From Paraspadella gotoi (Eukaryota; Animalia; Chaetognatha): a stretch of 64,000 nucleotides of DNA. The position numbers and the translations under genes were made by a program. This document shows, one piece after another, positions 1 through 64,000 of this stretch. The number at the start of each line of letters is the position of its first letter. Position 1 is the first letter of the stretch. The stretch lies in contig JBJCIZ010000810.1 in assembly GCA_051294375.1 (NCBI GenBank), positions 14,887 to 78,886 of the forward strand. The letters are read 5' to 3'. The notes beneath the pieces were generated by a model that made no database searches, was not told where the DNA came from, and saw only the letters and a list, made by a program, of their open reading frames with translations.

Positions 1-104
1 TCAAATCAAGACTCTCTTACAAGTCTCAGTTTATTCACACTCCAAGATCCTGGCTTCCTCTATCAATGAAGTGGTATAATATTTCAAAGAATGTTTCAAT
101 TGTA

Positions 105-626
105 TATATAATACTATCCTTTTAAAATCGAAAAATTTCAAAATAAGCTTTTCTTAATTTTGATTGCAGATTTGAATTCCTCGTCAAAAGTTGATTAAAG
201 AAAATATAAATCCTTTTTAAAAATTATTTCATTAAGTGGGTTAAAAATTAAAAAAACTATATATAATATATATATTAAATGAATGGATAATTTTTATATT
301 GGTTGTACCAATTTCATATTAATTTTCAGCTTAAAATATAGCTTTTTCTAATTTTTTATCCACTTAATGAAGGAATTTTTTAAAAAGAGTTATATTTCTT
401 TTTATCAACTTTTTATGACGAATCCAAATCTGTAAAAAAATCTTAGAAAAAACTGTTATGAAATTTTAACATTTATTGGTTTAGTACTAGTATAAATATG
501 GCCTACTGCGTAAATTGTAAAATTTATTATAATTTTTTTTATTACATGTTTATGAGTATAATGTTGTTCGTTCCTTACTTTTAGAATTTTAATTAAAGTT
601 AAATTTAAAAATTTTACTACGCCTTA
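105..626. mobile_element. Partial copy of a non-autonomous hAT-like MITE (same family as 47728-48348)
   Basis: Near-identical to 47860-48348 and ends in the same terminus ACTACGCCTTA at 616-626. Confidence 0.7.
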
Positions 627-928
627 ATAAACATATCCTACGAGTCTGCAAAATTTTTAAAAAAAATTTTAATTATGATTATTAAACCCAAATTTAAGGT
701 CTGATGTTACTTCACCTAGATCAGGCTGATATAGTTCTTTCACGAGTACTCGCGACCCAAATAAAAATTAAATAGTTGGATTTATTCTACAGGGAAGTCC
801 AGCTCTTTTGGGACTAGATTAAAAAAATTGTTTTTATGGGTAAATATTATATTAATTAACTAAAATTTATTACATATGATATAAGAACACAATCTTTAAA
901 AAAAATACAAAAAGTATAAATTACATAA

Positions 929-2355
929 GACACGATGAAAGTAAGCATGGCATAGTATATGCAGCCATAAATAAAAAATCGGTGATTAAAATCATAATCT
1001 CTGAATAAGTTATAATCATGGTTTTCTTCATATATGAAAAAAATTAATGCAAAATAATATTTGGTAGTTAGGATATGACTAAATATAAAATAATTTAAAA
1101 AAAGTAATATATAAAATAATTTGTTTTCTTATAATAGTCTAACTCTATAACCCATTTCATCCATTTTTTCCATTTACCCCTCATATCTTGTTGGTAAATT
1201 ACTTGGTTCATCTTAGAATACTGAATTATAAAAATTTATCAGAAAAAATTGAATCTTTCCTTCTTTCCATATATCTATTTGATCGTTTATCTATTTATAA
1301 CTTTAACCTGTTATTACACTTGAGTGAATTGATGGGTTCATCTAAAATTATGTTTATGGCCAGAAAAGAGGTTGATTAATCTTAATATCAAATTTGGACA
1401 AAATAATTCTGGTATCAATCAATTTAAATAAAAAAAATAATTTTAATTATTTATTTATTTTTTTTTTAAAGTAAAAATATATAATAACAATAACAATAAT
1501 AATAATTATAAACATAACAACAAGTACTCTTGCTCTTTCTCACTCTCTATCTCTCTTTATTTTTTTATCTTTCTTTCTTTCAATCTATTTTTTTTCTTTT
1601 GATCTCTCATTCTTTACTTACCTTTTCTCTGAGCTCTTTACTTTTTATACTTTTATCATTCCAATTCATCTTCTTTATAAACATTAACTTAAATAAAAAT
1701 TATTAAATCTTTTTTTAAAAATTTTTAAAAAAATTAAACTGACCTATAATCACTGAAAATTGTATTTTTACTCTAAAAGAGCAAAATGCAAAATTTGTCC
1801 CTTAAATCCAGATCTAAAATTCTTAATGCTTAAAATATTTTTTTCCAAAATGCTTTTTTTTTAGTTTTTTAAAAAATAAAAATTTTTATGGTATAGAAAT
1901 TATAGTCCAAACTGTTTCAAAATGCTTTCCTTATTCTCTTCCTCAATACAGGAGGAACACAGTAAAAAAAAAGTCAAATCTTGAAAAATTAGATAAAGTT
2001 TTTAAATTTAAAATAATAAAATAATAGATCAGAGAGTAAGATCTTTATCTCAGCTATCATTTGGTATATAATTATAATCATTTTTAAGATTTTTTGGTTA
2101 TATGGTATAACTGACAAATCAAAGAGTACAAAATTTTGTCAGAGATTTTTGCCACCACGAGTTTGTTTCTTATTGCCTTTTTACTAATTTTTCTTTTTTG
2201 TACATAAGCGAGGGTTATGGTAAAAGTAAAGGAAGTCTGGTAGAACCAAACGCGTTAAGTATTATTAATATAAAGCTTCAAGTTTGGCTCACAGATTAAG
2301 AAATATGATAAAAATTTGCATGGGTAAGCTTCACCACGTTAACTTGCATCGTGTC
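929..2355. mobile_element. Non-autonomous TIR DNA transposon with 4-bp TSD
   Basis: Begins GACACGATGAAAGT and ends ACTTGCATCGTGTC; flanked by ATAA on both sides (925-928, 2356-2359). Confidence 0.6.
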
Positions 2356-2511
2356 ATAACTACCCAATAGATTTTCAAAATATTTTTGATATTTATCTTT
2401 TAAAAATTAGCCTATTTTCTAAATATAGTTTCTTTTTTTTAAACGCTCTTGCGTTGTACGTCCATAAAATTAGTCCCAATAGGACTAGAGCTCTGTATAA
2501 GTTAGCTAATT

Positions 2512-3120
2512 CTATAAAAAAATTTTAAACCCTACCAGAAGCTTTTCTGTTAAAAAATTTATACCTTTATGATTGAAATGTAAACCATCTTGACAAACAA
2601 AATTTTCTTCCTTATGAAACATTTCTGGATCTACCTTAAAAATACAATCCCTATGACAGCTACAGCGATAATCAGTATCATTCAATTTTTTAATAACTTT
2701 ATTAACATCATAAATGTAATCCTCATTACGAGATTCTAAAAATTTAGTGTTACTGCACAAATTAATTTTTCTTTCACACAGTGGAACATGAAAAATTTTT
2801 AGGTCTGTATAATCTTTATATAATCTGCAAATGTCTTGTTTAATATCCGTGGCGATAATTTGACTTAATTTGGAGGGTAACTCTTCCGAAAAGTTAATAT
2901 GCTTGCTAATGTCATTTTGTCCCATACTTAAAACCAGTATTGAATGTTCTTCCCGTAAATGCTTATAAATATATCCATGCTTTCCAATCAAATCGTTAAC
3001 CTTAGCCCCAGAATAGGTATGTACATCAATCTCTTTTATTTTCGAGTTTAAAACCAGGAATTTCAGGTGGTCATCATTAATTTTTCTGAGTAGACTGTCC
3101 GATAAGAAAAGAGCTGACAT
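2512..3120 (-). CDS. SGNH/GDSL-family hydrolase (esterase-like), 202 aa, single exon
   Basis: SGNH blocks occur in order: LFLSDSL (catalytic Ser), YSGAK, SMGQND, QDGLHFN (Asp/His). Confidence 0.75.
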   Translation of the reverse strand: MSALFLSDSLLRKINDDHLKFLVLNSKIKEIDVHTYSGAKVNDLIGKHGYIYKHLREEHSILVLSMGQNDISKHINFSEELPSKLSQIIATDIKQDICRLYKDYTDLKIFHVPLCERKINLCSNTKFLESRNEDYIYDVNKVIKKLNDTDYRCSCHRDCIFKVDPEMFHKEENFVCQDGLHFNHKGINFLTEKLLVGFKIFL

Positions 3121-3363
3121 TTTTTCCCAATGATATAAAACTGGCTAAAACCCCGGGCCCCAGCTCGTGGGTTGCCGAAGTCATGAGGAAGACGTGGACG
3201 TAGAGGGGGAAGAGCAGCTTTGTGAAGGTTCCTCCGTCTTTCAAAATATTAGAATGTTGTTCAAGGCATTAATATATTCAAGTAAGTCCAGCTCTTTTCT
3301 AAAATTATTCAATAATTAATTTAATTTATAAAAAAATAATATTTTTCGATGAAATATGGTATT

Positions 3364-3569
3364 ATGGTGGACTAAAATCCACCAACCATTCATCAGCGGC
3401 CATTGGTGCCGGAGGCAAGTCATTCGCCTCCCAACCCAAAGGTCCGGGGTTCTAGCCCGATGGTTGACTGGCAGTTAAGAGGGACGGGGCGCTTAACCCG
3501 CCTGTAACATGGTGTTACAGGCTGATCCGAAGCTCAGGGACTGCTTATATTGAACGGTTCTGTCATTAA
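3364..3569 (+). mobile_element. tRNA-derived SINE, ~205 bp
   Basis: A-box-like TGGTGCCGGAGG and B-box-like GGTTCTAGCCC; further copies at 15083-15222, 15844-16037 and 21917-22120 (minus). Confidence 0.7.
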
Positions 3570-3761
3570 CACATAATAATAATTACTGTTTCTTCAGTAT
3601 GAATTTTATAATACTCTTTAATATAAATTTCATTTTTTCTCTTACTTTCTCAGAATGCCTCATTTCATCTTAAATTTGAAATTAAGTTAAATTTTTTAGC
3701 TAAAAATGAGGTTTGAAGTTAAGTTTACGGACCAAGTTAGGGATAAGGTTAGTCATTAAAG

Positions 3762-3827
3762 TTCTAGTTGGTTGGCGACTTCGCCATGGCGATATCGCCA
3801 GGGCAAGTCGCCAACCAACTAGAACCT
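3762..3827. repeat. Short palindromic MITE remnant (TIR GTTCTAGTTGGTTGGCGACTT)
   Basis: Self-complementary ends; the same terminus recurs at ~15400-15467. Confidence 0.5.
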
Positions 3828-6404
3828 TAAAATATTTGTTAAATACATTTTTAGTATTATATAATCTACCCGATTTACTATTTACTAAAGTGAAATGAAA
3901 TTAAATAAAGGTTTTTTTTCATATATTAAAACAATTCTGAATTGCATTAATCTAAAGTTTGGTTTGATTCAGCTTGCCGTCTTTTTTGGTACAAAGAGAA
4001 ATGATATGACATTATAAATGACATTCGTCTGGCAATAAGGTTATCCTTTAAAATATAAGATAAAACAACCCTAACTGACTAACTTTGTTCTTTCTTTGAT
4101 TAGTAGTAGTCAATTTTCGGTTTCTTTTATTGCTTTTATCGAATTTTACTGACCGACTACATTAAGTGTCTCATGGGTATACTTTAAGGTTTTATAGGTT
4201 TAAGAGATGGCACTTTTTTGTTTCTCTCGCATCCTCTCTGCCCTACCGTGTATTCTTTTAAGAATTTTAAAAATATTTAACTTTTACTTGATGTTTTAAC
4301 CCTTCTTCTATAGTTACGCCATAAAATCTTTCATGGAAGAGATGGACCTGCCTGTAATATATTAGTTCAGATCGAATGAATAAATGTTAAAATGACCAGA
4401 CGACGATTAAGATTAAGATTAAGAATTAATGCAAAATTATCTAAAATAAAAGAAAACGCGAATTATTGTAGGGTGAATAAAAATTGTAATAAACCAAAGA
4501 GAAAAAATTTGTAAATATAATAATTAATAATATTGAAAAGTGAAAACATTGACATTTTATGATTTTTTAATTAACAGATAAAGTTAATAATATGCTTTGC
4601 TGTTTCTTTACACTGTATAAAAGAATCCAGTTCTCGGGAATAAAAATTTTATTTGAGCTATGTTACAATGACAATTATTTCTAAAGTGGTATCATTATTG
4701 AATACAAAAATAATTTTTACTCAGTTTCCAAGGAGAAATGAAATGGAATATACAATATAATTATTGTAATATTAATAAATTAATAAAATGCAAAATGAGT
4801 TTTTTAAAATGTTTCTTAAATGATAACATTTCACAAAATGGTGATGATAAAATTTTAAAAAAGGTATAAATTCGTGAGTTGCACTTTCTGTAATAGAAAC
4901 TCTTATATGAATCAACATTCTAAATTTTTTTTTTAATTAAAATATTAAGAAAAATATTTTTAAAAAATTTTTTTGAAAAAAATTTGTATCTGTTTGTTTT
5001 AAGAAATTATAAGGATACTACATTCATGTGCAAAAAAAATTGGTCAAGTGGTTTAGGAGATTTGATTTTTTAAACTTGAGTGTTCCAAATCAAAAAGGGA
5101 AAATTGAATATTATTAAAAAACTTCAAAATCATTAACCTAGCATTTATTTTTTTTTAATAACTTTAAAATTATTATTCAAGGATTTGGATCAATCCAATA
5201 ATCCAGCTATCCCTCTCGATGTCCCTTTTAATTTATTTTTATATCTAATCTATTATAAAATTTTAAAATATAAGAAAAAAAGATTAATCTTAAATGAATA
5301 AAAAATTTTGACGTTTATCTTTTTCAATTTTTTTTTTAAATCATTGCTCCCAAATGAATAGCCTGATTTTTAAAAAAATTATATCAAACTCTTTATCTTT
5401 GAATAAATTTTAATTTTTTTTAAATTATTTATTTTTTTAAAAAAATATGTGGTGATTTTTAAAGGCTGATATAAAGTGGCGCGTTTTTTTTGCATATGAC
5501 TGTACTATTGTACAACAAAGAAAACATAATAACTGATACCGTTTCAATCATAAATTTTTTTAAAAGGGCTTAAATTTTATTTTTTGTGGGTACAAAAGAA
5601 AAAAAAATATTGTAACATCTCTCAATCTTTTTATAAATCCACCATACTGTGTACTGCAGATACTGTAAGAGAACAACAAAACCAAGACGGCATTAACCAA
5701 TATATATTTTTTTAAAGTAATATTCCTCTGTATATAAAATAATTGGAGAAAGAAAGACCCAGGTCAAAATCTTTTTTTTTTAGATAAATATTCCACAATG
5801 ATACAGTATAATGTTATATCTTAACCAATGAGTGAGTTTGGAATTAACCAGGATTTTTTTTTTATAAATTATACCAGAGAAAACATGATAATCTTTTGTG
5901 TATATACTATTTGAGATGAACAAAAGGAGAAGCGAACCAGGATTTTTTTTGGAAAAAAATATTGTATGTTTATGAGAGACATTGGAACAATTGAGATCTT
6001 TAAATGAAGATCTTTAAACTAAATATCCCACTATATATCAGATAGGCGAACAAAAGAAGGAGCGGGGCAATAACCTGAGGGTCTTTGTTGAAAATATTTC
6101 ACTTTATATAAGATAGGCAGACAAAAGACGGAGTGATTAAATAACCCTAAGAAATATTTTTCAAATTATTCCACAATGAATAAAGCAGGCGAGGCGCATT
6201 TAATATGTTTTTGAAAATTTTCCCAATCTGAATTCAAAATAAGATTATAACCGGACCACAAAGAACTGTCATATCCAGGGTAAATAAGCTATTAATTGGG
6301 ATCCATGAAAAAAGTATATAACATTTTTAATAAAGGATATCTATACAAAAACTTGTTTGCTTTTAAAAAAATCTGAATGTTTCCGAATCTACATTGAATT
6401 ACCC

Positions 6405-6790
6405 TACAGTGGCTTCCTTCTATTTTTTTGTAGGTCAAATCGTTTAAAAGTTAGAGGCCAAAAAATATGGTTACTTCAAATAAAAAATTGAAAAAAAATC
6501 ATATTTAATTTTCCTCCATTTTTGGTATTGAGTTATTTGTTTTTATTTTGAATAGAGTTAGTTATTTTTTTTTTTTAATTTGGCAATGCTAAAGGCCTTA
6601 CACCATTTTTTGGTTTGAAAAAGTGCTATTATACCTTTTAGAAAAGAGGGAAAAATATTGGGTCTGAAAAGAATTGCGTTAAAGATGTGGAAAAACATTT
6701 CACTGTCATACCTCAATTTGCTGTATGAGAGCATGCCCAGACGAATGTAAGCAGTAGTCGATGCCGAGGAAGGGCATACCAAATACCCAT
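6405..6790 (+). pseudogene. Tc1/mariner remnant with transposase C-terminal fragment
   Basis: TA-CAGTG start at ~6405; 6712-6786 reads LNLLYESMPRRM*AVVDAEEGHTKY, a typical Tc1 C-terminus with an in-frame stop. Confidence 0.65.
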
Positions 6791-7429
6791 ATTTTGTATA
6801 CTTTTTATTGATTAAATGAATTATGTTATATACTTTTTTCCTAGATAGTAGAATGAAATAATATTTATTTTATTTTATATTATATCAAAATTAAATCAGT
6901 TTTCCAACACTACCCGAGAGGTAACTGACTTAGTGTCGCTTTTTTTAAAGTGGTTTCGCCAAGCCTAAATATCCAGTCTATCGGTTGCCTATTTTTAAAA
7001 ATTCAAGTTTTTCCTTTTTTCTTTTTTATAAATTTGAATCTTTACCTTTTTTTGACTAAACTAAAAGTTTATTGATTACTAATACTATATATCTTTGGAA
7101 TTACTGACTAGCTTAAGACAATATTTTTACAAGTTTGATTTTAAATGTGTTAAACTAGCTGGATATCTGGATAGCCCTAGTCCACTTTCAATCAATAAAA
7201 TTTGAATATTTAATTCATTCAATTTTTTTATTTATACCAGTATATATCCAACATGAAACCATTTAAAAATAAGTTTTTTGAAAGATAATTCCAAAGAAAG
7301 ATTTTGTCACTTAGACGTGTCACACAGACATTTAAAAATATTTATATTTGAATCCATAAATATCGTATTTTGTTTCCAAAACTGGTCACACAGACCTTTT
7401 AAGTCAACCAAAAGTGTTAAAATTATTGC

Positions 7430-10400
7430 TTATTGGCTCAATCCATCAATCAGCAATATAAGGTTGCCCTTTTTAAGCTCACTTAAAAGAGGTATTGTTT
7501 GTCTTTCACCATTTATTTCAGTAACAAATTTCATTATTTTCTTTAATGGCTTTACTATATCAATTATTTTTCCTTGTACCCAAAACACTTGTCCATTATC
7601 TTTAACTTTTAAATGAAAATTATGCTGAACTAATTTTTCTGGATTAGACAAATAATAATCATAATTTTCCTTTGATTTTTTGATGGCTCGTTTTTGCTTT
7701 GCTGTTTCTATCCTTTCTTCTATTGTCGATATTGTAGCTTCAGCAGCATCAGTGATATCCGAAATAACATTAGGAGCTTCTTCAATAAACTCTAGTTTTC
7801 TTAAATGTGGATTTTCTTCATATATCATATCTAAATGAGCTAGTTTTTCTTTCAAACTGTATTCCTTTTTATTTTTGCTCTTGTTGAATACATTTTTGTC
7901 AGAAGATTTTGCATCCCCAATTCTTTGTAAAAATTCAATCATGAGGTTAATAGCAGATATTTTTTCTTTTTCACTTTGTAATAATTTTAACTTATTTGGA
8001 ATTTCATGTTCCCACCATGGAGGACCATAGGATTCAGTAAATTTTCTTACAATTTCCAACTTTTTTAGGCCTTTTGCGTTATCTTTTTCGGTTTTTGATT
8101 CAATCATTTTCTGACGTTTTTCCAATAATTCTTTTTTGTAATTTTCAGATAATTGCAGGTCTTGTATTTTGTTTTCCTTGTAAGACTTTCGAGCAGAATC
8201 AACTATTTTATGTTGTTCTTCTAAACTTTTAGTATCAAGAAATTCCAATGGCTTATTTGTCCTTAACATTGCATCCGTTTCCAATGTAGTTGGATTTGCT
8301 GTTGGTTTAGAATTTTTTATAAAACGAACAAGTCCAAAGAGTGCTTCTCCCCTTTGATTCGTAGTTGGAACACTGGCTGTCGCGTCTACAAATTTTGGAT
8401 CGTCTTGGAGTTTATCCATTAATCCACCAGCAAGGAAATCATTAGCCTGATTTAAAAGAGTGTGCAGCATTGCATTGCCAATGACTTTAATCAAAGATGA
8501 TATTTGCTTTTTGTCTAAATCGTTAGTCAGTGTTAATTCCATCACTTTTGCTACTTTTTCTTTCTCCAAAAATACTGAGGGGAAAGAAGATTTTCCCTCC
8601 ATCAATATGCTTCCATCTTTTCCAATTTCAGATAAGAAATCGTGGAGGTTTTGCAAATGTGGAATAATTTCTAAAATATGAACCTGAGTTTGAGCATATT
8701 CATCATTGCGATCTTTACCATAAAGTACTCTCCAAAATGGTGAAATAATAAAAACGTCACAAAGACTCATTGCCATTAGTTGATAAAGCGCTAGTTTATC
8801 TTCTAAATCATATTTGATTGAATGATAAATTTGGCAACTATCCTCAAATTCAAAGAAAATCCGGAGATGTTCTAATAAAGTAAGAGCTCTGGTTGAAGCA
8901 GGGAATTCAATTCCACATCTTTCGTGTTCATAATGGACTACATTTGGAATTTTATTTTCCTGGCAGTATGCCTTAAATTTTGGAACTTGCTTCCAAGTTT
9001 GTTCTTTTTGATGAGGGTGAAAGACTGCTGATAGATTTTTTACCAGTCGAACCACAGCTGGAGTTTCCTCGGGAAAAGCATAATCATTTTTACTTTTGTT
9101 AGAAGCCATGTGTTTTGATTCTGTGATGCGCAATGCTTTGATTACAGAGCAACTCATATTACTAATGAGATGCATCTTGCAATAAAAGACATTGATTTTT
9201 GCAAGATTTGAAAGTTGGTCATTTGATAATTGATTATTTTTCAAAACAGAAGGAAGTAATTGACGCTTAAAACGTTCAAGTTCTTTTGCAAAAGCTCCAT
9301 TGATTGGTGCTTGATCTGTCATCGTATTTGTGATCTTTGAGATTATTTCTGCCAACTTTTCTAATTCATCTTCATCTTCTTTAAGTCCTTCTTTGGCAAT
9401 GTCAATAAACTTTTCGTGTACATAAGATAGCAGCGATTTGGCGTCCTCATGGCAGATGGCACGCAGCCCTAGTTTCATTATAAAAATATTAACTAATGAG
9501 GATTAAAAAAATTATTGACAATCATTACTTACCAAGAGTCAAGTATGATCCATCAGAAAAATGAATTTGAGACCCTAAGAAACTCATCGAGTTGTGTGTT
9601 GCCGAATCAATGGCGATGGTTACATCCTTTTCATCTTCAAGCTTATCTTTTATTTGTTTTTTTAACAAGGTTCGACTCTCTGTCATAACTCTTGAAATGA
9701 AAGTTTTAGAGGGAGTTCTAGTCAAATCTGTTCCAGTCAATCTCTTTAGTACTGACTTCATAACCTATGAATTATGAAGCAAGCTTTTAAAACACAATGT
9801 ATAAAAATAATTTTTCTAGACATTTTATTGTATAATCTCTTAATTTAATAGTATAATAATACTTGAACTAATGATAATAATAAGTTTTAGTAATTAATTT
9901 TTAATTTTATCTTATTATAAAATTAAAATTATTATACCTGAGGAATTTTTCTGGCTGGAATTCCAAGCTGAAGAAGATCCCATGCACAAATACGAATTTC
10001 ATTTGTATATTTTCCATTTTCAAAAATGCATAATTCTTGGTCTTTTAATGCATCATTCATTTGCTCTAATACAGTTATTTTTTTTGACTGTATTTTTTTG
10101 TCCTTTTGCATCTCATTGATGACGTAATTGTATTTTGTACAATTTTTTTTTGTTTTTTCCTTATTCTTCCTATTTTGAATTTTTTGTTGAGCAAGCTTTT
10201 GCTGAAGAATGCGTTTTTTCCTTTTTTCTTTTGCTAATTTAGCTAAGAAGTCATTAATTAATTTATCCTTCTGTTTTAGTAGCTTTTCTAGGCCTTTGCT
10301 TTCAATCTGACTTTTTTTTAATTTGCCCATTATTTTTGATACTTTGATTTGCTTCCTGACCTTCATTTTTTTGTTAACCTTTTTTAAGGTGTAAATTTGT

Positions 10401-11718
10401 TTAATGAGCTTGGCTTCTCTTCCTGATTGATTTTCTTTGTAATTATTCTCAGTGACAAAAGAAATATCAAATTTAGAACTTGATGATCGATTATCATTTT
10501 GATTTTCATTAACAAGCTCAGCAGTATGATTAACTATACTTTCTGATATTGATGTAGTTGGATAATGAATCATCTGACCTTCGTCGATCGAATTGTTATC
10601 CACATCCAACAAATTTGAACTTTTAATGTTTATCAAAGGGGAATTTGGTAGACATTGACAATCTATCTTTGAAATTGAATCTAGAGATCCTAGCTCTAGT
10701 GATTCATTGTAACTGTCTACTTGGTGGCTGCCTGAAAAATTGTTGCCAGTTTCATCATAAATAGGTAGCAATCTTGATTGAATATTGCCTGCTATATTTG
10801 TGGTCAAGGCAAGGTCTGGTGTGCTTGGATTTAATGTATTCAGGTAGTTGTCATTAACGGGCTGACTCAAATTGTTTAACTGTTCATCTACCCTTTGAAC
10901 ATGATTACTTTCTTGGGAGAGATTAGGCTGAAATTCGCAATCTAAAGAAAATTTTTAAAAATGTTTGGTAAGGAATGCAGAATGTTGGATATGAAATTTC
11001 ACCTATCAACTGACTATTTTTTATAAGTTTTATAAGTTAAAATTAAACTTTTTTTATAAAAATAAAAAAATTCTACTACCTTTTAAACATAAAAATGGCT
11101 CATTAATATGCTATATTTTGTCTTTGCTTTGATCAAGCAATAATGGACTATGACCTCTCTCCCATTTAAGTAAGTAGACAAGGATTTCTGGGTGAAACCA
11201 ACGTGGATTTATTTACAAGAAAATAGACAGTGAAAATGGTGTCAATTTTTAGACAGAGTGACTTGCCATGGAAAACAAGAGCTATTTATACAATGGAATC
11301 GGATGCGTGACTCAGGCAACTTTGCCCGCCCGATGGAAGCCCGGCTGACCATTGGCCGGTGCCATTTGTCGTTTGACCAATGAGAAAGTCTCTAGTAATT
11401 TCTTCTCGCGTCGCCGATCCGATTCCGACTTTTAGGTTCGATTCCTCTGCGATGCTCCTTTTATACTAAAAAAATTAACTAATAAAAAATACCTCTTAAC
11501 TCTTCAGCGGAAAAAAATGACTGGCTAAAATAATTTTTTCCCAATTCAGTGTTTTCTTTTCTTTTTTTTTTTAAAAAATGTAGTTTCCGAATTCTAGTTG
11601 AAAGTTTTTTTTCAGAAATAAGGACGTTTGGAAAGGATTCTAAAACAGTTTGGACACCAGCTGAAATACTCAACCCTTGTGTGAGCAGCCAAATTTGTTT
11701 TTTTGTTGGTATATCCAT
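7430..11718 (-). CDS. Intact 4-exon DDE transposase of the CxxH (hAT-like) clade, ~1166 aa
   Basis: Exons 11493-11718, 9938-10941, 9533-9764 and 7430-9468 are all GT-AG and phase-compatible (3501 nt). Motifs: VTIAIDSAT (D1), TMTDQA (D2), FYCKMH (CxxH), PTTNQRGEALFG (E); coiled coil in exon 2. Confidence 0.8.
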
Positions 11719-11870
11719 TTTTTGTTATTAAGAAGCAGAATCCTAATTATTTTGAATAAAAAATAAATTCAATACCAATTTATGCACCATTTTTGATTAA
11801 TTTTAGAGATTGATCAAAATTACATACAATAAATCCTTTATTAATAAATCAGAAAAGAAATTTATAATTC

Positions 11871-12547
11871 AACAAGTTTGAGCAAACAACGTCGGATCTG
11901 TCGACGATAATTAAGCGGTAATAAGCTAATCCGATGATAATTCCTACTTTTAATTTGTGATCTAAACAGATCATAACAAATAATAACAAACATCTTTATA
12001 AATCTATGAAAATCTATAAATCAATTGATCAATCAATCATTACCAGTACCAAAACCAACTTGCATAATTTGGTCATTATACATAATTTGGTTATTTTGAA
12101 AATGTGGTCAACTTGTATGATTTGGTCAACTTGCATAATTTGGTCAACTTGCATAATTATGGTGACTTGCATAATTTTTTCAACTTGCATAATTTTTATA
12201 ATAATTTTTTCGTAATAGATCATTAGATTATAATTCATAACATATATATTTTAATAAATCATTAAAAAAATCTATCAATTAATCAGTCACTGATTCTATG
12301 TGTGATAATTCAATGCAATTCTGAATAAAAAAATATTTATGAGTAGTGGGTGACTTTTGTTTTTTTCCATTTAAGCACATTTCCACTTGTACGATTCCAT
12401 CGAAACTTCATATCCAACTTACCTACCCATAACCAAAATTTTATTTTAATCTATCCATCCAATCAAAATGATTTTAGGGTTGGACCGACAGACCAACAAA
12501 GTGAATTATAGAGTCGGAATGTGCTGATAAGCAGATCCAAATTAAAA
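11871..12547 (-). mobile_element. Non-autonomous Helentron-type (HINE/DINE-1-like) element with 18-bp internal minisatellite
   Basis: One end AACAAGTTTGAGCAAAC (hairpin) plus subTIR GTCGGATCTG; other end palindrome GTCGG..CTGATAAGCAGATCC-AAAA; TTGGTCAACTTGCATAAT repeats at 12060-12200. Confidence 0.65.
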
Positions 12548-15500
12548 GCAAAGAAGAAAAATTGTTATTTTTAATAAAGACTAAATTGTTATTACAGGCA
12601 TGTTGTGACTAGAGTGATAGTCTTCATCAATGCAAATTAACAAATTCAAATGAAATAAATTTTTACATAATTTGTGTGTGTGAGACAGAGAGATAGAGAG
12701 AGAGAAAAAAAGTTAATGTTCATTAAAAAGAATTGAGAGATAGAATATTTTTTTTAAGTTGACAGTTGACAGCCTAAGAGTGAGGACAGTTAATATTGAG
12801 GGAAAAAATCCAGGGAAATGACAGGTTTCAAATCACATACTATAAGCACTGTAAAACATTTTATAAACCTTTTAAGTCGAGCAAATAATTAAATCGCGAG
12901 CAGCAAAAGTTTAATTTTTGCTTATAAAGGATCAATATTTCATTATCCAATAAATAAATATTTTGACCATGTTTACATTTGAAATATACATCCTAGTACA
13001 AAAGTTACTACCAAAATATCTCTATAAATAGTATATAAATACTAATATTTCTCAAGCAACACATATAATTATTATTGATAACATTGTGAAATCCAAATTC
13101 TGTTTCATATAGCTCATTTCAATTGAGCATAAAAAATACATTATATATTATACAACAATAAATAAGCTTTGATCCTTCGACATTGTATAAAAGTTGCAAT
13201 GACTTTTGCAGTTTGTCAATAGAAAGCAAAACAAGAGTTCTGTACTATAAATGATAATTATGAATCAAGCTAAGATAAGAAAAATAGGTTAGTAAAGACT
13301 TTCAAAAAATTTTATGATATTAATTTTTTTTTAGTTGAAAAAATATAATACTGATTGTTGGAAAGAAACTTTCGTGGATTCGTTATGAGCATAAACAGGT
13401 TACTGATTAATATTTCAAAAAGAAAATGCAATCATTACCCTACTAATAATAGATAAATATATTCAGATTGATAAAAATGATAAAAAACTAATTGTACTCT
13501 GTTTAGATAACTTTTTATGGGTTAAATGAATCCTTTTTATGGGTTATATGAATCTATTCTTGAAAATTAAATTTAAAAAAGAATTTGTATTAGCAAAGCA
13601 TAAAAAATAATTTCATATAAATTAATTGAGTACATAAACAACAAAAGAAATTTATAACACAGAACTCCTAATGATTAAATATGGCCATTATAACGGTCGT
13701 GGTTCCAACTTTACAACTGGTTTAAACATTAAACATAATTCCAACCTCGGACTAAGGATATGCTTTACTCATTTGGAAAAGTTGTAAGTTTGAACTTCTT
13801 ATTTCGGTTATTAAAATAAAAATAGTATATTTTTAATGCAATATTTGTATTAATTCCAGCTATTCCAGCTTATACAAATAAAATCGTTGTTAAATCAAAA
13901 ACCAATTTCCGTTAAAGGTTTATCTTTATTTTGAAATCTTAATATAATATCTTAATCTTATTTGTTTAGACAACTTTTAATAGCTATCTGAATCCAATTT
14001 TAAAAAGACATAATTCAATAAAAAATTTTAACATTTCTTATTTATAAATAAATATTAAAAAATTAATTACTTGTGCTTCTAGCCATTTAAAAAAAAATTT
14101 GGTCCATTTAAAGTTTTTTCAATGTATAAATTTTCATTTGGGAAGGTTCTCAAATCAAAATTCTGACCAACCCCATTGACATAGATTTGCCCTATTACAA
14201 CCCAATATTTTTAAAGATTTTCCATGTCCCAAAACGAGTCCAAACTTTTACTTTTCCACATTTACCAGCTTTAATTAGAGTTTTCCTTTTTTCCAGTATT
14301 AATTATACCATTTATCTGTTGGAAGAAACAATTTTTTATCAAATTTAATGTTAATTAAAATTTATTCCTTTAATTAACATTAGAAATACAGTCAGTAATT
14401 ATTATCATTTATCAATTCAATTAATTTATTGTTCTTTGAAAAATTACAACTTACAACAATTACAAGATGCCAGTTAGATTTAAGTGAAATTGTTTGTTTT
14501 GCTCACAGACAACGAATTTGTTTTTATTTTCAAGGCTAATATTAGCAGAAACATGTATGTTTTTCCCCTTAAAAACAAAACAAAAAATTTCACTTAATTC
14601 TAATTTCAAATGCAATGAAACAATAACCTCAAAATAAAAATATGCCTGTTAAAATTTTAAAAGTGAAAACATGTTGAAAAGGCCTATTAATTAATAAATT
14701 TGTAATTTTTTTGTTACTTGAACTATTTTTATTTATAATATTAAGCTTATATTATTATAGCATTAGTCAGACATTGCAACAAGTTCAACCCGCCTAAAAG
14801 CCTTCAGTTCTAACGCGGTTGCTCGATGAGTATTAATTAACATCAACGTATGACTGCTAGATACCGGGACCAATCCCCAATGATATCTACCCTGTGAAAA
14901 GGATGGCCTTTAACCGCTTTTGGGGAAAAGAAATCCCTTAAGAATGGCTTCCCGGGATACTTTTCATTGCTCTTGATGGGGCTCAGAAGATACTATTTAT
15001 TACCTTTAGCGCCTTATAAAATAAAAGATTACAAATAGTAATCTGATTGTTACTGAATAAAATTGAAATAAAAATATTTTATAGTGTACTAAAATCCTAC
15101 AATCGTTCATCAGCGGCCATTGTTGCAGTAGTCAAGTCATTCTCTTCCCAACTCAAATGTTTGGGGTTTTAGCCCAGTAGCCGTTTAGCAGTTAAAAGGG
15201 ACCGGGTGCTTAAACAGCCGGAAAAAAAAATTAACCTAAGTTAGGGTTGGGGGAGAGGCATGGAGTTTAACAGGAGGCCTGGTTTAGGGTTAGGGTTGGG
15301 GAAGGAGCCCGTGGGTGATGCGTTCATCCCCGTGTCTCAACATCAGCCGCGAGCCTCTCCTCTAACTCGCGCCTTTCATTATATTCGCTACTTTTATCAC
15401 TGGCGAGGTGACATCGCCAGGGTCCTGGCGATATCGCTATGGCGAAGTCGCCAACCAACTAGAACCAACTCTATAAAATTTTTAAAAATATTTATTAAGT

Positions 15501-15843
15501 AAATAATCTCTAAATTTAAAATTTATAAATTTATCATAACATTTAAATTATATTTGTTTTACTTTCAAAATTTTATTAAACATTTTTTTAAAAATTGATA
15601 AATTCTTCATTGATTTCTATAATAGCAAGTTGAAGCAAAATGATTGTTTTTTCCGCAGATGTAGCATCTTCGGTTGGTACGCCTTCTGAGAATAATTTAA
15701 GAGCATTATGGTTGTTTTAGGATAAGAAAATTTTAATATACAGGAGTCGGAAACAAAACTTATTAAAATTTTATTATCTTTACAAATAAACGAATATCTC
15801 CGGAACCATTTGAAGAATATCAGTGAAATTTATATCAAATATT

Positions 15844-16037
15844 ATGGTGGACTAAAATCCACCAACCATTTATCGACGGCCATTGGTACCGGAGGCAAGT
15901 CAACCGCCTCCCAATCCAAAAGGTTAGGGGTTTTAACCCGGTGGTCGCCTAGCAGTTAAGAGGGACGGGACGCTTAACCCGCCTGTAACACGGTCTTATA
16001 GCCTGATCTGAAGCTCAGAGACTGCATATATTGAACA
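15844..16037 (+). mobile_element. tRNA-derived SINE copy
   Basis: Clearly homologous to 3364-3569. Confidence 0.7.
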
Positions 16038-16228
16038 GTAGGGTGAAGTGAAAGTTTGGAATCAAAATTTAACAGTTATATTTTGAAAACTATCATATTA
16101 GTGAAAATTAATCTATACTTATTTTTTTTTTACAAATATAGTAATCCAGTCAGCTTATTTTGTATATAGTACTACCCTTGTATAATAAAGCGTAGTGACA
16201 GTTACGTACGGAAATTCTAAAAGTTTTA

Positions 16229-17154
16229 CAAGCGCCGGTAGAAATACGCTGTCATTTTCAAACCAGTGGTTATTTATTGATTTTAAAATTTAGTTGAATA
16301 GAAAATACTAAAACTATTTATGTGTTAAAATTTTATATTGATCAGTTAAGATATGCCTTGACAATGAGTGGAGAAAGTTGGCTTGTCAAATCGGATTTCA
16401 TTTTTCAACTCACTGTTTTTAAATTAAATTTTTTTTTTAACTTTTAGCACTTTTTTAAACAAAGTATTTATTAAAATATTAACAATATTAATATCCTCAG
16501 AAAGCCCTTAAAAATATGAAGAGAATTATATACTTACGAATACTGTAGTATAAAATTTAACTGGCCCAGCTTTAATTTAATTAGGATATTCAAAAATGAG
16601 ACATCTTTTTAAAAATCAATAGCTGGAGAGTAAATTTATAATTTTTATCAAATTGTGATTGGCTATCTTAGATCTTTTTTTCTCAGGCTCTTTCATGATA
16701 TTTATATAAATAATAATATTTTTTGTTATAATAATTTAAACAGGTCATATATTTTGAAAAAAGATTTAAAATTTTAAATAATTAACTTTTGACACTCTTA
16801 ATTGAACCAAGGCTGGGCAACTTACTTTTTATGTTAGAGCTTTCATAAGTATATCAATCTCTTCATATTTTTAAGGGCTTTCTGAAGATATTAATATTGT
16901 TAATATTTTAATAAATACTTTGTTTAAAAAAGTACTAAAAGTTCCAAAAAAAAAAGAATTTAAAAACAGTGATTTGGAAAATGAAACCCGATTTGACAAG
17001 CCAACTTTCTCCACTCATTGTCAAGGCATATCTTAACTGATCAATATAAAATTTTAACACATAAATAGTTTTAGTATTTTCTACTCAAATAATTTTTAAA
17101 ATCAATGAAATAACCACTGGTTTGCAAATGACAGCATATTTCTACCGGCGCTTG
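16229..17154. mobile_element. Foldback MITE, ~300-bp TIRs, TA TSD (Tc1/mariner-type)
   Basis: TA|CAAGCGCCGGTAGAAAT ... ATTTCTACCGGCGCTTG|TA; arms 16229-16525 and 16858-17154 are reverse complements. Confidence 0.85.
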
Positions 17155-17901
17155 TAAAATTGTCACCATGTAGAGAAGTCTTATTTTTGACGTACACTGC
17201 CTTCCGAGCTTTTATGGCCTATCTAGGAAGGGGGAAAGTGCGTACATCTTTATAAAAAAAATTTTTACAAGTTTTCGATTACAACTTAACTATGGTTTTT
17301 TAGAATTATTCCAAACTTGGATTTTAGGACCTGGTGGCAGTCTGCTTTAAGACGCCATACATTGAGCTAATAAAAAGTTTAACATCTGAACAGGATAAGG
17401 GTGAAAAGTCTAATGACTCCAAATAAAAATCTTACTCATTATTAAAATATTGTAGCTGCATTACAGTATGAGGCAGTATATAAATATTTGAGCTTGGGTT
17501 ATCATCTTGAGGACCGTTAACCTCTACCAGGCTTTAAATGACACCTAAGTTCATATCAATTGGCTTCACCACTTGTTTTATTTATCATAATAAAATTAAA
17601 CTGACCCATTTATATATTATATCTTGTCATTAGCCCAATCTTTGTGACATAACGATAATGATTGGTATAGCAATAGTTGACAACATGATAAATTAATTTA
17701 AATAGAATTATAAGTTTTGATTCCCGACTCTGTAATTCCAATATAAAATATTTTTACTTTGTGAAAAAAATTAAAAGAAATAAACAAATAAACAAGTGGA
17801 ACATTCCTATTCCTGATCCCTTAACAAGGTATCGTATTTTTTAAAAAATTTAAATATTTTTATTAATACATTATAATACATAATACAGTAACATCCGTCA
17901 A

Positions 17902-18395
17902 GAATTTCTGAGATGGCAAGCTCTATATCTCTCATATTTACGGTTATTTAATCAGTAAGTCTATGCTCTATTGTCACTTTTGGGACATGGCAACTAAGTT
18001 GAAAAATTTTCGGTTGCCAAGATTCGAACCAACATCTTTCTTTGTCTCCGAATCAAGCGGGCTCTCACGAAGCAAATTTAAGAATTTAACTTTTAAATTT
18101 CAGATATTTTTTTTTAAATGAAGAATCGTCTGAACGCTTTGCTAATTATCATGAAAAAAAATTATGTATTTTAATAAGCAACTAATTGTTTATTACTTAT
18201 TTCCAAGAGAGTTAAAAATAAATGTTATGAAGTATACATATGAAATATCTCAAATTTTTTTTCGAACGCCGAGTGGTTAGCATTCCAACTTAAGAATAAA
18301 AAGGTTGAGAGTTAAGAGTTAATCACAATGTCTCAGAAAAATTTCTGATAATCATAAATGTATTTCAGTTATAGAGCTTGCCGTCTCAGAAATTC
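17902..18395. mobile_element. MITE with ~25-bp TIR and imperfect 9-bp TSD (Mutator-like)
   Basis: GAATTTCTGAGATGGCAAGCTCTAT ... ATAGAGCTTGCCGTCTCAGAAATTC; flanks ATCCGTCAA / ATTCATCAA. Confidence 0.65.
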
Positions 18396-18903
18396 ATTCA
18401 TCAAGTTAAGGAATAAGGTTTAGGGTTAAGAAATTATTTCAAGAAAAAAAATTATGAACTAAAATTTGGTAGATTGTGCTGAACAATTATTAATAGTCAA
18501 CTTACGGAGTAAAATCTATTGTTATTTGTCCGATGTATTCGTTAACTCTGAGAGTAGAAGTAAAAATTAAAGCATATTTCAATGGTTAGTATCTTACATT
18601 CCTCTATGATTGGTTGTACAATTGTCACTGCAGATAAAAATAATGAAAATAAAAATAAATAAATATTTTTTTATATGTTCTTTTGGCAGATTATTTTATA
18701 ATTTTTATTTTATATATGCTCCATAAAAACTGAAACAATTTTTAATATTAATAATAATTAAGTTGAGATCATTTAAATTCAATTATTGTTTTTTTAATCA
18801 TTTTTTGTTGATTTAATTAGATTGGATTTAATTATTCAAATATTTTGTTATAGTATTTAGCGTTTGGACTTTTTAAACAATATTTTTACCAAATTTATTA
18901 GTA

Positions 18904-19454
18904 CAGAAGGCTTCATATTATAAAATGAGGTACCCTTTTTTGTGACCAGAATCTGGTCCAACCAAACTACCCGATCGAATTTCATGAAATTTTACATTTA
19001 GAGTTCTAATGACAATATAAATGGGATTATCGAGGCGTATTTTATATTTAACCCATGACAAGAGATACAGGGCCATTTTTTATGCGCATCAGGTACATTG
19101 ACGTTTTAAACATATAAAAAACATTTTAGAACTAAAATTGATAAATTTTCGTTAATAAAGTATTGTTTGAAGATGCATGGTTCATCGTTTTACTTTCAAT
19201 TTTCCCAAATTGAAACTGTTCAAAACAAAAATAATGAAATAATTTTTTAAAAATATTTTTAGCTTTTTTTGGACCCCTAGGGCCCTGTATCTCTTGTCAG
19301 GGGTCAAATATTGAAATTTGCCTCGATAGTTCTATTTGTATTCACATAGGGATTGTTCATACCAAATTTCAACAAATTTGGTCCAGTAGTTTTCTCGGAG
19401 CGTGTTCTGGTCACAAAAAAACGGGTACCTCATTTTATAATATGAAGCCTTCTG
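18904..19454. mobile_element. Tc1/mariner-type MITE, TA TSD
   Basis: TA|CAGAAGGCTTCATATTATAAAATGAGGTACCC ... GGGTACCTCATTTTATAATATGAAGCCTTCTG|TA. Confidence 0.85.
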
Positions 19455-19475
19455 TATTTTCTTTTAAATTCAAGT

Positions 19476-22400
19476 TTACATTGTCATCGTTCCTCCGTTG
19501 TTTGGACTTCTTCCATCGAAACGCCGCGCTTTGAAGGAGGATTGGTATTTTGTCGATTTCTTCAAATCATCTCTGATGTAAAAAATAAGTTAACTACTGA
19601 GGCATTTAGTTAAGCACGTATAAACCTTAGATCGATTTAATTAACAGAAAAAACCTATTCGGGAAACTACTTGGAACCATCAGGGGAGACCTTCGTACAT
19701 ATCCTAGAGTGGTTTTTAAATTTGTTTTCTAAAGCACGTTTTTTAGAAAATTTTATTAAAATCAAATTTTTTTTTGAAGAAAAATTATTTAAAAAAAATT
19801 CATGTAAAACTGTATTTAAGGCAAATAAGTAAAATTAAGGTATTCATCCTGATGAATTTTTCAAGACCTTTCAGATGAATTCATTTTCATCATTTTAAGA
19901 TGATTCAATCACGAGATAATCGACTTACAAGTAATATTTTTCTTTATATTTATTTCTTTTTTCTTTATTTCATTTATTCTTATAATTATACAAAATTCGT
20001 CAATATAATTTATTAGCATTAAGTCACCTCTACTCCTGTTTGTAAAAAGTAAAATTAGAGTCTAGGAAAAAGTAGCTATATACCGAGGGTAATGTTGCGT
20101 AGAGTGTAGTAGGTCTTTCGGTTTGTACCGACGTTCTTCGCGTTCTTCGCGTTCTTCCCGTCTTCGATCACAACGTTCGTCGCGTCGATCACTCCGATCG
20201 TCCTGCACGGTTCATTTGAAAAGAGGAAAAATAAAATGAAAATATACCATCTCTGAAATGATAAAAAGCTGAAACTTTGCGGTTTGGATAAATTTATAAT
20301 AGCTTAAGCAAACCGAGAGCTTTAATTTAAGACCAAATGAATATATATTAATTTTAATATTAATATTAATATTAATATTAATTTGAATCAAAAATTTATA
20401 GCGAGTACAAGCTCAAACAATTTTTTTTATATTTTAAATATACTTTCAATGGACAAAATTTTTTTTATATAGCTCTATACCCTAGAATTAATTTTTTAAT
20501 ATTTATTTATAGATAGGAAAGGCCAAAAAAGTTTTGAAAATTTTTAAATTTTAAGACCAGATTCAGATAGCTCATAAAAAGTTATCTAAACAAAGTATAA
20601 TTTAAAAAAAAAATATTTATCATAAGTAGGTCAATAATAAAAAAAATGTAAAAAATCATCATTATCATCATCTTTTGATGATTTTATAAGTTTTTTTAGA
20701 TTTTTACTGAGAAAACGTAAGAATTTTAAAAAGCTGTAATTTTGTTTCTTATTTAACTCTATCCGAATCCATCAAAACATTTTAAGATTTTAAATTTTTT
20801 TTTATATAGTAATATAATACTTTTAATTATGCTAATATACAAAAAAATATTTTAATACTATAATCTATGCTCATGATAAATTATTTTAATGCTGTATACA
20901 TTAGCATTTAAATTTTATTAGCTATAGCTAATAATGATTTAATATTATTTTAACTATTAAATATGGACTGGAAACTATAGAATATGACCTTCATTTTGAG
21001 CCTACTCCCAACTCTTTATGATAAATATTTATGAAATTATTTAATAAAAAAGCCTCAAAAATTACAAAAACATAAAAAATATTTATTTTATTTTCATATA
21101 TAACTTTTTTTGAGTCAAATGATTTTATTTGCAGATTAATGTATATGGGATGTATTAAATACTATTAGTTATATTATTTTATTTATAATTTATTCAGTGT
21201 ACCTAATTTTCGTTCAATTATAACCAAAATTACATATACTTTTGTTTGCTACAGCAACAAAATAAAAAAACAGTTAAAAAGAAATTATTTATAAAATTTT
21301 ACTACCTAACCGAAACTTCTCTTGATAATAAAATTTTAGATTTTTATCATTCCAGAGTTGGTATATTTCCATTTTCTTTTTCCTCCTATCAAATGAACCG
21401 TGCCTGATAACTATCACGATCTTCGTCGCGCTGGTCTTTGCGGCGATCCCTTGAGCGCTCCTCTCGGCGGTCACCATGCTGATCGTCGCGTCGAGCGCCC
21501 TCGCCTTCCCCTCTCATTCGCTCCTTTCTTTCCTCGCGGAGTATTTCCCTTCTTCTGCTTCTTTTCTCTTCTTTTTTTCCATCCTCCATCATTTCCTGGA
21601 CGTCGACCATAATATCTTCAAATGATTCCCTTAAAAATTAACAAACAGAGTCTCAAAAGTACTGCCAATTTACAGAATACAGCGAATCAGAACAGTTTAA
21701 ATTAAATATTAAAAATATAAAGTTCTTATTTTTTGTTAAATGAATGAATAATTTTTATATTGGTTGTACCAATTTCATTAAATACAAACTATTAACTTAA
21801 AACATTTAAGAAAAAATATTTTAAAAATCATCTTTTTTGCCGCCCTAATTAAAAATTATTTTTTTCAGCTACTCGGCTTTAAGAGAAAGTGAAGAGAAAG
21901 TAATTATTGATATATATTAATGACAGAACCGTTCAATAAAGCAGTCCCTGAGCTTCGGATCAGGCTGTAACACCATGTTACAGGCGGGTTAAGCGCCCCG
22001 TCCCTCTTAACTGCCAGACGACCACCGGGCTGGAACCCGGACCTTTGGGTTGGGAGGCGAATGACTTGCCTCCGGCACCAATGGCCGCTGATGAACGGTT
22101 GGTGGATTTTAGTCCACCATAAAAGTAATTATTATTATGTGATAGTGAAAGAACCATTCAATATAAGCAATCCCTGAGCTTTGGATCAGGCTGTAAATTC
22201 GTTTGAAATACACATGAGCTGCTGTAAAAACTATTCTATGCATCTCACATTATATGCTGAATCATAAATTAAAAAAATTTCAGCATTTCTCAGTTTTGAA
22301 AGTTCAATGACCATCCACAAGAACAAATGTTTTCACAATCGTTCGTTAAATTATATTTACTGAAATAAGTATGTGTTTTGAAATATATTTCCTAATATAT

Positions 22401-22524
22401 AAAAATATTAGGCAAAAGCGCTCGGCTTGTTATTTTTGTAAAACAATGTGCAGTAATATAAGTAACAAAGAAGAAAATAATAATGATTAAGAAAAATGAA
22501 CCTGTGTTCCGTAGACTTGTCCAT
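19476..22524 (-). CDS. Predicted 4-exon gene, 154-aa Arg/Asp/Glu-rich protein of unknown function
   Basis: Exons 22502-22524, 21404-21629, 20084-20202 and 19476-19572 join in frame (465 nt): MDKSTEHR-ESFEDIMVDVQ...RDEDRDSYQ-DDRSDRRDER...QHYPR-DDLKK...TM*. Exons are GC-rich islands; intron 2 is GC-AG. Confidence 0.65.
20206..21402. mobile_element. Non-autonomous Chapaev/CMC-like TIR element forming an intron (Introner-like)
   Basis: ~70-bp imperfect TIRs starting CACGGTTCATTTGA; 4-bp TSD CCTG at 20202-20205 and 21403-21406 (CAGG on the gene strand). CAC...GTG ends with a 4-bp TSD are the Chapaev signature. Confidence 0.8.
21917..22120 (-). mobile_element. tRNA-derived SINE copy (inside intron 1 of the R/D-rich gene)
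   Basis: Reverse complement of 3364-3569. Confidence 0.7.
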
Positions 22525-22759
22525 TTTGGCACCTGTTAAGCAATAATTAAAATTATAAAAATAAAGAAATTTATACGAGTCAGAGCCATGAGCCACAATC
22601 AGTAGAGAGCTACGGAGTTTATTTGGTTACTTTGACCGTGTTTAACCAACGTAGAAATAATATTATTTCTAAGATCTCGTGTTCGAAAAATTTAGTTTTC
22701 AAAAGAATAGTCGCATTCTCCTTGTATATGACTTTTTAGGAGGTTAATATAAATATAAT

Positions 22760-25700
22760 AACGTTAACCTCAACTACTTAATTCTTATGACAGAGGTTAT
22801 CTTGATGACGGAAGGGTCAACTGACGAGTCGCCAGATGTCCATTAATCAGCTTACTATCTCACCTCACTGAACAAATCGCCTACCCTTAATATTTTTTTT
22901 AAAACTTACAGCGTCGGTCTAGCGTCAATGTTCGACATCATTTTCCGAACATCGGACAATAAAAGCCGAGAAATGCCGTTCGACCGCAACCGATTTATCA
23001 GATATGTGACCGACCATCGTCGTGCGTCATTTTGGTGCTGAGCTTCGACGCTTGATCCTTAGTATCCAAGTAAAATTAACATGCTAACGCAAATATTCGT
23101 TGGTTGTTTTATACTTATAGTCGTAAGCTCTTACCATTAATTTTCATTATTTGCGCATCTCACCTACTTCCTTAACCATACGCTTCCTNNNNNNNNNNNN
23201 NNNNNNNNNNNNNNNNNNNNNNNNNNNNNNNNNNNNNNNNNNNNNNNNNNNNNNNNNNNNNNNNNNNNNNNNNNNNNNNNNNNNNNNNNNNNNNNNNNNN
23301 NNNNNNNNNNNNNNNNNNNNNNNNNNNNNNNNNNNNNNNNNNNNNNNNNNNNNNNNNNNNNNNNNNNNNNNNNNNNNNNNNNNNNNNNNNNNNNNNNNNN
23401 NNNNNNNNNNNNNNNNNNNNNNNNNNNNNNNNNNNNNNNNNNNNNNNNNNNNNNNNNNNNNNNNNNNNNNNNNNNNNNNNNNNNNNNNNNNNNNNNNNNN
23501 NNNNNNNNNNNNNNNNNNNNNNNNNNNNNNNNNNNNNNNNNNNNNNNNNNNNNNNNNNNNNNNNNNNNNNNNNNNNNNNNNNNNNNNNNNNNNNNNNNNN
23601 NNNNNNNNNNNNNNNNNNNNNNNNNNNNNNNNNNNNNNNNNNNNNNNNNNNNNNNNNNNNNNNNNNNNNNNNNNNNNNNNNNNNNNNNNNNNNNNNNNNN
23701 NNNNNNNNNNNNNNNNNNNNNNNNNNNNNNNNNNNNNNNNNNNNNNNNNNNNNNNNNNNNNNNNNNNNNNNNNNNNNNNNNNNNNNNNNNNNNNNNNNNN
23801 NNNNNNNNNNNNNNNNNNNNNNNNNNNNNNNNNNNNNNNNNNNNNNNNNNNNNNNNNNNNNNNNNNNNNNNNNNNNNNNNNNNNNNNNNNNNNNNNNNNN
23901 NNNTTAATGATTGAAATATCTTAAATCGAATAACGTCTAACCTGTTATTGTCTATGTATGTTATTTCATTGCTAATCTTTAACTTTGTTTTGTCAGTTAG
24001 GTCTTAGGCTTTTTTTTTGGATTGCTCATGTACTGATACTGAATCAACCTTGTTGGGAATTCACGAAATCGAAATACACAACGGCATATACTTAGACCTA
24101 AACTTGTTTAAGCCTGCTGCGCTGTTAATACGTATTATAAAAATAGTCTAATTAATTGACATTGGTTCAATAATTATTTTGAAAAGTTATTTCGTCTGAC
24201 GTTAAATGAACATATTTTGAGCCTTCTGTCTTTAAAAATTAAGTTCAGGGTTAAATACTTGATTCTAACTCAATTAGGATACGGATAAGCTTTACTACTT
24301 ATTGCCCATTCAATATTTAGTCGTACTTACTAGTATAAAATGTAAAGTCTATAAGATTTATTGATTACTAAAACAAGAATGTAATTTTTTTTCATAAAAA
24401 ATAGATAAAAAGAGGCCAGTAAATATCATAATTTTGTTTCCACCTAGTCAGTAGAGGGGCATGCTATTTAGGTTCACCTTCAGTTTCGTGACCCGGTGGA
24501 TGATTAAGTAATTCATCAGGCACCTGACTATTATGGTACCGGGATCAACCTTAACAGGTACCTACATCGGCGGGAAGGCGTGAGGACAGCCGAAACCGCC
24601 TTTGGGGCCTGGGATTAACCCTCAAGCCTGCGTCCGGAAGCTAGACTCGTTCCTTTGCTGCTGAGGAGGGTCCACAGAGATGCGGTATAGTCTTTCTGCC
24701 ACTTAGTGGTCTTATCCCACAGGATGGCCGAAAATTATAAAACGGTGAAATATGAAGCCATGAACCAGTCGAACTTTTAGAAAAGAAACCGCTTAAAAAG
24801 TGAAATTGAAAATTAGTGAAACATCAGAAAAAAATCCCGTGATATACTAAAACACAACACGGGTTGAAAACCTGTGTATGTGTAAATGTGCAACTCTTTA
24901 ACAGTGCTCTTTTAAAAAAATATTAAATAGTAAAACGTGGGTCAACTTGAAAGTATGATATGCTTACTTTATGTTTGAACTGGGAGAAACCTGACAATAA
25001 AGCCACCGCATCCTCATCTAAATAACACTCAAACGCTCTGAAAGAGTAACGTTTTTTGGCGCCATGGTTGATGACGGAAGCACGGGTTGAGAAAGCGCTG
25101 AAAAGGGTGGGAAAAATTAAGGTCCTAAAATTAAAAAATCACAGTAAAGAAAATTATTATTTAAGCATATAGATTCCTTAATCCATATTAGTCAATTTTC
25201 ACATTTAAATACTATATACTATATAAGAAAAGCTATACCAGATCAAAAAACTTGATAATATAATGAATATGCGCACAAATATGGACCATTATATAGCATA
25301 CTTAAATTTAAAAAATTGATCCAAGAAAACTCCAGTAGTTATTACATAAAGACTAAGTAATTGGTAAATAAATTTGGTCATGTATTTTTTTTTAATATTA
25401 AATTAGATATTTCATAATATTCATCTAATATTTTTATAATATTTATTAAATAATATTTTTTATTGTTTCCTTAGATAAAGGATAGTAAAAGACGACCTTT
25501 TTTAATAATGCACTTATTTTATACAAATTAAAATTTAAATAATTCATATCAATTTAAAATATTTTTTTTACGTAAATTTGTTCCAAAAAATTTTGAAAAA
25601 TAAAATGTAAAAATTAAAAAAAGTGAAAAACTGGTACTAATTTAAATTGAATGTTTTGCACAGAAAAATTAATAAAAATTACATTCGAAATATAGTATCA

Positions 25701-28155
25701 TAAATGGTAAGAACTTATCTTTGACATTGTTATCTCGGAAATAAAATTTAACGACACAGTTCCGCACGATATGTACAAGTTAACAGACATTGAGACACAT
25801 TGTATTTAGTATTTACCTTTGATCCTCCTTCGTCGCATTCTAATAAGATTGAAGCAGCGTTGGCGTGGAAGTTTTCTCGGCAATCACGTAAATTCGTGTG
25901 CTCAAGCCGCCAAATCATGCCTTTGAAGAATCTCTGGACTACCGAAGCATCTCGCCGGGGTTGAGGAGTTTCCTCAAATATTCTTCGAATATTCTCGGGG
26001 GCGTTTTAGGAGGAGGACGGACCGGCGGGTCCTAACAAAAACTGTCTGGCACTTGGTGGACGCGTATTAAAATTCATAATATAAAGAACCCCCTCCTCGA
26101 CCGAGCTGAAAGGAAGAAGACGTTGGGAGAGAAATCTTGCTGAAGACCGGGACCGCAGGCGCCCTAAAGTTTATAAGTTTCTTATCCACGTGGTCGTGGA
26201 GGCTTGATATTTAATGGGTAGCTTAATAAAATATCATTCTAATCCTAGTATAAAAAGAAACGTTATCATCATATTGACGTGACAAATATAGTGGTAAAAT
26301 TTTACTTTCGCCGAGCAGAGTTTTGGCGTCGGCGAAAGTAAAATTATGCAATATGGTTCATGATGTACGCCATTGGTAGAACAAATATTAAATTTTTTTT
26401 TTTAAATAGAAAAAAATCTTATTTTTTGGACAAGAACTTGAAACTGATATACGAAATTGAAACATATAGAATATAAAATTATTGATCCAAATTTCAATAT
26501 TTGACTCTCAACCGAGATATGCTCCCCGGCGGTGATTCACAAAGGTTCGTGCATTGGACAGACCGTCGTGTCTTAACAAATATTTTTAAAAATTAATTTT
26601 TTTAAAACAAATTTGTAAACGCTTATTCTTCGTGAAAAGCGTTTTTAATACTAAAAATAAAAGATAAACAATATTAATTAACCTTACAGCCGGCGGAGAA
26701 AAAAAAATAAATTTTTTTCTAACTCGATGGCCTGGCTTGGAACAGTATTCTAGAATTCAAATAAAGAACGATGTATTATTTGGTATATGAGACTCCTTCA
26801 CTAAAAAGCTTTTAAATCAGGGGGGCGTGGGAAGCATGGGGGAAAAATTCGATTTATTTTAAAAATTTAACTTAATAAAAGCAATTTCTAATTTGAAGAA
26901 AAAAATATTAAAAAAAAAAAACGGTGGGTGAAGGTGATTGTGGGAAATAATTTCCGATGGTTGACTGTTTACTAAGATATTGATTTTGAGACTACTGAAA
27001 AACACGAGTAAGTCGGTTTTAAAACGGAGGACCTGGATCCGCTCATTTAGATGATTAGCGTTGAAGAATAAAAATGCGATAAAATACGATTAAAATCGAA
27101 GGCGACGAAGAGCGAATAAAAATAGTCGCATTTTCTGTGAACGAGCTGCAATAAAAATAAATATAATTTCAAGATGAAAACGTCGGAAAATACGCCTTTG
27201 TTCCTGTGCAGATTTTGAAAGCTTCAGATCGCTGGACTATTCCATTATGTAAAATAATTAATGCCCGCTAAGTTACGTTCGTCTTCAGGGTTGCAAATTT
27301 AAAGCCTCCTCTTAGAAAGTTGTTTTAGGACTTTTTAATGCTGATAATTTTAACAAGTGAAATAGGCCTTAGCCGCTGGCCAAGGGACACTAAACTAATT
27401 TATATGTTTTGTGATAGTTTACTTTTGACCACAGCACTTAGACGAGGGACAGCTAAACTTGACAGTAAATTTCTTAAATGTAGTATTATGTTTTACTGGC
27501 CTTTGTTTCATGATCCAAGACTTTACCAATTTTCTTTGTTCCCGCAAAGGAAAGATACCTAGGACGCTAGATGGTTCAGATACGTTAATATCACACTTTT
27601 TAATGTTTATTTGTTGGGATCAGTGCAAATATTGTAAAAGTATAGCAACTCGATCACGGGACATTTTTGGAGTAGAGGCACCGGTTTTTAAAGTGCTCGC
27701 TAATATTGTAGTACCACGGGAACCATTTATTCATAGTCTTTTTTGCGAGTTGAGAAATGAGTCAACGATTGTCTGCTTAGAGTAGGGAAACTTAGTAATA
27801 TAATTTTTAAAAATATTCGCCTTGAGTAATCAATAAAGATGAGGAGCTGGTACGAGTAAATGGACGAAAAAAAGAAGGAATTTACAAGGAAAAAACGCTC
27901 GCGGGAGTTAATTCGTTTTAAATGGGCCTTTTGAATACTATTAAACGGTATTATGAGTGGATTTAATGTTGTTCCAGCAATTTTAGGATAACTGAAAAAG
28001 CTGTGCCACGTATCGAAAATGACCATTCGCTATTTTGCAAGTATTTAAAGCCGTCTACTTGGTTGCCAGAACTTTCGTCATGAATCAAAAATAAAGCCGG
28101 AAAAATTTCGCATGCTCTTCGAAGATGTTTTTTTTCTTCGCGAAGCGCATATCTA
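22760..28155. repeat. Left arm of a large inverted duplication; right arm is 29997-30570 + 33613-33881 + 61123-64000
   Basis: Reverse-complement blocks: 22770-22832/63893-63955, 25003-25351/63257-63647, 25755-26510/61855-62514, 26690-27160/61125-61530, 27165-27483/33613-33878, 27483-28155/29997-30570. Confidence 0.85.
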
Positions 28156-28599
28156 CCACTTCGTTCTGTACAATACACTATAATCTTAAAACACTTCTAA
28201 ATCTTCTTTAATGAAAACTTCATTCGTAATATGCTGTTAGCCAAAAGTACTAAGAAAACAAATAAATTTCCTCATCCAGAGTCACGTCTTCCTGTTTTCC
28301 CGTACCGCACTTGACACGTGACGATGTTGACGGGTTCCCGCTGGGAAAAACTCGAGATAGATGGAAAAGATAGCTAAATCGTGCGGCTTGTTTTCCTCCT
28401 TAATTTTCCGATAAGTAAATTTTGACGCTTTTAGCATGCTGAGACTGAGGGGCTTTTTAACGCAGATGAAGAAGAGTAGAAAATTATAATTTAATTGTTA
28501 ATCTAATTTGGTGTTGTATTATGAAGCTCGGGTGACAACCGAGTATCGCTTTCGTCCTAGTAGTCTTTTTTGTCGTCCGAGTTCTAATGGCTGATTAGG

Positions 28600-29355
28600 T
28601 AGGGTTGACGAGTAACCGTTAATTTAGAAAAATTTCAGGCTTACCGTTTTAAAACTAATATTCTTAACGGTTAACCTCGTTAAAATCGGTTTAATTTTAA
28701 TCAATTTAACTTTAAATTTAAAATATTATTATTAAATCAAACTAAAGTATTTAATGTATTTTATCTTAACCTTGCTCTTGAAGTCTTTTATCTTCTATGT
28801 GCAATAATACATGATTTTAGTTAGTAAATTTAAAAGATTATTACGAAACTAGTTTGAATCTACTATGATAATTTAGCTAATCAGATGAATGGCATCGTGA
28901 TCAAAGTGCTTACTTACAAAACTTTTTCTCTTTACCTCATAGCATAATAAAAATATAAGAATAAAGTGACAAAGATAGAGGAAAAACCACAATGTAATTG
29001 CTAATTCTTATGTTTTGTCTTTCTTGCTCTCTCGTTTCTCTTTTCTTTCGTTATATCTTTGCGATTGATTTTTCTTGATGTTTTAGTTTCTTGAACGGCT
29101 GGTTTTTTGTTTTTTATTTTTGTTCATAAGCCCATAAGGAGGGAATAAGAGAGGACAACGAATAATAATTACTTGTTCTTTTTAAGAAAAATTTCAAAGA
29201 TTTGCTGATACCAGAAGGTAAAAAAAAATGCGATATTGAAAAATAAGCCGAATTATGTAAGCGCTAAAATAGAATATAGTTAACGGTAGGGTTAAAATTA
29301 TTTTTAACCGTTAATAAACCGTCTCTAACTCGATTAAACGGTTATCGTAACCCTA
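28600..29355. mobile_element. hAT-like MITE
   Basis: TAGGGTTGACGAGTAACCGTT ... AACGGTTATCGTAACCCTA termini; noisy sequence, TSD not clean. Confidence 0.5.
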
Positions 29356-31974
29356 GGTATTAGTACTATGAGTGACAAAACGTGGCCTATCACCAGCCGC
29401 CTCCTTTTTTCATAACATTTTTACACGAGTGCTTAGTGTGGAACGTAAGAAATGTAAGTCGCATTTTGTGGCAATGTGGATAGGTTATTTTAAGGTATAG
29501 TTCTCACTTTTTTAAGGAATATGTTCTTTTCTCGCTCACACTTCCGGCTATAAAATTACAATTCTTCTGTGGACTTATGTGTTATGTAATCTTTGTGAGA
29601 ACTGTGTTTTTTTAATTACATGATAATGGTAGAATATAGAGATATTTGATTACAACTTCATTCGCTATTGCTTGCGTTAATAGATAGGTGAAAAGTGTAT
29701 TAATAGATAATATAGAGAAATACGCTAGAATCTGGAAAAAAGACAATAATCTCTTACCTTATTTNNNNNNNNNNNNNNNNNNNNNNNNNNNNNNNNNNNN
29801 NNNNNNNNNNNNNNNNNNNNNNNNNNNNNNNNNNNNNNNNNNNNNNNNNNNNNNNNNNNNNNNNTATCACGTTCTAAATATTTGTTTGCGGTCTATCTCT
29901 GTCTGTCTTTCTCTCTGTCTCTCTCTCTGTCTCTCTGTGTGTGTCTCTCTCTTTGTCTCTCTCTGTCTCTCTCTGTGTGTCTGTCTCTCTCTGTATAGAT
30001 ATGTCGCTTCGCGAAGAAAAAAAATTCGAGCGATCGAAATTTTTTCCGGCTTTTTTTGGTTCATGACGAAAGTTGCACCAGTAGCGCTTTAAATACTTGC
30101 AAAATACGAATAGTTTTCGATAGTGCAAGCTTTTTAGTATCTAAAATTGCCGGAACAACATAAATCCATAAATAGTATAATAGTATTCAAAGCCATTTAA
30201 AACGATTACTCCGCGAGCGGTTTTCCTTTAAATTCTTTTTTTTTCGTATTTTACTGTAAATACTAAGGAATATTATTAAATTTATTACAAGTTTCCTACT
30301 CTAAGACAATCGTTGAACTCTTTTCTAATGCAAAAAAGACTATAAATAATGGTCCTGGTACAATATTGAGCATTTCAAAACCGGTCCTCTACTCGAAAAT
30401 GTCCTTAATTGCTATATTTTACAATATTTGCACCTGACGCCAACAAATAAATTAAAAAGTTTTATTAGTATTTGATCCTCTAACATCCTAGGTATCTTCC
30501 TTTGCGGGAACAAAGAAAATCGGTAAAGGTCTTGATATGAAACAAAGCCAGTAAAACATAATACTGAATCTAGATTCAGATTTTCAAAAAACTTTAAAAT
30601 ATGATCAGAACCATATTTAATGGAAATTAGATACACAACCGGTCGGTCAATTATGCTCAAAAGGTTAGTAATAAAAATCGAGTGACTCGAATATGCAAAT
30701 GAGATTAATGCGTCATAGTAAGGTTGAATATAAGGCAAAAGAGAGCATAAACAAATTAATAATAACTATTTTTTAAAAAACAATTAAGAAATATGTTTTA
30801 ATTTGTTTTGATAGTTGTTTATGTGAATTCTGTATGATAAAAATATTTGAAAAAGCTAATTTATCTAATAACATTAACATAGCTATCAAATTTTTTCCAA
30901 TTTTTATTTTTATTCATTTTCATTATCAAATTGGTACAACAACTATTTCTTTTTAATTTGAGGAGAGTTTGAAATGGATTCAATAACGATTTATTTGAAA
31001 CAATAATAATAACGGACATGTTTCGCCTCTTTTTCAAGCGCTGATGAATCGTTGTTGAATCCATTTCAAACTCTTCTCTAAATCTCAACCACAACGAAAT
31101 GAAAGGATTATAATGTCTAAGAAAATATTTTTAAAAATATAGCTCTTTTAATAAGCTATCGATTGGTGCAAGAAAATTATATTATTACATATTATAAACA
31201 TTTTTAATAGGGAAAAGTCATTGATTCTTTTTGACAAAAACTAATTTCTTCTTTTTCTATTTTTGTACCAATCGACTTTGTCGTCCTATAACTTTCGAAC
31301 GCTTTACTCGATTTTATTGGGACTCAGACCAATTCATTTATCGTTCAGTAAGCTTTATTTTATATTTCTATACCTTTGTAAAATTCAGCCATCAAATACG
31401 GTTTTTTTCTATGTGAAAAAGTAGATTTTTTTTCGCCGTAGTGTACAAGATAATGACAGAGCAGAGAGAAAGATACATATTGAGCCAAAAGTAAAATTGC
31501 TGGATATAAGCTTTATAATAATTAAAAGTTGGAATTTGATAAAACTGACCCTTACCCATGACAAATGAAAGATTTACCCTCGCTTTTTTAATAACCTCTA
31601 AGTGGCTCCAAAATTAAAATTCTTAAATAATACTAATTTTTTTTACTCTCATTGAAAGATTTTGTAACCTTGCGTCAGACCAGTCTTTTCTTTCTCGTAG
31701 CCTTCTTTTAGCCAAAAACCTCTTCACTTGTCACTCGATCATAATCGTTTCAAGGGAAAAGATCGGCCATCTGGAACTGTAGTTTTTACGAAATCCAAGG
31801 ATTTTCTTTACAAATTTATTGTACGACACTTATTTCCCCATTTATTTACTTCTACAAGAATAAACTTATTCACGATTTATTTGTCATTTATATCTCTTTG
31901 AGATTTAGAAAACCTTGCTCCCTGTTACAGCCAGTTCAACCGACGGCCGACGCCTCGAACGCGTGACCCTCGTG

Positions 31975-32482
31975 TACTCGCCGTTCAACAAAAAAAAAAT
32001 TTTAAATTCCTCTTCTCGAAATTCCTCGTTTGATTCTTTAAAAAAATAGAATAAGACGCAGAGACAGATCACGCTTAAGTTGCTTCCCACGCTACTTATA
32101 ATCATTTTTACTTGATTTGATTCATAATCTTTTAGCTATAGTTGTTGTTTGGTACTCGGAGACCTAAGGTACTGTCTCCATGAGTGTCCAAGCGTGATCT
32201 GTCTCTGCGTCATAAAAAACAAAAACCTTTTTTCGCGAAAATGCCGCGAAGTCGATGGCAAAGTCGATGGCAAAGTCGATGGCAAAGTCGATGGCAAAAT
32301 CGCTGGCAAAGTCGCCGTCGAAGTCGCCAACGAAGTCACCGGCGAATTGGGCGCATTTCGGCGGCGTGGAGATTTTCCATTTTTTGTATCCAAATCTCCG
32401 GCGTTGTATGAGGCTGGACAGAGCTCCTGTCGCAGGACACTCAGCGAAGAACAATTTAAATTTTTTTTGTTGAACGGCGAGT
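31975..32482. repeat. Inverted-repeat element with internal 12-bp tandem repeat (GTCGATGGCAAA)
   Basis: ACTCGCCGTTCAACAAAA / TTTTGTTGAACGGCGAGT ends; inner inverted pair GACGCAGAGACAGATCACGCTT; 12-mers at 32250-32340. Confidence 0.6.
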
Positions 32483-32680
32483 CTACGAGACGGTTTACAT
32501 AGTTTTTACTCTGTTACTCTGAAGTTAATTGAAGAGAGCGCTGGAAAGGAAAGCATCTGAAGAATCCTTGCGATTAAATTATTTTAATATTATTCAACAT
32601 CGTTATTTCCTTTCGTTTCGTTGTGTTTGGATGATAGAAAGCGTTTTTAGATTGATCAAACAACGATTTTATTAGTATGA

Positions 32681-32725
32681 GACGGACATGTTTCGGCTTT
32701 AGTTGTACAAGCCTTCATCGGCGTC
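32681..32725 (-). ncRNA. Minimal type I hammerhead-like motif (Penelope-like-element type)
   Basis: Minus strand reads GACG-CCGATGA-A-GGCT(loop)AGCC-GAAA-CATG-TC-CGTC; core has C in place of U4. Confidence 0.45.
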
Positions 32726-32967
32726 AGAGATATTTGTGAACTTTTACATTCTGTTATTTATCAGTAGTTAATTGTTGAAATATTTATTTCACCTTTAGTT
32801 TAAACAATTTATCTTTGTTGAACATTACAAAAATGTATTGTTTTTCAAATATTCTCTCTCTCTCTCTCTCTCTCTCTTTCTGTCAATTTTTCACCATTTA
32901 GTTTCTTTTCACAATCTAGCTCATTCTGTCCTCACCTTAACTTGTCCTCACATCTGACCACTATTCT

Positions 32968-33004
<37 letters not shown>

Positions 33005-33046
33005 TTTCCTTTGCACAAACTTTTTTGAAAATTCACAAATATCTCT

Positions 33047-33091
33047 GACGCCGATGAAGGCTTGTACAACTAAAGCTGAAACATGTCCGTC
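33047..33091 (+). ncRNA. Minimal type I hammerhead-like motif, inverted copy
   Basis: GACG-CCGATGA-A-GGCT(loop)AGCT-GAAA-CATG-TC-CGTC; lies in an inverted pair 32630-32745 / 33030-33140. Confidence 0.45.
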
Positions 33092-33881
33092 TCATACTAA
33101 TAAAATCGTTGTTTGAACAATCTAAAAACGCTTTCTATCAATATTATTCAAGTAAACAGTACCAAAATGGTTTTGAGCAAAACAAAAAACTGATTGAACT
33201 GAATCTCTCTGTCTCAATGACTTTTTATCATTGCTTCACTGTCTTACTATCTTTAAGGATTAAGTTACAAGAAACAATCATTGCAATAGTATTTTCATGT
33301 GCTTTTTATTGCTTAATATTATTTTTTTATCCTATCTGCTGATCAAACTATACATACTAGCGTTTTAATTTGATTTTATAACATTTATTTAAATTTTTAT
33401 ATTAGATTAATATGTTTTTATTAAATTAAAATTTTACTGTGAAACGTTAATCCCATTTGCATAATGGAGTAACCCGATTTTTATTACGAACCTTTTGGCT
33501 TTGTAGACAAAAAATCGTTCTATCTCAAATCTCTTATTTTGGTACCAAGGTAATATTCCCAAGGTTTTGTAAAGATATTCCAACCCGTCCCATAGGAAGC
33601 TTGCCAGACTAACTACATTTAAGAATTTATGTCAAGTTTCACTGTCCCTCGTCTAGCTCTGGTACTAAAAAGAGAACTTGTCACAATACATATATTTAGT
33701 TTAGTGTCTTGCCAAGCGGCTAAAAAGTCCTAAACCAACTTTTAGAGGAGGCTTTAATTTGCACCTGAAGACGACGTTAACTTACCATTTTTATTTTACA
33801 TATGGATAGTCCACGATCTGAGCTTTACAAATCTGCCGGAACAAAGGCGTAGTTTTCACGTTTTCATCTTGAAATTATTTT

Positions 33882-34454
33882 AGAGATATATGTTTACACC
33901 TTCTAGCCATCAGTGATAAGGATAAGCGAAGCGAACTTGAGTGTTTTAATCGGAATCCTGTGATTAAATCTGTTTTTAATCTGAATCTTGTGATTAAATC
34001 GACGGAGATACTTGAGAATAAAGATTTCGATTGTTTGTATTACTGTTTTTTGCTGAACTAGTAGAGATGCTCAATAATAGATAACTATGAGGAAATAAAA
34101 GTTGGCGATTGGTAAACAAACAGTCTCTAACCGAGTCTCGCCGATTGTCGACTTTAGAATGGCTTCTGGAAGAGGAGGGGAAGAAGAAGAAGGCAGGTTC
34201 AGTCCCTTGTTGATAGACCTCACGGAGGAGGATGAAGATGATACTCACCCCCCCATCCTCCCCCTCTCCTCCTTCACCCCCTCCTCCCACCTCATGGATA
34301 GAAAATGGGGGAGAGGAGGGGAGGAGGAGAGGGGTGGAGGAGTTGGGGGGTGGATGGATGGAAAATGGGGGTTACTCATCCTCGGAAATCGAGTTAAGAG
34401 AAGTCGGGGGGGCCTTTCTCGATTCTCCGAGGCTTCCCGAGTCAACTCGGAAGA
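33882..34454 (+). repeat. Left TIR of the Maverick (~570 bp)
   Basis: Reverse complement of 60552-61122; starts AGAGATATATGTTTACACC. Confidence 0.9.
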
Positions 34455-35106
34455 CCTCCTTAGTGTCGTTGTCGTTGTCGGTCTCGTCGTCGTCGTTTGT
34501 CTCGGCGTCGTCGTCGTCGTCCGTCTCGGCGTCGTTGTCGTCGCCGTGAGGGATAAGTGTCGAGATCTGATAAGAGAGAGAGAAGAGAGAAAAAAAAATT
34601 CGAGGCGAAAAAAAAACATTCAAGGCGAAAAAAAACCATTCGAGGCGAAAAAAAATAAACTTACAACAAGAGACGAAAGCGTTCCATGGCGGCGCGCGTA
34701 AAGCGCCAGCATTGGTCGCGGACGAACGCTGTCAGAAACAAGAGAGAAAGAGACGACTAGTTAGTGTTTCCGTTGCCATGACCCAATTCTTCTTGAAAAG
34801 CTTACTTTCTGTTTTTCCTTCTGTTTACGCAATTCTGGAAGAGAGAGAGAAAGAAAGGAATTAGTATAAATGTTAATATTTTTTGTGTTATCCCAATATA
34901 CACTGTAAATACACTAACATTACACTGTTCCGATTCCCCTAAAACGGGGCCTTCTTGAAGTTTGAGGTTGTTGCTATTGGTCAATTTGACCAAAAAAAAA
35001 AAACTATAAAAAGTTTCTTTTTTTTTTAATTCTAAAAATTAAAAAAACGCCAATAAGTATAAATATCAGAAAAAAAATCCAAAAAAATATTAATTCTATG
35101 TCTATC

Positions 35107-35680
35107 ATGGATTTATCCCAAAAACCATCACACTGTTTAAACAACGTTTCAAGATTCCCACATATGTATTTTTTTTAGTGGAAAAACGACTTTAATTCTA
35201 CGGCTTTTGCGCAACATATCAAGCGTCTGTTCTACCCCAGTTAACAAAATAACATATTTTTATGAACGGTTCAATCCAGAATTCGACAAGGCTAAAGAGG
35301 AAATTCCAAATATTGAATTTCGTCAAGGGGCGGATGAATCCTACTTCTCCGATAATGTAGAAGATGAAATACCCACCGATGGTCAAGAGGGGTTACCTCA
35401 TAATATCATCGTATTAGATGACAATCTGAAATCGTATTCAAAAAATTGGTTGATGATAGCCTTTTCGGTGATGATTCATCATAAAAAAAGTCTATCATAG
35501 CCGTCTCTCACAAGATTTTTTCACAGACAAATAAAGAATTACGTTTTATCCAAGGTCAGTGCTCATATTTAATCTTATGTAATTTGAGGAGGGATCGCTC
35601 ATCTCTCATTCACCTCGGCAGACAATTGGAGCCAAGATGTCCCTTAAGTTTACTGGAAATATTTGATGACATTAATTAAT
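35107..35680 (+). pseudogene. A32/FtsK-like genome packaging ATPase (frameshifted)
   Basis: SGKTTLILRLL (Walker A, first Gly missing), NIIVLDD (Walker B), FSVMIHHK, then after a frameshift LRFIQGQCSYLILCNLRRDRSSLIHLGRQLEP. Confidence 0.85.
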
Positions 35681-35719
35681 ATTCACAATTTATTTCACTC
35701 AAGTTTATTTTGTTAAAAA

Positions 35720-36058
35720 ATGAATTCTTCCCTAGCCGTGAAAAGATTCAAAGAAAATCTTCCGTTCTTGAATCAAATCAAAAAATTAACCGCTTCTCAA
35801 CAAAGAAAAGATTTTCTTCTCACCCTCAGCGACATTTGTTTAAACATATTAAAAGAAAACATAAAATTAAAACTGTCACAAATAGAAAAACTAAGAAAGT
35901 TTAAACACATTTTACACGGATTATCTTTAAAGAGAACCTCTTTGAAGCAAAGAAAGAAATTCGTTCAGAAAGGTGGGTTTCTCTCAACTGTTCTTTCCTT
36001 TTTACCATTGGCTGCTATGTTAATTAACCAAATAGTTCAATCTACCAAAAAAAAGTAA
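35720..36058 (+). CDS. Conserved Maverick small basic protein with QKGG|FL motif and C-terminal amphipathic helix
   Basis: ICLNILKENIKL...KLRKFK..L..L...SLKQRKKFVQKGGFLSTVLSFLP is the pattern of the ORF that follows the ATPase in animal Mavericks. Confidence 0.75.
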   Translation: MNSSLAVKRFKENLPFLNQIKKLTASQQRKDFLLTLSDICLNILKENIKLKLSQIEKLRKFKHILHGLSLKRTSLKQRKKFVQKGGFLSTVLSFLPLAAMLINQIVQSTKKK

Positions 36059-36063
36059 TAATA

Positions 36064-36780
36064 ATGACTCAAAGAAAACAACCCTTAAGATTCAGCGAAA
36101 AGATGTTTCTTATTTCAGAAAGAGATCTTAATAATTATGGATTGGATAAAAATAAACAGGAGATTAAAAAAAAATATTTACCTGATGATATAAAAGTTCG
36201 CACATTGAACGACGAGTTTATTCGTTCCAAGGCCCACGAAGAAGTTTTAGAAGCCCAGAATTTGGCCCATCTGCAATCAAAGGTACAACCAATTTTACAA
36301 TCTTTGTCATCTTTCGGTTCTCCCGATTTAAATTCACAGCTGACAAACTCGTTACAATTCATCCCTAATGTAAAGATCGAAAACAATCAGGTTTTTCTCG
36401 ATGATAACTCGCTGGGGACTTTGTCAGATATCTTATCTGATTTAAAAGCAAACAATATTTCTAACAACCCTTTTAAAATTCAATCTCGTTTGTACAAATT
36501 GATCGAAAACAATTTAGCAAAGGAAAAAGAACAAAAAAAGAGAAAACGAATCAAACTTACCGACGATAATGAAGATGACGACGAATTAGAAAAGGAGATT
36601 GTTGCGCAGGTAGGTCGCCCTAGAGGCCGACCACCCAAGAAAAAGGTTTCTCCCGGTAAGGCCAAAGTTCCCGTGAGGTCTACGACAAGGACAAGGCCCT
36701 CCACTCGTTCTTCTTCTAATAAAGTTGCAAGCAATCCGCCCCTGCGAGATGTCGGCGGCGTCAAATGGTTCGGAGTCTGA
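36064..36780 (+). CDS. Maverick pre-integrase ORF, 238 aa, with AT-hook-like GRPRGRP and basic tail
   Basis: Open frame; N-terminal KMFLIS and terminal W; position between the QKGG protein and the integrase. Confidence 0.7.
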   Translation: MTQRKQPLRFSEKMFLISERDLNNYGLDKNKQEIKKKYLPDDIKVRTLNDEFIRSKAHEEVLEAQNLAHLQSKVQPILQSLSSFGSPDLNSQLTNSLQFIPNVKIENNQVFLDDNSLGTLSDILSDLKANNISNNPFKIQSRLYKLIENNLAKEKEQKKRKRIKLTDDNEDDDELEKEIVAQVGRPRGRPPKKKVSPGKAKVPVRSTTRTRPSTRSSSNKVASNPPLRDVGGVKWFGV

Positions 36781-36789
36781 AAAAAAAGA

Positions 36790-37679
36790 AAATGATATAT
36801 TGCGTAAAGCATATTATCAAATGCCCGCGATAAGCGCTCTCGCTTCCGAAACTGAGTTTTTAAAATGGGCTAAACGATTAAAGTCAGAAAATATCCCACA
36901 AACAAAAGCAAAAGACTTTTTAGAGGCTCAAAAAACGGCGGTGGCTTACAAACAGATTAGGAGACCAAAACGTTACTATAGAAACATACCCAGAATGAAA
37001 GTAAATTCTAATTGGTTAGTTGACCCCGCCGATTTGGTCGAATTAAAAAAATTTTCTGTTTATAGATTCGCATTCTGCGTCATTGACAATTTTAGTAAAT
37101 TATCTTTTGTGACCTTGTTAAAGAAAAAAACCACTTCACTGGAATGACAGACCGACGAAGATCTTAACCGGACTTTCACCGTCCCAAGTTCACTGGAATC
37201 CTGATAAATACGAAAAAAGAGTTAGGGAAAATTATTTGCTTCGGTCTAGAATACACAAAGAGAGAATAAGAAAATATTATAAAACAAAAGAAAAACTTAA
37301 TGTGGGAGATTCTGTGCTTTTGGCTAAACCCAAAACATTACTGAGTCCCAGAGGTTATCATTCTCCTTTCGACGCTTCCCAGATTTTTAAAATAAAATCA
37401 AAATTAAACTCGACGCCGCCCACCTTTAAATTGGTCAACTCAGAAGGGAAAGATCATAAAGGCGTTTTTTACCGATACAGTTTGGCTAAAATAAATCCAA
37501 CTAATTCTTCCGACTTTTATTCATTAAAATCCGTGAGAAAAAGAAAAAGTGGAGAAAAACAATTTCTAGTTTCAAAACTGGGTGAAACCAAATCAAACTG
37601 GATCGACGAAAAAACCTTTAAACAATTAAAAAATGATGAAAAGGGATTTTATGGTCAGGCTGTGGAGCTCGGACAGTAA
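36790..37679 (+). pseudogene. Maverick retroviral-like (rve) integrase with central deletion and chromo-like C-terminus
   Basis: LRKAYY...DFLEAQ...KQIRR...WLVDPADL...CVIDNFSK...LKKK, then an out-of-frame jump at ~37135 to WNDRPTKILTGLSP, VGDSVLL, PPTFKL, GVFY and KQFLVS..NWI. Confidence 0.88.
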
Positions 37680-38655
37680 ACAATATTTCCCATCTAATTC
37701 CTCATCAAATTTTACGAATAAGCTGCCAGAAAGTATCATCATACCTCCAGAGATCCTTTATTGAGGTTGGGGTCTCTGAGTTATCTTACGTGGATGACTT
37801 TGAGAACATCGTTCCTGGAAGAAAAAATGTCGTAAGGGTAATACAATTTATTTCTTAAAGAAATACAAACAAGTTCTTTAATTAATATTTTTCTATTTTT
37901 AGGTTTTTGACTGGTTAGTCGAAATGCCAGTTGGTCATCCAAAAAATCCCTATCCTACAACTGTCTGGGGAGATTTTTATGAACTCAGCATATAGAAGGG
38001 AAAATACGACGGTTTTTTAATATGCAGAACTTTGAATAAGTTTATACAAGAAAATGTACCCAGACTTCAAGATGATGATGTGTTTTCATTCAATCAAGAT
38101 GAAGGTTATATAGAATATAAAACTGAAAATAAGTGGTTAACTATAGAAATCGAAGGTGAAATTTTATACATAAATGGGATTGTGGAATTCAAAGGACTCT
38201 GGATTAGTTACGATAGGAAAAAGCAAATCGTCGTTTCAATATTCATATCCCTTGTTGAACCAAGATGGGAGCCCTCAGTTGGACGCCGACGGGAATCCTA
38301 GGGTCGAAACGAGATTTTTTAGCAACGACAGAACGATGAAAAGTCTGGACGAGACAAATAGTCACTTTTATACCCCATCCAATTATATTTAGAAGATCTC
38401 GCTTTGATATATACTTCAATTTTTTCTGTTGGCCTAATGGGAATTCTATGTAAATACAATAAAAGTTCAAAGAACTAATGGGAGAGTTATGCAAGATTTT
38501 CACAATATTCAATATTTTCCACTGGCTAAAAATTATATCGATTTTATTGATATAAGTTTAAAGAATATAAACGGAGACTCCCTGTATTTTACCGAGAAAT
38601 CTGCGAAACAGCCTGTATTCATCACTCTACATTTTCGCCCAGCAAGGAGTATAAG
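37633..38655 (+). pseudogene. Minor capsid protein (penton), intron-containing, frameshifted
   Basis: FMVRLWSSDSKQYFPSNSSSNFTNKLP...EVGVSELSY...FENI at the N-terminus; QYFPL...IDISL...G...F...VFITLHFR at the C-terminus; intron 37832(or 37838)-37902. Confidence 0.85.
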
Positions 38656-38691
38656 AAGAAACATCATTGAGAGAGAGAGAGAAGAAGAAAA

Positions 38692-39981
38692 AACAAGTTT
38701 GAGCAAACAATGTCGGATCTGCCTACGATAATTAATTAATTAATTAATTAATCGATTAATTAATTAATTAATTTTAATATGTAATAATTAATTTTAAATT
38801 TATATTCAACTTATCATCATCGATGTCCTTAAAATTGGGTTAGGACAGTTATTAAATATGTTTTGTTTACATTTTATCAAAACAAACAAATATCCTTTAT
38901 TTTATTTTATGTCTCCTTGTCTCTCTCACTCTCTCTCTCTCTCTCTCTTTTTATGCAATTGCGACGATCTTTATGCTTTTAAGATTTTTTTAACTTGCAT
39001 AATTTTTTCACATTAATTAATTAATTAATTAACTAATTAATTAATTTAAACATTTATTAGTAATCATTAATATTAAAGATTCAAGTAAATGTGACTTATG
39101 TTTTCCATCTAAAATCCATTTCCACTGGCACAATTCCGTCAAAACTTTATATAGTTATTATATATTAATAAATATTTAAAAGCTTCAGTGCAACAATCCA
39201 ATGAACTAAATCAAAAAGTTACATTGAAAATCGATTTAGTAGTAAAAGGAAAAAAAAATTTAAAGAGAACTAGGAGTTATAAAAAGTGTTCAATTTTGGC
39301 CCGCCTTACTAGATATTAGGCCGGAACAGGTTGAAAACTAGAAGTTCTCTCAAATGGTTAATGGTTAATGGTTAAGCGACTATTAAATAATATAAAATGA
39401 AAATAATTTTTAAAATTTTGCTTATCAATTTTTTTATAGATTCTGATAGAGCTTTAAAAGTTAGATAAAGGTTATTAATACAACTTTTTTTTTGTTTTAT
39501 TAATGAAAAATTTTTAAAAATAAAATTCAGCCAATAATGATAATGATGATAATTTTTTAAGGTTTTTTCTATTTTTAACCAATTTATTGTCAAAATTTGA
39601 AAAAATTATAGTACTAACTTTCATTTAACTTTTTAAGCTCTACAAGAATCCGTTCTTAAAAAAATCAAATTTTTAAAATTTTTTTTGTCATTTGTTATAT
39701 TATTAATAAATATTTAAAAGCTTCAGTGCAACAACCCAATGAACTAATTCAAAAAGTTACATTGAAATCGATTTAGTAGTAGAAGGAAAAAAGAAATTTT
39801 TTTGAGAGAACTAGAAGTTATAAAAAGTGTTCAATTTTGGCCCACCTTACTAGATATATTGCATGTGATTAAACAATGTTATCGGAATAATAATTTTATC
39901 AATTTTATGTATTTTGTAAGTATTTTAATTATTTTTATTCAGTGAGTAAAATAACTTTTTTATTCGCTAATTTTTATTTCG

Positions 39982-40021
<40 letters not shown>

Positions 40022-40165
40022 AATTGCAACGATCCTTATGCTCATTTTTCTGCTCTCTCTCTGAAGAGAAAAGGCCGAGACCGACGGAGACGTCCAGATC
40101 TGACCCATTCGACCGATTGACCGATCGACCGGACGGACTGACCTGACTCTTTCTCCACCTCTTCT

Positions 40166-40198
<33 letters not shown>

Positions 40199-40562
40199 CA
40201 AACTTACTAGGACGAGATCAAACAAGACAGATTTAGATTCACTGGATCACATTTTAGAGAGACCGTCAACTACTTTCTTACAAAGTTTCTATTACGTTTT
40301 TACTGGAGAATCTTCTACGATTTATTTGATTCTTCTCGATTTGATCTCGATTTTCTCCACGGATTTTATTTACATTTTATTACATTTTTTTACTTTTATT
40401 CACGCATTATTCTTTTCCGACTTTTCGAGCTTCAGTTCATAAAACGTTTTGGGATACTTTTCGCCAGATAAGTTACGACCAAGTGGACCATCCTCACCTC
40501 AAGAGGCTCTCTCTCTCTCTCTTTGCAATTGCGACGATCCTATGCTCATTTTTCTGCTCTCT

Positions 40563-40602
<40 letters not shown>

Positions 40603-42331
40603 TAATAAAGATTCAAGTAAATGTAACTTATGTTTTTTCCATTTAAACTCATTTCCACTGGCACAATTCCGTCAAAACTTTATATCTAGCTTCTTCACAC
40701 AATTTCCTACCCGCTCACAAAATTTCATTTTAATCTATTATTGGTTAAAATAAGTAAAAAGATTCAAGTAAATGTGACTCATATTTTTTTCATTTAAACT
40801 CATTTCCACTCGTACGTTTCCACCGAAACTTTATATCAAGCATCGTTACACATTTTTCTACCCACACAAAAAATTTGAACTCAATCTATCCATCCAATTA
40901 TAATTAATTACTAATTAGAGTACTTATTGGTTAAAATAATTAAAAATATTTTAGTAAATGCGACTTATGTTTTTTCCTCTTAAACTCACACGATTCCGTC
41001 GAAACTTTATATCCAGCTTTATCACACACTTTCCTACCCACACACAAAATTTCTTTTCCAATCCAACCAGCCAATCACGAGTTATTGGAGCTTTGCTAAG
41101 GTGGGACGGATGGACGGATTGATTGACTGATTAATTAATTATTGATTAATTAATTGACTAATTGATTAATTAACTGATTAATTATTTGATTTATTAATAC
41201 ATCCTGGATATACATTTAATATAAAAGGAAAAAGAATTATAATGAATTAGTGAAACAGGTTTTTTTGTGTTTTTTTCCATTTAAACTCATTTTCACTCAA
41301 AAGATTCCATCGAAACTTGGTTTCCTGTTCAATCACACACTTTTCTACTCACATACAAAATTCCAGGTCAATCGATAATTAAGTGGTAATAAGCTAACTT
41401 GGTCAACTTGCATAATTTTATCAACTGGCATAATTTTATCAACTGGCATAATTTTATCAACTGGCCTAATTTGGTCAACTGGCCTAATTTGGTCAACTAG
41501 CATAATTCAACTTGCAGAATTTGGTCAACTGGCATAATTTGGTCAACTAAGAATTTGGTCAACTGGCATATTTTTGTCAATTGGCATAATTTGGTCAATC
41601 AATCAATCAATCAATCAACATCAATCAATCAATCAGAGAGAGATAGAGAGAAACTTTAAAAAATTCAAATTAAATGTGTCTTTTGGTTTTCTAATTTGAA
41701 CTCTTTTCCACTCCTACGATTCCATCAAAAAATTTATATCCAGCTTTATCACATACTTTCCTACCCACACACAAAATTCCATTTCGATTTATCTATTCAA
41801 TTTTTAATAAACATAATAATTATGAGTAAATTGAAGTAAAATACTTCAAGTAAATATGACTTTTGTTTTTCCATTTTAACTCATTTCCACTCGCACGATT
41901 CCATCGAAACTTTATATCCAGCTCAATCACACACTTCCCTACCATCATACAAAATTTCAAGTCAATTGCCCTATCCACTCATGAGCAATTGGCGTTCAAA
42001 TAGTGAAATATATTTTTTTTGTTTTTTCCATTTAAACCAATTTCCACTCGCACGATTCCCTCGAAACTTCATATCCATCTCAATCACACAGTTTCCTACC
42101 CACACACAAAATTTCATACCAATCCATCCATACAATCACGAGTAATTGGAGTTTTTTGCTAAGGTGGGACGACGGACGGACGACGGACATCGTTTTTTTT
42201 GCATAATTTATCATAATTCGATGTTCTGACATGATATAAGTGTGTGCCCGACAATATTGAGGGGCGGACCGACCGACCGAAAAAGTGAGTTAGAGAGTCG
42301 GGATCTGCTGATAAGCAGATCCGACTAAAAA
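38692..42331 (-). mobile_element. Expanded Helentron-type (HINE-like) composite insertion between the penton and core genes
   Basis: Same termini as 11871-12547 (AACAAGTTTGAGCAAACAA-TGTCGGATCTG ... GTCGGGATCTGCTGATAAGCAGATCCGACTAAAAA); repeated ~150-bp core units, 18-bp minisatellite, (GGAC)n and (TC)n tracts. Confidence 0.7.
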
Positions 42332-42340
42332 TCTGACCTC

Positions 42341-42820
42341 ATGATTTATCCACTCAAACTACCTTTCAATCATTTGCGGGGGTTATCAAAATATGCCACT
42401 CCTACTTATCGTGGGTCTGGATATGGGGGAATTATTGGCCATTCCGTCCCTCAGACTGGTCAGAACATGTTTCAGTCCCTCGCCAGCTTTTTCAAACCGC
42501 TTTTAAGGTCCATTGGTCCAGCGGTTAAGTCCTTAAAACCTTGGGCTTTGAAAGTTATGAAAAAATTGGGAAAGGCAACGGTGGACAGCGGTATAGGAGC
42601 TGACGCTTTAACGGGCAGGTTACAACGAAGGAAGCCTTAAAAGAGGGCGTTACGGAAACTAAAAAAAAAGGAAAAAAAAATTTAAAAAAAGAAATTCCTG
42701 AGCAAACCTATAAAAGAATTAAAACATAAAAAAATCTTCAGTTTGGTTCGGGGAAAAAAAAAAAAAAAAAGCGACGTAGAAAAGAAGACAAAAAAAAACC
42801 GCGACAGAGCAAACTGTTAA
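42341..42820 (+). pseudogene. Maverick basic core protein, copy 1 (homopolymer frameshifts)
   Basis: Same sequence as 44243-44728 with indels. Confidence 0.7.
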
Positions 42821-42838
42821 AAATATTCTATTATCGTC

Positions 42839-44213
42839 ATGGCCTTTGCGGACGATAACCTGACTCGCGGATATGGTGTGGATCCACACGCGGAATGCGT
42901 TCACGGGGCTCTGGATCTGTTACAAACCAGCCTATGATGCAAAAGCAAGTGGAATCTTGTTACTATGAGGAAATTTTACCTCTAAACTCACTGGCTGAGA
43001 ATAGGTAATAATAAATTCTTAATTGTAAACTGAAAAAGAATAATTAGTCTTTCAACATGTTTTTTTTTCAGTACTGCGAATTCTATCCATTTTTCGTTGC
43101 CGCCTTCCATGGATATGACAGCTTTGAATGAAAGTTACTACTCTGTAACTCTCAAGGTCGTTAAAAGTTTGGGTGCGCCTTTGGATCCGTTTACGGCGCC
43201 AAATGCAACGACGAAAAAGGGTAATCACGTGGCTTTAACCCAAATGGCCGCTTCTAGTTTATGGGCGGACGTCAATTATAAGCTGCAGCATGTCTACACC
43301 AACGATGTGAATCAAACATACCCTTACAAGGCAGATCTACTCGTCGAGCTCAACTATTCTAAAAACGTCAAGGAAAAAAAAATGCGCCTGGCTGGTTGGT
43401 GTTCGGATCCGGACAAAACGGTAGAGTTGCCCAATGCCTTAGCAAGCGAAGAATCGGGTTTTAAAACCCACGCATCTTGGACGAAGAGTGGTGAATTGCT
43501 TTTATACGGCGCCATCTTTTCACCAATGTTCTTACAATCGAGATTATTATTGCCACAAACTTACAGCAATCTAGAATTTCAAAAATCTTCTATGGCTTTT
43601 GTACTTGATAGCAACAGCGATAACAACGAATTTAAAGTGGTACTAACGGGAATGAGCTTGTATCTCAAAAGGGTCGTCATGGCTGCTTCGTTCAAGTTGC
43701 AACTCGAGGATAAATTGGCGCGTGGCAGTCTCGCAAGATACGTTTGCAAAGTGACCAGCGTTCGTACTTTTAACATCTCGGCCAATCAGAAACTGGCCAC
43801 GTTCGAATCAATCTATGACAACAATATAATTCCATTTTTCAGCGCCATCGCAATTGTGACGACCGAGAGTTTTGTGGGAAATTTCAGAAATCCTTTTAAT
43901 TATCACCATCACAATGTGACATCGTTAAAGGTGTCTTATTCTAAACTCACTTTGCCCGGAACGGACGGCTTCAAGACAAATTTTCATACGGGAGAAGAAG
44001 ACTACTTACAAGGGTATTTAAATCTTCAAAGGGACGACTTCCATCTCAACGGTTGCATCGACTTGACTTTGGACGAGTGGGCCAAAAAAGGATATACCAT
44101 CTGGAATATAGGTAAAGAAGATTAAAATTAATTTCGTACGAAAAAACTACAACTTAAATTTCCCCCCCTTTTTTTTCAGGAACTCCTTATTGGACCCCTT
44201 ACAACAGCGACCA
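42839..44213 (+). CDS. Major capsid protein (double jelly-roll), copy 1, two introns, runs into a gap
   Basis: ECVHGALDLLQP..VQ..VE..YYEEILPLNSL, intron 43005-43071, IHFSLPP.MD..ALNESY..V.LKV, YPYKA, FLQSRLL, NPFNYHH, GYTIW, intron 44112-44179. Exon 1 has small indels in this copy that are absent from the 44748-44883 copy. Confidence 0.9.
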
Positions 44214-44242
44214 NNNNNNNNNNCGACTAAAAATCTGACCTC

Positions 44243-44728
44243 ATGATTTATCCACTCAAACTACCTTTCAATCATTTGCGGGTGGGGTTATCAAAATATG
44301 CCACTCCTACTTATCGTGGGTCTGGATATGGGGGAATTATTGGCCATTCCGTCCCTCAGACTGGTCAGAACATGTTTCAGTCCCTCGCCAGCTTTTTCAA
44401 ACCGCTTTTAAGGTCCATTGGTCCAGCGGTTAAGTCCTTAAAACCTTGGGCTTTGAAAGTTATGAAAAAATTGGGAAAGGCAACGGTGGACAGCGGTATA
44501 GGAGCTGACGCTTTAACGGGCAGGTTACAACCGAAGGAAGCCTTAAAAGAGGGCGTTACGGAAACTAAAAAAAAAGCAAAAAAAAATTTAAAAAAAGAAT
44601 TCCTGAGCAAACCTATAAAAGAATTAAAACATAAAAAAAAGCTTCAGTTTGGTTCGGGGAAAAAAAAAAAAAAAAAGCGACGTAGAAAAAAGAAGACAAA
44701 AAAAAACCGCGACAGAGCAAACTGTTAA
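44243..44728 (+). CDS. Maverick basic core protein (adenovirus pVII/pX-like), 161 aa
   Basis: YRGSGYGG, QTG..MFQSLASFFKPLL amphipathic segment, QFGSG followed by a poly-K/R tail; lies directly upstream of the major capsid gene. Confidence 0.75.
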   Translation: MIYPLKLPFNHLRVGLSKYATPTYRGSGYGGIIGHSVPQTGQNMFQSLASFFKPLLRSIGPAVKSLKPWALKVMKKLGKATVDSGIGADALTGRLQPKEALKEGVTETKKKAKKNLKKEFLSKPIKELKHKKKLQFGSGKKKKKKRRRKKKTKKNRDRANC

Positions 44729-44883
44729 AAATATTCTATTAATCGTCATGGCCTTTGCGGACGATAACCTGACTCGCGGATATGGTGTGGATCCACACGC
44801 GGAATGCGTTCACGGGGCTCTGGATCTGTTACAACCAGCCTATGTGCAAAAGCAAGTGGAATCTTGTTACTATGAGGAAATTT

Positions 44884-47720
44884 CGATAATTAAGTGGTTA
44901 ATGAGCTAACTTGGGTCCACTTGGCATAAATTTATCAACTGGGCATAATTTTATCATATAATACAACTGGCTAATTTAGGTCAACTGGCCTTAATTTGGT
45001 CAATGCGTAGCATAATTCAACTGCATTGGCATGATGATTTGTTATTAGATTGGTCACGAGTTCTTGTCTGGCAAATTTAGTCAAGTCTAAACATCAATCA
45101 TCAATTCAATCAACTCAATAATTCAGTAGCAGGATAGAAGAACTTACATACTATAATAAAATTCAAATAATGGTGTCTTTGTGGTTTTCTCTAAATTTGA
45201 ACTCTTTTCCACTCCTACGATTCCATCAAAAAATTTATATCCAGCTTTATCACATACTTTCCTACCCACACCAAAATATTCCATTTCGATTTATCTATTC
45301 AATTTTTAATAAACATAATAATTATGAGTAATTTGAAGTAAAATACTTCAAGTAAATATGACTTTGTTTTTTCCATTTTAACTCATTTCCACTCGCACGA
45401 TTCCATCGAAACTTTATATCCAGCTCAATCACACACTTCCCTACCATCATACAAAATTTCAAGTCAATTGCCCTATCACTCATGAGCATTGGCGTTCAAA
45501 ATAGTGAAATATATTTTTTTGTTTTTTCCATTTAAACCAATTTCCACTCGCACGATTCCCTCGAAACTTCATATCCATCTCAATCACACAGTTTCCTACC
45601 CACACACAAAATTTCATACCAATCCATCCATACAATCACGAGTAATTGGAGTTTTGCTATAGGTGGACGGACGGACGGACGGACGGACATCGTTTTTTTT
45701 TGGCATAATTTATCATAATTCGATGTTCTGACATGATATAAGTGTGTGCCCGACAATATTGAGGGGCGCGGACCGACGGACCGAAAAGTGAGTTAGAGAG
45801 TCGGGATCTGCTGATAAGCAGATCCGACTAAAAATCTGACCTCATGATTTATCACTCAAACTACCTTTCAATCATTTGCGGTGGGGTTATCAAAATATGC
45901 CACTCCTACTTATCGTGGGTCTGGATATGGGAATTATTGGCATTCCGTCCCTCAGACTGGTCAGAACATGTTTCAGTCCCTCGCCAGCTTTTTCAAACCG
46001 CTTTTAAGGTTCCATTGGTCCAGCGGTTAAGTCCTTAAAACCTTGGGCTTTGAAAGTTATGAAAAAATTGGGAAAGGCAACGGTGGACAGCGCGTATAGG
46101 AGCTGACGCTTTAACGGGCAGGTTACAAACCGAAGGAAGCCTTAAAAGAGGGCGTTACGGAAACTAAAAAAAAAAGGCAAAAAAAAATTTAAAAGAATTC
46201 CTGAGCAAACCTATAAAAGAATTAAAACATAAAAAAAACTTCAGTTTGGTTCGGGAAAAAAAAAAAAAAAAAGCGACGTAGAGAAAAAGAAGACAAAAAA
46301 AAACCGCGACAGAGCAAACTGTTTAAAAATATTCTATTAATCGTCATGGCCTTGCGGACGATACCTGACTCGCGGATATGGTGTGGATCCACACGCGGAA
46401 TGCGTTCACGGGGCTCTGGATCTGTTACACGACCAGCCTATGTGCAAAAGCAAGTGGAATCTTGTTACTATGAGGAATTTTACCTCTAAACTCACTGGCA
46501 TGGAATAGGTTATATATTCTTAATTGTAAACTGAAAAAGAATAATTAGTCTTTCAACATGTTTTTTTTCAGTACTGCGAATTCTATCCATTTTCGTTGCC
46601 GCCTTCCATGGATATGACAGCTTTGAATGAAAGTTACTACTCTGTAATCTTCAAGTCGTTAAAAGTTTGGGTGCGCCTTTGGATCCGTTTACGGCGCCAA
46701 ATGCAACGACGAAAAAGGGTAATCACGTGGCTTTAACCCAAATGGCCGCTTCTAGTTTATGGCGGACGTCAATTATAAGCTGCAGATGTCTACACCAACG
46801 ATGTGAATCAAACATACCCTTACAAGGCAGATCTACTCGTCGAGCTCAACTATTCTAAAACGTCAAGGAAAAAAAATGCGCCTGGCTGGTTGGTGTTCGG
46901 ATCCGGACAAAACGGTAGAGTTGCCCAATGCCTTAGCAAGCGAAGAATCGGGTTTTAAAACCCACGCATCTTGGACGAAGAGTGGTGAATTGCTTTTATA
47001 CGGCGCCATCTTTTCACCAATGTTCTATACAATCGAGATTATTATTGCCACAAACTTACAGCGATCTAGAATTTCAAAAATCTTCTATGGCTTTTGTACT
47101 CGATAGCAACAGCGATAACAACGAATTTAAAGTGGTACTAACGGGAATGAGCTTGTATCTCAAAAGGGTCGTCATGGCTGCTTCGTTCAAGTTGCAACTC
47201 GAGGATAAATTGGCGCGTGGCAGTCTCGCAAGATACGTTTGCAAAGTGACCAGCGTTCGTACTTTTAACATCTCGGCCAATCAGAAACTGGCCACGTTCG
47301 AATCAATCTATGACAACATATAATTCCATTTTTCAGGCCATCGCAATTGTGACGACCGAGAGTTTTGTGGGAAATTTCAGAAATCCTTTTAATTATCACC
47401 ATCCAATGTGACATCGTTAAAGGTGTCTTATTCTAAACTCACTTGCCCGGACGGACGGCTTCAAGACAAATTTTCATACGGGAGAAGAAGACTACTTACA
47501 AGGGTATTTAAATCTTCAAAGGGACGACTTCCATCTCAACGGTTGCATCGACTTGACTTTGGACGAGTGGGCCAAAAAAGGATATACCATCTGGAATATA
47601 GGTAAAGAGAGATTTAAATTAATTTCGTACGAAAAAACTAAACAATTAAATTTCCCCCCCTTTTTTTTCAGGAACTCCTTATTGGACCCTTACAACAGCG
47701 ACCATGCTGAAATGAGACGA
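44884..47720 (+). repeat. Indel-rich tandem re-copy of 41373-44213 (HINE end, core, major capsid)
   Basis: Differs from the first copy almost only by 1-2 nt indels. Confidence 0.85.
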
Positions 47721-48483
47721 TCGATAATAAGGCGTAGTGAAAGTTACTATACGAAAATTCTAAAAGTCAATTATGAACAACATACCATCAGTGAACATTA
47801 ATTTGTAAAAAAAATTAATTTTATGTTTTTTAATTTTCGGCAGTAGGGCTAATATTTATATTATAGTACTATCCTTATAAAATCAAAATTTTCAAAGTAG
47901 GCTTTTCTTAATTTTGATTGCAGATTTGAATTCTTCGTCAAAAGTTGATAGAAGAAAATATAAATCATTTTAAAAAATTTCTTTCATTAAGTGGTGTTAA
48001 AAATTAAAAAAACTATATTATATATATAAAAAGTTAATTTTCAGCTTAAAATATAGCTTTTCTCTAATTTTTGACCCACTTAATGAAGGAATTTTCAAAA
48101 AAGAGTTATATTTCTTTTTATCAACTTTTTATGACGAATCCAAATCTGCAAAAAAATCTTTAAAAAAAACTGTTTTGAAATTTTAACATTTATTGGTTTA
48201 GTACTAGTATAAATATGGCTTACTGCGTAAATTGTAAAATTTATTATAAATTTTTTGATTACATAAATGTTCATTATATATAATGTTGTTCGTTCTCCAC
48301 TTTTAGAATTTTAGTTAAAGTTAAATTTAGAAATTTTACTACGCCTTAGTCGATAATGCAAGACTTCAGATCCAATTCCATCCAAAATCCGAAAACAAAG
48401 CTTTAACAGTATTGATTTTATCGACTTTTGATGCTACTTTAACAATGTCATCTGACTGAAAAGGTGTCAAAAGAGATTACTAA
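46346..48483 (+). pseudogene. Major capsid protein, full-length noisy copy interrupted by a MITE
   Basis: Same introns as copy 1; removing 47728-48348 gives HAEMRR-VDNARLQIQF...LTVLILSTFDATLTM...VKRDY* (48349-48483, one internal stop). Confidence 0.8.
47728..48348. mobile_element. hAT-like MITE inserted in the last major capsid exon
   Basis: TIR TAAGGCGTAGT...ACTACGCCTTA; 8-bp TSD (G/A)TCGATAA; second copy at 105-626. Confidence 0.8.
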
Positions 48484-48501
48484 AAAAACAAAACAAAAAA
48501 C

Positions 48502-48568
48502 ATGAATACTTTGGAAATTGAAAAAAATTCTAACAGGACGTCTGCACTAAAAATCTATTTTTGGGAGT
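48502..48568 (+). pseudogene. True N-terminus of the adenain protease (MNTLEIEK..RTSALKIYF-LG), cut by a gap
   Basis: Starts 18 nt after the major capsid stop; joins naturally to VFPMNRVP at 57980. Confidence 0.65.
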
Positions 48569-48593
48569 NNNNNNNNNNNNNNNNNNNNNNNNN

Positions 48594-49150
48594 TTACCTC
48601 TAAACTCACTGGCTGAGAAATAGGTAATAATAAATTCTTAATTGTAAACTGAAAAAGAATAATTAGTCTTTCAACATGTTTTTTTTCAGTACTGCGAATT
48701 CTATCCATTTTCTTCGTTGCCGCCTTCCATGGATATGACAGCTTTGAATGAAAGTTACTACTCTGTAACTCTCAAGTCGTTAAAAGTTTGGGTGCGCCTT
48801 TGGATCCGTTTACGGCGCCAAATGCAACGACGAAAAAGGCGTAATCACGTGGCTTTAACCCAAATGGCCGCTTCTAGTTTATGGGCGGACGTCAATTATA
48901 AGCTGCACATGTCTACACCAACGATGTGAATCAAACATACCTTACAAGGCAGATCTACTCGTCGAGCTCAACTATTCTAAAAAGTCAAGGAAAAAAAAAT
49001 GCGCCTGGCTGGTTGGTGTTCGGATCCGGACAAAACGGTAGAGTTGCCCAATGCCTTAGCAAGCGAAAATCGGGTTTTAAAACCACGCATCTTGGACGAA
49101 GAGTGGTGAATTGCTTTTATACGGCGCCATCTTTTCACCAATGTTCTTAC
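48594..49150 (+). pseudogene. Major capsid fragment truncated by a retroelement insertion
   Basis: Matches 42975-43535 including intron 1; homology stops abruptly at ATGTTCTTAC (49150). Confidence 0.8.
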
Positions 49151-49490
49151 CGTAAAACAGTAGACCAAACCTTTTTGTTGGAAACACTTTAAATGTTTTT
49201 ACTAAGGAAGCATGTTTATTTATTTTCAACAGGTTATTCCAAGAGATGACGAGTTAAGAGAAAGAGGATATTAATTATTTCAGTTCTATTTCATACGTCC
49301 TCTAGATCGCGTTCAGTCTTCAATGTTCTTGGTTTCTCTCTCCCTTTCACTCCTCTTGCATGCTCTATCTATCCCTCCTCTCTCGTTAGTCTATGCCTCT
49401 CTCTCTCTCCTATCCTCCGTATGCTCTGCTCAGCTAAGTGCGTTGCGCGGTTGAGCTGTTCTAGCCGTCGATGGACCTTCCCCCCTTCTT
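49151..49490 (-). repeat. Putative 3' LTR (49151-49475) with polypurine tract (49476-49490)
   Basis: Minus-strand AAGAAGGGGGGAAGG just after env; AATAAA at ~49215; no second LTR in the window to confirm. Confidence 0.5.
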
Positions 49491-49569
49491 AAAAAGGGCC
49501 GTAGGAGGGTTTGTTGATAGCTATATCACCGACGAGCTTGATTTACGCTGTTGTATGGAGGAGCGTCGA

Positions 49570-51637
49570 AACCGAATTGTAGGATTAGTCTTTGCCGTCG
49601 CTGAACCGCAAGCTGCCTTCTCCTTTGTTCCTATATGCTGCGCAGGCCGGCAGAGCGTACAACATGATAAACTAGCAGCATGCATGATGCAATGCAACTC
49701 GTACGGGTAGTGCTGACATGTGATGATCCGATTGCCGATCGGTGGGCGCGATTGTTTGCCTAGGTCGCTCAGAGAGAGTGAAGGGGTGCGTCGGAAAGAT
49801 TTTTCTGAGAACGAGGTTACTGAGGCGTCGGTGTATCTCGGCCTTTTCTTTGGACGAATTCGTGTCGAACGCCAGCGCTCCTCGATGTTTCGCATGAACT
49901 TCTGTGCCGTGACATCCTGCGAACATAATATCGCTTCCGACGAGACGCAGTCGCGGGCGAGGAGACGGTCAGCGTCGCGTTATGCGTTTATGGCTCGCTC
50001 GCTGGCCGATTCGTATGGCCACCGTATCTCGAGACGGGTTGGTGTAGACGGCGCTAGGGTCGCTCCAGGGAATGATCGTAACTGAACTCAGGTTGAAATC
50101 CCCGCTATGGTCGATACCCTGTTCTTTCCTCTTGTATGCTGATCTGGCTTATGACGTGAATAGCTATGCGGCTGTGTTGCGGCGCAGCGCCAAGTGTCCT
50201 TTCGCTAAGTACCGCCGAGTTAGTCGCCGCGCAGTGATGCGCTGTACCCTGTTCCTTTTCCGACGGAAAGTGGCTTGATGCTTGGAGAGTAGATGTGCTT
50301 TCTCGGGCTGCGAAGGCGGCGCTCTTTCGTTTGGCGATACATAATCTCTGCGGCGGAGATGCGTCAGTGAAGCTGGTCAATCGGTCCTTGGTACGTTGGG
50401 CAGTGGCGTACGGACTTTCGATGATGCGCGCCAGCGGCGTGTGATCCTTTCGAATGAGGTCGGTCTGTCATTCGAAAACGACGAAAAAGTTGTGGTGAAG
50501 ACCGTGGCTGTTCGGCGCTGTGTTCTGCAGCCGCGTGAGCGTTCTTCTTTTCCGGCGATCTGAGTGTGAAGGGCGCCTGGCTGTTGAACCGGCGCGCAGG
50601 CGAATGGCATTTGTTATGTGGCAATCGGTGTTCCAGCATTGTTTGTTTCGAATGAAGGAAAATTGTGCAACGGGCCCAGCAGCTCCTGGTTTCACTACGA
50701 AGGAGACTGGCTGTTCCGTCTTTGCACGGTGGTGCCATTCCGCCGTTTGGCCAATGTTTCGCGGAAGTGTCGTTTCGCTCGGTCCGCCATTTGTCGGCGT
50801 TCTGGATAAAAAATCGTCGTGGCTTCTGAATTATACTCCTCTTCATGGCGTCCTCCGCTCGGCAGCTCCGTAGTTCCACGAGAATCAATTCCTCCTGGGT
50901 AACCGCACTGGCGCTGTGCGATGTCGGCAGCGCCCGTGCTTTCGTCCGTCTGGTCTCCTTGGATCTTTACTCCGCGAGAATCATAGAGCGTGAGTTCGAC
51001 AAGCGAGTTTCGCGTTTTCAGCCTTTCATTGGAATGTTCGTGGAATTGTGAATTTTTCTCCGGTGCCAGGCCGCCGTCGGCGTTCGTTTGTTTCCGATTC
51101 TATGGGTGACGGATGTTTAGTCCCCGATGGTAGCCACGCATGGCGGAGTGGGCGGAATAGGTCCGTGTCGTCCGTAGGTGCGAATGGGTAGTGGCCTCTC
51201 CGCGTGATCGTGTCGACCGCCATCGGAGATCGAGAACATTGGCTCCTCGGGAATCGTAAAATGGTCGATAACCGTCGATGTTTGGGTAACACTTATCGAC
51301 CAGCGGCCGCAGTACCTTCCGTCGCGTATGAATGGTGAGGTCGCATCCTTTGACTTCGTGTTCATAATTTTCCGGAAACGTAGACTATTTCCAACTTCGC
51401 CGAAAGGTTTTTCCTTCTGCTTTTCCGGCCATTTCGCCATCTGCGCTTCGTCTATCGCCAGCCGCGCGCGTGATCTGACGTCCTGTTGCAGTCGAACACT
51501 GTGACTCGCCGGTCCCAAGTGCGTCTGCTCCGAGGATTGACCTTCCGGTCGGAACTGGGTAAGTTGGGCGTCGGCGAATGTCCCGGGATATAGGCCTGCG
51601 GCGATGGGCGAGATGCGACGATGGTGGTGACTTTCAA
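49570..51637 (-). pseudogene. env-like gene resembling chuvirus-type envelope glycoprotein
   Basis: Across frameshifts: signal-like KVTTIV.LAIAAGLY, VTVFDC (51488-51505), EVKGCDLTIH..RYCGRWS (51300-51357), IG.TNADGG.TGEKF, QCGYPGG, GKGTGYSASLRGD (50223-50261), hydrophobic FIMLYAL near the end. Confidence 0.65.
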
Positions 51638-54600
51638 TTTTTCGTTATCCGTCTTTCTGGCTCCTTTCGAAAATTTAATTTTCCTTTTTATTGTTTGCGG
51701 GGAAATTTGGGCTTCTTATTTCTTAAATATCTTTTTTTTTTTTTTTTTTTTTTTTGTTTGAGAAATGATCTTCTCCCTTTTTTCCGCGTCCCCGGCAGAT
51801 CAACTTCGCAGAAGTTAGGTTAAATGTTGAAGCCAGCGACGTTAATGTTGGTTTCAACACGGTGAGGGATACGAGTGTTAAGAGAGAGAAGAAGAGAGAG
51901 TGGGGAGAGAGAGAGAGAGAGAGTAGAGAGAGAGAGTAAGGGGGCAGCCGTTGAGATAAGGGTCTCTAGATTCCATCGAGAGTTGTCGTTGTTGTTTGTG
52001 CTCTTAGTGGTTTAGGGCGTGAGGAGTTTACTGCGGTGATATTCTCTTTCTTTCTTTCTTTCTTTCTTTTTTCAACACTGTTGGATTGCCGTGTTTTTGC
52101 TGAACGCTAAAGAGCTTTGTTAAGAGGAAAAGAGTTTGAGAAGTCCGCGGTTTCACGCGCTTTGAGGCGGCGGCGGTGGTAGACGTAATTGGGCGTTTCC
52201 AACGCCTATCCTTGAAATGGTTTTCCGTCGATTTGAATTATTTTGTGCGGTCCAGTGTAAAAGCGATTTCACTTTATTTATACGTTCTTGGAGTGGCGGC
52301 CAGTTCCGGAATGAGATCGCGTCTGACGTAGACGAGGTCGCCGACAGAGAGTCGTTTCGGGTCGCGCAGGGCGGTTGTTTCAGTTTCGTGTAGCGGTGGA
52401 GTGGCGGCGATTCGCTGCGCCGCGACGCGTTCCGTGTGCGCGGTTTTGCCTGCTTTGCGCAGTTGCTTGCAAATTCGGTGAAGTGATTCCATAGAGAGCT
52501 TTCGTCCGCTGGTTCGAGATCCTCCGTCGATTCCAAACTGTAGCTCATGAAGGCGACATGTCTGTTTCCAACCGGAATGGGCGTGGCGGTTTTAGCGCCA
52601 ACAGGAAGGTGAGGGGCGCCGGGAGCCATCGCATTTGGGTCGTCGTCGAGAGCCTTTCTGAGCGCCTGTCGAATGCGCCCGCAATGTTCCCTTTCTGCCG
52701 CGATTACTATTTTGTCCTTGAATACGAGGACACGCTTCCGCACTCATATCCCAGTAAGTCTAGGATGCTTCGCATCTACTTCGCCCATTTAGTGAAGTCG
52801 CGCGTCGAAAGTTTATCTCGAGGTACGACCGTGAAGGCTGAAAAATTTGCTTTGTCAGTGCAGTGATACATAATGGTTTGCAATCTGCACGCGGAATCTG
52901 GGAAATCGCCCATGTGTGAGGCGGAGGCGTTGGTTCAGAAGGCGACTAAAACGTTATTGAAAAGCCCGCCGCTCGGAGGAAGTGCATAAACGTCTATGCA
53001 CAAGCGACGTCCCACGGGATTAAGCTCGCGTGTGTCGGGCCTGATTCCGTCTCGTTGAAATCTCATTTCAATCTGTCCGCCTTCCGGCGAAGTTTCGCAT
53101 TCGACGCACTATTTTCGAGCAAGCCGCCGACCAGGCCGGAGCGGCTGGCTAGCAACTGTGCGGGTGGATAGTACGCGCGGTTCGTTGTCAGCGGCCGCGG
53201 GTGGCCCAAACGCGGTCGTGGGATTAAGGCGGCATGATTTCCTCTAAGTTGTCGGGAGGGACAGATGAAGACGGCGAGGTCCATTGTTTCATTCCCGGAA
53301 ACCTATCACGCAGAGAATTCCATAGTCCGAGGTGGACAAAGTCTCAGCTACCGCGCCGAGAAAGAAATGCTTGCGTCTTTGTTAACCGCCTTCGCCTTGA
53401 TGGACCGGAAGTGGGTCTTGACGGCGTCGGTTCCAATTGGTGATCTGAGGATCGTCGCGACTGATGTTGATGTCTCGTTGCTTTGGTGCCATTTCTTTAC
53501 GTCAGCCCTTGAGACTGGGTAGGCGCGGGTCCGCGGTCAAAGTGGCTTGCCTTCAGCTCGGTTTCGAGGTCCTGGGCGTCGACGTCAAAGGGAGGCCGTC
53601 GATGGCGGTGTCGTAGACGAGCTCCTCGCCTTCTTGCCCAGGTGGCAGCTGTTGAGGCGGCTGTGGCGGAAGGGGTCGTGAGGGCGCCGGCCGGCGCGCG
53701 GTTCAGCCTGCGCCCCGCGGCTTGACGAGGGTCGTTGGCCGACGCCGGCAGGTTGGGCCGGCGACACGCTCCTGGGGTGGCGATGGCGAACGGCGGCGGG
53801 CCGGCGGATGGCGGTGCTTGCGCAGGCGACGCATCATTGCTCCAATCCGGCACTAAGATCATTCGGAGCCGGAAGCTGGGTTGAAAACTGGCTGAGGACG
53901 TGTCTCGGGGGAGGTTCGCAGCCGCGATGGTTTTTGCTTTAACAACCGCGTGTTTATGGCGCGCCTCGGCCGAAGGCTTCTTCGGGGCTCTCTTCATCGT
54001 GGTCTAAGCTCCGCAACAGTGATGAGCCACGGCGTCATCGGGTTTGTCTCGGAAGTCCAGCCACTGTTGAGTCCAGTGCGCGAAGGTAAGTCCCCAGGTG
54101 GTGAGTCTTGTATGAGAGAGACTTGGCCTGTGATTGGACCTGAAAGATTTTGGAGAGTTCGGTCTGATTTTCTCTTCCATAGGCGCTTTTTGGACGAAAT
54201 TTGCAGCCTGATGGCACATGTGGAGTCTTCGTGCTAGTATTATTTATGCATAACTCCCTGTCATTTGTCAAAAGTTCTAGCTCACGGGTGACCAAGGTTC
54301 CAGTCCTTTCGCCGATATCGTGCGGATAAGCGTTCGGCGTTTTTTTTTCGTTTCCGGAACAGTCGCCATAATAGACCGGCCGTTAGTGTTTTCTCTTTCG
54401 CTTGTCAAACCCTTTTTCGTTAAAGTACAAATTCGAAAAATTTCTTCCTTTCCCGAAAAGATTTTTCGTCTATCTCAGCGTGGCGGCGACGAAGGCGAGC
54501 GCGGGGCTGCCGCCAGTGTGGCAGTTCAAATGAACGCAGGCCATGGCTTCCCCGGTGACTGGAGCATCTTCGGAAGAAGCCAGGGGACGTAAGCTCCTGT

Positions 54601-57600
54601 GGCAGTCAAAACGCTGCCTGGCGCAGAAGGGCGTGTCGAGCGGCGTTATCTGGCCTTGGTCGGTGAAAGCGGGTGAGGAAATCCGCGGGATTTTCCTTCG
54701 CTTTTCACCAAGTACCACTTTCTTGGGGGTGGATTCCTGACGGATTTTCTTGGTGATCGCAAGCGGAGGAACGTTTGTCCGGTAGCGATTGTTGTTTTAA
54801 TCTGCTGTAAGTCCATGAATTCGTTTGAAATATTGTGAATCTGTGATCAATGAAACCCGCGTACCGCAGATTGTAGCCTTTAAATCGTCTAATCATCATG
54901 TTGAACGCGCAACGTTTCTAAGATGTTTATATGCTTTAGTTCGGCTACTCTTCGCTGGGAAAGGTCTTCGAGTGGAAACTGAGGGGGACTCGATGCCGTC
55001 GCTGTGGCTGTGATGAGACCTTCCGCATCGGCGCTGGTTTGCTGGCGTCAGCGCTAAATGCGGTATTCGCCATTTTTTATCTTTGCAACGTTCAGAAATT
55101 TAGACCGGGGGTCGATTTGAATTTCTTTTATTAGGCATGTCTAGGCTTTTCCGCTAATGGGCCTCTGTGAAGACTGAAAATCTTTCTTGTCAGCAGGGGT
55201 GAGGGCGTGAGGCGGTTTTGTGCCAAGATAGGTAGAAACCGGTGAGTAAAACACATAATAGTTTAGGGAAGCCAGGAGCGCTCAGCAGGTCTTTTCTGCC
55301 GTCACTTGAGTTCCTTTCAATTTTTAACATCGGCTTGTTTCCCATCGTCTCACGCTGGGGTTTCAACTTATCCTTAGACGATGCCTGAAAACCGAGGATC
55401 TTGATATCGTCCTTGTCTCAGCAGGACGCTTTTTTGGTCCATTTTGGGACCAACGTTTTCTCTTTGGCAGATCGAGAGAAACTCGGCAGGAGTCTGAGGG
55501 CCATTTTCGTCCGGGGTCCTGGCCGTGAGAATGAGGTCGTCGACATAAATAAAGGAATGATTTTTACATTCTCGCCGAGGTCGGCAAATATCTCATCGAG
55601 AATGGCCTGGAGGACGTTTATACTATTCACGTTCCGCCCATGTGGTAATTTGTTCATTTGGCCAGTTGTGTATCTGCCCCTGCAAAGGCATGAATTGGTT
55701 TTGCAGCGGTCCGTGAGGTTCAACTGGTGGAAGCAGGCCAGGATGTCGACCGAGCACTGGAAGCCATGGGGCTTGTATTCCTCAAAATTGCAGAGATCGT
55801 TTGCGCTCTGTTCGTAGGTAGAGATGTTATCAATTTACAGGCAGATAAGTCACAATATGAGGCGCCATTGTTTTGCGAAGGTCTCCATAGTCCATCTCCT
55901 CTTGTCCCTGGTCCCACGTGGTTTGGCTTCTTTATGAGGAAAGGCATTCGAGTATGCTTCGCCTGATATGTTGCTGGGAACAACCGCGGCTTTCTTTCGT
56001 GAAACTTCCAAGGTACATTTTTAAAAGGCGGCCTTCTTTACGGTCCCTGGTTGATAAAACGCGGTTTGGTAAGGAATCCTCCGTTGTGAAACCGAGGTCT
56101 ACCTTTTGTAATTCAAGAAACCTTCTTTACAATCGTTTATGGAATCGCCGAACACACGTCGGCGGAATTCCGCAATACAGCGTCCCAGAGCACGGGTGCC
56201 TTAATCGCAAGCGCTGGTCTAATTCTTTGAACGGTTTGAGAAACTTCTTCTTTTCCTCCGATCGATCATGTTTTTGTCGGCGCCTATCGCTGCTTCCGGC
56301 GTACCGCTTTTGTAACTCGGCTTCAGACGGCCGAATGCTTTATATCGTCGTTGGCGAATGTCTTTTTTTCTAATCTCTCTCTTAGTTAGGCTTTTTTTGT
56401 CCTGAGAGGTCCGCGATAACTGGTTCGCTGTGTCTGAGTCCGAGGAGGCGAGCTGGTTTCTGAGCTTCATCTGTGATGACTATCTTTGCTCCTTCCGCAT
56501 CGACCTAGGCCGTTCCCCGGAGGCTGACGTGCCGGAGCGGAGGCGTACTCCAGTGGACGGAGGCAGGCAACGTATCCGCTTAGGATTCTAACAATCCATT
56601 TCGGCATCGGTGAGGGTCTTCCAGTAAAACCTTCGGCAGCTCTAAACTGAGACTCGGCCCGGCGCATGTGCTTCAGCGAACAAAGGGATGGTAGAGATGG
56701 CGTCGACGGAGCGCCTGGCGAAGCCACCTGGCCGCTCCGGAGCGCCGTTATCTTAACTTTTCAAGCAGGTGGGGTGATGGGTTTCCAGCCATGTGAGCCA
56801 CCCATGAGTCGCCACGCTTTCCGACGGTGATAGACAGAGCTCGTGGTGGCGGGCCCCGGGGTCTTGGTGGCGGTTCCCCAATGATAACGTCACGGTCATC
56901 CTCAATCCGGCTGATACGAAAATGTTGTGTCCAAGGTCCATGTTTTGAAACAATGACACTTGAGGCTTAAACGGTCGGCGGGATGAAACACGCATTACCA
57001 TTTCCGGTGGATCAGCTCGTACTGGCGGGCCTCGGTGACTTTTGTCTCGGAGGGACCATTCGTCTACGAATGCGGCCGGGGATCGTGTTTATGGAGGCTC
57101 CCTGTGTCGTAGAGGCAGGCTGCGGGAGCGCCATTAATGGACCGCCGGTATATAGGCTATTTTTGGCGGCGTAATCGGGGCCGTTTTGTGTCAATCCCTT
57201 TGGCGGTGGAGGGCCTAGCCGTTTCCGGGCGTTGAAACCGAGGGCATCAGGGAGTGGAGAAGCGGGACTTCCGTCCCTTTGATGTGACCGTGACGCTGGG
57301 AGGCGCCGAAAATCTTTCCGGCTCGTGGCACTCCTTTTGCGGTTGGGTTTGTAGAGTTAAGGCGGCGGCATCAGCGCTGATAGCGCGTTAGTGGCTGGAC
57401 GGAGTACGGTGCCATAGCTCGGCGTTGTGTTTCCGGTGGAGCTCCTGGCGGGTCCTCGGGCTTGCACTGCGAGGCGGCGCCTCGGGCTTGAAGCGTCCCT
57501 TCCGTTCGTCTCTGTTCCAGAGGAGGAAGTACAGAGCTTTTTCACAGAGTTTTAAGTTCTCTTTATTAAAAGCCTTTTCTTCTCCTTTCCTCGCCGCGGG

Positions 57601-57979
57601 CCATAATTTTAGGGCCACTTTGTTTGCCATTTCCGAGGCTAAAGCGGCATTTCACGGTTACTTTTCAGTGGCGCAAACAACTTTCGTATCCGGCTCGTGC
57701 GCTATGGCTCCTAAATAATAGGGCATTCGTTGCGATGTCGCCTAAGGGAGGTATACTTTTGGGCCTGGCGCGGAACCTCTTTCCGCTAAATCTCCGTAAT
57801 CTAGCGGCCATGTTATTTACTAGCTCGGCCACTTCTCTTTTCTTTGTCTTTCACGGTTTCGGCTGTCCTATTCGTATTTGAGAATACTTTATAAAATTTC
57901 ATGCGGCTTTATTTTTACAGAAATGAATGTCATCATCATCGTTCGTCAATTTCAACATGGAAAATCGCGTCTTCTTGCA

Positions 57980-58363
57980 GTTTTTCCCATGAATCGCGTC
58001 CCTTCAAAAATTCCCAGTCCCTCTTGCTTCATAGTAAATAGCTCTAGTTCCCTGCCAGGCGAGCATTGGTTCGCCGTATGGTCAGAAAGTAAATATTTTT
58101 ACTTCTTCGATAGCTTTGGCAGAAAAATGCCGGCGGGGTCTAGAATAGAAACCGTCCTTCAAAATGGATCCAAGACAATCATTTATTACGACATTCAACT
58201 ACAAAACGTGACAAGTTTCAGCTGCGGTCATCATTCTGTTTTGCAACTATTATTTTTATCGCGAAATTATTCTCCCCAGAACATTCTTTCACAAGTGTAT
58301 GGGTATAAAAGAGAAACCCCGACTCTCGTCTACGACTTGATAGCTGTCTTAATTGTCAATTAA
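57980..58363 (+). CDS. Adenovirus-type (adenain/C5) cysteine protease, catalytic portion
   Basis: VFP.NRVP, FIVN, PGEHWFAV (His), YFFDSFG (Asp), IQLQ..TSFSCGHH (Gln/Cys). Confidence 0.9.
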   Translation, partial: VFPMNRVPSKIPSPSCFIVNSSSSLPGEHWFAVWSESKYFYFFDSFGRKMPAGSRIETVLQNGSKTIIYYDIQLQNVTSFSCGHHSVLQLLFLSRNYSPQNILSQVYGYKRETPTLVYDLIAVLIVN

Positions 58364-58430
58364 ATTAAATTAAATAATAAAAAAAAACCAAAAGAAGGTT
58401 AAAAATAAATGTTCATGCATTATCAGTTCA

Positions 58431-58838
58431 ATGGATAAGAAAAAAAAAACTAATAAAAATACATTTATTTTAAAAAAGAATAATGGTCAAACGGAGAAAG
58501 GTTTGCGCAAAACGTCGCGTCGCAACCAAACCTCATCGTCGTCGTCGTCGACGTCATCATCAACATCGTCCACGGAGAGCGACTGCTCAACTTCGGACTC
58601 CGGTCATGAGAGCTCAGATGGGGAATGTACGTCGTCGTCGGAAGAAGAAGAGTCGGAGACTGATGACCAAGAAGTTGACGGCCTCGGATCGACTTCGACC
58701 GCAAAGTCGTCTAAACCTGTATCGAGATTCGCTGCTGCCTTGAAGCGAAAGGTCGCAACTGTGAGGAGGAAGAAAAACGATAAGCGGGCAGAAGATGAAG
58801 ACGACGACGACGACATTCTCGAGAAACAACAAGAATGA
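58431..58838 (+). CDS. Low-complexity Ser/acidic ORF with an overlapping Arg-rich frame (58483-58743)
   Basis: GC-rich island with two open frames; no recognisable domain. Confidence 0.45.
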   Translation: MDKKKKTNKNTFILKKNNGQTEKGLRKTSRRNQTSSSSSSTSSSTSSTESDCSTSDSGHESSDGECTSSSEEEESETDDQEVDGLGSTSTAKSSKPVSRFAAALKRKVATVRRKKNDKRAEDEDDDDDILEKQQE

Positions 58839-58937
58839 ATAAAAGCAACTCTTCGATCGCCTTTCGGTCATTATCACTTTTTTCTTTTTCCTCTCTCTAT
58901 CTTTTTTCTCATTTTAATATAAAAAGAAGGAAAAAAA

Positions 58938-60182
58938 ATGGAAAGCGTTTTTTGTCTCTCAGAAAGGACGGTTATCGTGGGCGAAGCCAGTCTTTACTCT
59001 TACCGATTATGCTTGATCAAGGGAAAAGTCGATGCTTTGGGGTCTCTCTTCTTGGGTCGAGCGAATGGCGGTGGCAACAATGGAACCGGATGCGTCTACC
59101 TAAACATGATGGAATGGAAAAGTTTAATTACTCTGACAGACTCGATCGAAGACAGAATCGAACATTTGGAATCGCAAATCAAATCGGGATTCAAAGAGGG
59201 GTTAAGCGAGCCAGAATTCAAACTCATTTCATCTCGTTTCTGCGTCGTTACGTCAATTCTTCATCATCGCGGATCGTTATCAACAGGAATCTGTGTTCGC
59301 GAATACAATTTGGCGGAAGGAGCGAAAAGAGCTAACATTCTCACCATGTGCGGTAACAGATCCTTTGGTGGATGTTCCGTCTGTGGCTGTGGAGTTGGTG
59401 AAACGTCGAATCCCGTCTGCGCCGTGACGCTCGATCCTAGAGAGTTCAAGGAGCTCCGTTTCCAATGTAACGCCGTGTTGCATCACGCCATGGAGATGTC
59501 GACCGTGGTGTGGCAAGTCTCGCCTGACAATAAAGGAGAAACTGTGAAAAACATCAACGCCACCGTAAATAATTGGTTAAAATCTGGACGAAAGGGGTCC
59601 AGGTTATACTTGGCATTGGTCAACAACTGTGGTCAAGGCGATGATGAAAAACCTCTAATCACCTGTTATCTCACTGGTCGGGACAAATATCTTCGCCCTT
59701 GCCTTCCTGGTAACTTTTGCTGCTCGTCCTTGAAGGCGACGGAGACCATCTTGTCAGGCATGCCCAATCCTGCCCTTCTTGACGAGAAGAAGAAGACGAA
59801 AAGGAAGGACGCCACCGCTCCTGTTGCTGCTGAGGTTACGACGACGCCTAAGAGAAAGGTTGGAGGAGTGGAAAAAAAGGAAAAAGAATTAACGAAAAAG
59901 AAAAAAAAGACAAATCCGATCGTTCAACAGCAGCAGCAATCATCTGTGGTCGTCGCTAACCCGCCTTCCATCATTAACATGGAAACCCCGGGTGGGTGGA
60001 ACGACTATTTTGTCGGCGACAATCATCAACAACAAAACTCTTCTTACCAGCAGCAGCAGCTGCAGCAGTATTCTTCTTCTTCTTTTGCCGAGGAGCAGCA
60101 GCAACTTGTCGAAATGGAACGCTCTGTGGACAATCTCTTGCGGGAATTGGAGAGAGGAGGAGACAATGTCGCCCCTGCTTGA
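58938..60182 (+). CDS. 414-aa ORF with two putative PC4-like ssDNA-binding repeats, Cys-rich segments and a basic/poly-Q tail
   Basis: GCVYLNMMEWKSL and GICVREY...AVTLDPREFKEL resemble the PC4 pattern IREY...GISL..EQW..L; uninterrupted frame. Confidence 0.6.
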   Translation: MESVFCLSERTVIVGEASLYSYRLCLIKGKVDALGSLFLGRANGGGNNGTGCVYLNMMEWKSLITLTDSIEDRIEHLESQIKSGFKEGLSEPEFKLISSRFCVVTSILHHRGSLSTGICVREYNLAEGAKRANILTMCGNRSFGGCSVCGCGVGETSNPVCAVTLDPREFKELRFQCNAVLHHAMEMSTVVWQVSPDNKGETVKNINATVNNWLKSGRKGSRLYLALVNNCGQGDDEKPLITCYLTGRDKYLRPCLPGNFCCSSLKATETILSGMPNPALLDEKKKTKRKDATAPVAAEVTTTPKRKVGGVEKKEKELTKKKKKTNPIVQQQQQSSVVVANPPSIINMETPGGWNDYFVGDNHQQQNSSYQQQQLQQYSSSSFAEEQQQLVEMERSVDNLLRELERGGDNVAPA

Positions 60183-60551
60183 AAAATTGGGAACTCTCTC
60201 TCTCTCTCAACGAGAGAGAGAGAGGTTGGAGGGGGGAGAAGAGTAAACAATCAATAATTGTATATATATGCAAATTAGTGTGTTTTTTCTGGTGATGGTT
60301 ACTACTAATATATGTAAAAAAAAAAGTCTCTCGTCTCTTTCTTTTCTTTCTTTCCTTACGAAACGACTATTAAAAAAGGGAGGAAAAAAATGATTACGTC
60401 CCAGTTAGTTACCTATATTAATATGAAGATACCACGACATCCCATCATTTTTTCCTACGCGAGGAAAAAAGGAGATTTTAGTAATGTTAGATAATTTTAG
60501 TTGTATATTAAAAAGTATTTTAAATGATCCGTCGTTGACGCCCCTCCCGGA

Positions 60552-61122
60552 TCTTCCGAGTTGACTCGGGAAGCCTCGGAGAATCGAGAAAGAGAGTCGG
60601 GGGGGCCCTTCCGACTTCTCTTAACTCGATTTCCGAGGATGAGTAGCCCCCATTTTCCATCCATCCACCCCCCAACTCCTCCACCCTCCCTCCTCCCCTT
60701 TTCCCTATTTTCCATCCATGAGGTGGGAGGAGGAGGAGAGGGGGAGGATGGGGGTGAGTATCATCTTCATCCTCCTCCGTGAGGTCTATCAACAAGGGAC
60801 TGAACCTGCCTTCTTCTTCTTCCCCTCCTCTTCCAGAAGCCATTCTAAAGTCGGCAATCGGCGAGACTCGGTTAGAGTACTGTTTATTGTTTACCAATCG
60901 CTAACTTTTATTTCCTCAGTTGTCTATTATTGAGCATCTCTACTAATTCAGCAAAAAACAGTAATACAAACAATCGAAATCTTTATTCTCAAGTATCTCC
61001 GTCGATTTAATCACAAGATTCAGATTAAAAACAGATTTAATCACAGGATTCCGATTAAAATACTCAAGTTTGCTTCGCTTATCCTTATCACCGATGGCTA
61101 GAAGGTGTAAACATATATCTCT
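60552..61122 (-). repeat. Right TIR of the Maverick
   Basis: Reverse complement of 33882-34454; ends GGTGTAAACATATATCTCT. Confidence 0.9.
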
Positions 61123-64000
61123 TTTTTTTTTATTGCAGCTCGTTCACAGAAAATGCGCTTTTTTTTCGTTCTTCGTCGCCTTCGATTTTATCGAAATTTT
61201 TACACGCTTTTTAAATTCTTCACGCTAATCATCTAATGCGCGATCAGGTCCTCGTTTAAAACCGAATTACTCGTGTTTTCGTGTCTCAATATCATTCTTG
61301 TAACAGTAGCCATGGAAATTATTCAACAATCAACCTTCACCACGTGTTTTTTTTTTCAAATTATGAAATTTATTTTATTAAGTATTAATAATGAATTCAT
61401 CCGCCCTACTTTTTAGTGAAGGAGTCTCAATATAAAATAATACATCGTTTTTTTGGAGTCTAGAATCTGTTCCAGCCAGGGCCATGACTTAAAAAAAAAT
61501 ATTTTTTTTTCATCCCCGGCTTAGGTTAAATTTAATTAAATATCAAGGCCTCCACGTGATAAAGAAACTTATAAACTTTAGGCACCTGCGGCTCCGGTCT
61601 TCAGCAAGATTTCTCTCCCAACGTCTTCTTCCTTTCCACTCGGTCGAGGAGGGGGTTCTTTATATTATGAATTTTAACAGCGTCCACACAAGTGCCAGTC
61701 AGTTTTTAACAATCGATCTCACGAATTTACGTGATTGCCGAGAAAACTTTCACGCCAATGCTGCTTCAATCTTATTAGAATGCGACGAAGGAGGATCAAA
61801 GGTAAATACTAAATACAATGTGTCTCAATGTCTGTTAACTGTACACATATCTTCGGTCGAGGAGTCAAATATTGAAATTTGGATCAATAATTTTATATTC
61901 TATTTGTTCAATTTCGTATATCAGTTTCAAGTTTCTTATCACAAAAAATAAGATTTTTTTCTGTTTTAATAAAAATTTTTTTTTAAAATATTTGTTCTAC
62001 CAATGGCGTACATCATGAACCATATTGCGTAATTTACTTTCGCCGACGCCAAAACTCTGCTGCTCGGCGAAAGTAAAATTTTACCACTATATTTGTCACG
62101 TCAATATGATGATACAGTTTCTTTTTATACTAGGATTAGAATGAATATTTTATATGTAAGCTAACCATTAATATCAAGCCTCCACGTGGATAAGAAACTT
62201 AATAAACTTTAGGGAGCACCTGCGGTCCCGGTCTTCAGACAAGATTTCTCATCCCAACGTCTTCCTTCCTTTCCATCATCAGTGATCGGGAGAGGGAGGG
62301 TTCTTTATATTATGAATTTAGAATAGCGCGTCCACCAAGTGCCAGTTCAGTTTTTAACAATCGATCTCAGCGAATTTACGTGATTGCCGAGAAAACTTTC
62401 ACGCCAATGCTGCTTCAATCTTATTAGAATGCGACGAAGGAGGATCAAAGGTAAATACTAAATACAATGTGTCTCAATGTCTGTTAACTTGTACATATCG
62501 TGGCGGAACTGTGTCTTTATGTAGGACGAAGCTCTGACGAACAAAGCCCGAGGTTTTTTTAATATATTCTTATACCGGCCAAGGTAGAATGATGGCAATG
62601 TTGTTAAATATTAAGTTTCAAAAAAATCCGACCATAAATATATAAAATATTAACCAAAATCATCGGAAAATCCACCCCTTCTTTTTGGAAGATTTTCGCC
62701 ATAGAAGATTTTTCCCCGAATCTGACTCCCGGTTGAAAACTCTTAGAATTCCGATCGTTAGCTCCTCTTTTACTTTTACTTTAAATAAAAATTTTACCAA
62801 AATGAAATAATTCACTTTACCATGATCGTATCATATCAAAATAACCAAAAAAGTAAAGAAAATTTTGAGAGCCCTTCAGACACTTTGCCAAAGGATTCCA
62901 AAATTGGACCTCAATTTGTTGAACAGGAACATACCTGCAGTCACGTTTATATCGTTTTCAAGGAAAAAAAATCCCTTCATTTCTATATAAAATCAGAGAT
63001 GAAAATTTTTCCGTCCAGAAACAGTCTATTTGTTCTGGCTTGTTTGATATCAAGATGTTGATGATTTGACAAGAGAAAAAAAATAGCGAGCCTTCAGATG
63101 CAGACAGGATCGGAATCAAAATGTTTTCTAACGATCGATTATTTTACCCAGAAATTTTTACCAGAGAGCGTTTATATTGTTTGGTAGTCAGATTTGAAAT
63201 GAAAATCTTCATTGAAAAAGTCTTCCTCGATCTCTAAGAACGACGTAGACTCCTACTTTATGTAATAACTACAGGAGTTTGCCTGGATCAATTTTTTTAA
63301 TTTAGGTATGCTATATAATGGTCCATGCGCATATTCATTATAATGAATTCAAGTTTTTTGATCTGGTATAGCTTTTCTTATATAGTATATAGTATTTAAA
63401 TGTGAAAATTGACTAATATAATTAAGTGTAACCAATTTTAAACTGTTTTTTATTCATGAAATATACTTGCTTTATGGATTAATGAATCTATATGCTTAAA
63501 TAATAATTTTTTTTACTGTGATTTTATAATTTTTGGACCTTGGTTTTTCCCACCCTTTTCAGCGCTTTCTCGACCCGTGCTTCCCACAGCGCCAAAAACG
63601 TTACTCCTTCAGAGCGTTTGAGTGTTATTTAGATGAGGATGCGGTGGNNNNNNNNNNNNNNNNNNNNNNNNNNNNNNNNNNNNNNNNNNNNNNNNNNNNN
63701 NNNNNNNNNNNNNNNNNNNNNNNNNNNNNNNNNNNNNNNNNNNNNNNNNNNNNNNNNNNNNNNNNNNNNNNNNNNNNNNNNNNNNNNNNNNNNNNNNNNN
63801 NNNNNNNNNNNNNNNNNNNNNNNNNNNNNNNNNNNNNNNNNNNNNNNNNNNNNNNNNNNNNNNNNNNNNNNNNNNNNNNNNNNNNNNNNNNNCGACTCGA
63901 GTTGACCTCGGTCATCAAGATAACCTCTGTCACAAAGAATTAAGTGGTTGATTTAACTTAATTATACTATCTAGGAAAAAAGTTAGAAACATTTTTAATT

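Follow-up and report, generated by a model that had tools for sequence, protein, structure and literature searches.

The closest described counterparts of the locus reported here are introners, insertions whose ends and target duplication supply the splice sites and whose removal restores the exon. In Micromonas pusilla IE1 and the dinoflagellate GC-AG introners (PMC11282704) a TIR element with a GC or GT donor takes its acceptor AG from the duplication and restores the exon exactly, features that the present locus shares; there, however, the donor is borne by the element and the copies are many, whereas here the donor would consist of one duplication base and one TIR base, and the intron is putative. 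A survey that sets at least four sequence-similar introns in a genome as the criterion for an introner family found introners in just two animal groups (PMC9860276). Five introner families have been classed as CMC-EnSpm (Gozashti et al. 2025, PMC12130899, supplementary file 8). Panicum virgatum fam9 is entered with CAC..GTG ends, gc 3/5 and 'co-opt 5 prime', and Lolium rigidum fam8 with gc 2/6, 'co-opt both' and a 3-nt duplication. These grass introners have in common with our element the CAC..GTG ends and GC donors drawn from the insertion site, and differ from it in forming families of 5-6 annotated introns, against a single putative copy with a 4-bp duplication here. None of the 11 rows of that file that mention CMC or Chapaev holds a Chapaev-classed or an animal CMC introner, and a Chapaev-type class making introns in an animal is absent from the CMC introners in those rows. 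Literature searches found nothing linking Introner with Chapaev, nothing on the present case among papers on Chapaev transposons and intron gain (judged from titles and the opening lines of abstracts), and nothing on perfect splicing of such insertions in a multi-term search. The intron-making mechanism is already known; an animal case of Chapaev type would add a new member to the systems described.

Chapaev DNA transposons, of the CMC group, are marked by 5'-CAC..GTG-3' ends with a 3-4-bp target duplication (PMC4079192), and related CMC/Transib lineages have common CA..TG ends with 2-5-bp duplications (PMC12730594). A second class of relevance is that of the circRNA-derived pseudogenes, as defined by Dong et al. 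(2016, PMC4897178). We analysed 64,000 nt of contig JBJCIZ010000810.1 of Paraspadella gotoi (Chaetognatha), hereafter the window, in which a Chapaev-like element interrupts a coding exon of a predicted gene.

Element, ends and target duplication

The insertion and the putative intron that it would form comprise the following features.

20206..21402, minus strand: non-autonomous TIR element, 1197 bp, with CACGG..CCGTG ends and no coding capacity
21330..21402, minus strand: left TIR, ~73 nt; its first C completes the putative GC donor, and a second donor, GT, lies at 21398 (ACG/GTTCAT)
20206..20278, minus strand: right TIR; carries a candidate branch point, a pyrimidine tract whose last base is 20218 and, at 20252, the rival acceptor TTTCAG
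21403..21406, minus strand: CAGG duplication, first copy, ending in the G with which the putative intron would begin
20202..20205, minus strand: CAGG duplication, second copy; its CAG would serve as the acceptor and its final G opens exon 3
20203..21403, minus strand: putative GC-AG intron, 1201 nt, predicted from sequence

Read on the minus strand, TAT CAGG (21406-21403) is followed by the 1197-bp element (21402-20206), a second CAGG (20205-20202) and ACGAT. The element is 20% GC and non-coding, its longest stop-free stretch being 66 aa, and its termini are CACGG..CCGTG. Both TIR arms begin CACGGTTCATTTGA; their first 14 nt are identical, and 9 of 73 positions differ (a second measurement gave 74 nt and 88%). 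A 14-nt perfect inverted pair with 4-nt direct-repeat flanks arose in just one of 200 first-order Markov resamplings of 19000-23000, for which reason the element was judged real; the actual arms far exceed the 14 nt used in that test.

Two hallmarks of Chapaev are found, namely CAC..GTG termini with TIRs (CACGG..CCGTG, 73-nt arms, nine differences) and, at this one site, a target duplication of 3-4 bp (CAGG on both sides), a possible alternative parse being a 2-bp AG duplication around GCACGG..CCGTGC (GCAC) ends, which results in the same empty site. EnSpm-like 3-bp and Transib-like 5-bp duplications were rejected because the flanks mismatch, and Chapaev3 because it duplicates TWA. We refer to the element as 'Chapaev-like', a putative class assigned from the ends alone, the transposase being absent from the element; in this absence it differs from the Chapaev DNA transposons described in PMC4079192. 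The initial annotation had proposed a Chapaev-like TIR element with a CAGG duplication, and the non-autonomous structure, the Chapaev-type ends and the 4-bp duplication bear it out.

Within the window the element's interior resembles 13961-14130 (76%) and 39400-39719 (68%) and, as read from these matches, is a patchwork that includes pieces of high-copy repeats. Near 20450-20520 the element also contains the nested end of a repeat related to a high-copy MITE-like repeat. At 22492-22506 the predicted donor region of intron 1, CACAG/GTTCATTT, resembles the start of the TIR (21390-21402), CACG/GTTCATTT; this likeness is probably due to chance, since intron 1 was not seen to contain a far end to match.

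Other mobile-element-like features lie elsewhere in the window. ORFs of 690 and 340 aa at 7430-10954 on the minus strand look, by their motifs, like a spliced transposase gene; neither matched a Pfam family, and no homologue of the 690-aa ORF (7433-9502) was found. The stretch 34000-61000 is GC-richer, with fragmented, partly repeated ORFs, and has sequences similar to each other at its two borders, near 34100-34700 and 60500-60900. Its ATPase-, integrase-, protease- and capsid-like ORFs recall a Polinton/Maverick-like element, and no Pfam match to these ORFs was obtained at E 0.01. An intron-free 210-aa ORF at 2512-3144 (minus strand) gives a weak GDSL/SGNH hydrolase match (E 3.6e-06) and possibly derives from a mobile element.

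The host gene

The gene model, read on the minus strand, is as follows.

Donor near 22909, acceptor near 22532, minus strand: predicted 5' UTR intron upstream of exon 1
22502..22524, minus strand: exon 1, coding part, predicted; ATG at 22524
21404..21629, minus strand: exon 2, 226 nt, R/D/E-rich, 52% GC; in 9 public runs
20084..20202, minus strand: exon 3, 119 nt; joined to exon 4 in contigs of 4/4 runs mapped
Between 20084 and 19572, minus strand: intron 3, 511 nt, GT-AG; seen removed in contigs
19480..19572, minus strand: exon 4, 93 nt; acceptor seen used, donor AAT/GTAAAC predicted and in register with the junction of a permuted copy (see below)
18598..18627, minus strand: exon 5, predicted, 30 nt, phase 2-2
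18506..18547, minus strand: exon 6, predicted, 42 nt, phase 2-2; preceded by a 50-nt intron with TACTAAC
15607..15685, minus strand: exon 7, predicted; CCHC zinc knuckle and stop codon

With the element removed, seven coding exons give 203 stop-free codons; the boundaries of intron 3 alone are seen used, in contigs, and the remainder of the model is prediction. The removal of intron 3 in public contigs upholds the earlier view of a real multi-exon host gene, but the gene is longer than the two other introns first proposed would make it: the apparent stop of exon 4 is intronic and three exons follow. The predicted protein is rich in R, D and E over its N-terminal half and carries a CX2CX4HX4C knuckle at the C-terminus (Pfam zf-CCHC, E 0.0027, 18.2 bits, under the curated cut-off of 20.8). 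No Pfam family was found in exons 2, 3 or 4, no homologue was found with exon 2 as the query, and single-exon queries gave no usable Atlas match.

Several repeats accompany the gene. The repeat at 21928-22122 in intron 1 recurs inverted in intron 6 (15842-16039, 86%) and downstream of the gene (15067-15219, 79%), where short CCCTAA repeats also occur in a repeat-like stretch at 15240-15300. Intron 4 contains, at 18902-19456, two inverted copies, 79% alike, of a very high-copy MITE-like repeat.

Exact intron geometry and splice signals

Cutting 21403-20203 as GC..AG restores the target exactly and joins the 226-nt and 119-nt exons in frame. The putative GC donor is formed by the last duplication base and the first TIR base and the acceptor AG comes from the duplication; the predicted splice sites are thus made from element ends and duplication and the exon is restored, as in introners. 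Read unspliced, the frame meets a stop directly after ARFI, following 87 codons. In all these respects, that is the exact geometry, the in-frame fusion of the exons and the stop after ARFI, the sequence agrees with what had first been annotated. We consider it possible, at just short of an even chance, that exact GC-AG splicing takes place at the locus, so that the element would be removed at least in part and the original mRNA restored.

The predicted donor, CAG/GCACGG, matches U1 at 6/9 positions, equal to or above all five GT donors of the coding introns (5-6/9, that of intron 3, at 5/9, being seen used), and this argues for exact splicing, as do the GC donors known in the CAC..GTG-ended CMC-EnSpm introners of Panicum virgatum. 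It nevertheless misses +4 and +6, which tells against exact splicing, since GC donors usually lie closer to the consensus than GT donors, offsetting the C (PMC2490688); GC donors are also weaker overall (PMC7242645). The acceptor is the poorest of six, with pyrimidines at four of the ten positions from -14 to -5 (6-8 at the other five coding-intron acceptors), and a better rival in the right TIR, 50 nt upstream at 20252 (8/10 pyrimidines), breaks the frame. Upstream of the acceptor are a 19-nt pyrimidine tract and a candidate branch point, with no AG before the CAG; the branch point candidate is the motif TTCAT (A at 20237). The TIR had been said to supply the pyrimidine tract, and a tract is indeed present, but it ends 16 nt before the acceptor and 12 purine-rich TIR bases precede the CAG. 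A further point against exact splicing is that the two arms are able to pair, at a computed -88.6 kcal/mol, across both splice sites.

The weak GC donor, the weak acceptor, the stronger rival at 20252 and the long TIR duplex would all be expected of a plain disruption, in which the element is retained or spliced out of frame to leave a truncated and probably degraded message. We give this outcome a somewhat less than even chance; here the insertion would persist because it is recent and because the orphan gene is dispensable or already silent. Its case is helped by the lack of any homologue found and by the ease with which the geometry arises: any CAC..GTG element with a 4-bp duplication would create an exact GT/GC-AG intron at 17 of the 608 positions (2.8%) of this coding sequence. 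No special adaptation is therefore needed, and a large scan will meet such cases by chance. The intact state of the seven exons and of all other splice sites speaks against a plain disruption.

Of 40 donor-acceptor pairs tried, 38 lose the knuckle, which favours a plain disruption, and two retain it. One is the exact GC-AG cut, and its place in this pair of survivors favours exact splicing, as does the stop-free, seven-exon frame of 203 codons with the knuckle at its end. The other joins the GT donor at 21398 to a GAG acceptor at 20191 (201 aa) and belongs, together with a skip of exons 2 and 3 that would join exon 1 directly to exon 4 and leave 88 aa including the knuckle, to an unlikely third outcome, rescue by another route. 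Both variants retain frame and knuckle, and positions +1 to +6 of the GT donor at 21398 (GTTCAT) are the same as in the predicted intron 1 donor; however, the skip costs 115 of 203 residues, the acceptor at 20191, a GAG, comes only after a CAG, and the exonic side of the GT donor is poor (ACG).

The insertion in public sequencing runs

A run search with exon 2 found it in 9 of the 11 runs listed, from three studies; none is recorded as RNA, and hence they have no bearing on expression. Contigs of four of the 11 runs (X1, X2, X4 and X6) were mapped, onto 19300-20520 only, and X1 and X2, whose tables are near-identical, were treated as a single data set. X4 and X6 resemble genomic DNA, since their contigs run across introns without differences and at even depth (the run types being guessed). 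Contigs across the junction of exon 3 and the element extend over 20176-20336 in X4 (depth 82) and 20195-20336 in X6 (depth 141.6), and contigs in intron 3 have like depths (55.6 and 71.8 in X4; 87.5, 109.3 and 186.4 in X6), the three pieces measured in this depth comparison having a GC content of 0.32-0.35. Depth is noisy and is not copy number, the exon side of the junction contigs amounts to 30 letters (X4) and 11 letters (X6), below the 31-letter rule, X4 may be the source of the assembly, and X6 differs at 20122. The comparison weakly hints that all intron-bearing gene copies carry the insertion in these two samples, which would lend slight weight to exact GC-AG splicing and count, as slightly, against a plain disruption.

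Summed depth over the TIR, which is not copy number, is ~80x (X4) and ~120x (X6) that of the adjoining interior, and related ends are therefore numerous. The interior beside the right TIR (20284-20365) has single-copy-like depth (82 and 24 in X4), and at 20135-20470 no letter differences are listed despite the high depth from other copies. The lack of listed differences suggests a young insertion whose right TIR is the same as that of most family members. With a young insertion an intact ORF is to be expected even if the gene is dead, and the protein, without a homologue found, may be dispensable; both points reduce the case for exact splicing. It is reduced further by the contigs themselves: across 19300-20520 in the four runs the part of exon 4 joined to exon 3 never exceeds 24 nt, and no colinear mRNA was therefore seen.

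A permuted intron-free copy of exons 2 to 4

All four mapped runs skip the 511-nt intron 3 (19572 to 20084), always with just 24 letters of exon 4. X1/X2 contain a 548-nt contig that, followed in the direction of the gene, starts with 49 foreign letters and continues with 19555-19472, 215 letters, 20205-20084, 19572-19549 and, last, 54 foreign letters. A model that runs from exon 4 (from 19555) through exons 2 and 3 back into exon 4 (to 19549) is 445 nt long, the exact length of contig positions 55-499, and amounts to one turn of a 438-nt circle of exons 2, 3 and 4 with 7 nt (19549-19555) present twice. In this register the exon 2 acceptor is set against GTAA at 19479 (GT occurs at 4% and GTAA at 0.4% of positions). 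It speaks against a clean back-splice that a simulated permuted copy aligned only to 19476-19479, the real one reaching 19472 with two differences; the data are explained equally well by a crossover lying a few letters further on in the same register. In X6 exon 3 is preceded by the same 78 letters as in the X1/X2 contig, and in X4 and X6 the contigs of genomic exon 4 begin at 19526, as expected if the two forms diverge at 19555. Parts of the permuted copy, flanked by foreign sequence, occur in X4 and X6 at a depth similar to that of the contigs there that span the intron.

The copy is free of introns, in that intron 3 is skipped in 4/4 runs and the 215 letters between the exon 4 piece and exon 3 are too few for the element (X1, X2). 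Its putative non-colinear junction matches in order and length the exon 4 donor joined to the exon 2 acceptor (445 nt, the 215 letters themselves not being seen). We think it fairly probable that this candidate is a circRNA-derived retrocopy at another locus, which would have entered and left at the 7-nt microhomology; the rival origin is a processed copy of a tandemly duplicated transcript. Like the circRNA-derived pseudogenes of PMC4897178, it is intron-free, has its exon order reversed at one junction and contains the exons of the circle only; those were described in mouse and human, whereas this one has exactly one turn with a 7-nt overlap and is likely to be from an invertebrate. A search for an inverted repeat pair between introns 1 and 4 found none. 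Such pairs can favour back-splicing.

The permuted copy bears a seamless junction of exons 2 and 3. This is also the structure of the pre-insertion exon, and insertion and copy both look too young to be ordered; the copy therefore neither proves nor refutes GC-AG splicing. We rejected the seamless X1/X2 junction as proof of splicing since the contig is permuted and has foreign flanks, and the exon 3-4 joint is also present in X4 and X6. Because an intron-free copy with the same junction occurs in DNA-like runs, reads joining 21404 to 20202 are, on their own, confounded as a test of splicing. The alignment of the copy does run through 20205, which fits the exact junction or the pre-insertion exon only and so weighs against rescue by another route.

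Is there an introner family?

No other copy of the element was found in the window or in viral or metagenome collections. A 26-letter TIR pattern had no match in metagenomes and a 20-letter pattern none in viral contigs; the 78 metagenome loci that match an 18-letter pattern were treated as chance, since in no case does the match continue along the TIR or come with a partner end. The loose ends listed for the four runs over 19300-20520 include no flanks of other copies.

The initial annotation had postulated a CMC/Chapaev-derived intron-generating family. This we cannot support: one exonic copy is seen, the interior near the right TIR is at single-copy depth, and the geometry is available at 17 of 608 sites. 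A true introner family, with many Chapaev-like copies forming GC-AG introns at nAGG sites genome-wide, would be a subset of exact GC-AG splicing and is very unlikely. The numerous related ends in the reads (~80x and ~120x in summed depth) would suit it, and the TIR, purine-rich on one strand, would offer a pyrimidine tract in either orientation. Against this stand the single exonic copy, the single-copy depth of 20284-20365 and the 12 nt between tract and AG. Introners are short in familiar examples, which was likewise counted against a family, and they are rare in animals in the survey cited above (PMC9860276). We place equally little belief in the fuller proposal that a TIR family of Chapaev type is the source of exact GC-AG introns at exonic nAGG sites in an animal genome and that the retrocopy postdates the insertion, recording both the splicing of the new intron and a back-spliced circle copied into DNA.

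Discussion

A candidate single intron gain and a plain disruption stand at about even odds. Were the element to be spliced exactly, events would run as follows. A Chapaev-type transposase would recently have inserted the element at CAGG in a coding exon, and U1 would use the CAG/GCACGG donor. The right TIR would supply the branch point and the pyrimidine tract, the next AG being the CAG of the duplication, and the contrast between purine-rich exons of 52% GC and an insert of 20% GC may help exon definition. Whichever way the element lies, the geometry itself would follow from CAC ends combined with a 4-bp duplication at an nAGG site, and the locus is for that reason best read as a lucky single insertion and not as the product of a specialised intron-making family.

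The permuted copy serves as a warning that a retrocopy can yield seamless junction reads. It is at the same time a candidate circRNA-derived retrocopy outside mammals, whose clean structure of one turn plus 7 nt points to a single microhomology as the place of both entry and exit. If the element is not spliced, the locus is an ordinary gene-breaking insertion. If it is spliced, this young insertion, removable without a trace, would show intron gain at an early stage, in animals, where introners are rare in the survey of PMC9860276; and, if that is true, Chapaev-type ends would need no adaptation to make introns at ~3% of coding sites.

Follow-up and report, generated by a model that had tools for sequence, protein, structure and literature searches.

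Animal Mavericks (Polintons) are described, in the accessible parts of studies on vertebrates (PMC8097293) and nematodes (10.1101/2022.07.12.499685), as having intronless core genes, with introns only in cargo genes. The available text of one survey defines intact elements by intronless ORFs (PMC8097293), and that of another ignores introns by design (10.1101/2025.04.19.649669), so that spliced lineages would escape such surveys or be wrongly counted as degraded. According to the accessible part of PMC8097293, particles of animal Mavericks have not been seen and virion making is an open question. Our literature search found introners in dinoflagellate elements and no spliced animal Maverick capsid in the portions of the sources that were available. 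Here, we analyzed a 64-kb stretch of Paraspadella gotoi DNA (the window), for which a sequence-only reading had proposed a Maverick with interrupted capsid genes, contrary to the single ORFs that are normal for animal Maverick core genes; the literature on vertebrates and nematodes, as far as it was available, agrees on that norm. The window holds a decayed Maverick/Polinton, and three segments in its capsid genes are most likely spliceosomal introns that were gained in the lineage and carried while the family multiplied, a reading that we hold with good confidence. What is likely new is the presence of putative spliceosomal-type introns in both capsid genes of an animal-type Maverick, whose core genes are described in print as intron-free.

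The element is bounded by a left terminal inverted repeat of ∼2.7 kb (25003..34454, + strand), split by a 6.7-kb insertion, and a right one (60552..63647, − strand) that runs into an N gap at 63648; the two align as inverted blocks of 84 to 98% identity. The genes all lie on one strand in the order ATPase, two ORFs, integrase, minor capsid, PW-like, major capsid, and protease. The A32/FtsK-like packaging ATPase gene (35100..35676, +) is broken and has an SGKT motif at 35177; it gave no direct Pfam match, and its nearest Atlas clusters carry PF04665 (Pox_A32) in 28% and 10% of their members (score 0.95, recognition 3337). The retroviral-type integrase gene (36782..37679, +), also broken, was matched in tblastn by an ORF of the metagenomic Polinton-type element L001 (E 1.5e-8 over 37140-37622) that we take to be integrase-like from its position and motifs. 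The predicted minor capsid gene (37633..38680, +), a name that we take from gene position and motifs, is frameshifted after its intron; the L001 minor capsid matched it at E 9e-12 over 37636-38178. Next to the major capsid gene, on its upstream side, lies a frameshifted candidate for a basic PW-like gene (42329..42830, +), assigned by position and composition, which had no tblastn match with its L001 counterpart. The adenain-like protease gene (57923..58330, +) contains GEHW and CGHH motifs (His and Cys) and matched in BLASTP the partial L001 protease found at the same position (E 7e-5, 28% over 57 aa); the ORF had no Pfam or PDB match.

No polymerase was found in the window, where 0 of 127 ORF fragments matched Pfam at E ≤ 0.001 and a motif scan gave no credible motif, a weak search given that the same Pfam scan missed the ATPase and the retroelement and that the window has gaps. 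Since the place expected for the polymerase, before the ATPase, holds just ∼650 nt, its loss from this copy is likely. The 413-aa ORF at 58941 matched 0 of 4,125 candidates in a word-indexed protein search, itself a weak one, and a search for long terminal repeats of the nested retroelement came up empty. With its broken genes and nested insertions, and with no polymerase found, the element is a decayed endogenous Maverick/Polinton, and this copy probably makes no working capsid. Its assignment to the animal type is suggested by gene order and by the nearest protein clusters.

The major capsid gene is read in three exons. Exon 1 (42839..43004, +) is broken by small indels in this copy and aligns with profile positions 18-46 at 42916-43002; positions 9-41 also match a repeat at 44796-44894. 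Exon 2 (43072..44111, +) has 346 open codons and holds the double jelly-roll core. The start of exon 3 (44180..44213, +) is cut off by an assembly gap, and the exon is found again in a downstream repeat (47672..48483, +), with an insertion, indels, and a late in-frame stop; profile positions 396-427 lie there at 48355-48453. The insertion (47728..48348, no strand assigned) is 621 nt long and carries inverted repeats at its ends, and its 8-bp flank resembles a target duplication (7/8 match); related sequence occurs at window positions 99-626.

A protein search with exon 2 gave 1,356 matches at E ≤ 0.001, the best at 33% identity, and PF21738 matched 7 of 112 aligned relatives. PDB sequence searches gave no significant match, and the weak word-indexed protein search matched 0 of 1,326 candidates, alignment A2 giving 2 matches. 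The AF2 model built from the alignment reached a pLDDT of 91.9 (29.7 for a single-sequence fold) and superposed on the Sputnik capsid 3j26 with a Z score of 19.8 (rmsd 3.1, 298 aligned), on the PBCV-1 capsid with 19.4, and on the mavirus capsid with 18.3. The predicted structure thus bears out the double jelly-roll expected by the sequence-only reading, and exon 2, as modeled, is a double jelly-roll major capsid protein. Its nearest Atlas clusters are named "Major capsid protein" and "F54H12.2-like" and are mostly eukaryotic, most commonly from Arthropoda. In a FastTree of 49 sequences, the window capsid grouped with P0001-P0008/L001-type elements (support 0.995), on a long branch of 1.0 substitutions per site.

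The location of all three GT-AG segments claimed earlier was confirmed. In the major capsid gene, putative intron 1 (43005..43071, +) is 67 nt long, in phase 2, with an AT content of 0.81, and putative intron 2 (44112..44179, +) is 68 nt long, in phase 1, with an AT content of 0.72. The putative minor capsid intron (37838..37902, +) is 65 nt long, in phase 0, with an AT content of 0.85; an alternative donor at 37832, also possible, would give 71 nt (AT 0.82) with the same acceptor end at 37902. Intron 1 and the minor capsid intron are proposed from sequence and homology, intron 2 also from one contig of a public sequencing run, X1. Each segment starts with GT, ends in a T-rich tract plus AG, has a length not divisible by 3, and contains stops in the upstream reading frame, largely as first described; the AT content exceeds that of the 150-nt flanks (0.54 to 0.65). 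The branch-point word YTRAY lies 21 to 25 nt from the acceptor in the minor capsid intron only and 52 to 53 nt from it in the two major capsid introns, although this consensus may not be that of the host. No similarity at E ≤ 0.01 was detected among the three introns or to any other part of the window.

A filter for GT[AG]A..YAG segments that are short and AT-rich gave two matches in the major capsid gene and two in the minor one (two donors, one acceptor), and 0 of 300 shuffled controls reached two matches for either gene. As this filter was designed after the introns had been seen, and as a looser one matched 7 times on both strands of a 12-kb AT-rich flank, the pattern alone is no proof, and the register against intron-free relatives is the stronger test. 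A fourth candidate, 36055-36118, looks false and was dropped on account of its overlap with the beginning of a 240-codon ORF.

Among the 150 best relatives, a single ORF runs across the intron 1 site in 130, across the intron 2 site in 131, and across both in 113. For intron 1, the GT-AG cut is the better of 2 such cuts among 828 stop-free cuts; it ranks 35th of the 828 by profile score, 6 nt off the best-scoring cut length, and leaves a 2-residue insertion relative to 8 close relatives. For intron 2, it is the sole GT-AG cut among 644 stop-free ones, and its profile-score rank of 136 was obtained with just 10 downstream residues to score. Once the 68 nt are removed, the junction aligns without gaps to the closest relatives. 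Without intron 2, 14 codons separate the I-[YFW] strand from the conserved DH, a spacing that the search pattern also gave for 5 of 8 close relatives, versus 36.7 with the segment kept. From profile position 376 to 396, the coding DNA totals 19.3 codons, against 19 in the profile. Against the intron-free L001 minor capsid, the best cut removes 68 nt up to 37902 and so starts between the two donors; the 65-nt and 71-nt cuts score 66 and 62, and the two flanks on their own score 48 and 31. Compared with uninterrupted relatives, intron 2 interrupts the coding sequence exactly, intron 1 to within 2 codons, and the minor capsid intron to within 1; to that precision, their removal keeps the register, in line with the restored frame and motif spacing claimed earlier.

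The introns appear to be gains in this lineage, a provisional view since the library of relatives consists of ORF-called proteins, in which intron-bearing relatives would be under-represented. Relatives that end near the intron 2 site (P0020, P0062, P0150, and others) showed nothing decisive on introns in their ends or cluster records. Scans of viral contigs and metagenomes yielded L001 as the sole relative and no intron-bearing one.

Self-alignment showed that the 41372-44213 stretch is repeated, with noise, around N gaps at 44224..49150 (+), where intron 1 recurs at 46509-46571 and 48624-48689 and intron 2 at 47602-47671. Relative to the first copy, the repeats have 52, 11, and 11 gap positions for 6, 2, and 0 mismatches, respectively, and they adjoin N runs of 10 and 25 bases. 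Because indels dominate the differences and N runs adjoin them, the repeats look like noisy re-reads, and 44224..49150 is likely a redundant assembly of one locus. The sequence-only reading had stated that the major capsid introns are present in every covering copy and are not read noise; both statements hold, but the copies are not independent family members. Recurrence as a sign of family conservation was rejected, since nearly all differences of the repeats are indels.

X1 is merely guessed to be an RNA run, and its contigs carry no strand information. No X1 contig covered intron 1, and two further runs, X2 and X3, gave no contig on the element, results that weigh neither way. One 91-nt contig (depth 3.3) shows 0 differences to the window and skips exactly the 68 nt GT..AG of intron 2, in line with the junction predicted at 44111/44180; its short side is 30 bases, one under the bar of the tool for bridging. 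A 141-nt contig (depth 4) keeps intron 2 with 3 differences to the window and is the sole sign of a second intron-bearing variant; both contigs end at 44207. A further 190-nt contig is identical to the window, and others differ from it at 3/222, 5/248, and 13/345 bases (1.4 to 3.8%). The varying divergence of X1 contigs indicates that several related copies or alleles exist. With 11 nonsynonymous and 7 synonymous changes among the 18 exon differences, there is no clear recent selection. We infer that the skip reflects RNA splicing of intron 2, and intron 1 and the minor capsid intron would be spliced as well.

The segments might be spliceable but inserted, in the manner of introners, after this copy or its immediate ancestor had stopped moving, with no active intron-bearing lineage. 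Introners indeed enter dinoflagellate Maverick-Polinton-like proviruses mostly after integration, per the accessible text of PMC11957031; the window copy has gathered several other insertions, and 3/3 sites show AG or G|GT matches across the ends, as an AG-targeting insertion could leave. However, the three introns are mutually unlike and have no other copy in the window, intron 2 is also carried by an X1 variant that has substitutions within it, and it is improbable that two neighboring dead genes received three precise insertions separately, so we regard late insertion as unlikely. Alternatively, the skipping contig could derive from an intron-free DNA copy, through precise loss or as the ancestral state, the family then being mixed. 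The uncertain nature and strandless contigs of X1 would allow this, but the contig is cut exactly on GT..AG and matches the window at 91/91 bases while three other exon contigs differ by 1.4 to 3.8%, which makes such an origin quite improbable. That the segments arose in a dead gene as AT-rich insertions by chance, or as assembly noise, is very improbable and largely refuted by the exact skip in independent X1 data, since, noisy as the assembly is and prone as its AT-rich flank is to intron-like patterns (e.g., 36055-36118), they recur in separate reads and hold register with relatives.

Under the preferred reading, that of introns gained in the lineage and spread with the family, nuclear transcripts of the element genes would come from host RNA polymerase II, and splicing out of the 65- to 68-nt introns by the host spliceosome would yield the mRNAs of both capsids, the double jelly-roll major one and the minor one. 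The active ancestor probably depended on splicing to make its capsids. Of the earlier proposal of an intronized lineage needing the host spliceosome, capsid identity, gene order, placement, and the X1 skip stand in favor, while the copy is decayed and the dependence concerns the ancestor only. Whether an old animal polintovirus lineage gained spliceosomal introns in virion genes and kept spreading with them seems to us evenly balanced. Introns kept in both capsid genes would tie the expression of these genes to the host nucleus and the host spliceosome and speak against this lineage living like a virophage in a cytoplasmic factory. Adenoviruses have spliced late mRNAs; if the reading is true, the capsid would be expressed in the nucleus in their style, and the virus could not be a passenger of a giant-virus factory in the cytoplasm. 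An entire branch of intron-bearing elements would then be absent from current trees and intact-element counts, because ORF-based surveys score them as broken fossils. With the exact junctions, any set of RNA data allows capsid mRNA to be distinguished from genomic DNA, and recent, datable intron gains in compact viral genes would bear on how introns arise.

Compared with known systems, the window element shares terminal inverted repeats and a double jelly-roll major capsid of ∼450 aa with animal Mavericks. In the accessible parts of the literature, its gene order corresponds to both published animal Maverick modules, on one strand as in Xenopus tropicalis elements. It differs by its short GT-AG introns in both capsid genes, by the polymerase not found in this copy, and by inverted repeats of ∼2.7 kb versus 46 to 1,447 bp in vertebrates (available text of PMC8097293). 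The closest sequences are those of the metagenomic Polinton-type elements P0001-P0008 and L001 (29 to 33% identity to exon 2). L001 matches the window in the order integrase, minor capsid, small basic gene, major capsid, and protease, but the capsids of these elements are single ORFs of 439 to 459 aa and the L001 genes are unbroken. Dinoflagellate proviruses, as far as PMC11957031 and PMC12166617 are accessible, also carry spliceosomal-type introns inside Polinton-like elements. Those introners form repeated families and lie mostly outside coding regions (∼25% within them, PMC12166617), and the accessible text of both papers shows no spliced capsid genes, whereas the window has three unrelated introns in capsid coding sequence. 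In the available part of PMC11814242, pandoravirus and mollivirus have spliceosomal introns, taken in large DNA viruses as a sign of nuclear transcription, and faustovirus and kaumoebavirus have group I introns in the major capsid gene. Jelly-roll capsid genes are thus split by introns in other virus groups too, by self-splicing group I introns in faustovirus and kaumoebavirus and, in the window element, by putative GT-AG introns of 65 to 68 nt.

Three segments of the capsid genes had the features of spliceosomal introns. Two lie in the major capsid gene (intron 1, 67 nt, 43005-43071; intron 2, 68 nt, 44112-44179) and one in the minor capsid gene (65 or 71 nt, 37838 or 37832 to 37902). Each begins with GT, ends with a T-rich tract followed by AG, and has a length not divisible by 3; the incoming frame hits stops in each, and AT content is 72-85% within them versus 54-65% in the flanks. 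Positions, ends, AT-richness, stops and lengths were thus as the sequence-only reading had given them. An intron-pattern filter, designed with the introns already in view, gave two matches in the major and two overlapping matches in the minor capsid gene, and none of 300 shuffles of either gene gave at least two. As this filter is post hoc and a looser version matched 7 times in 12 kb of AT-rich flank, we placed more weight on homology and reads than on the count.

The 346-codon middle exon of the major capsid gene (exon 2, 43072-44111) matched 1356 library proteins at E≤0.001, and it spans approximately residues 50-396 of the best eight (439-459 aa, 31-33% identity). Fold prediction with a 112-sequence alignment yielded a model (pLDDT 91.9) that superimposed on the double jelly-roll capsid of Sputnik (Z 19.8, rmsd 3.1, 298 aligned) and on those of PBCV-1 (Z 19.4) and mavirus (Z 18.3), so that the predicted fold is the double jelly-roll expected of a major capsid protein. 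The top viral predicted-structure match was an uncharacterised Cotesia bracovirus protein. The nearest Atlas clusters, "Major capsid protein" and "F54H12.2-like" (mostly eukaryotic, Arthropoda commonest), are a lead only, the recognition value of 2164 being below the 2300 mark. Database records assign two Maverick-type capsid relatives, P0175 and P0176, to a bacterial MAG (Candidatus Omnitrophica) as hypothetical proteins, probably through binning contamination.

Among the 150 best relatives, one ORF runs across the intron 1 site in 130, across the intron 2 site in 131 and across both in 113, the remaining 37 being partial. A profile built from 131 full-length matches covered the stretch before intron 1 with its positions 18-46, exon 2 with 45-376, and 48355-48453 with 396-427. 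Intron removal had been claimed to restore frame and motif spacing, and this held best for intron 2: its junction was gap-free once aligned with close relatives, and 14 codons then separate the I-[YFW] strand from the conserved DH, a spacing shared by 5 of 8 relatives (one other gave 22 and two had no match to the pattern). The cut is the sole GT-AG one among 644 stop-free cuts; it ranked 136th by score because just 10 residues remain before the gap. When X was written at the break, removal of intron 1 left a 2-residue insertion relative to eight close relatives; its cut ranked 35th of 828 stop-free cuts, was the better of only two GT-AG cuts, and was 6 nt shorter than the top-scoring one. Against L001, an intron-free metagenomic Polinton-type locus, the best minor capsid cut was 68 nt, ending at 37902 and starting between two GT donors; cuts of 65 nt and 74 nt (from 37829) both scored 66 and that of 71 nt scored 62. 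The alignment thus points firmly to an acceptor at 37902, and less firmly to a donor at 37838 or 37832.

We then compared 42400-44213 with contigs from X1, a public run guessed to be RNA that contains 45% of sampled words. A 91-nt contig (depth 3.3) matched with 0 differences and skipped exactly the 68 bases of 44112-44179, with GT..AG ends, leaving 30 bases on its short side, 1 under the bridging bar. A 141-nt contig (depth 4) retained intron 2, with 3 differences, two of them listed within the intron. The two contigs share their end at 44207 and their overlap with a third, which starts at 44178; we infer that they represent the alternative routes through a splice bubble of the 31-mer graph, which would account for the 30-base short side. 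Three further contigs differed from the window at 3/222, 5/248 and 13/345 bases, and therefore related copies or alleles exist.

The most likely reading is that an active ancestor would have relied on nuclear transcription and on host splicing of its capsid mRNAs, since two capsid genes are precisely interrupted by three AT-rich introns that have canonical ends and are unrelated to one another, a variant differing inside one intron shares it, and exon 2 between two introns stays open. The spliceosome-dependent lineage proposed earlier is supported by homology and the X1 skip, but this copy is decayed, and dependence is assigned to the active ancestor. In a tree of 49 capsid sequences (48 matches of at least 400 aa from the top 60, plus the relative P0178; shorter ones excluded), the window protein grouped, on a long branch, with 15 single-ORF relatives (support 0.995). 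This placement favours, provisionally, intron gain in the window lineage, as an ORF-called library and long-only selection filter out spliced relatives. Introners are carried by dinoflagellate Polinton-like proviruses (PMC11957031 and PMC12166617, accessible portions), but late introner-type insertion is unlikely here: the three segments are unrelated. Were X1 a DNA run, the skipping contig would stem from a copy that lacks the intron, which we consider very unlikely; the junction proposed at 44111/44180 was found exactly, in one contig of a run only guessed to be RNA, and X1, as independent data, confirms where intron 2 begins and ends whether it is RNA or DNA. Repeats of the capsid region occur around N runs of 10 and 25 bases; against the first copy they show 52, 11 and 11 gap positions and 6, 2 and 0 mismatches, the indel-dominated pattern of unpolished long reads. 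The recurrence adduced by the sequence-only reading does exclude read noise, and noise in general is extremely improbable as a source of the segments, but with gaps far exceeding mismatches the repeats do not count as distinct members of the family.

This Maverick-type element is decayed and probably resides in an animal genome, and its type agrees with the proposed identity. Inverted repeats of ~2.7 kb (25003-34454 against 60552-63647), the left one interrupted by a 6.7-kb insertion with 180-bp inverted repeats at its ends (27158-27337, 33721-33882), flank genes that share one strand and run in Maverick order: ATPase (broken), two ORFs, integrase (broken), minor capsid, a PW-like basic gene, major capsid and protease. 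The termini lie in or close to gaps. A weak search found no polymerase gene in the element, and the expected site is too short for one. Exon 3, as present in the downstream repeat (47672-48483), contains indels, a late stop and a 621-nt non-coding element (47728-48348) that has terminal inverted repeats, an 8-bp target-duplication-like flank and another copy at 99-626, close to where the window begins. We take it to be hAT-type by the 8-bp target-duplication rule. Between the capsid and protease genes, 49150-57600 (minus) is probably a nested LTR retrotransposon: it is GC-rich (0.48-0.61) and heavily frameshifted, and a YVDD motif at 55547 resembles that of reverse transcriptases; neither LTRs nor Pfam matches were found in it. 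The 18 exon differences in X1 contigs comprised 11 non-synonymous and 7 synonymous changes and 0 stops, and CpG observed/expected was 1.14-1.24 in four element parts (35100-60200) versus 0.79 in the flank; together with 7 of the 18 being CpG transitions, this hints at methylation-driven decay.

A T-rich tract and AG ending at 35178 lie immediately 5' of the ATPase Walker A SGKT (35100-35190), whose first half is unreadable upstream; no donor was found within 45-110 nt, and the tract may be what a deletion left of the 3' part of a fourth intron. The minor capsid gene is separated from the PW-like gene by 3.6 kb of non-coding sequence (38700-42320), likely an inserted host repeat, which contains repeats of a 150-bp family and a tandem array of 18 bp that is also present at 12056-12195. 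An open 413-codon ORF (58941-60182; first half Cys-rich, tail low-complexity), for which no relative was found, follows a Ser/Asp-rich ORF (58374-58838). The stretches 7430-10954 (minus) and 2512-3144 contain two long ORFs (690 and 340 aa) that had no Pfam match at a useful E, and a GDSL-like ORF that matched PF00657 (E 3.6e-6).

Animal Maverick core genes are described as uninterrupted, as had been assumed. In the accessible portions of the papers, the genes of intact vertebrate elements showed no introns (PMC8097293), reportedly in agreement with Kapitonov and Jurka (2006), and nematode core genes are intronless, with introns in cargo (10.1101/2022.07.12.499685). Elsewhere, a small gene located upstream of the one for the major capsid protein has group I introns in cryptophyte elements (PMC12220804), giant virus introns are treated in PMC11814242, and 10.1101/2025.04.19.649669 leaves introns out of consideration, each as far as the accessible text goes. 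The available parts of PMC8502044, PMC11296320, 10.1101/2023.08.22.554363, PMC6431247, PMC11244446, PMC5718144, 10.64898/2026.07.28.741278 and 10.64898/2026.10.13.758929 make no mention of splicing in Maverick core genes; in the literature searched, no capsid gene of an animal Maverick is reported to have spliceosomal introns, and Repbase, supplements and subscription papers may hold cases. With the caveats given above, our results support spliceosomal-type introns in capsid genes of a Maverick-type element. Its gene order is that of L001 and of the two modules of vertebrate Mavericks, whereas its inverted repeats exceed the 46-1447 bp of the latter (PMC8097293, accessible portion).
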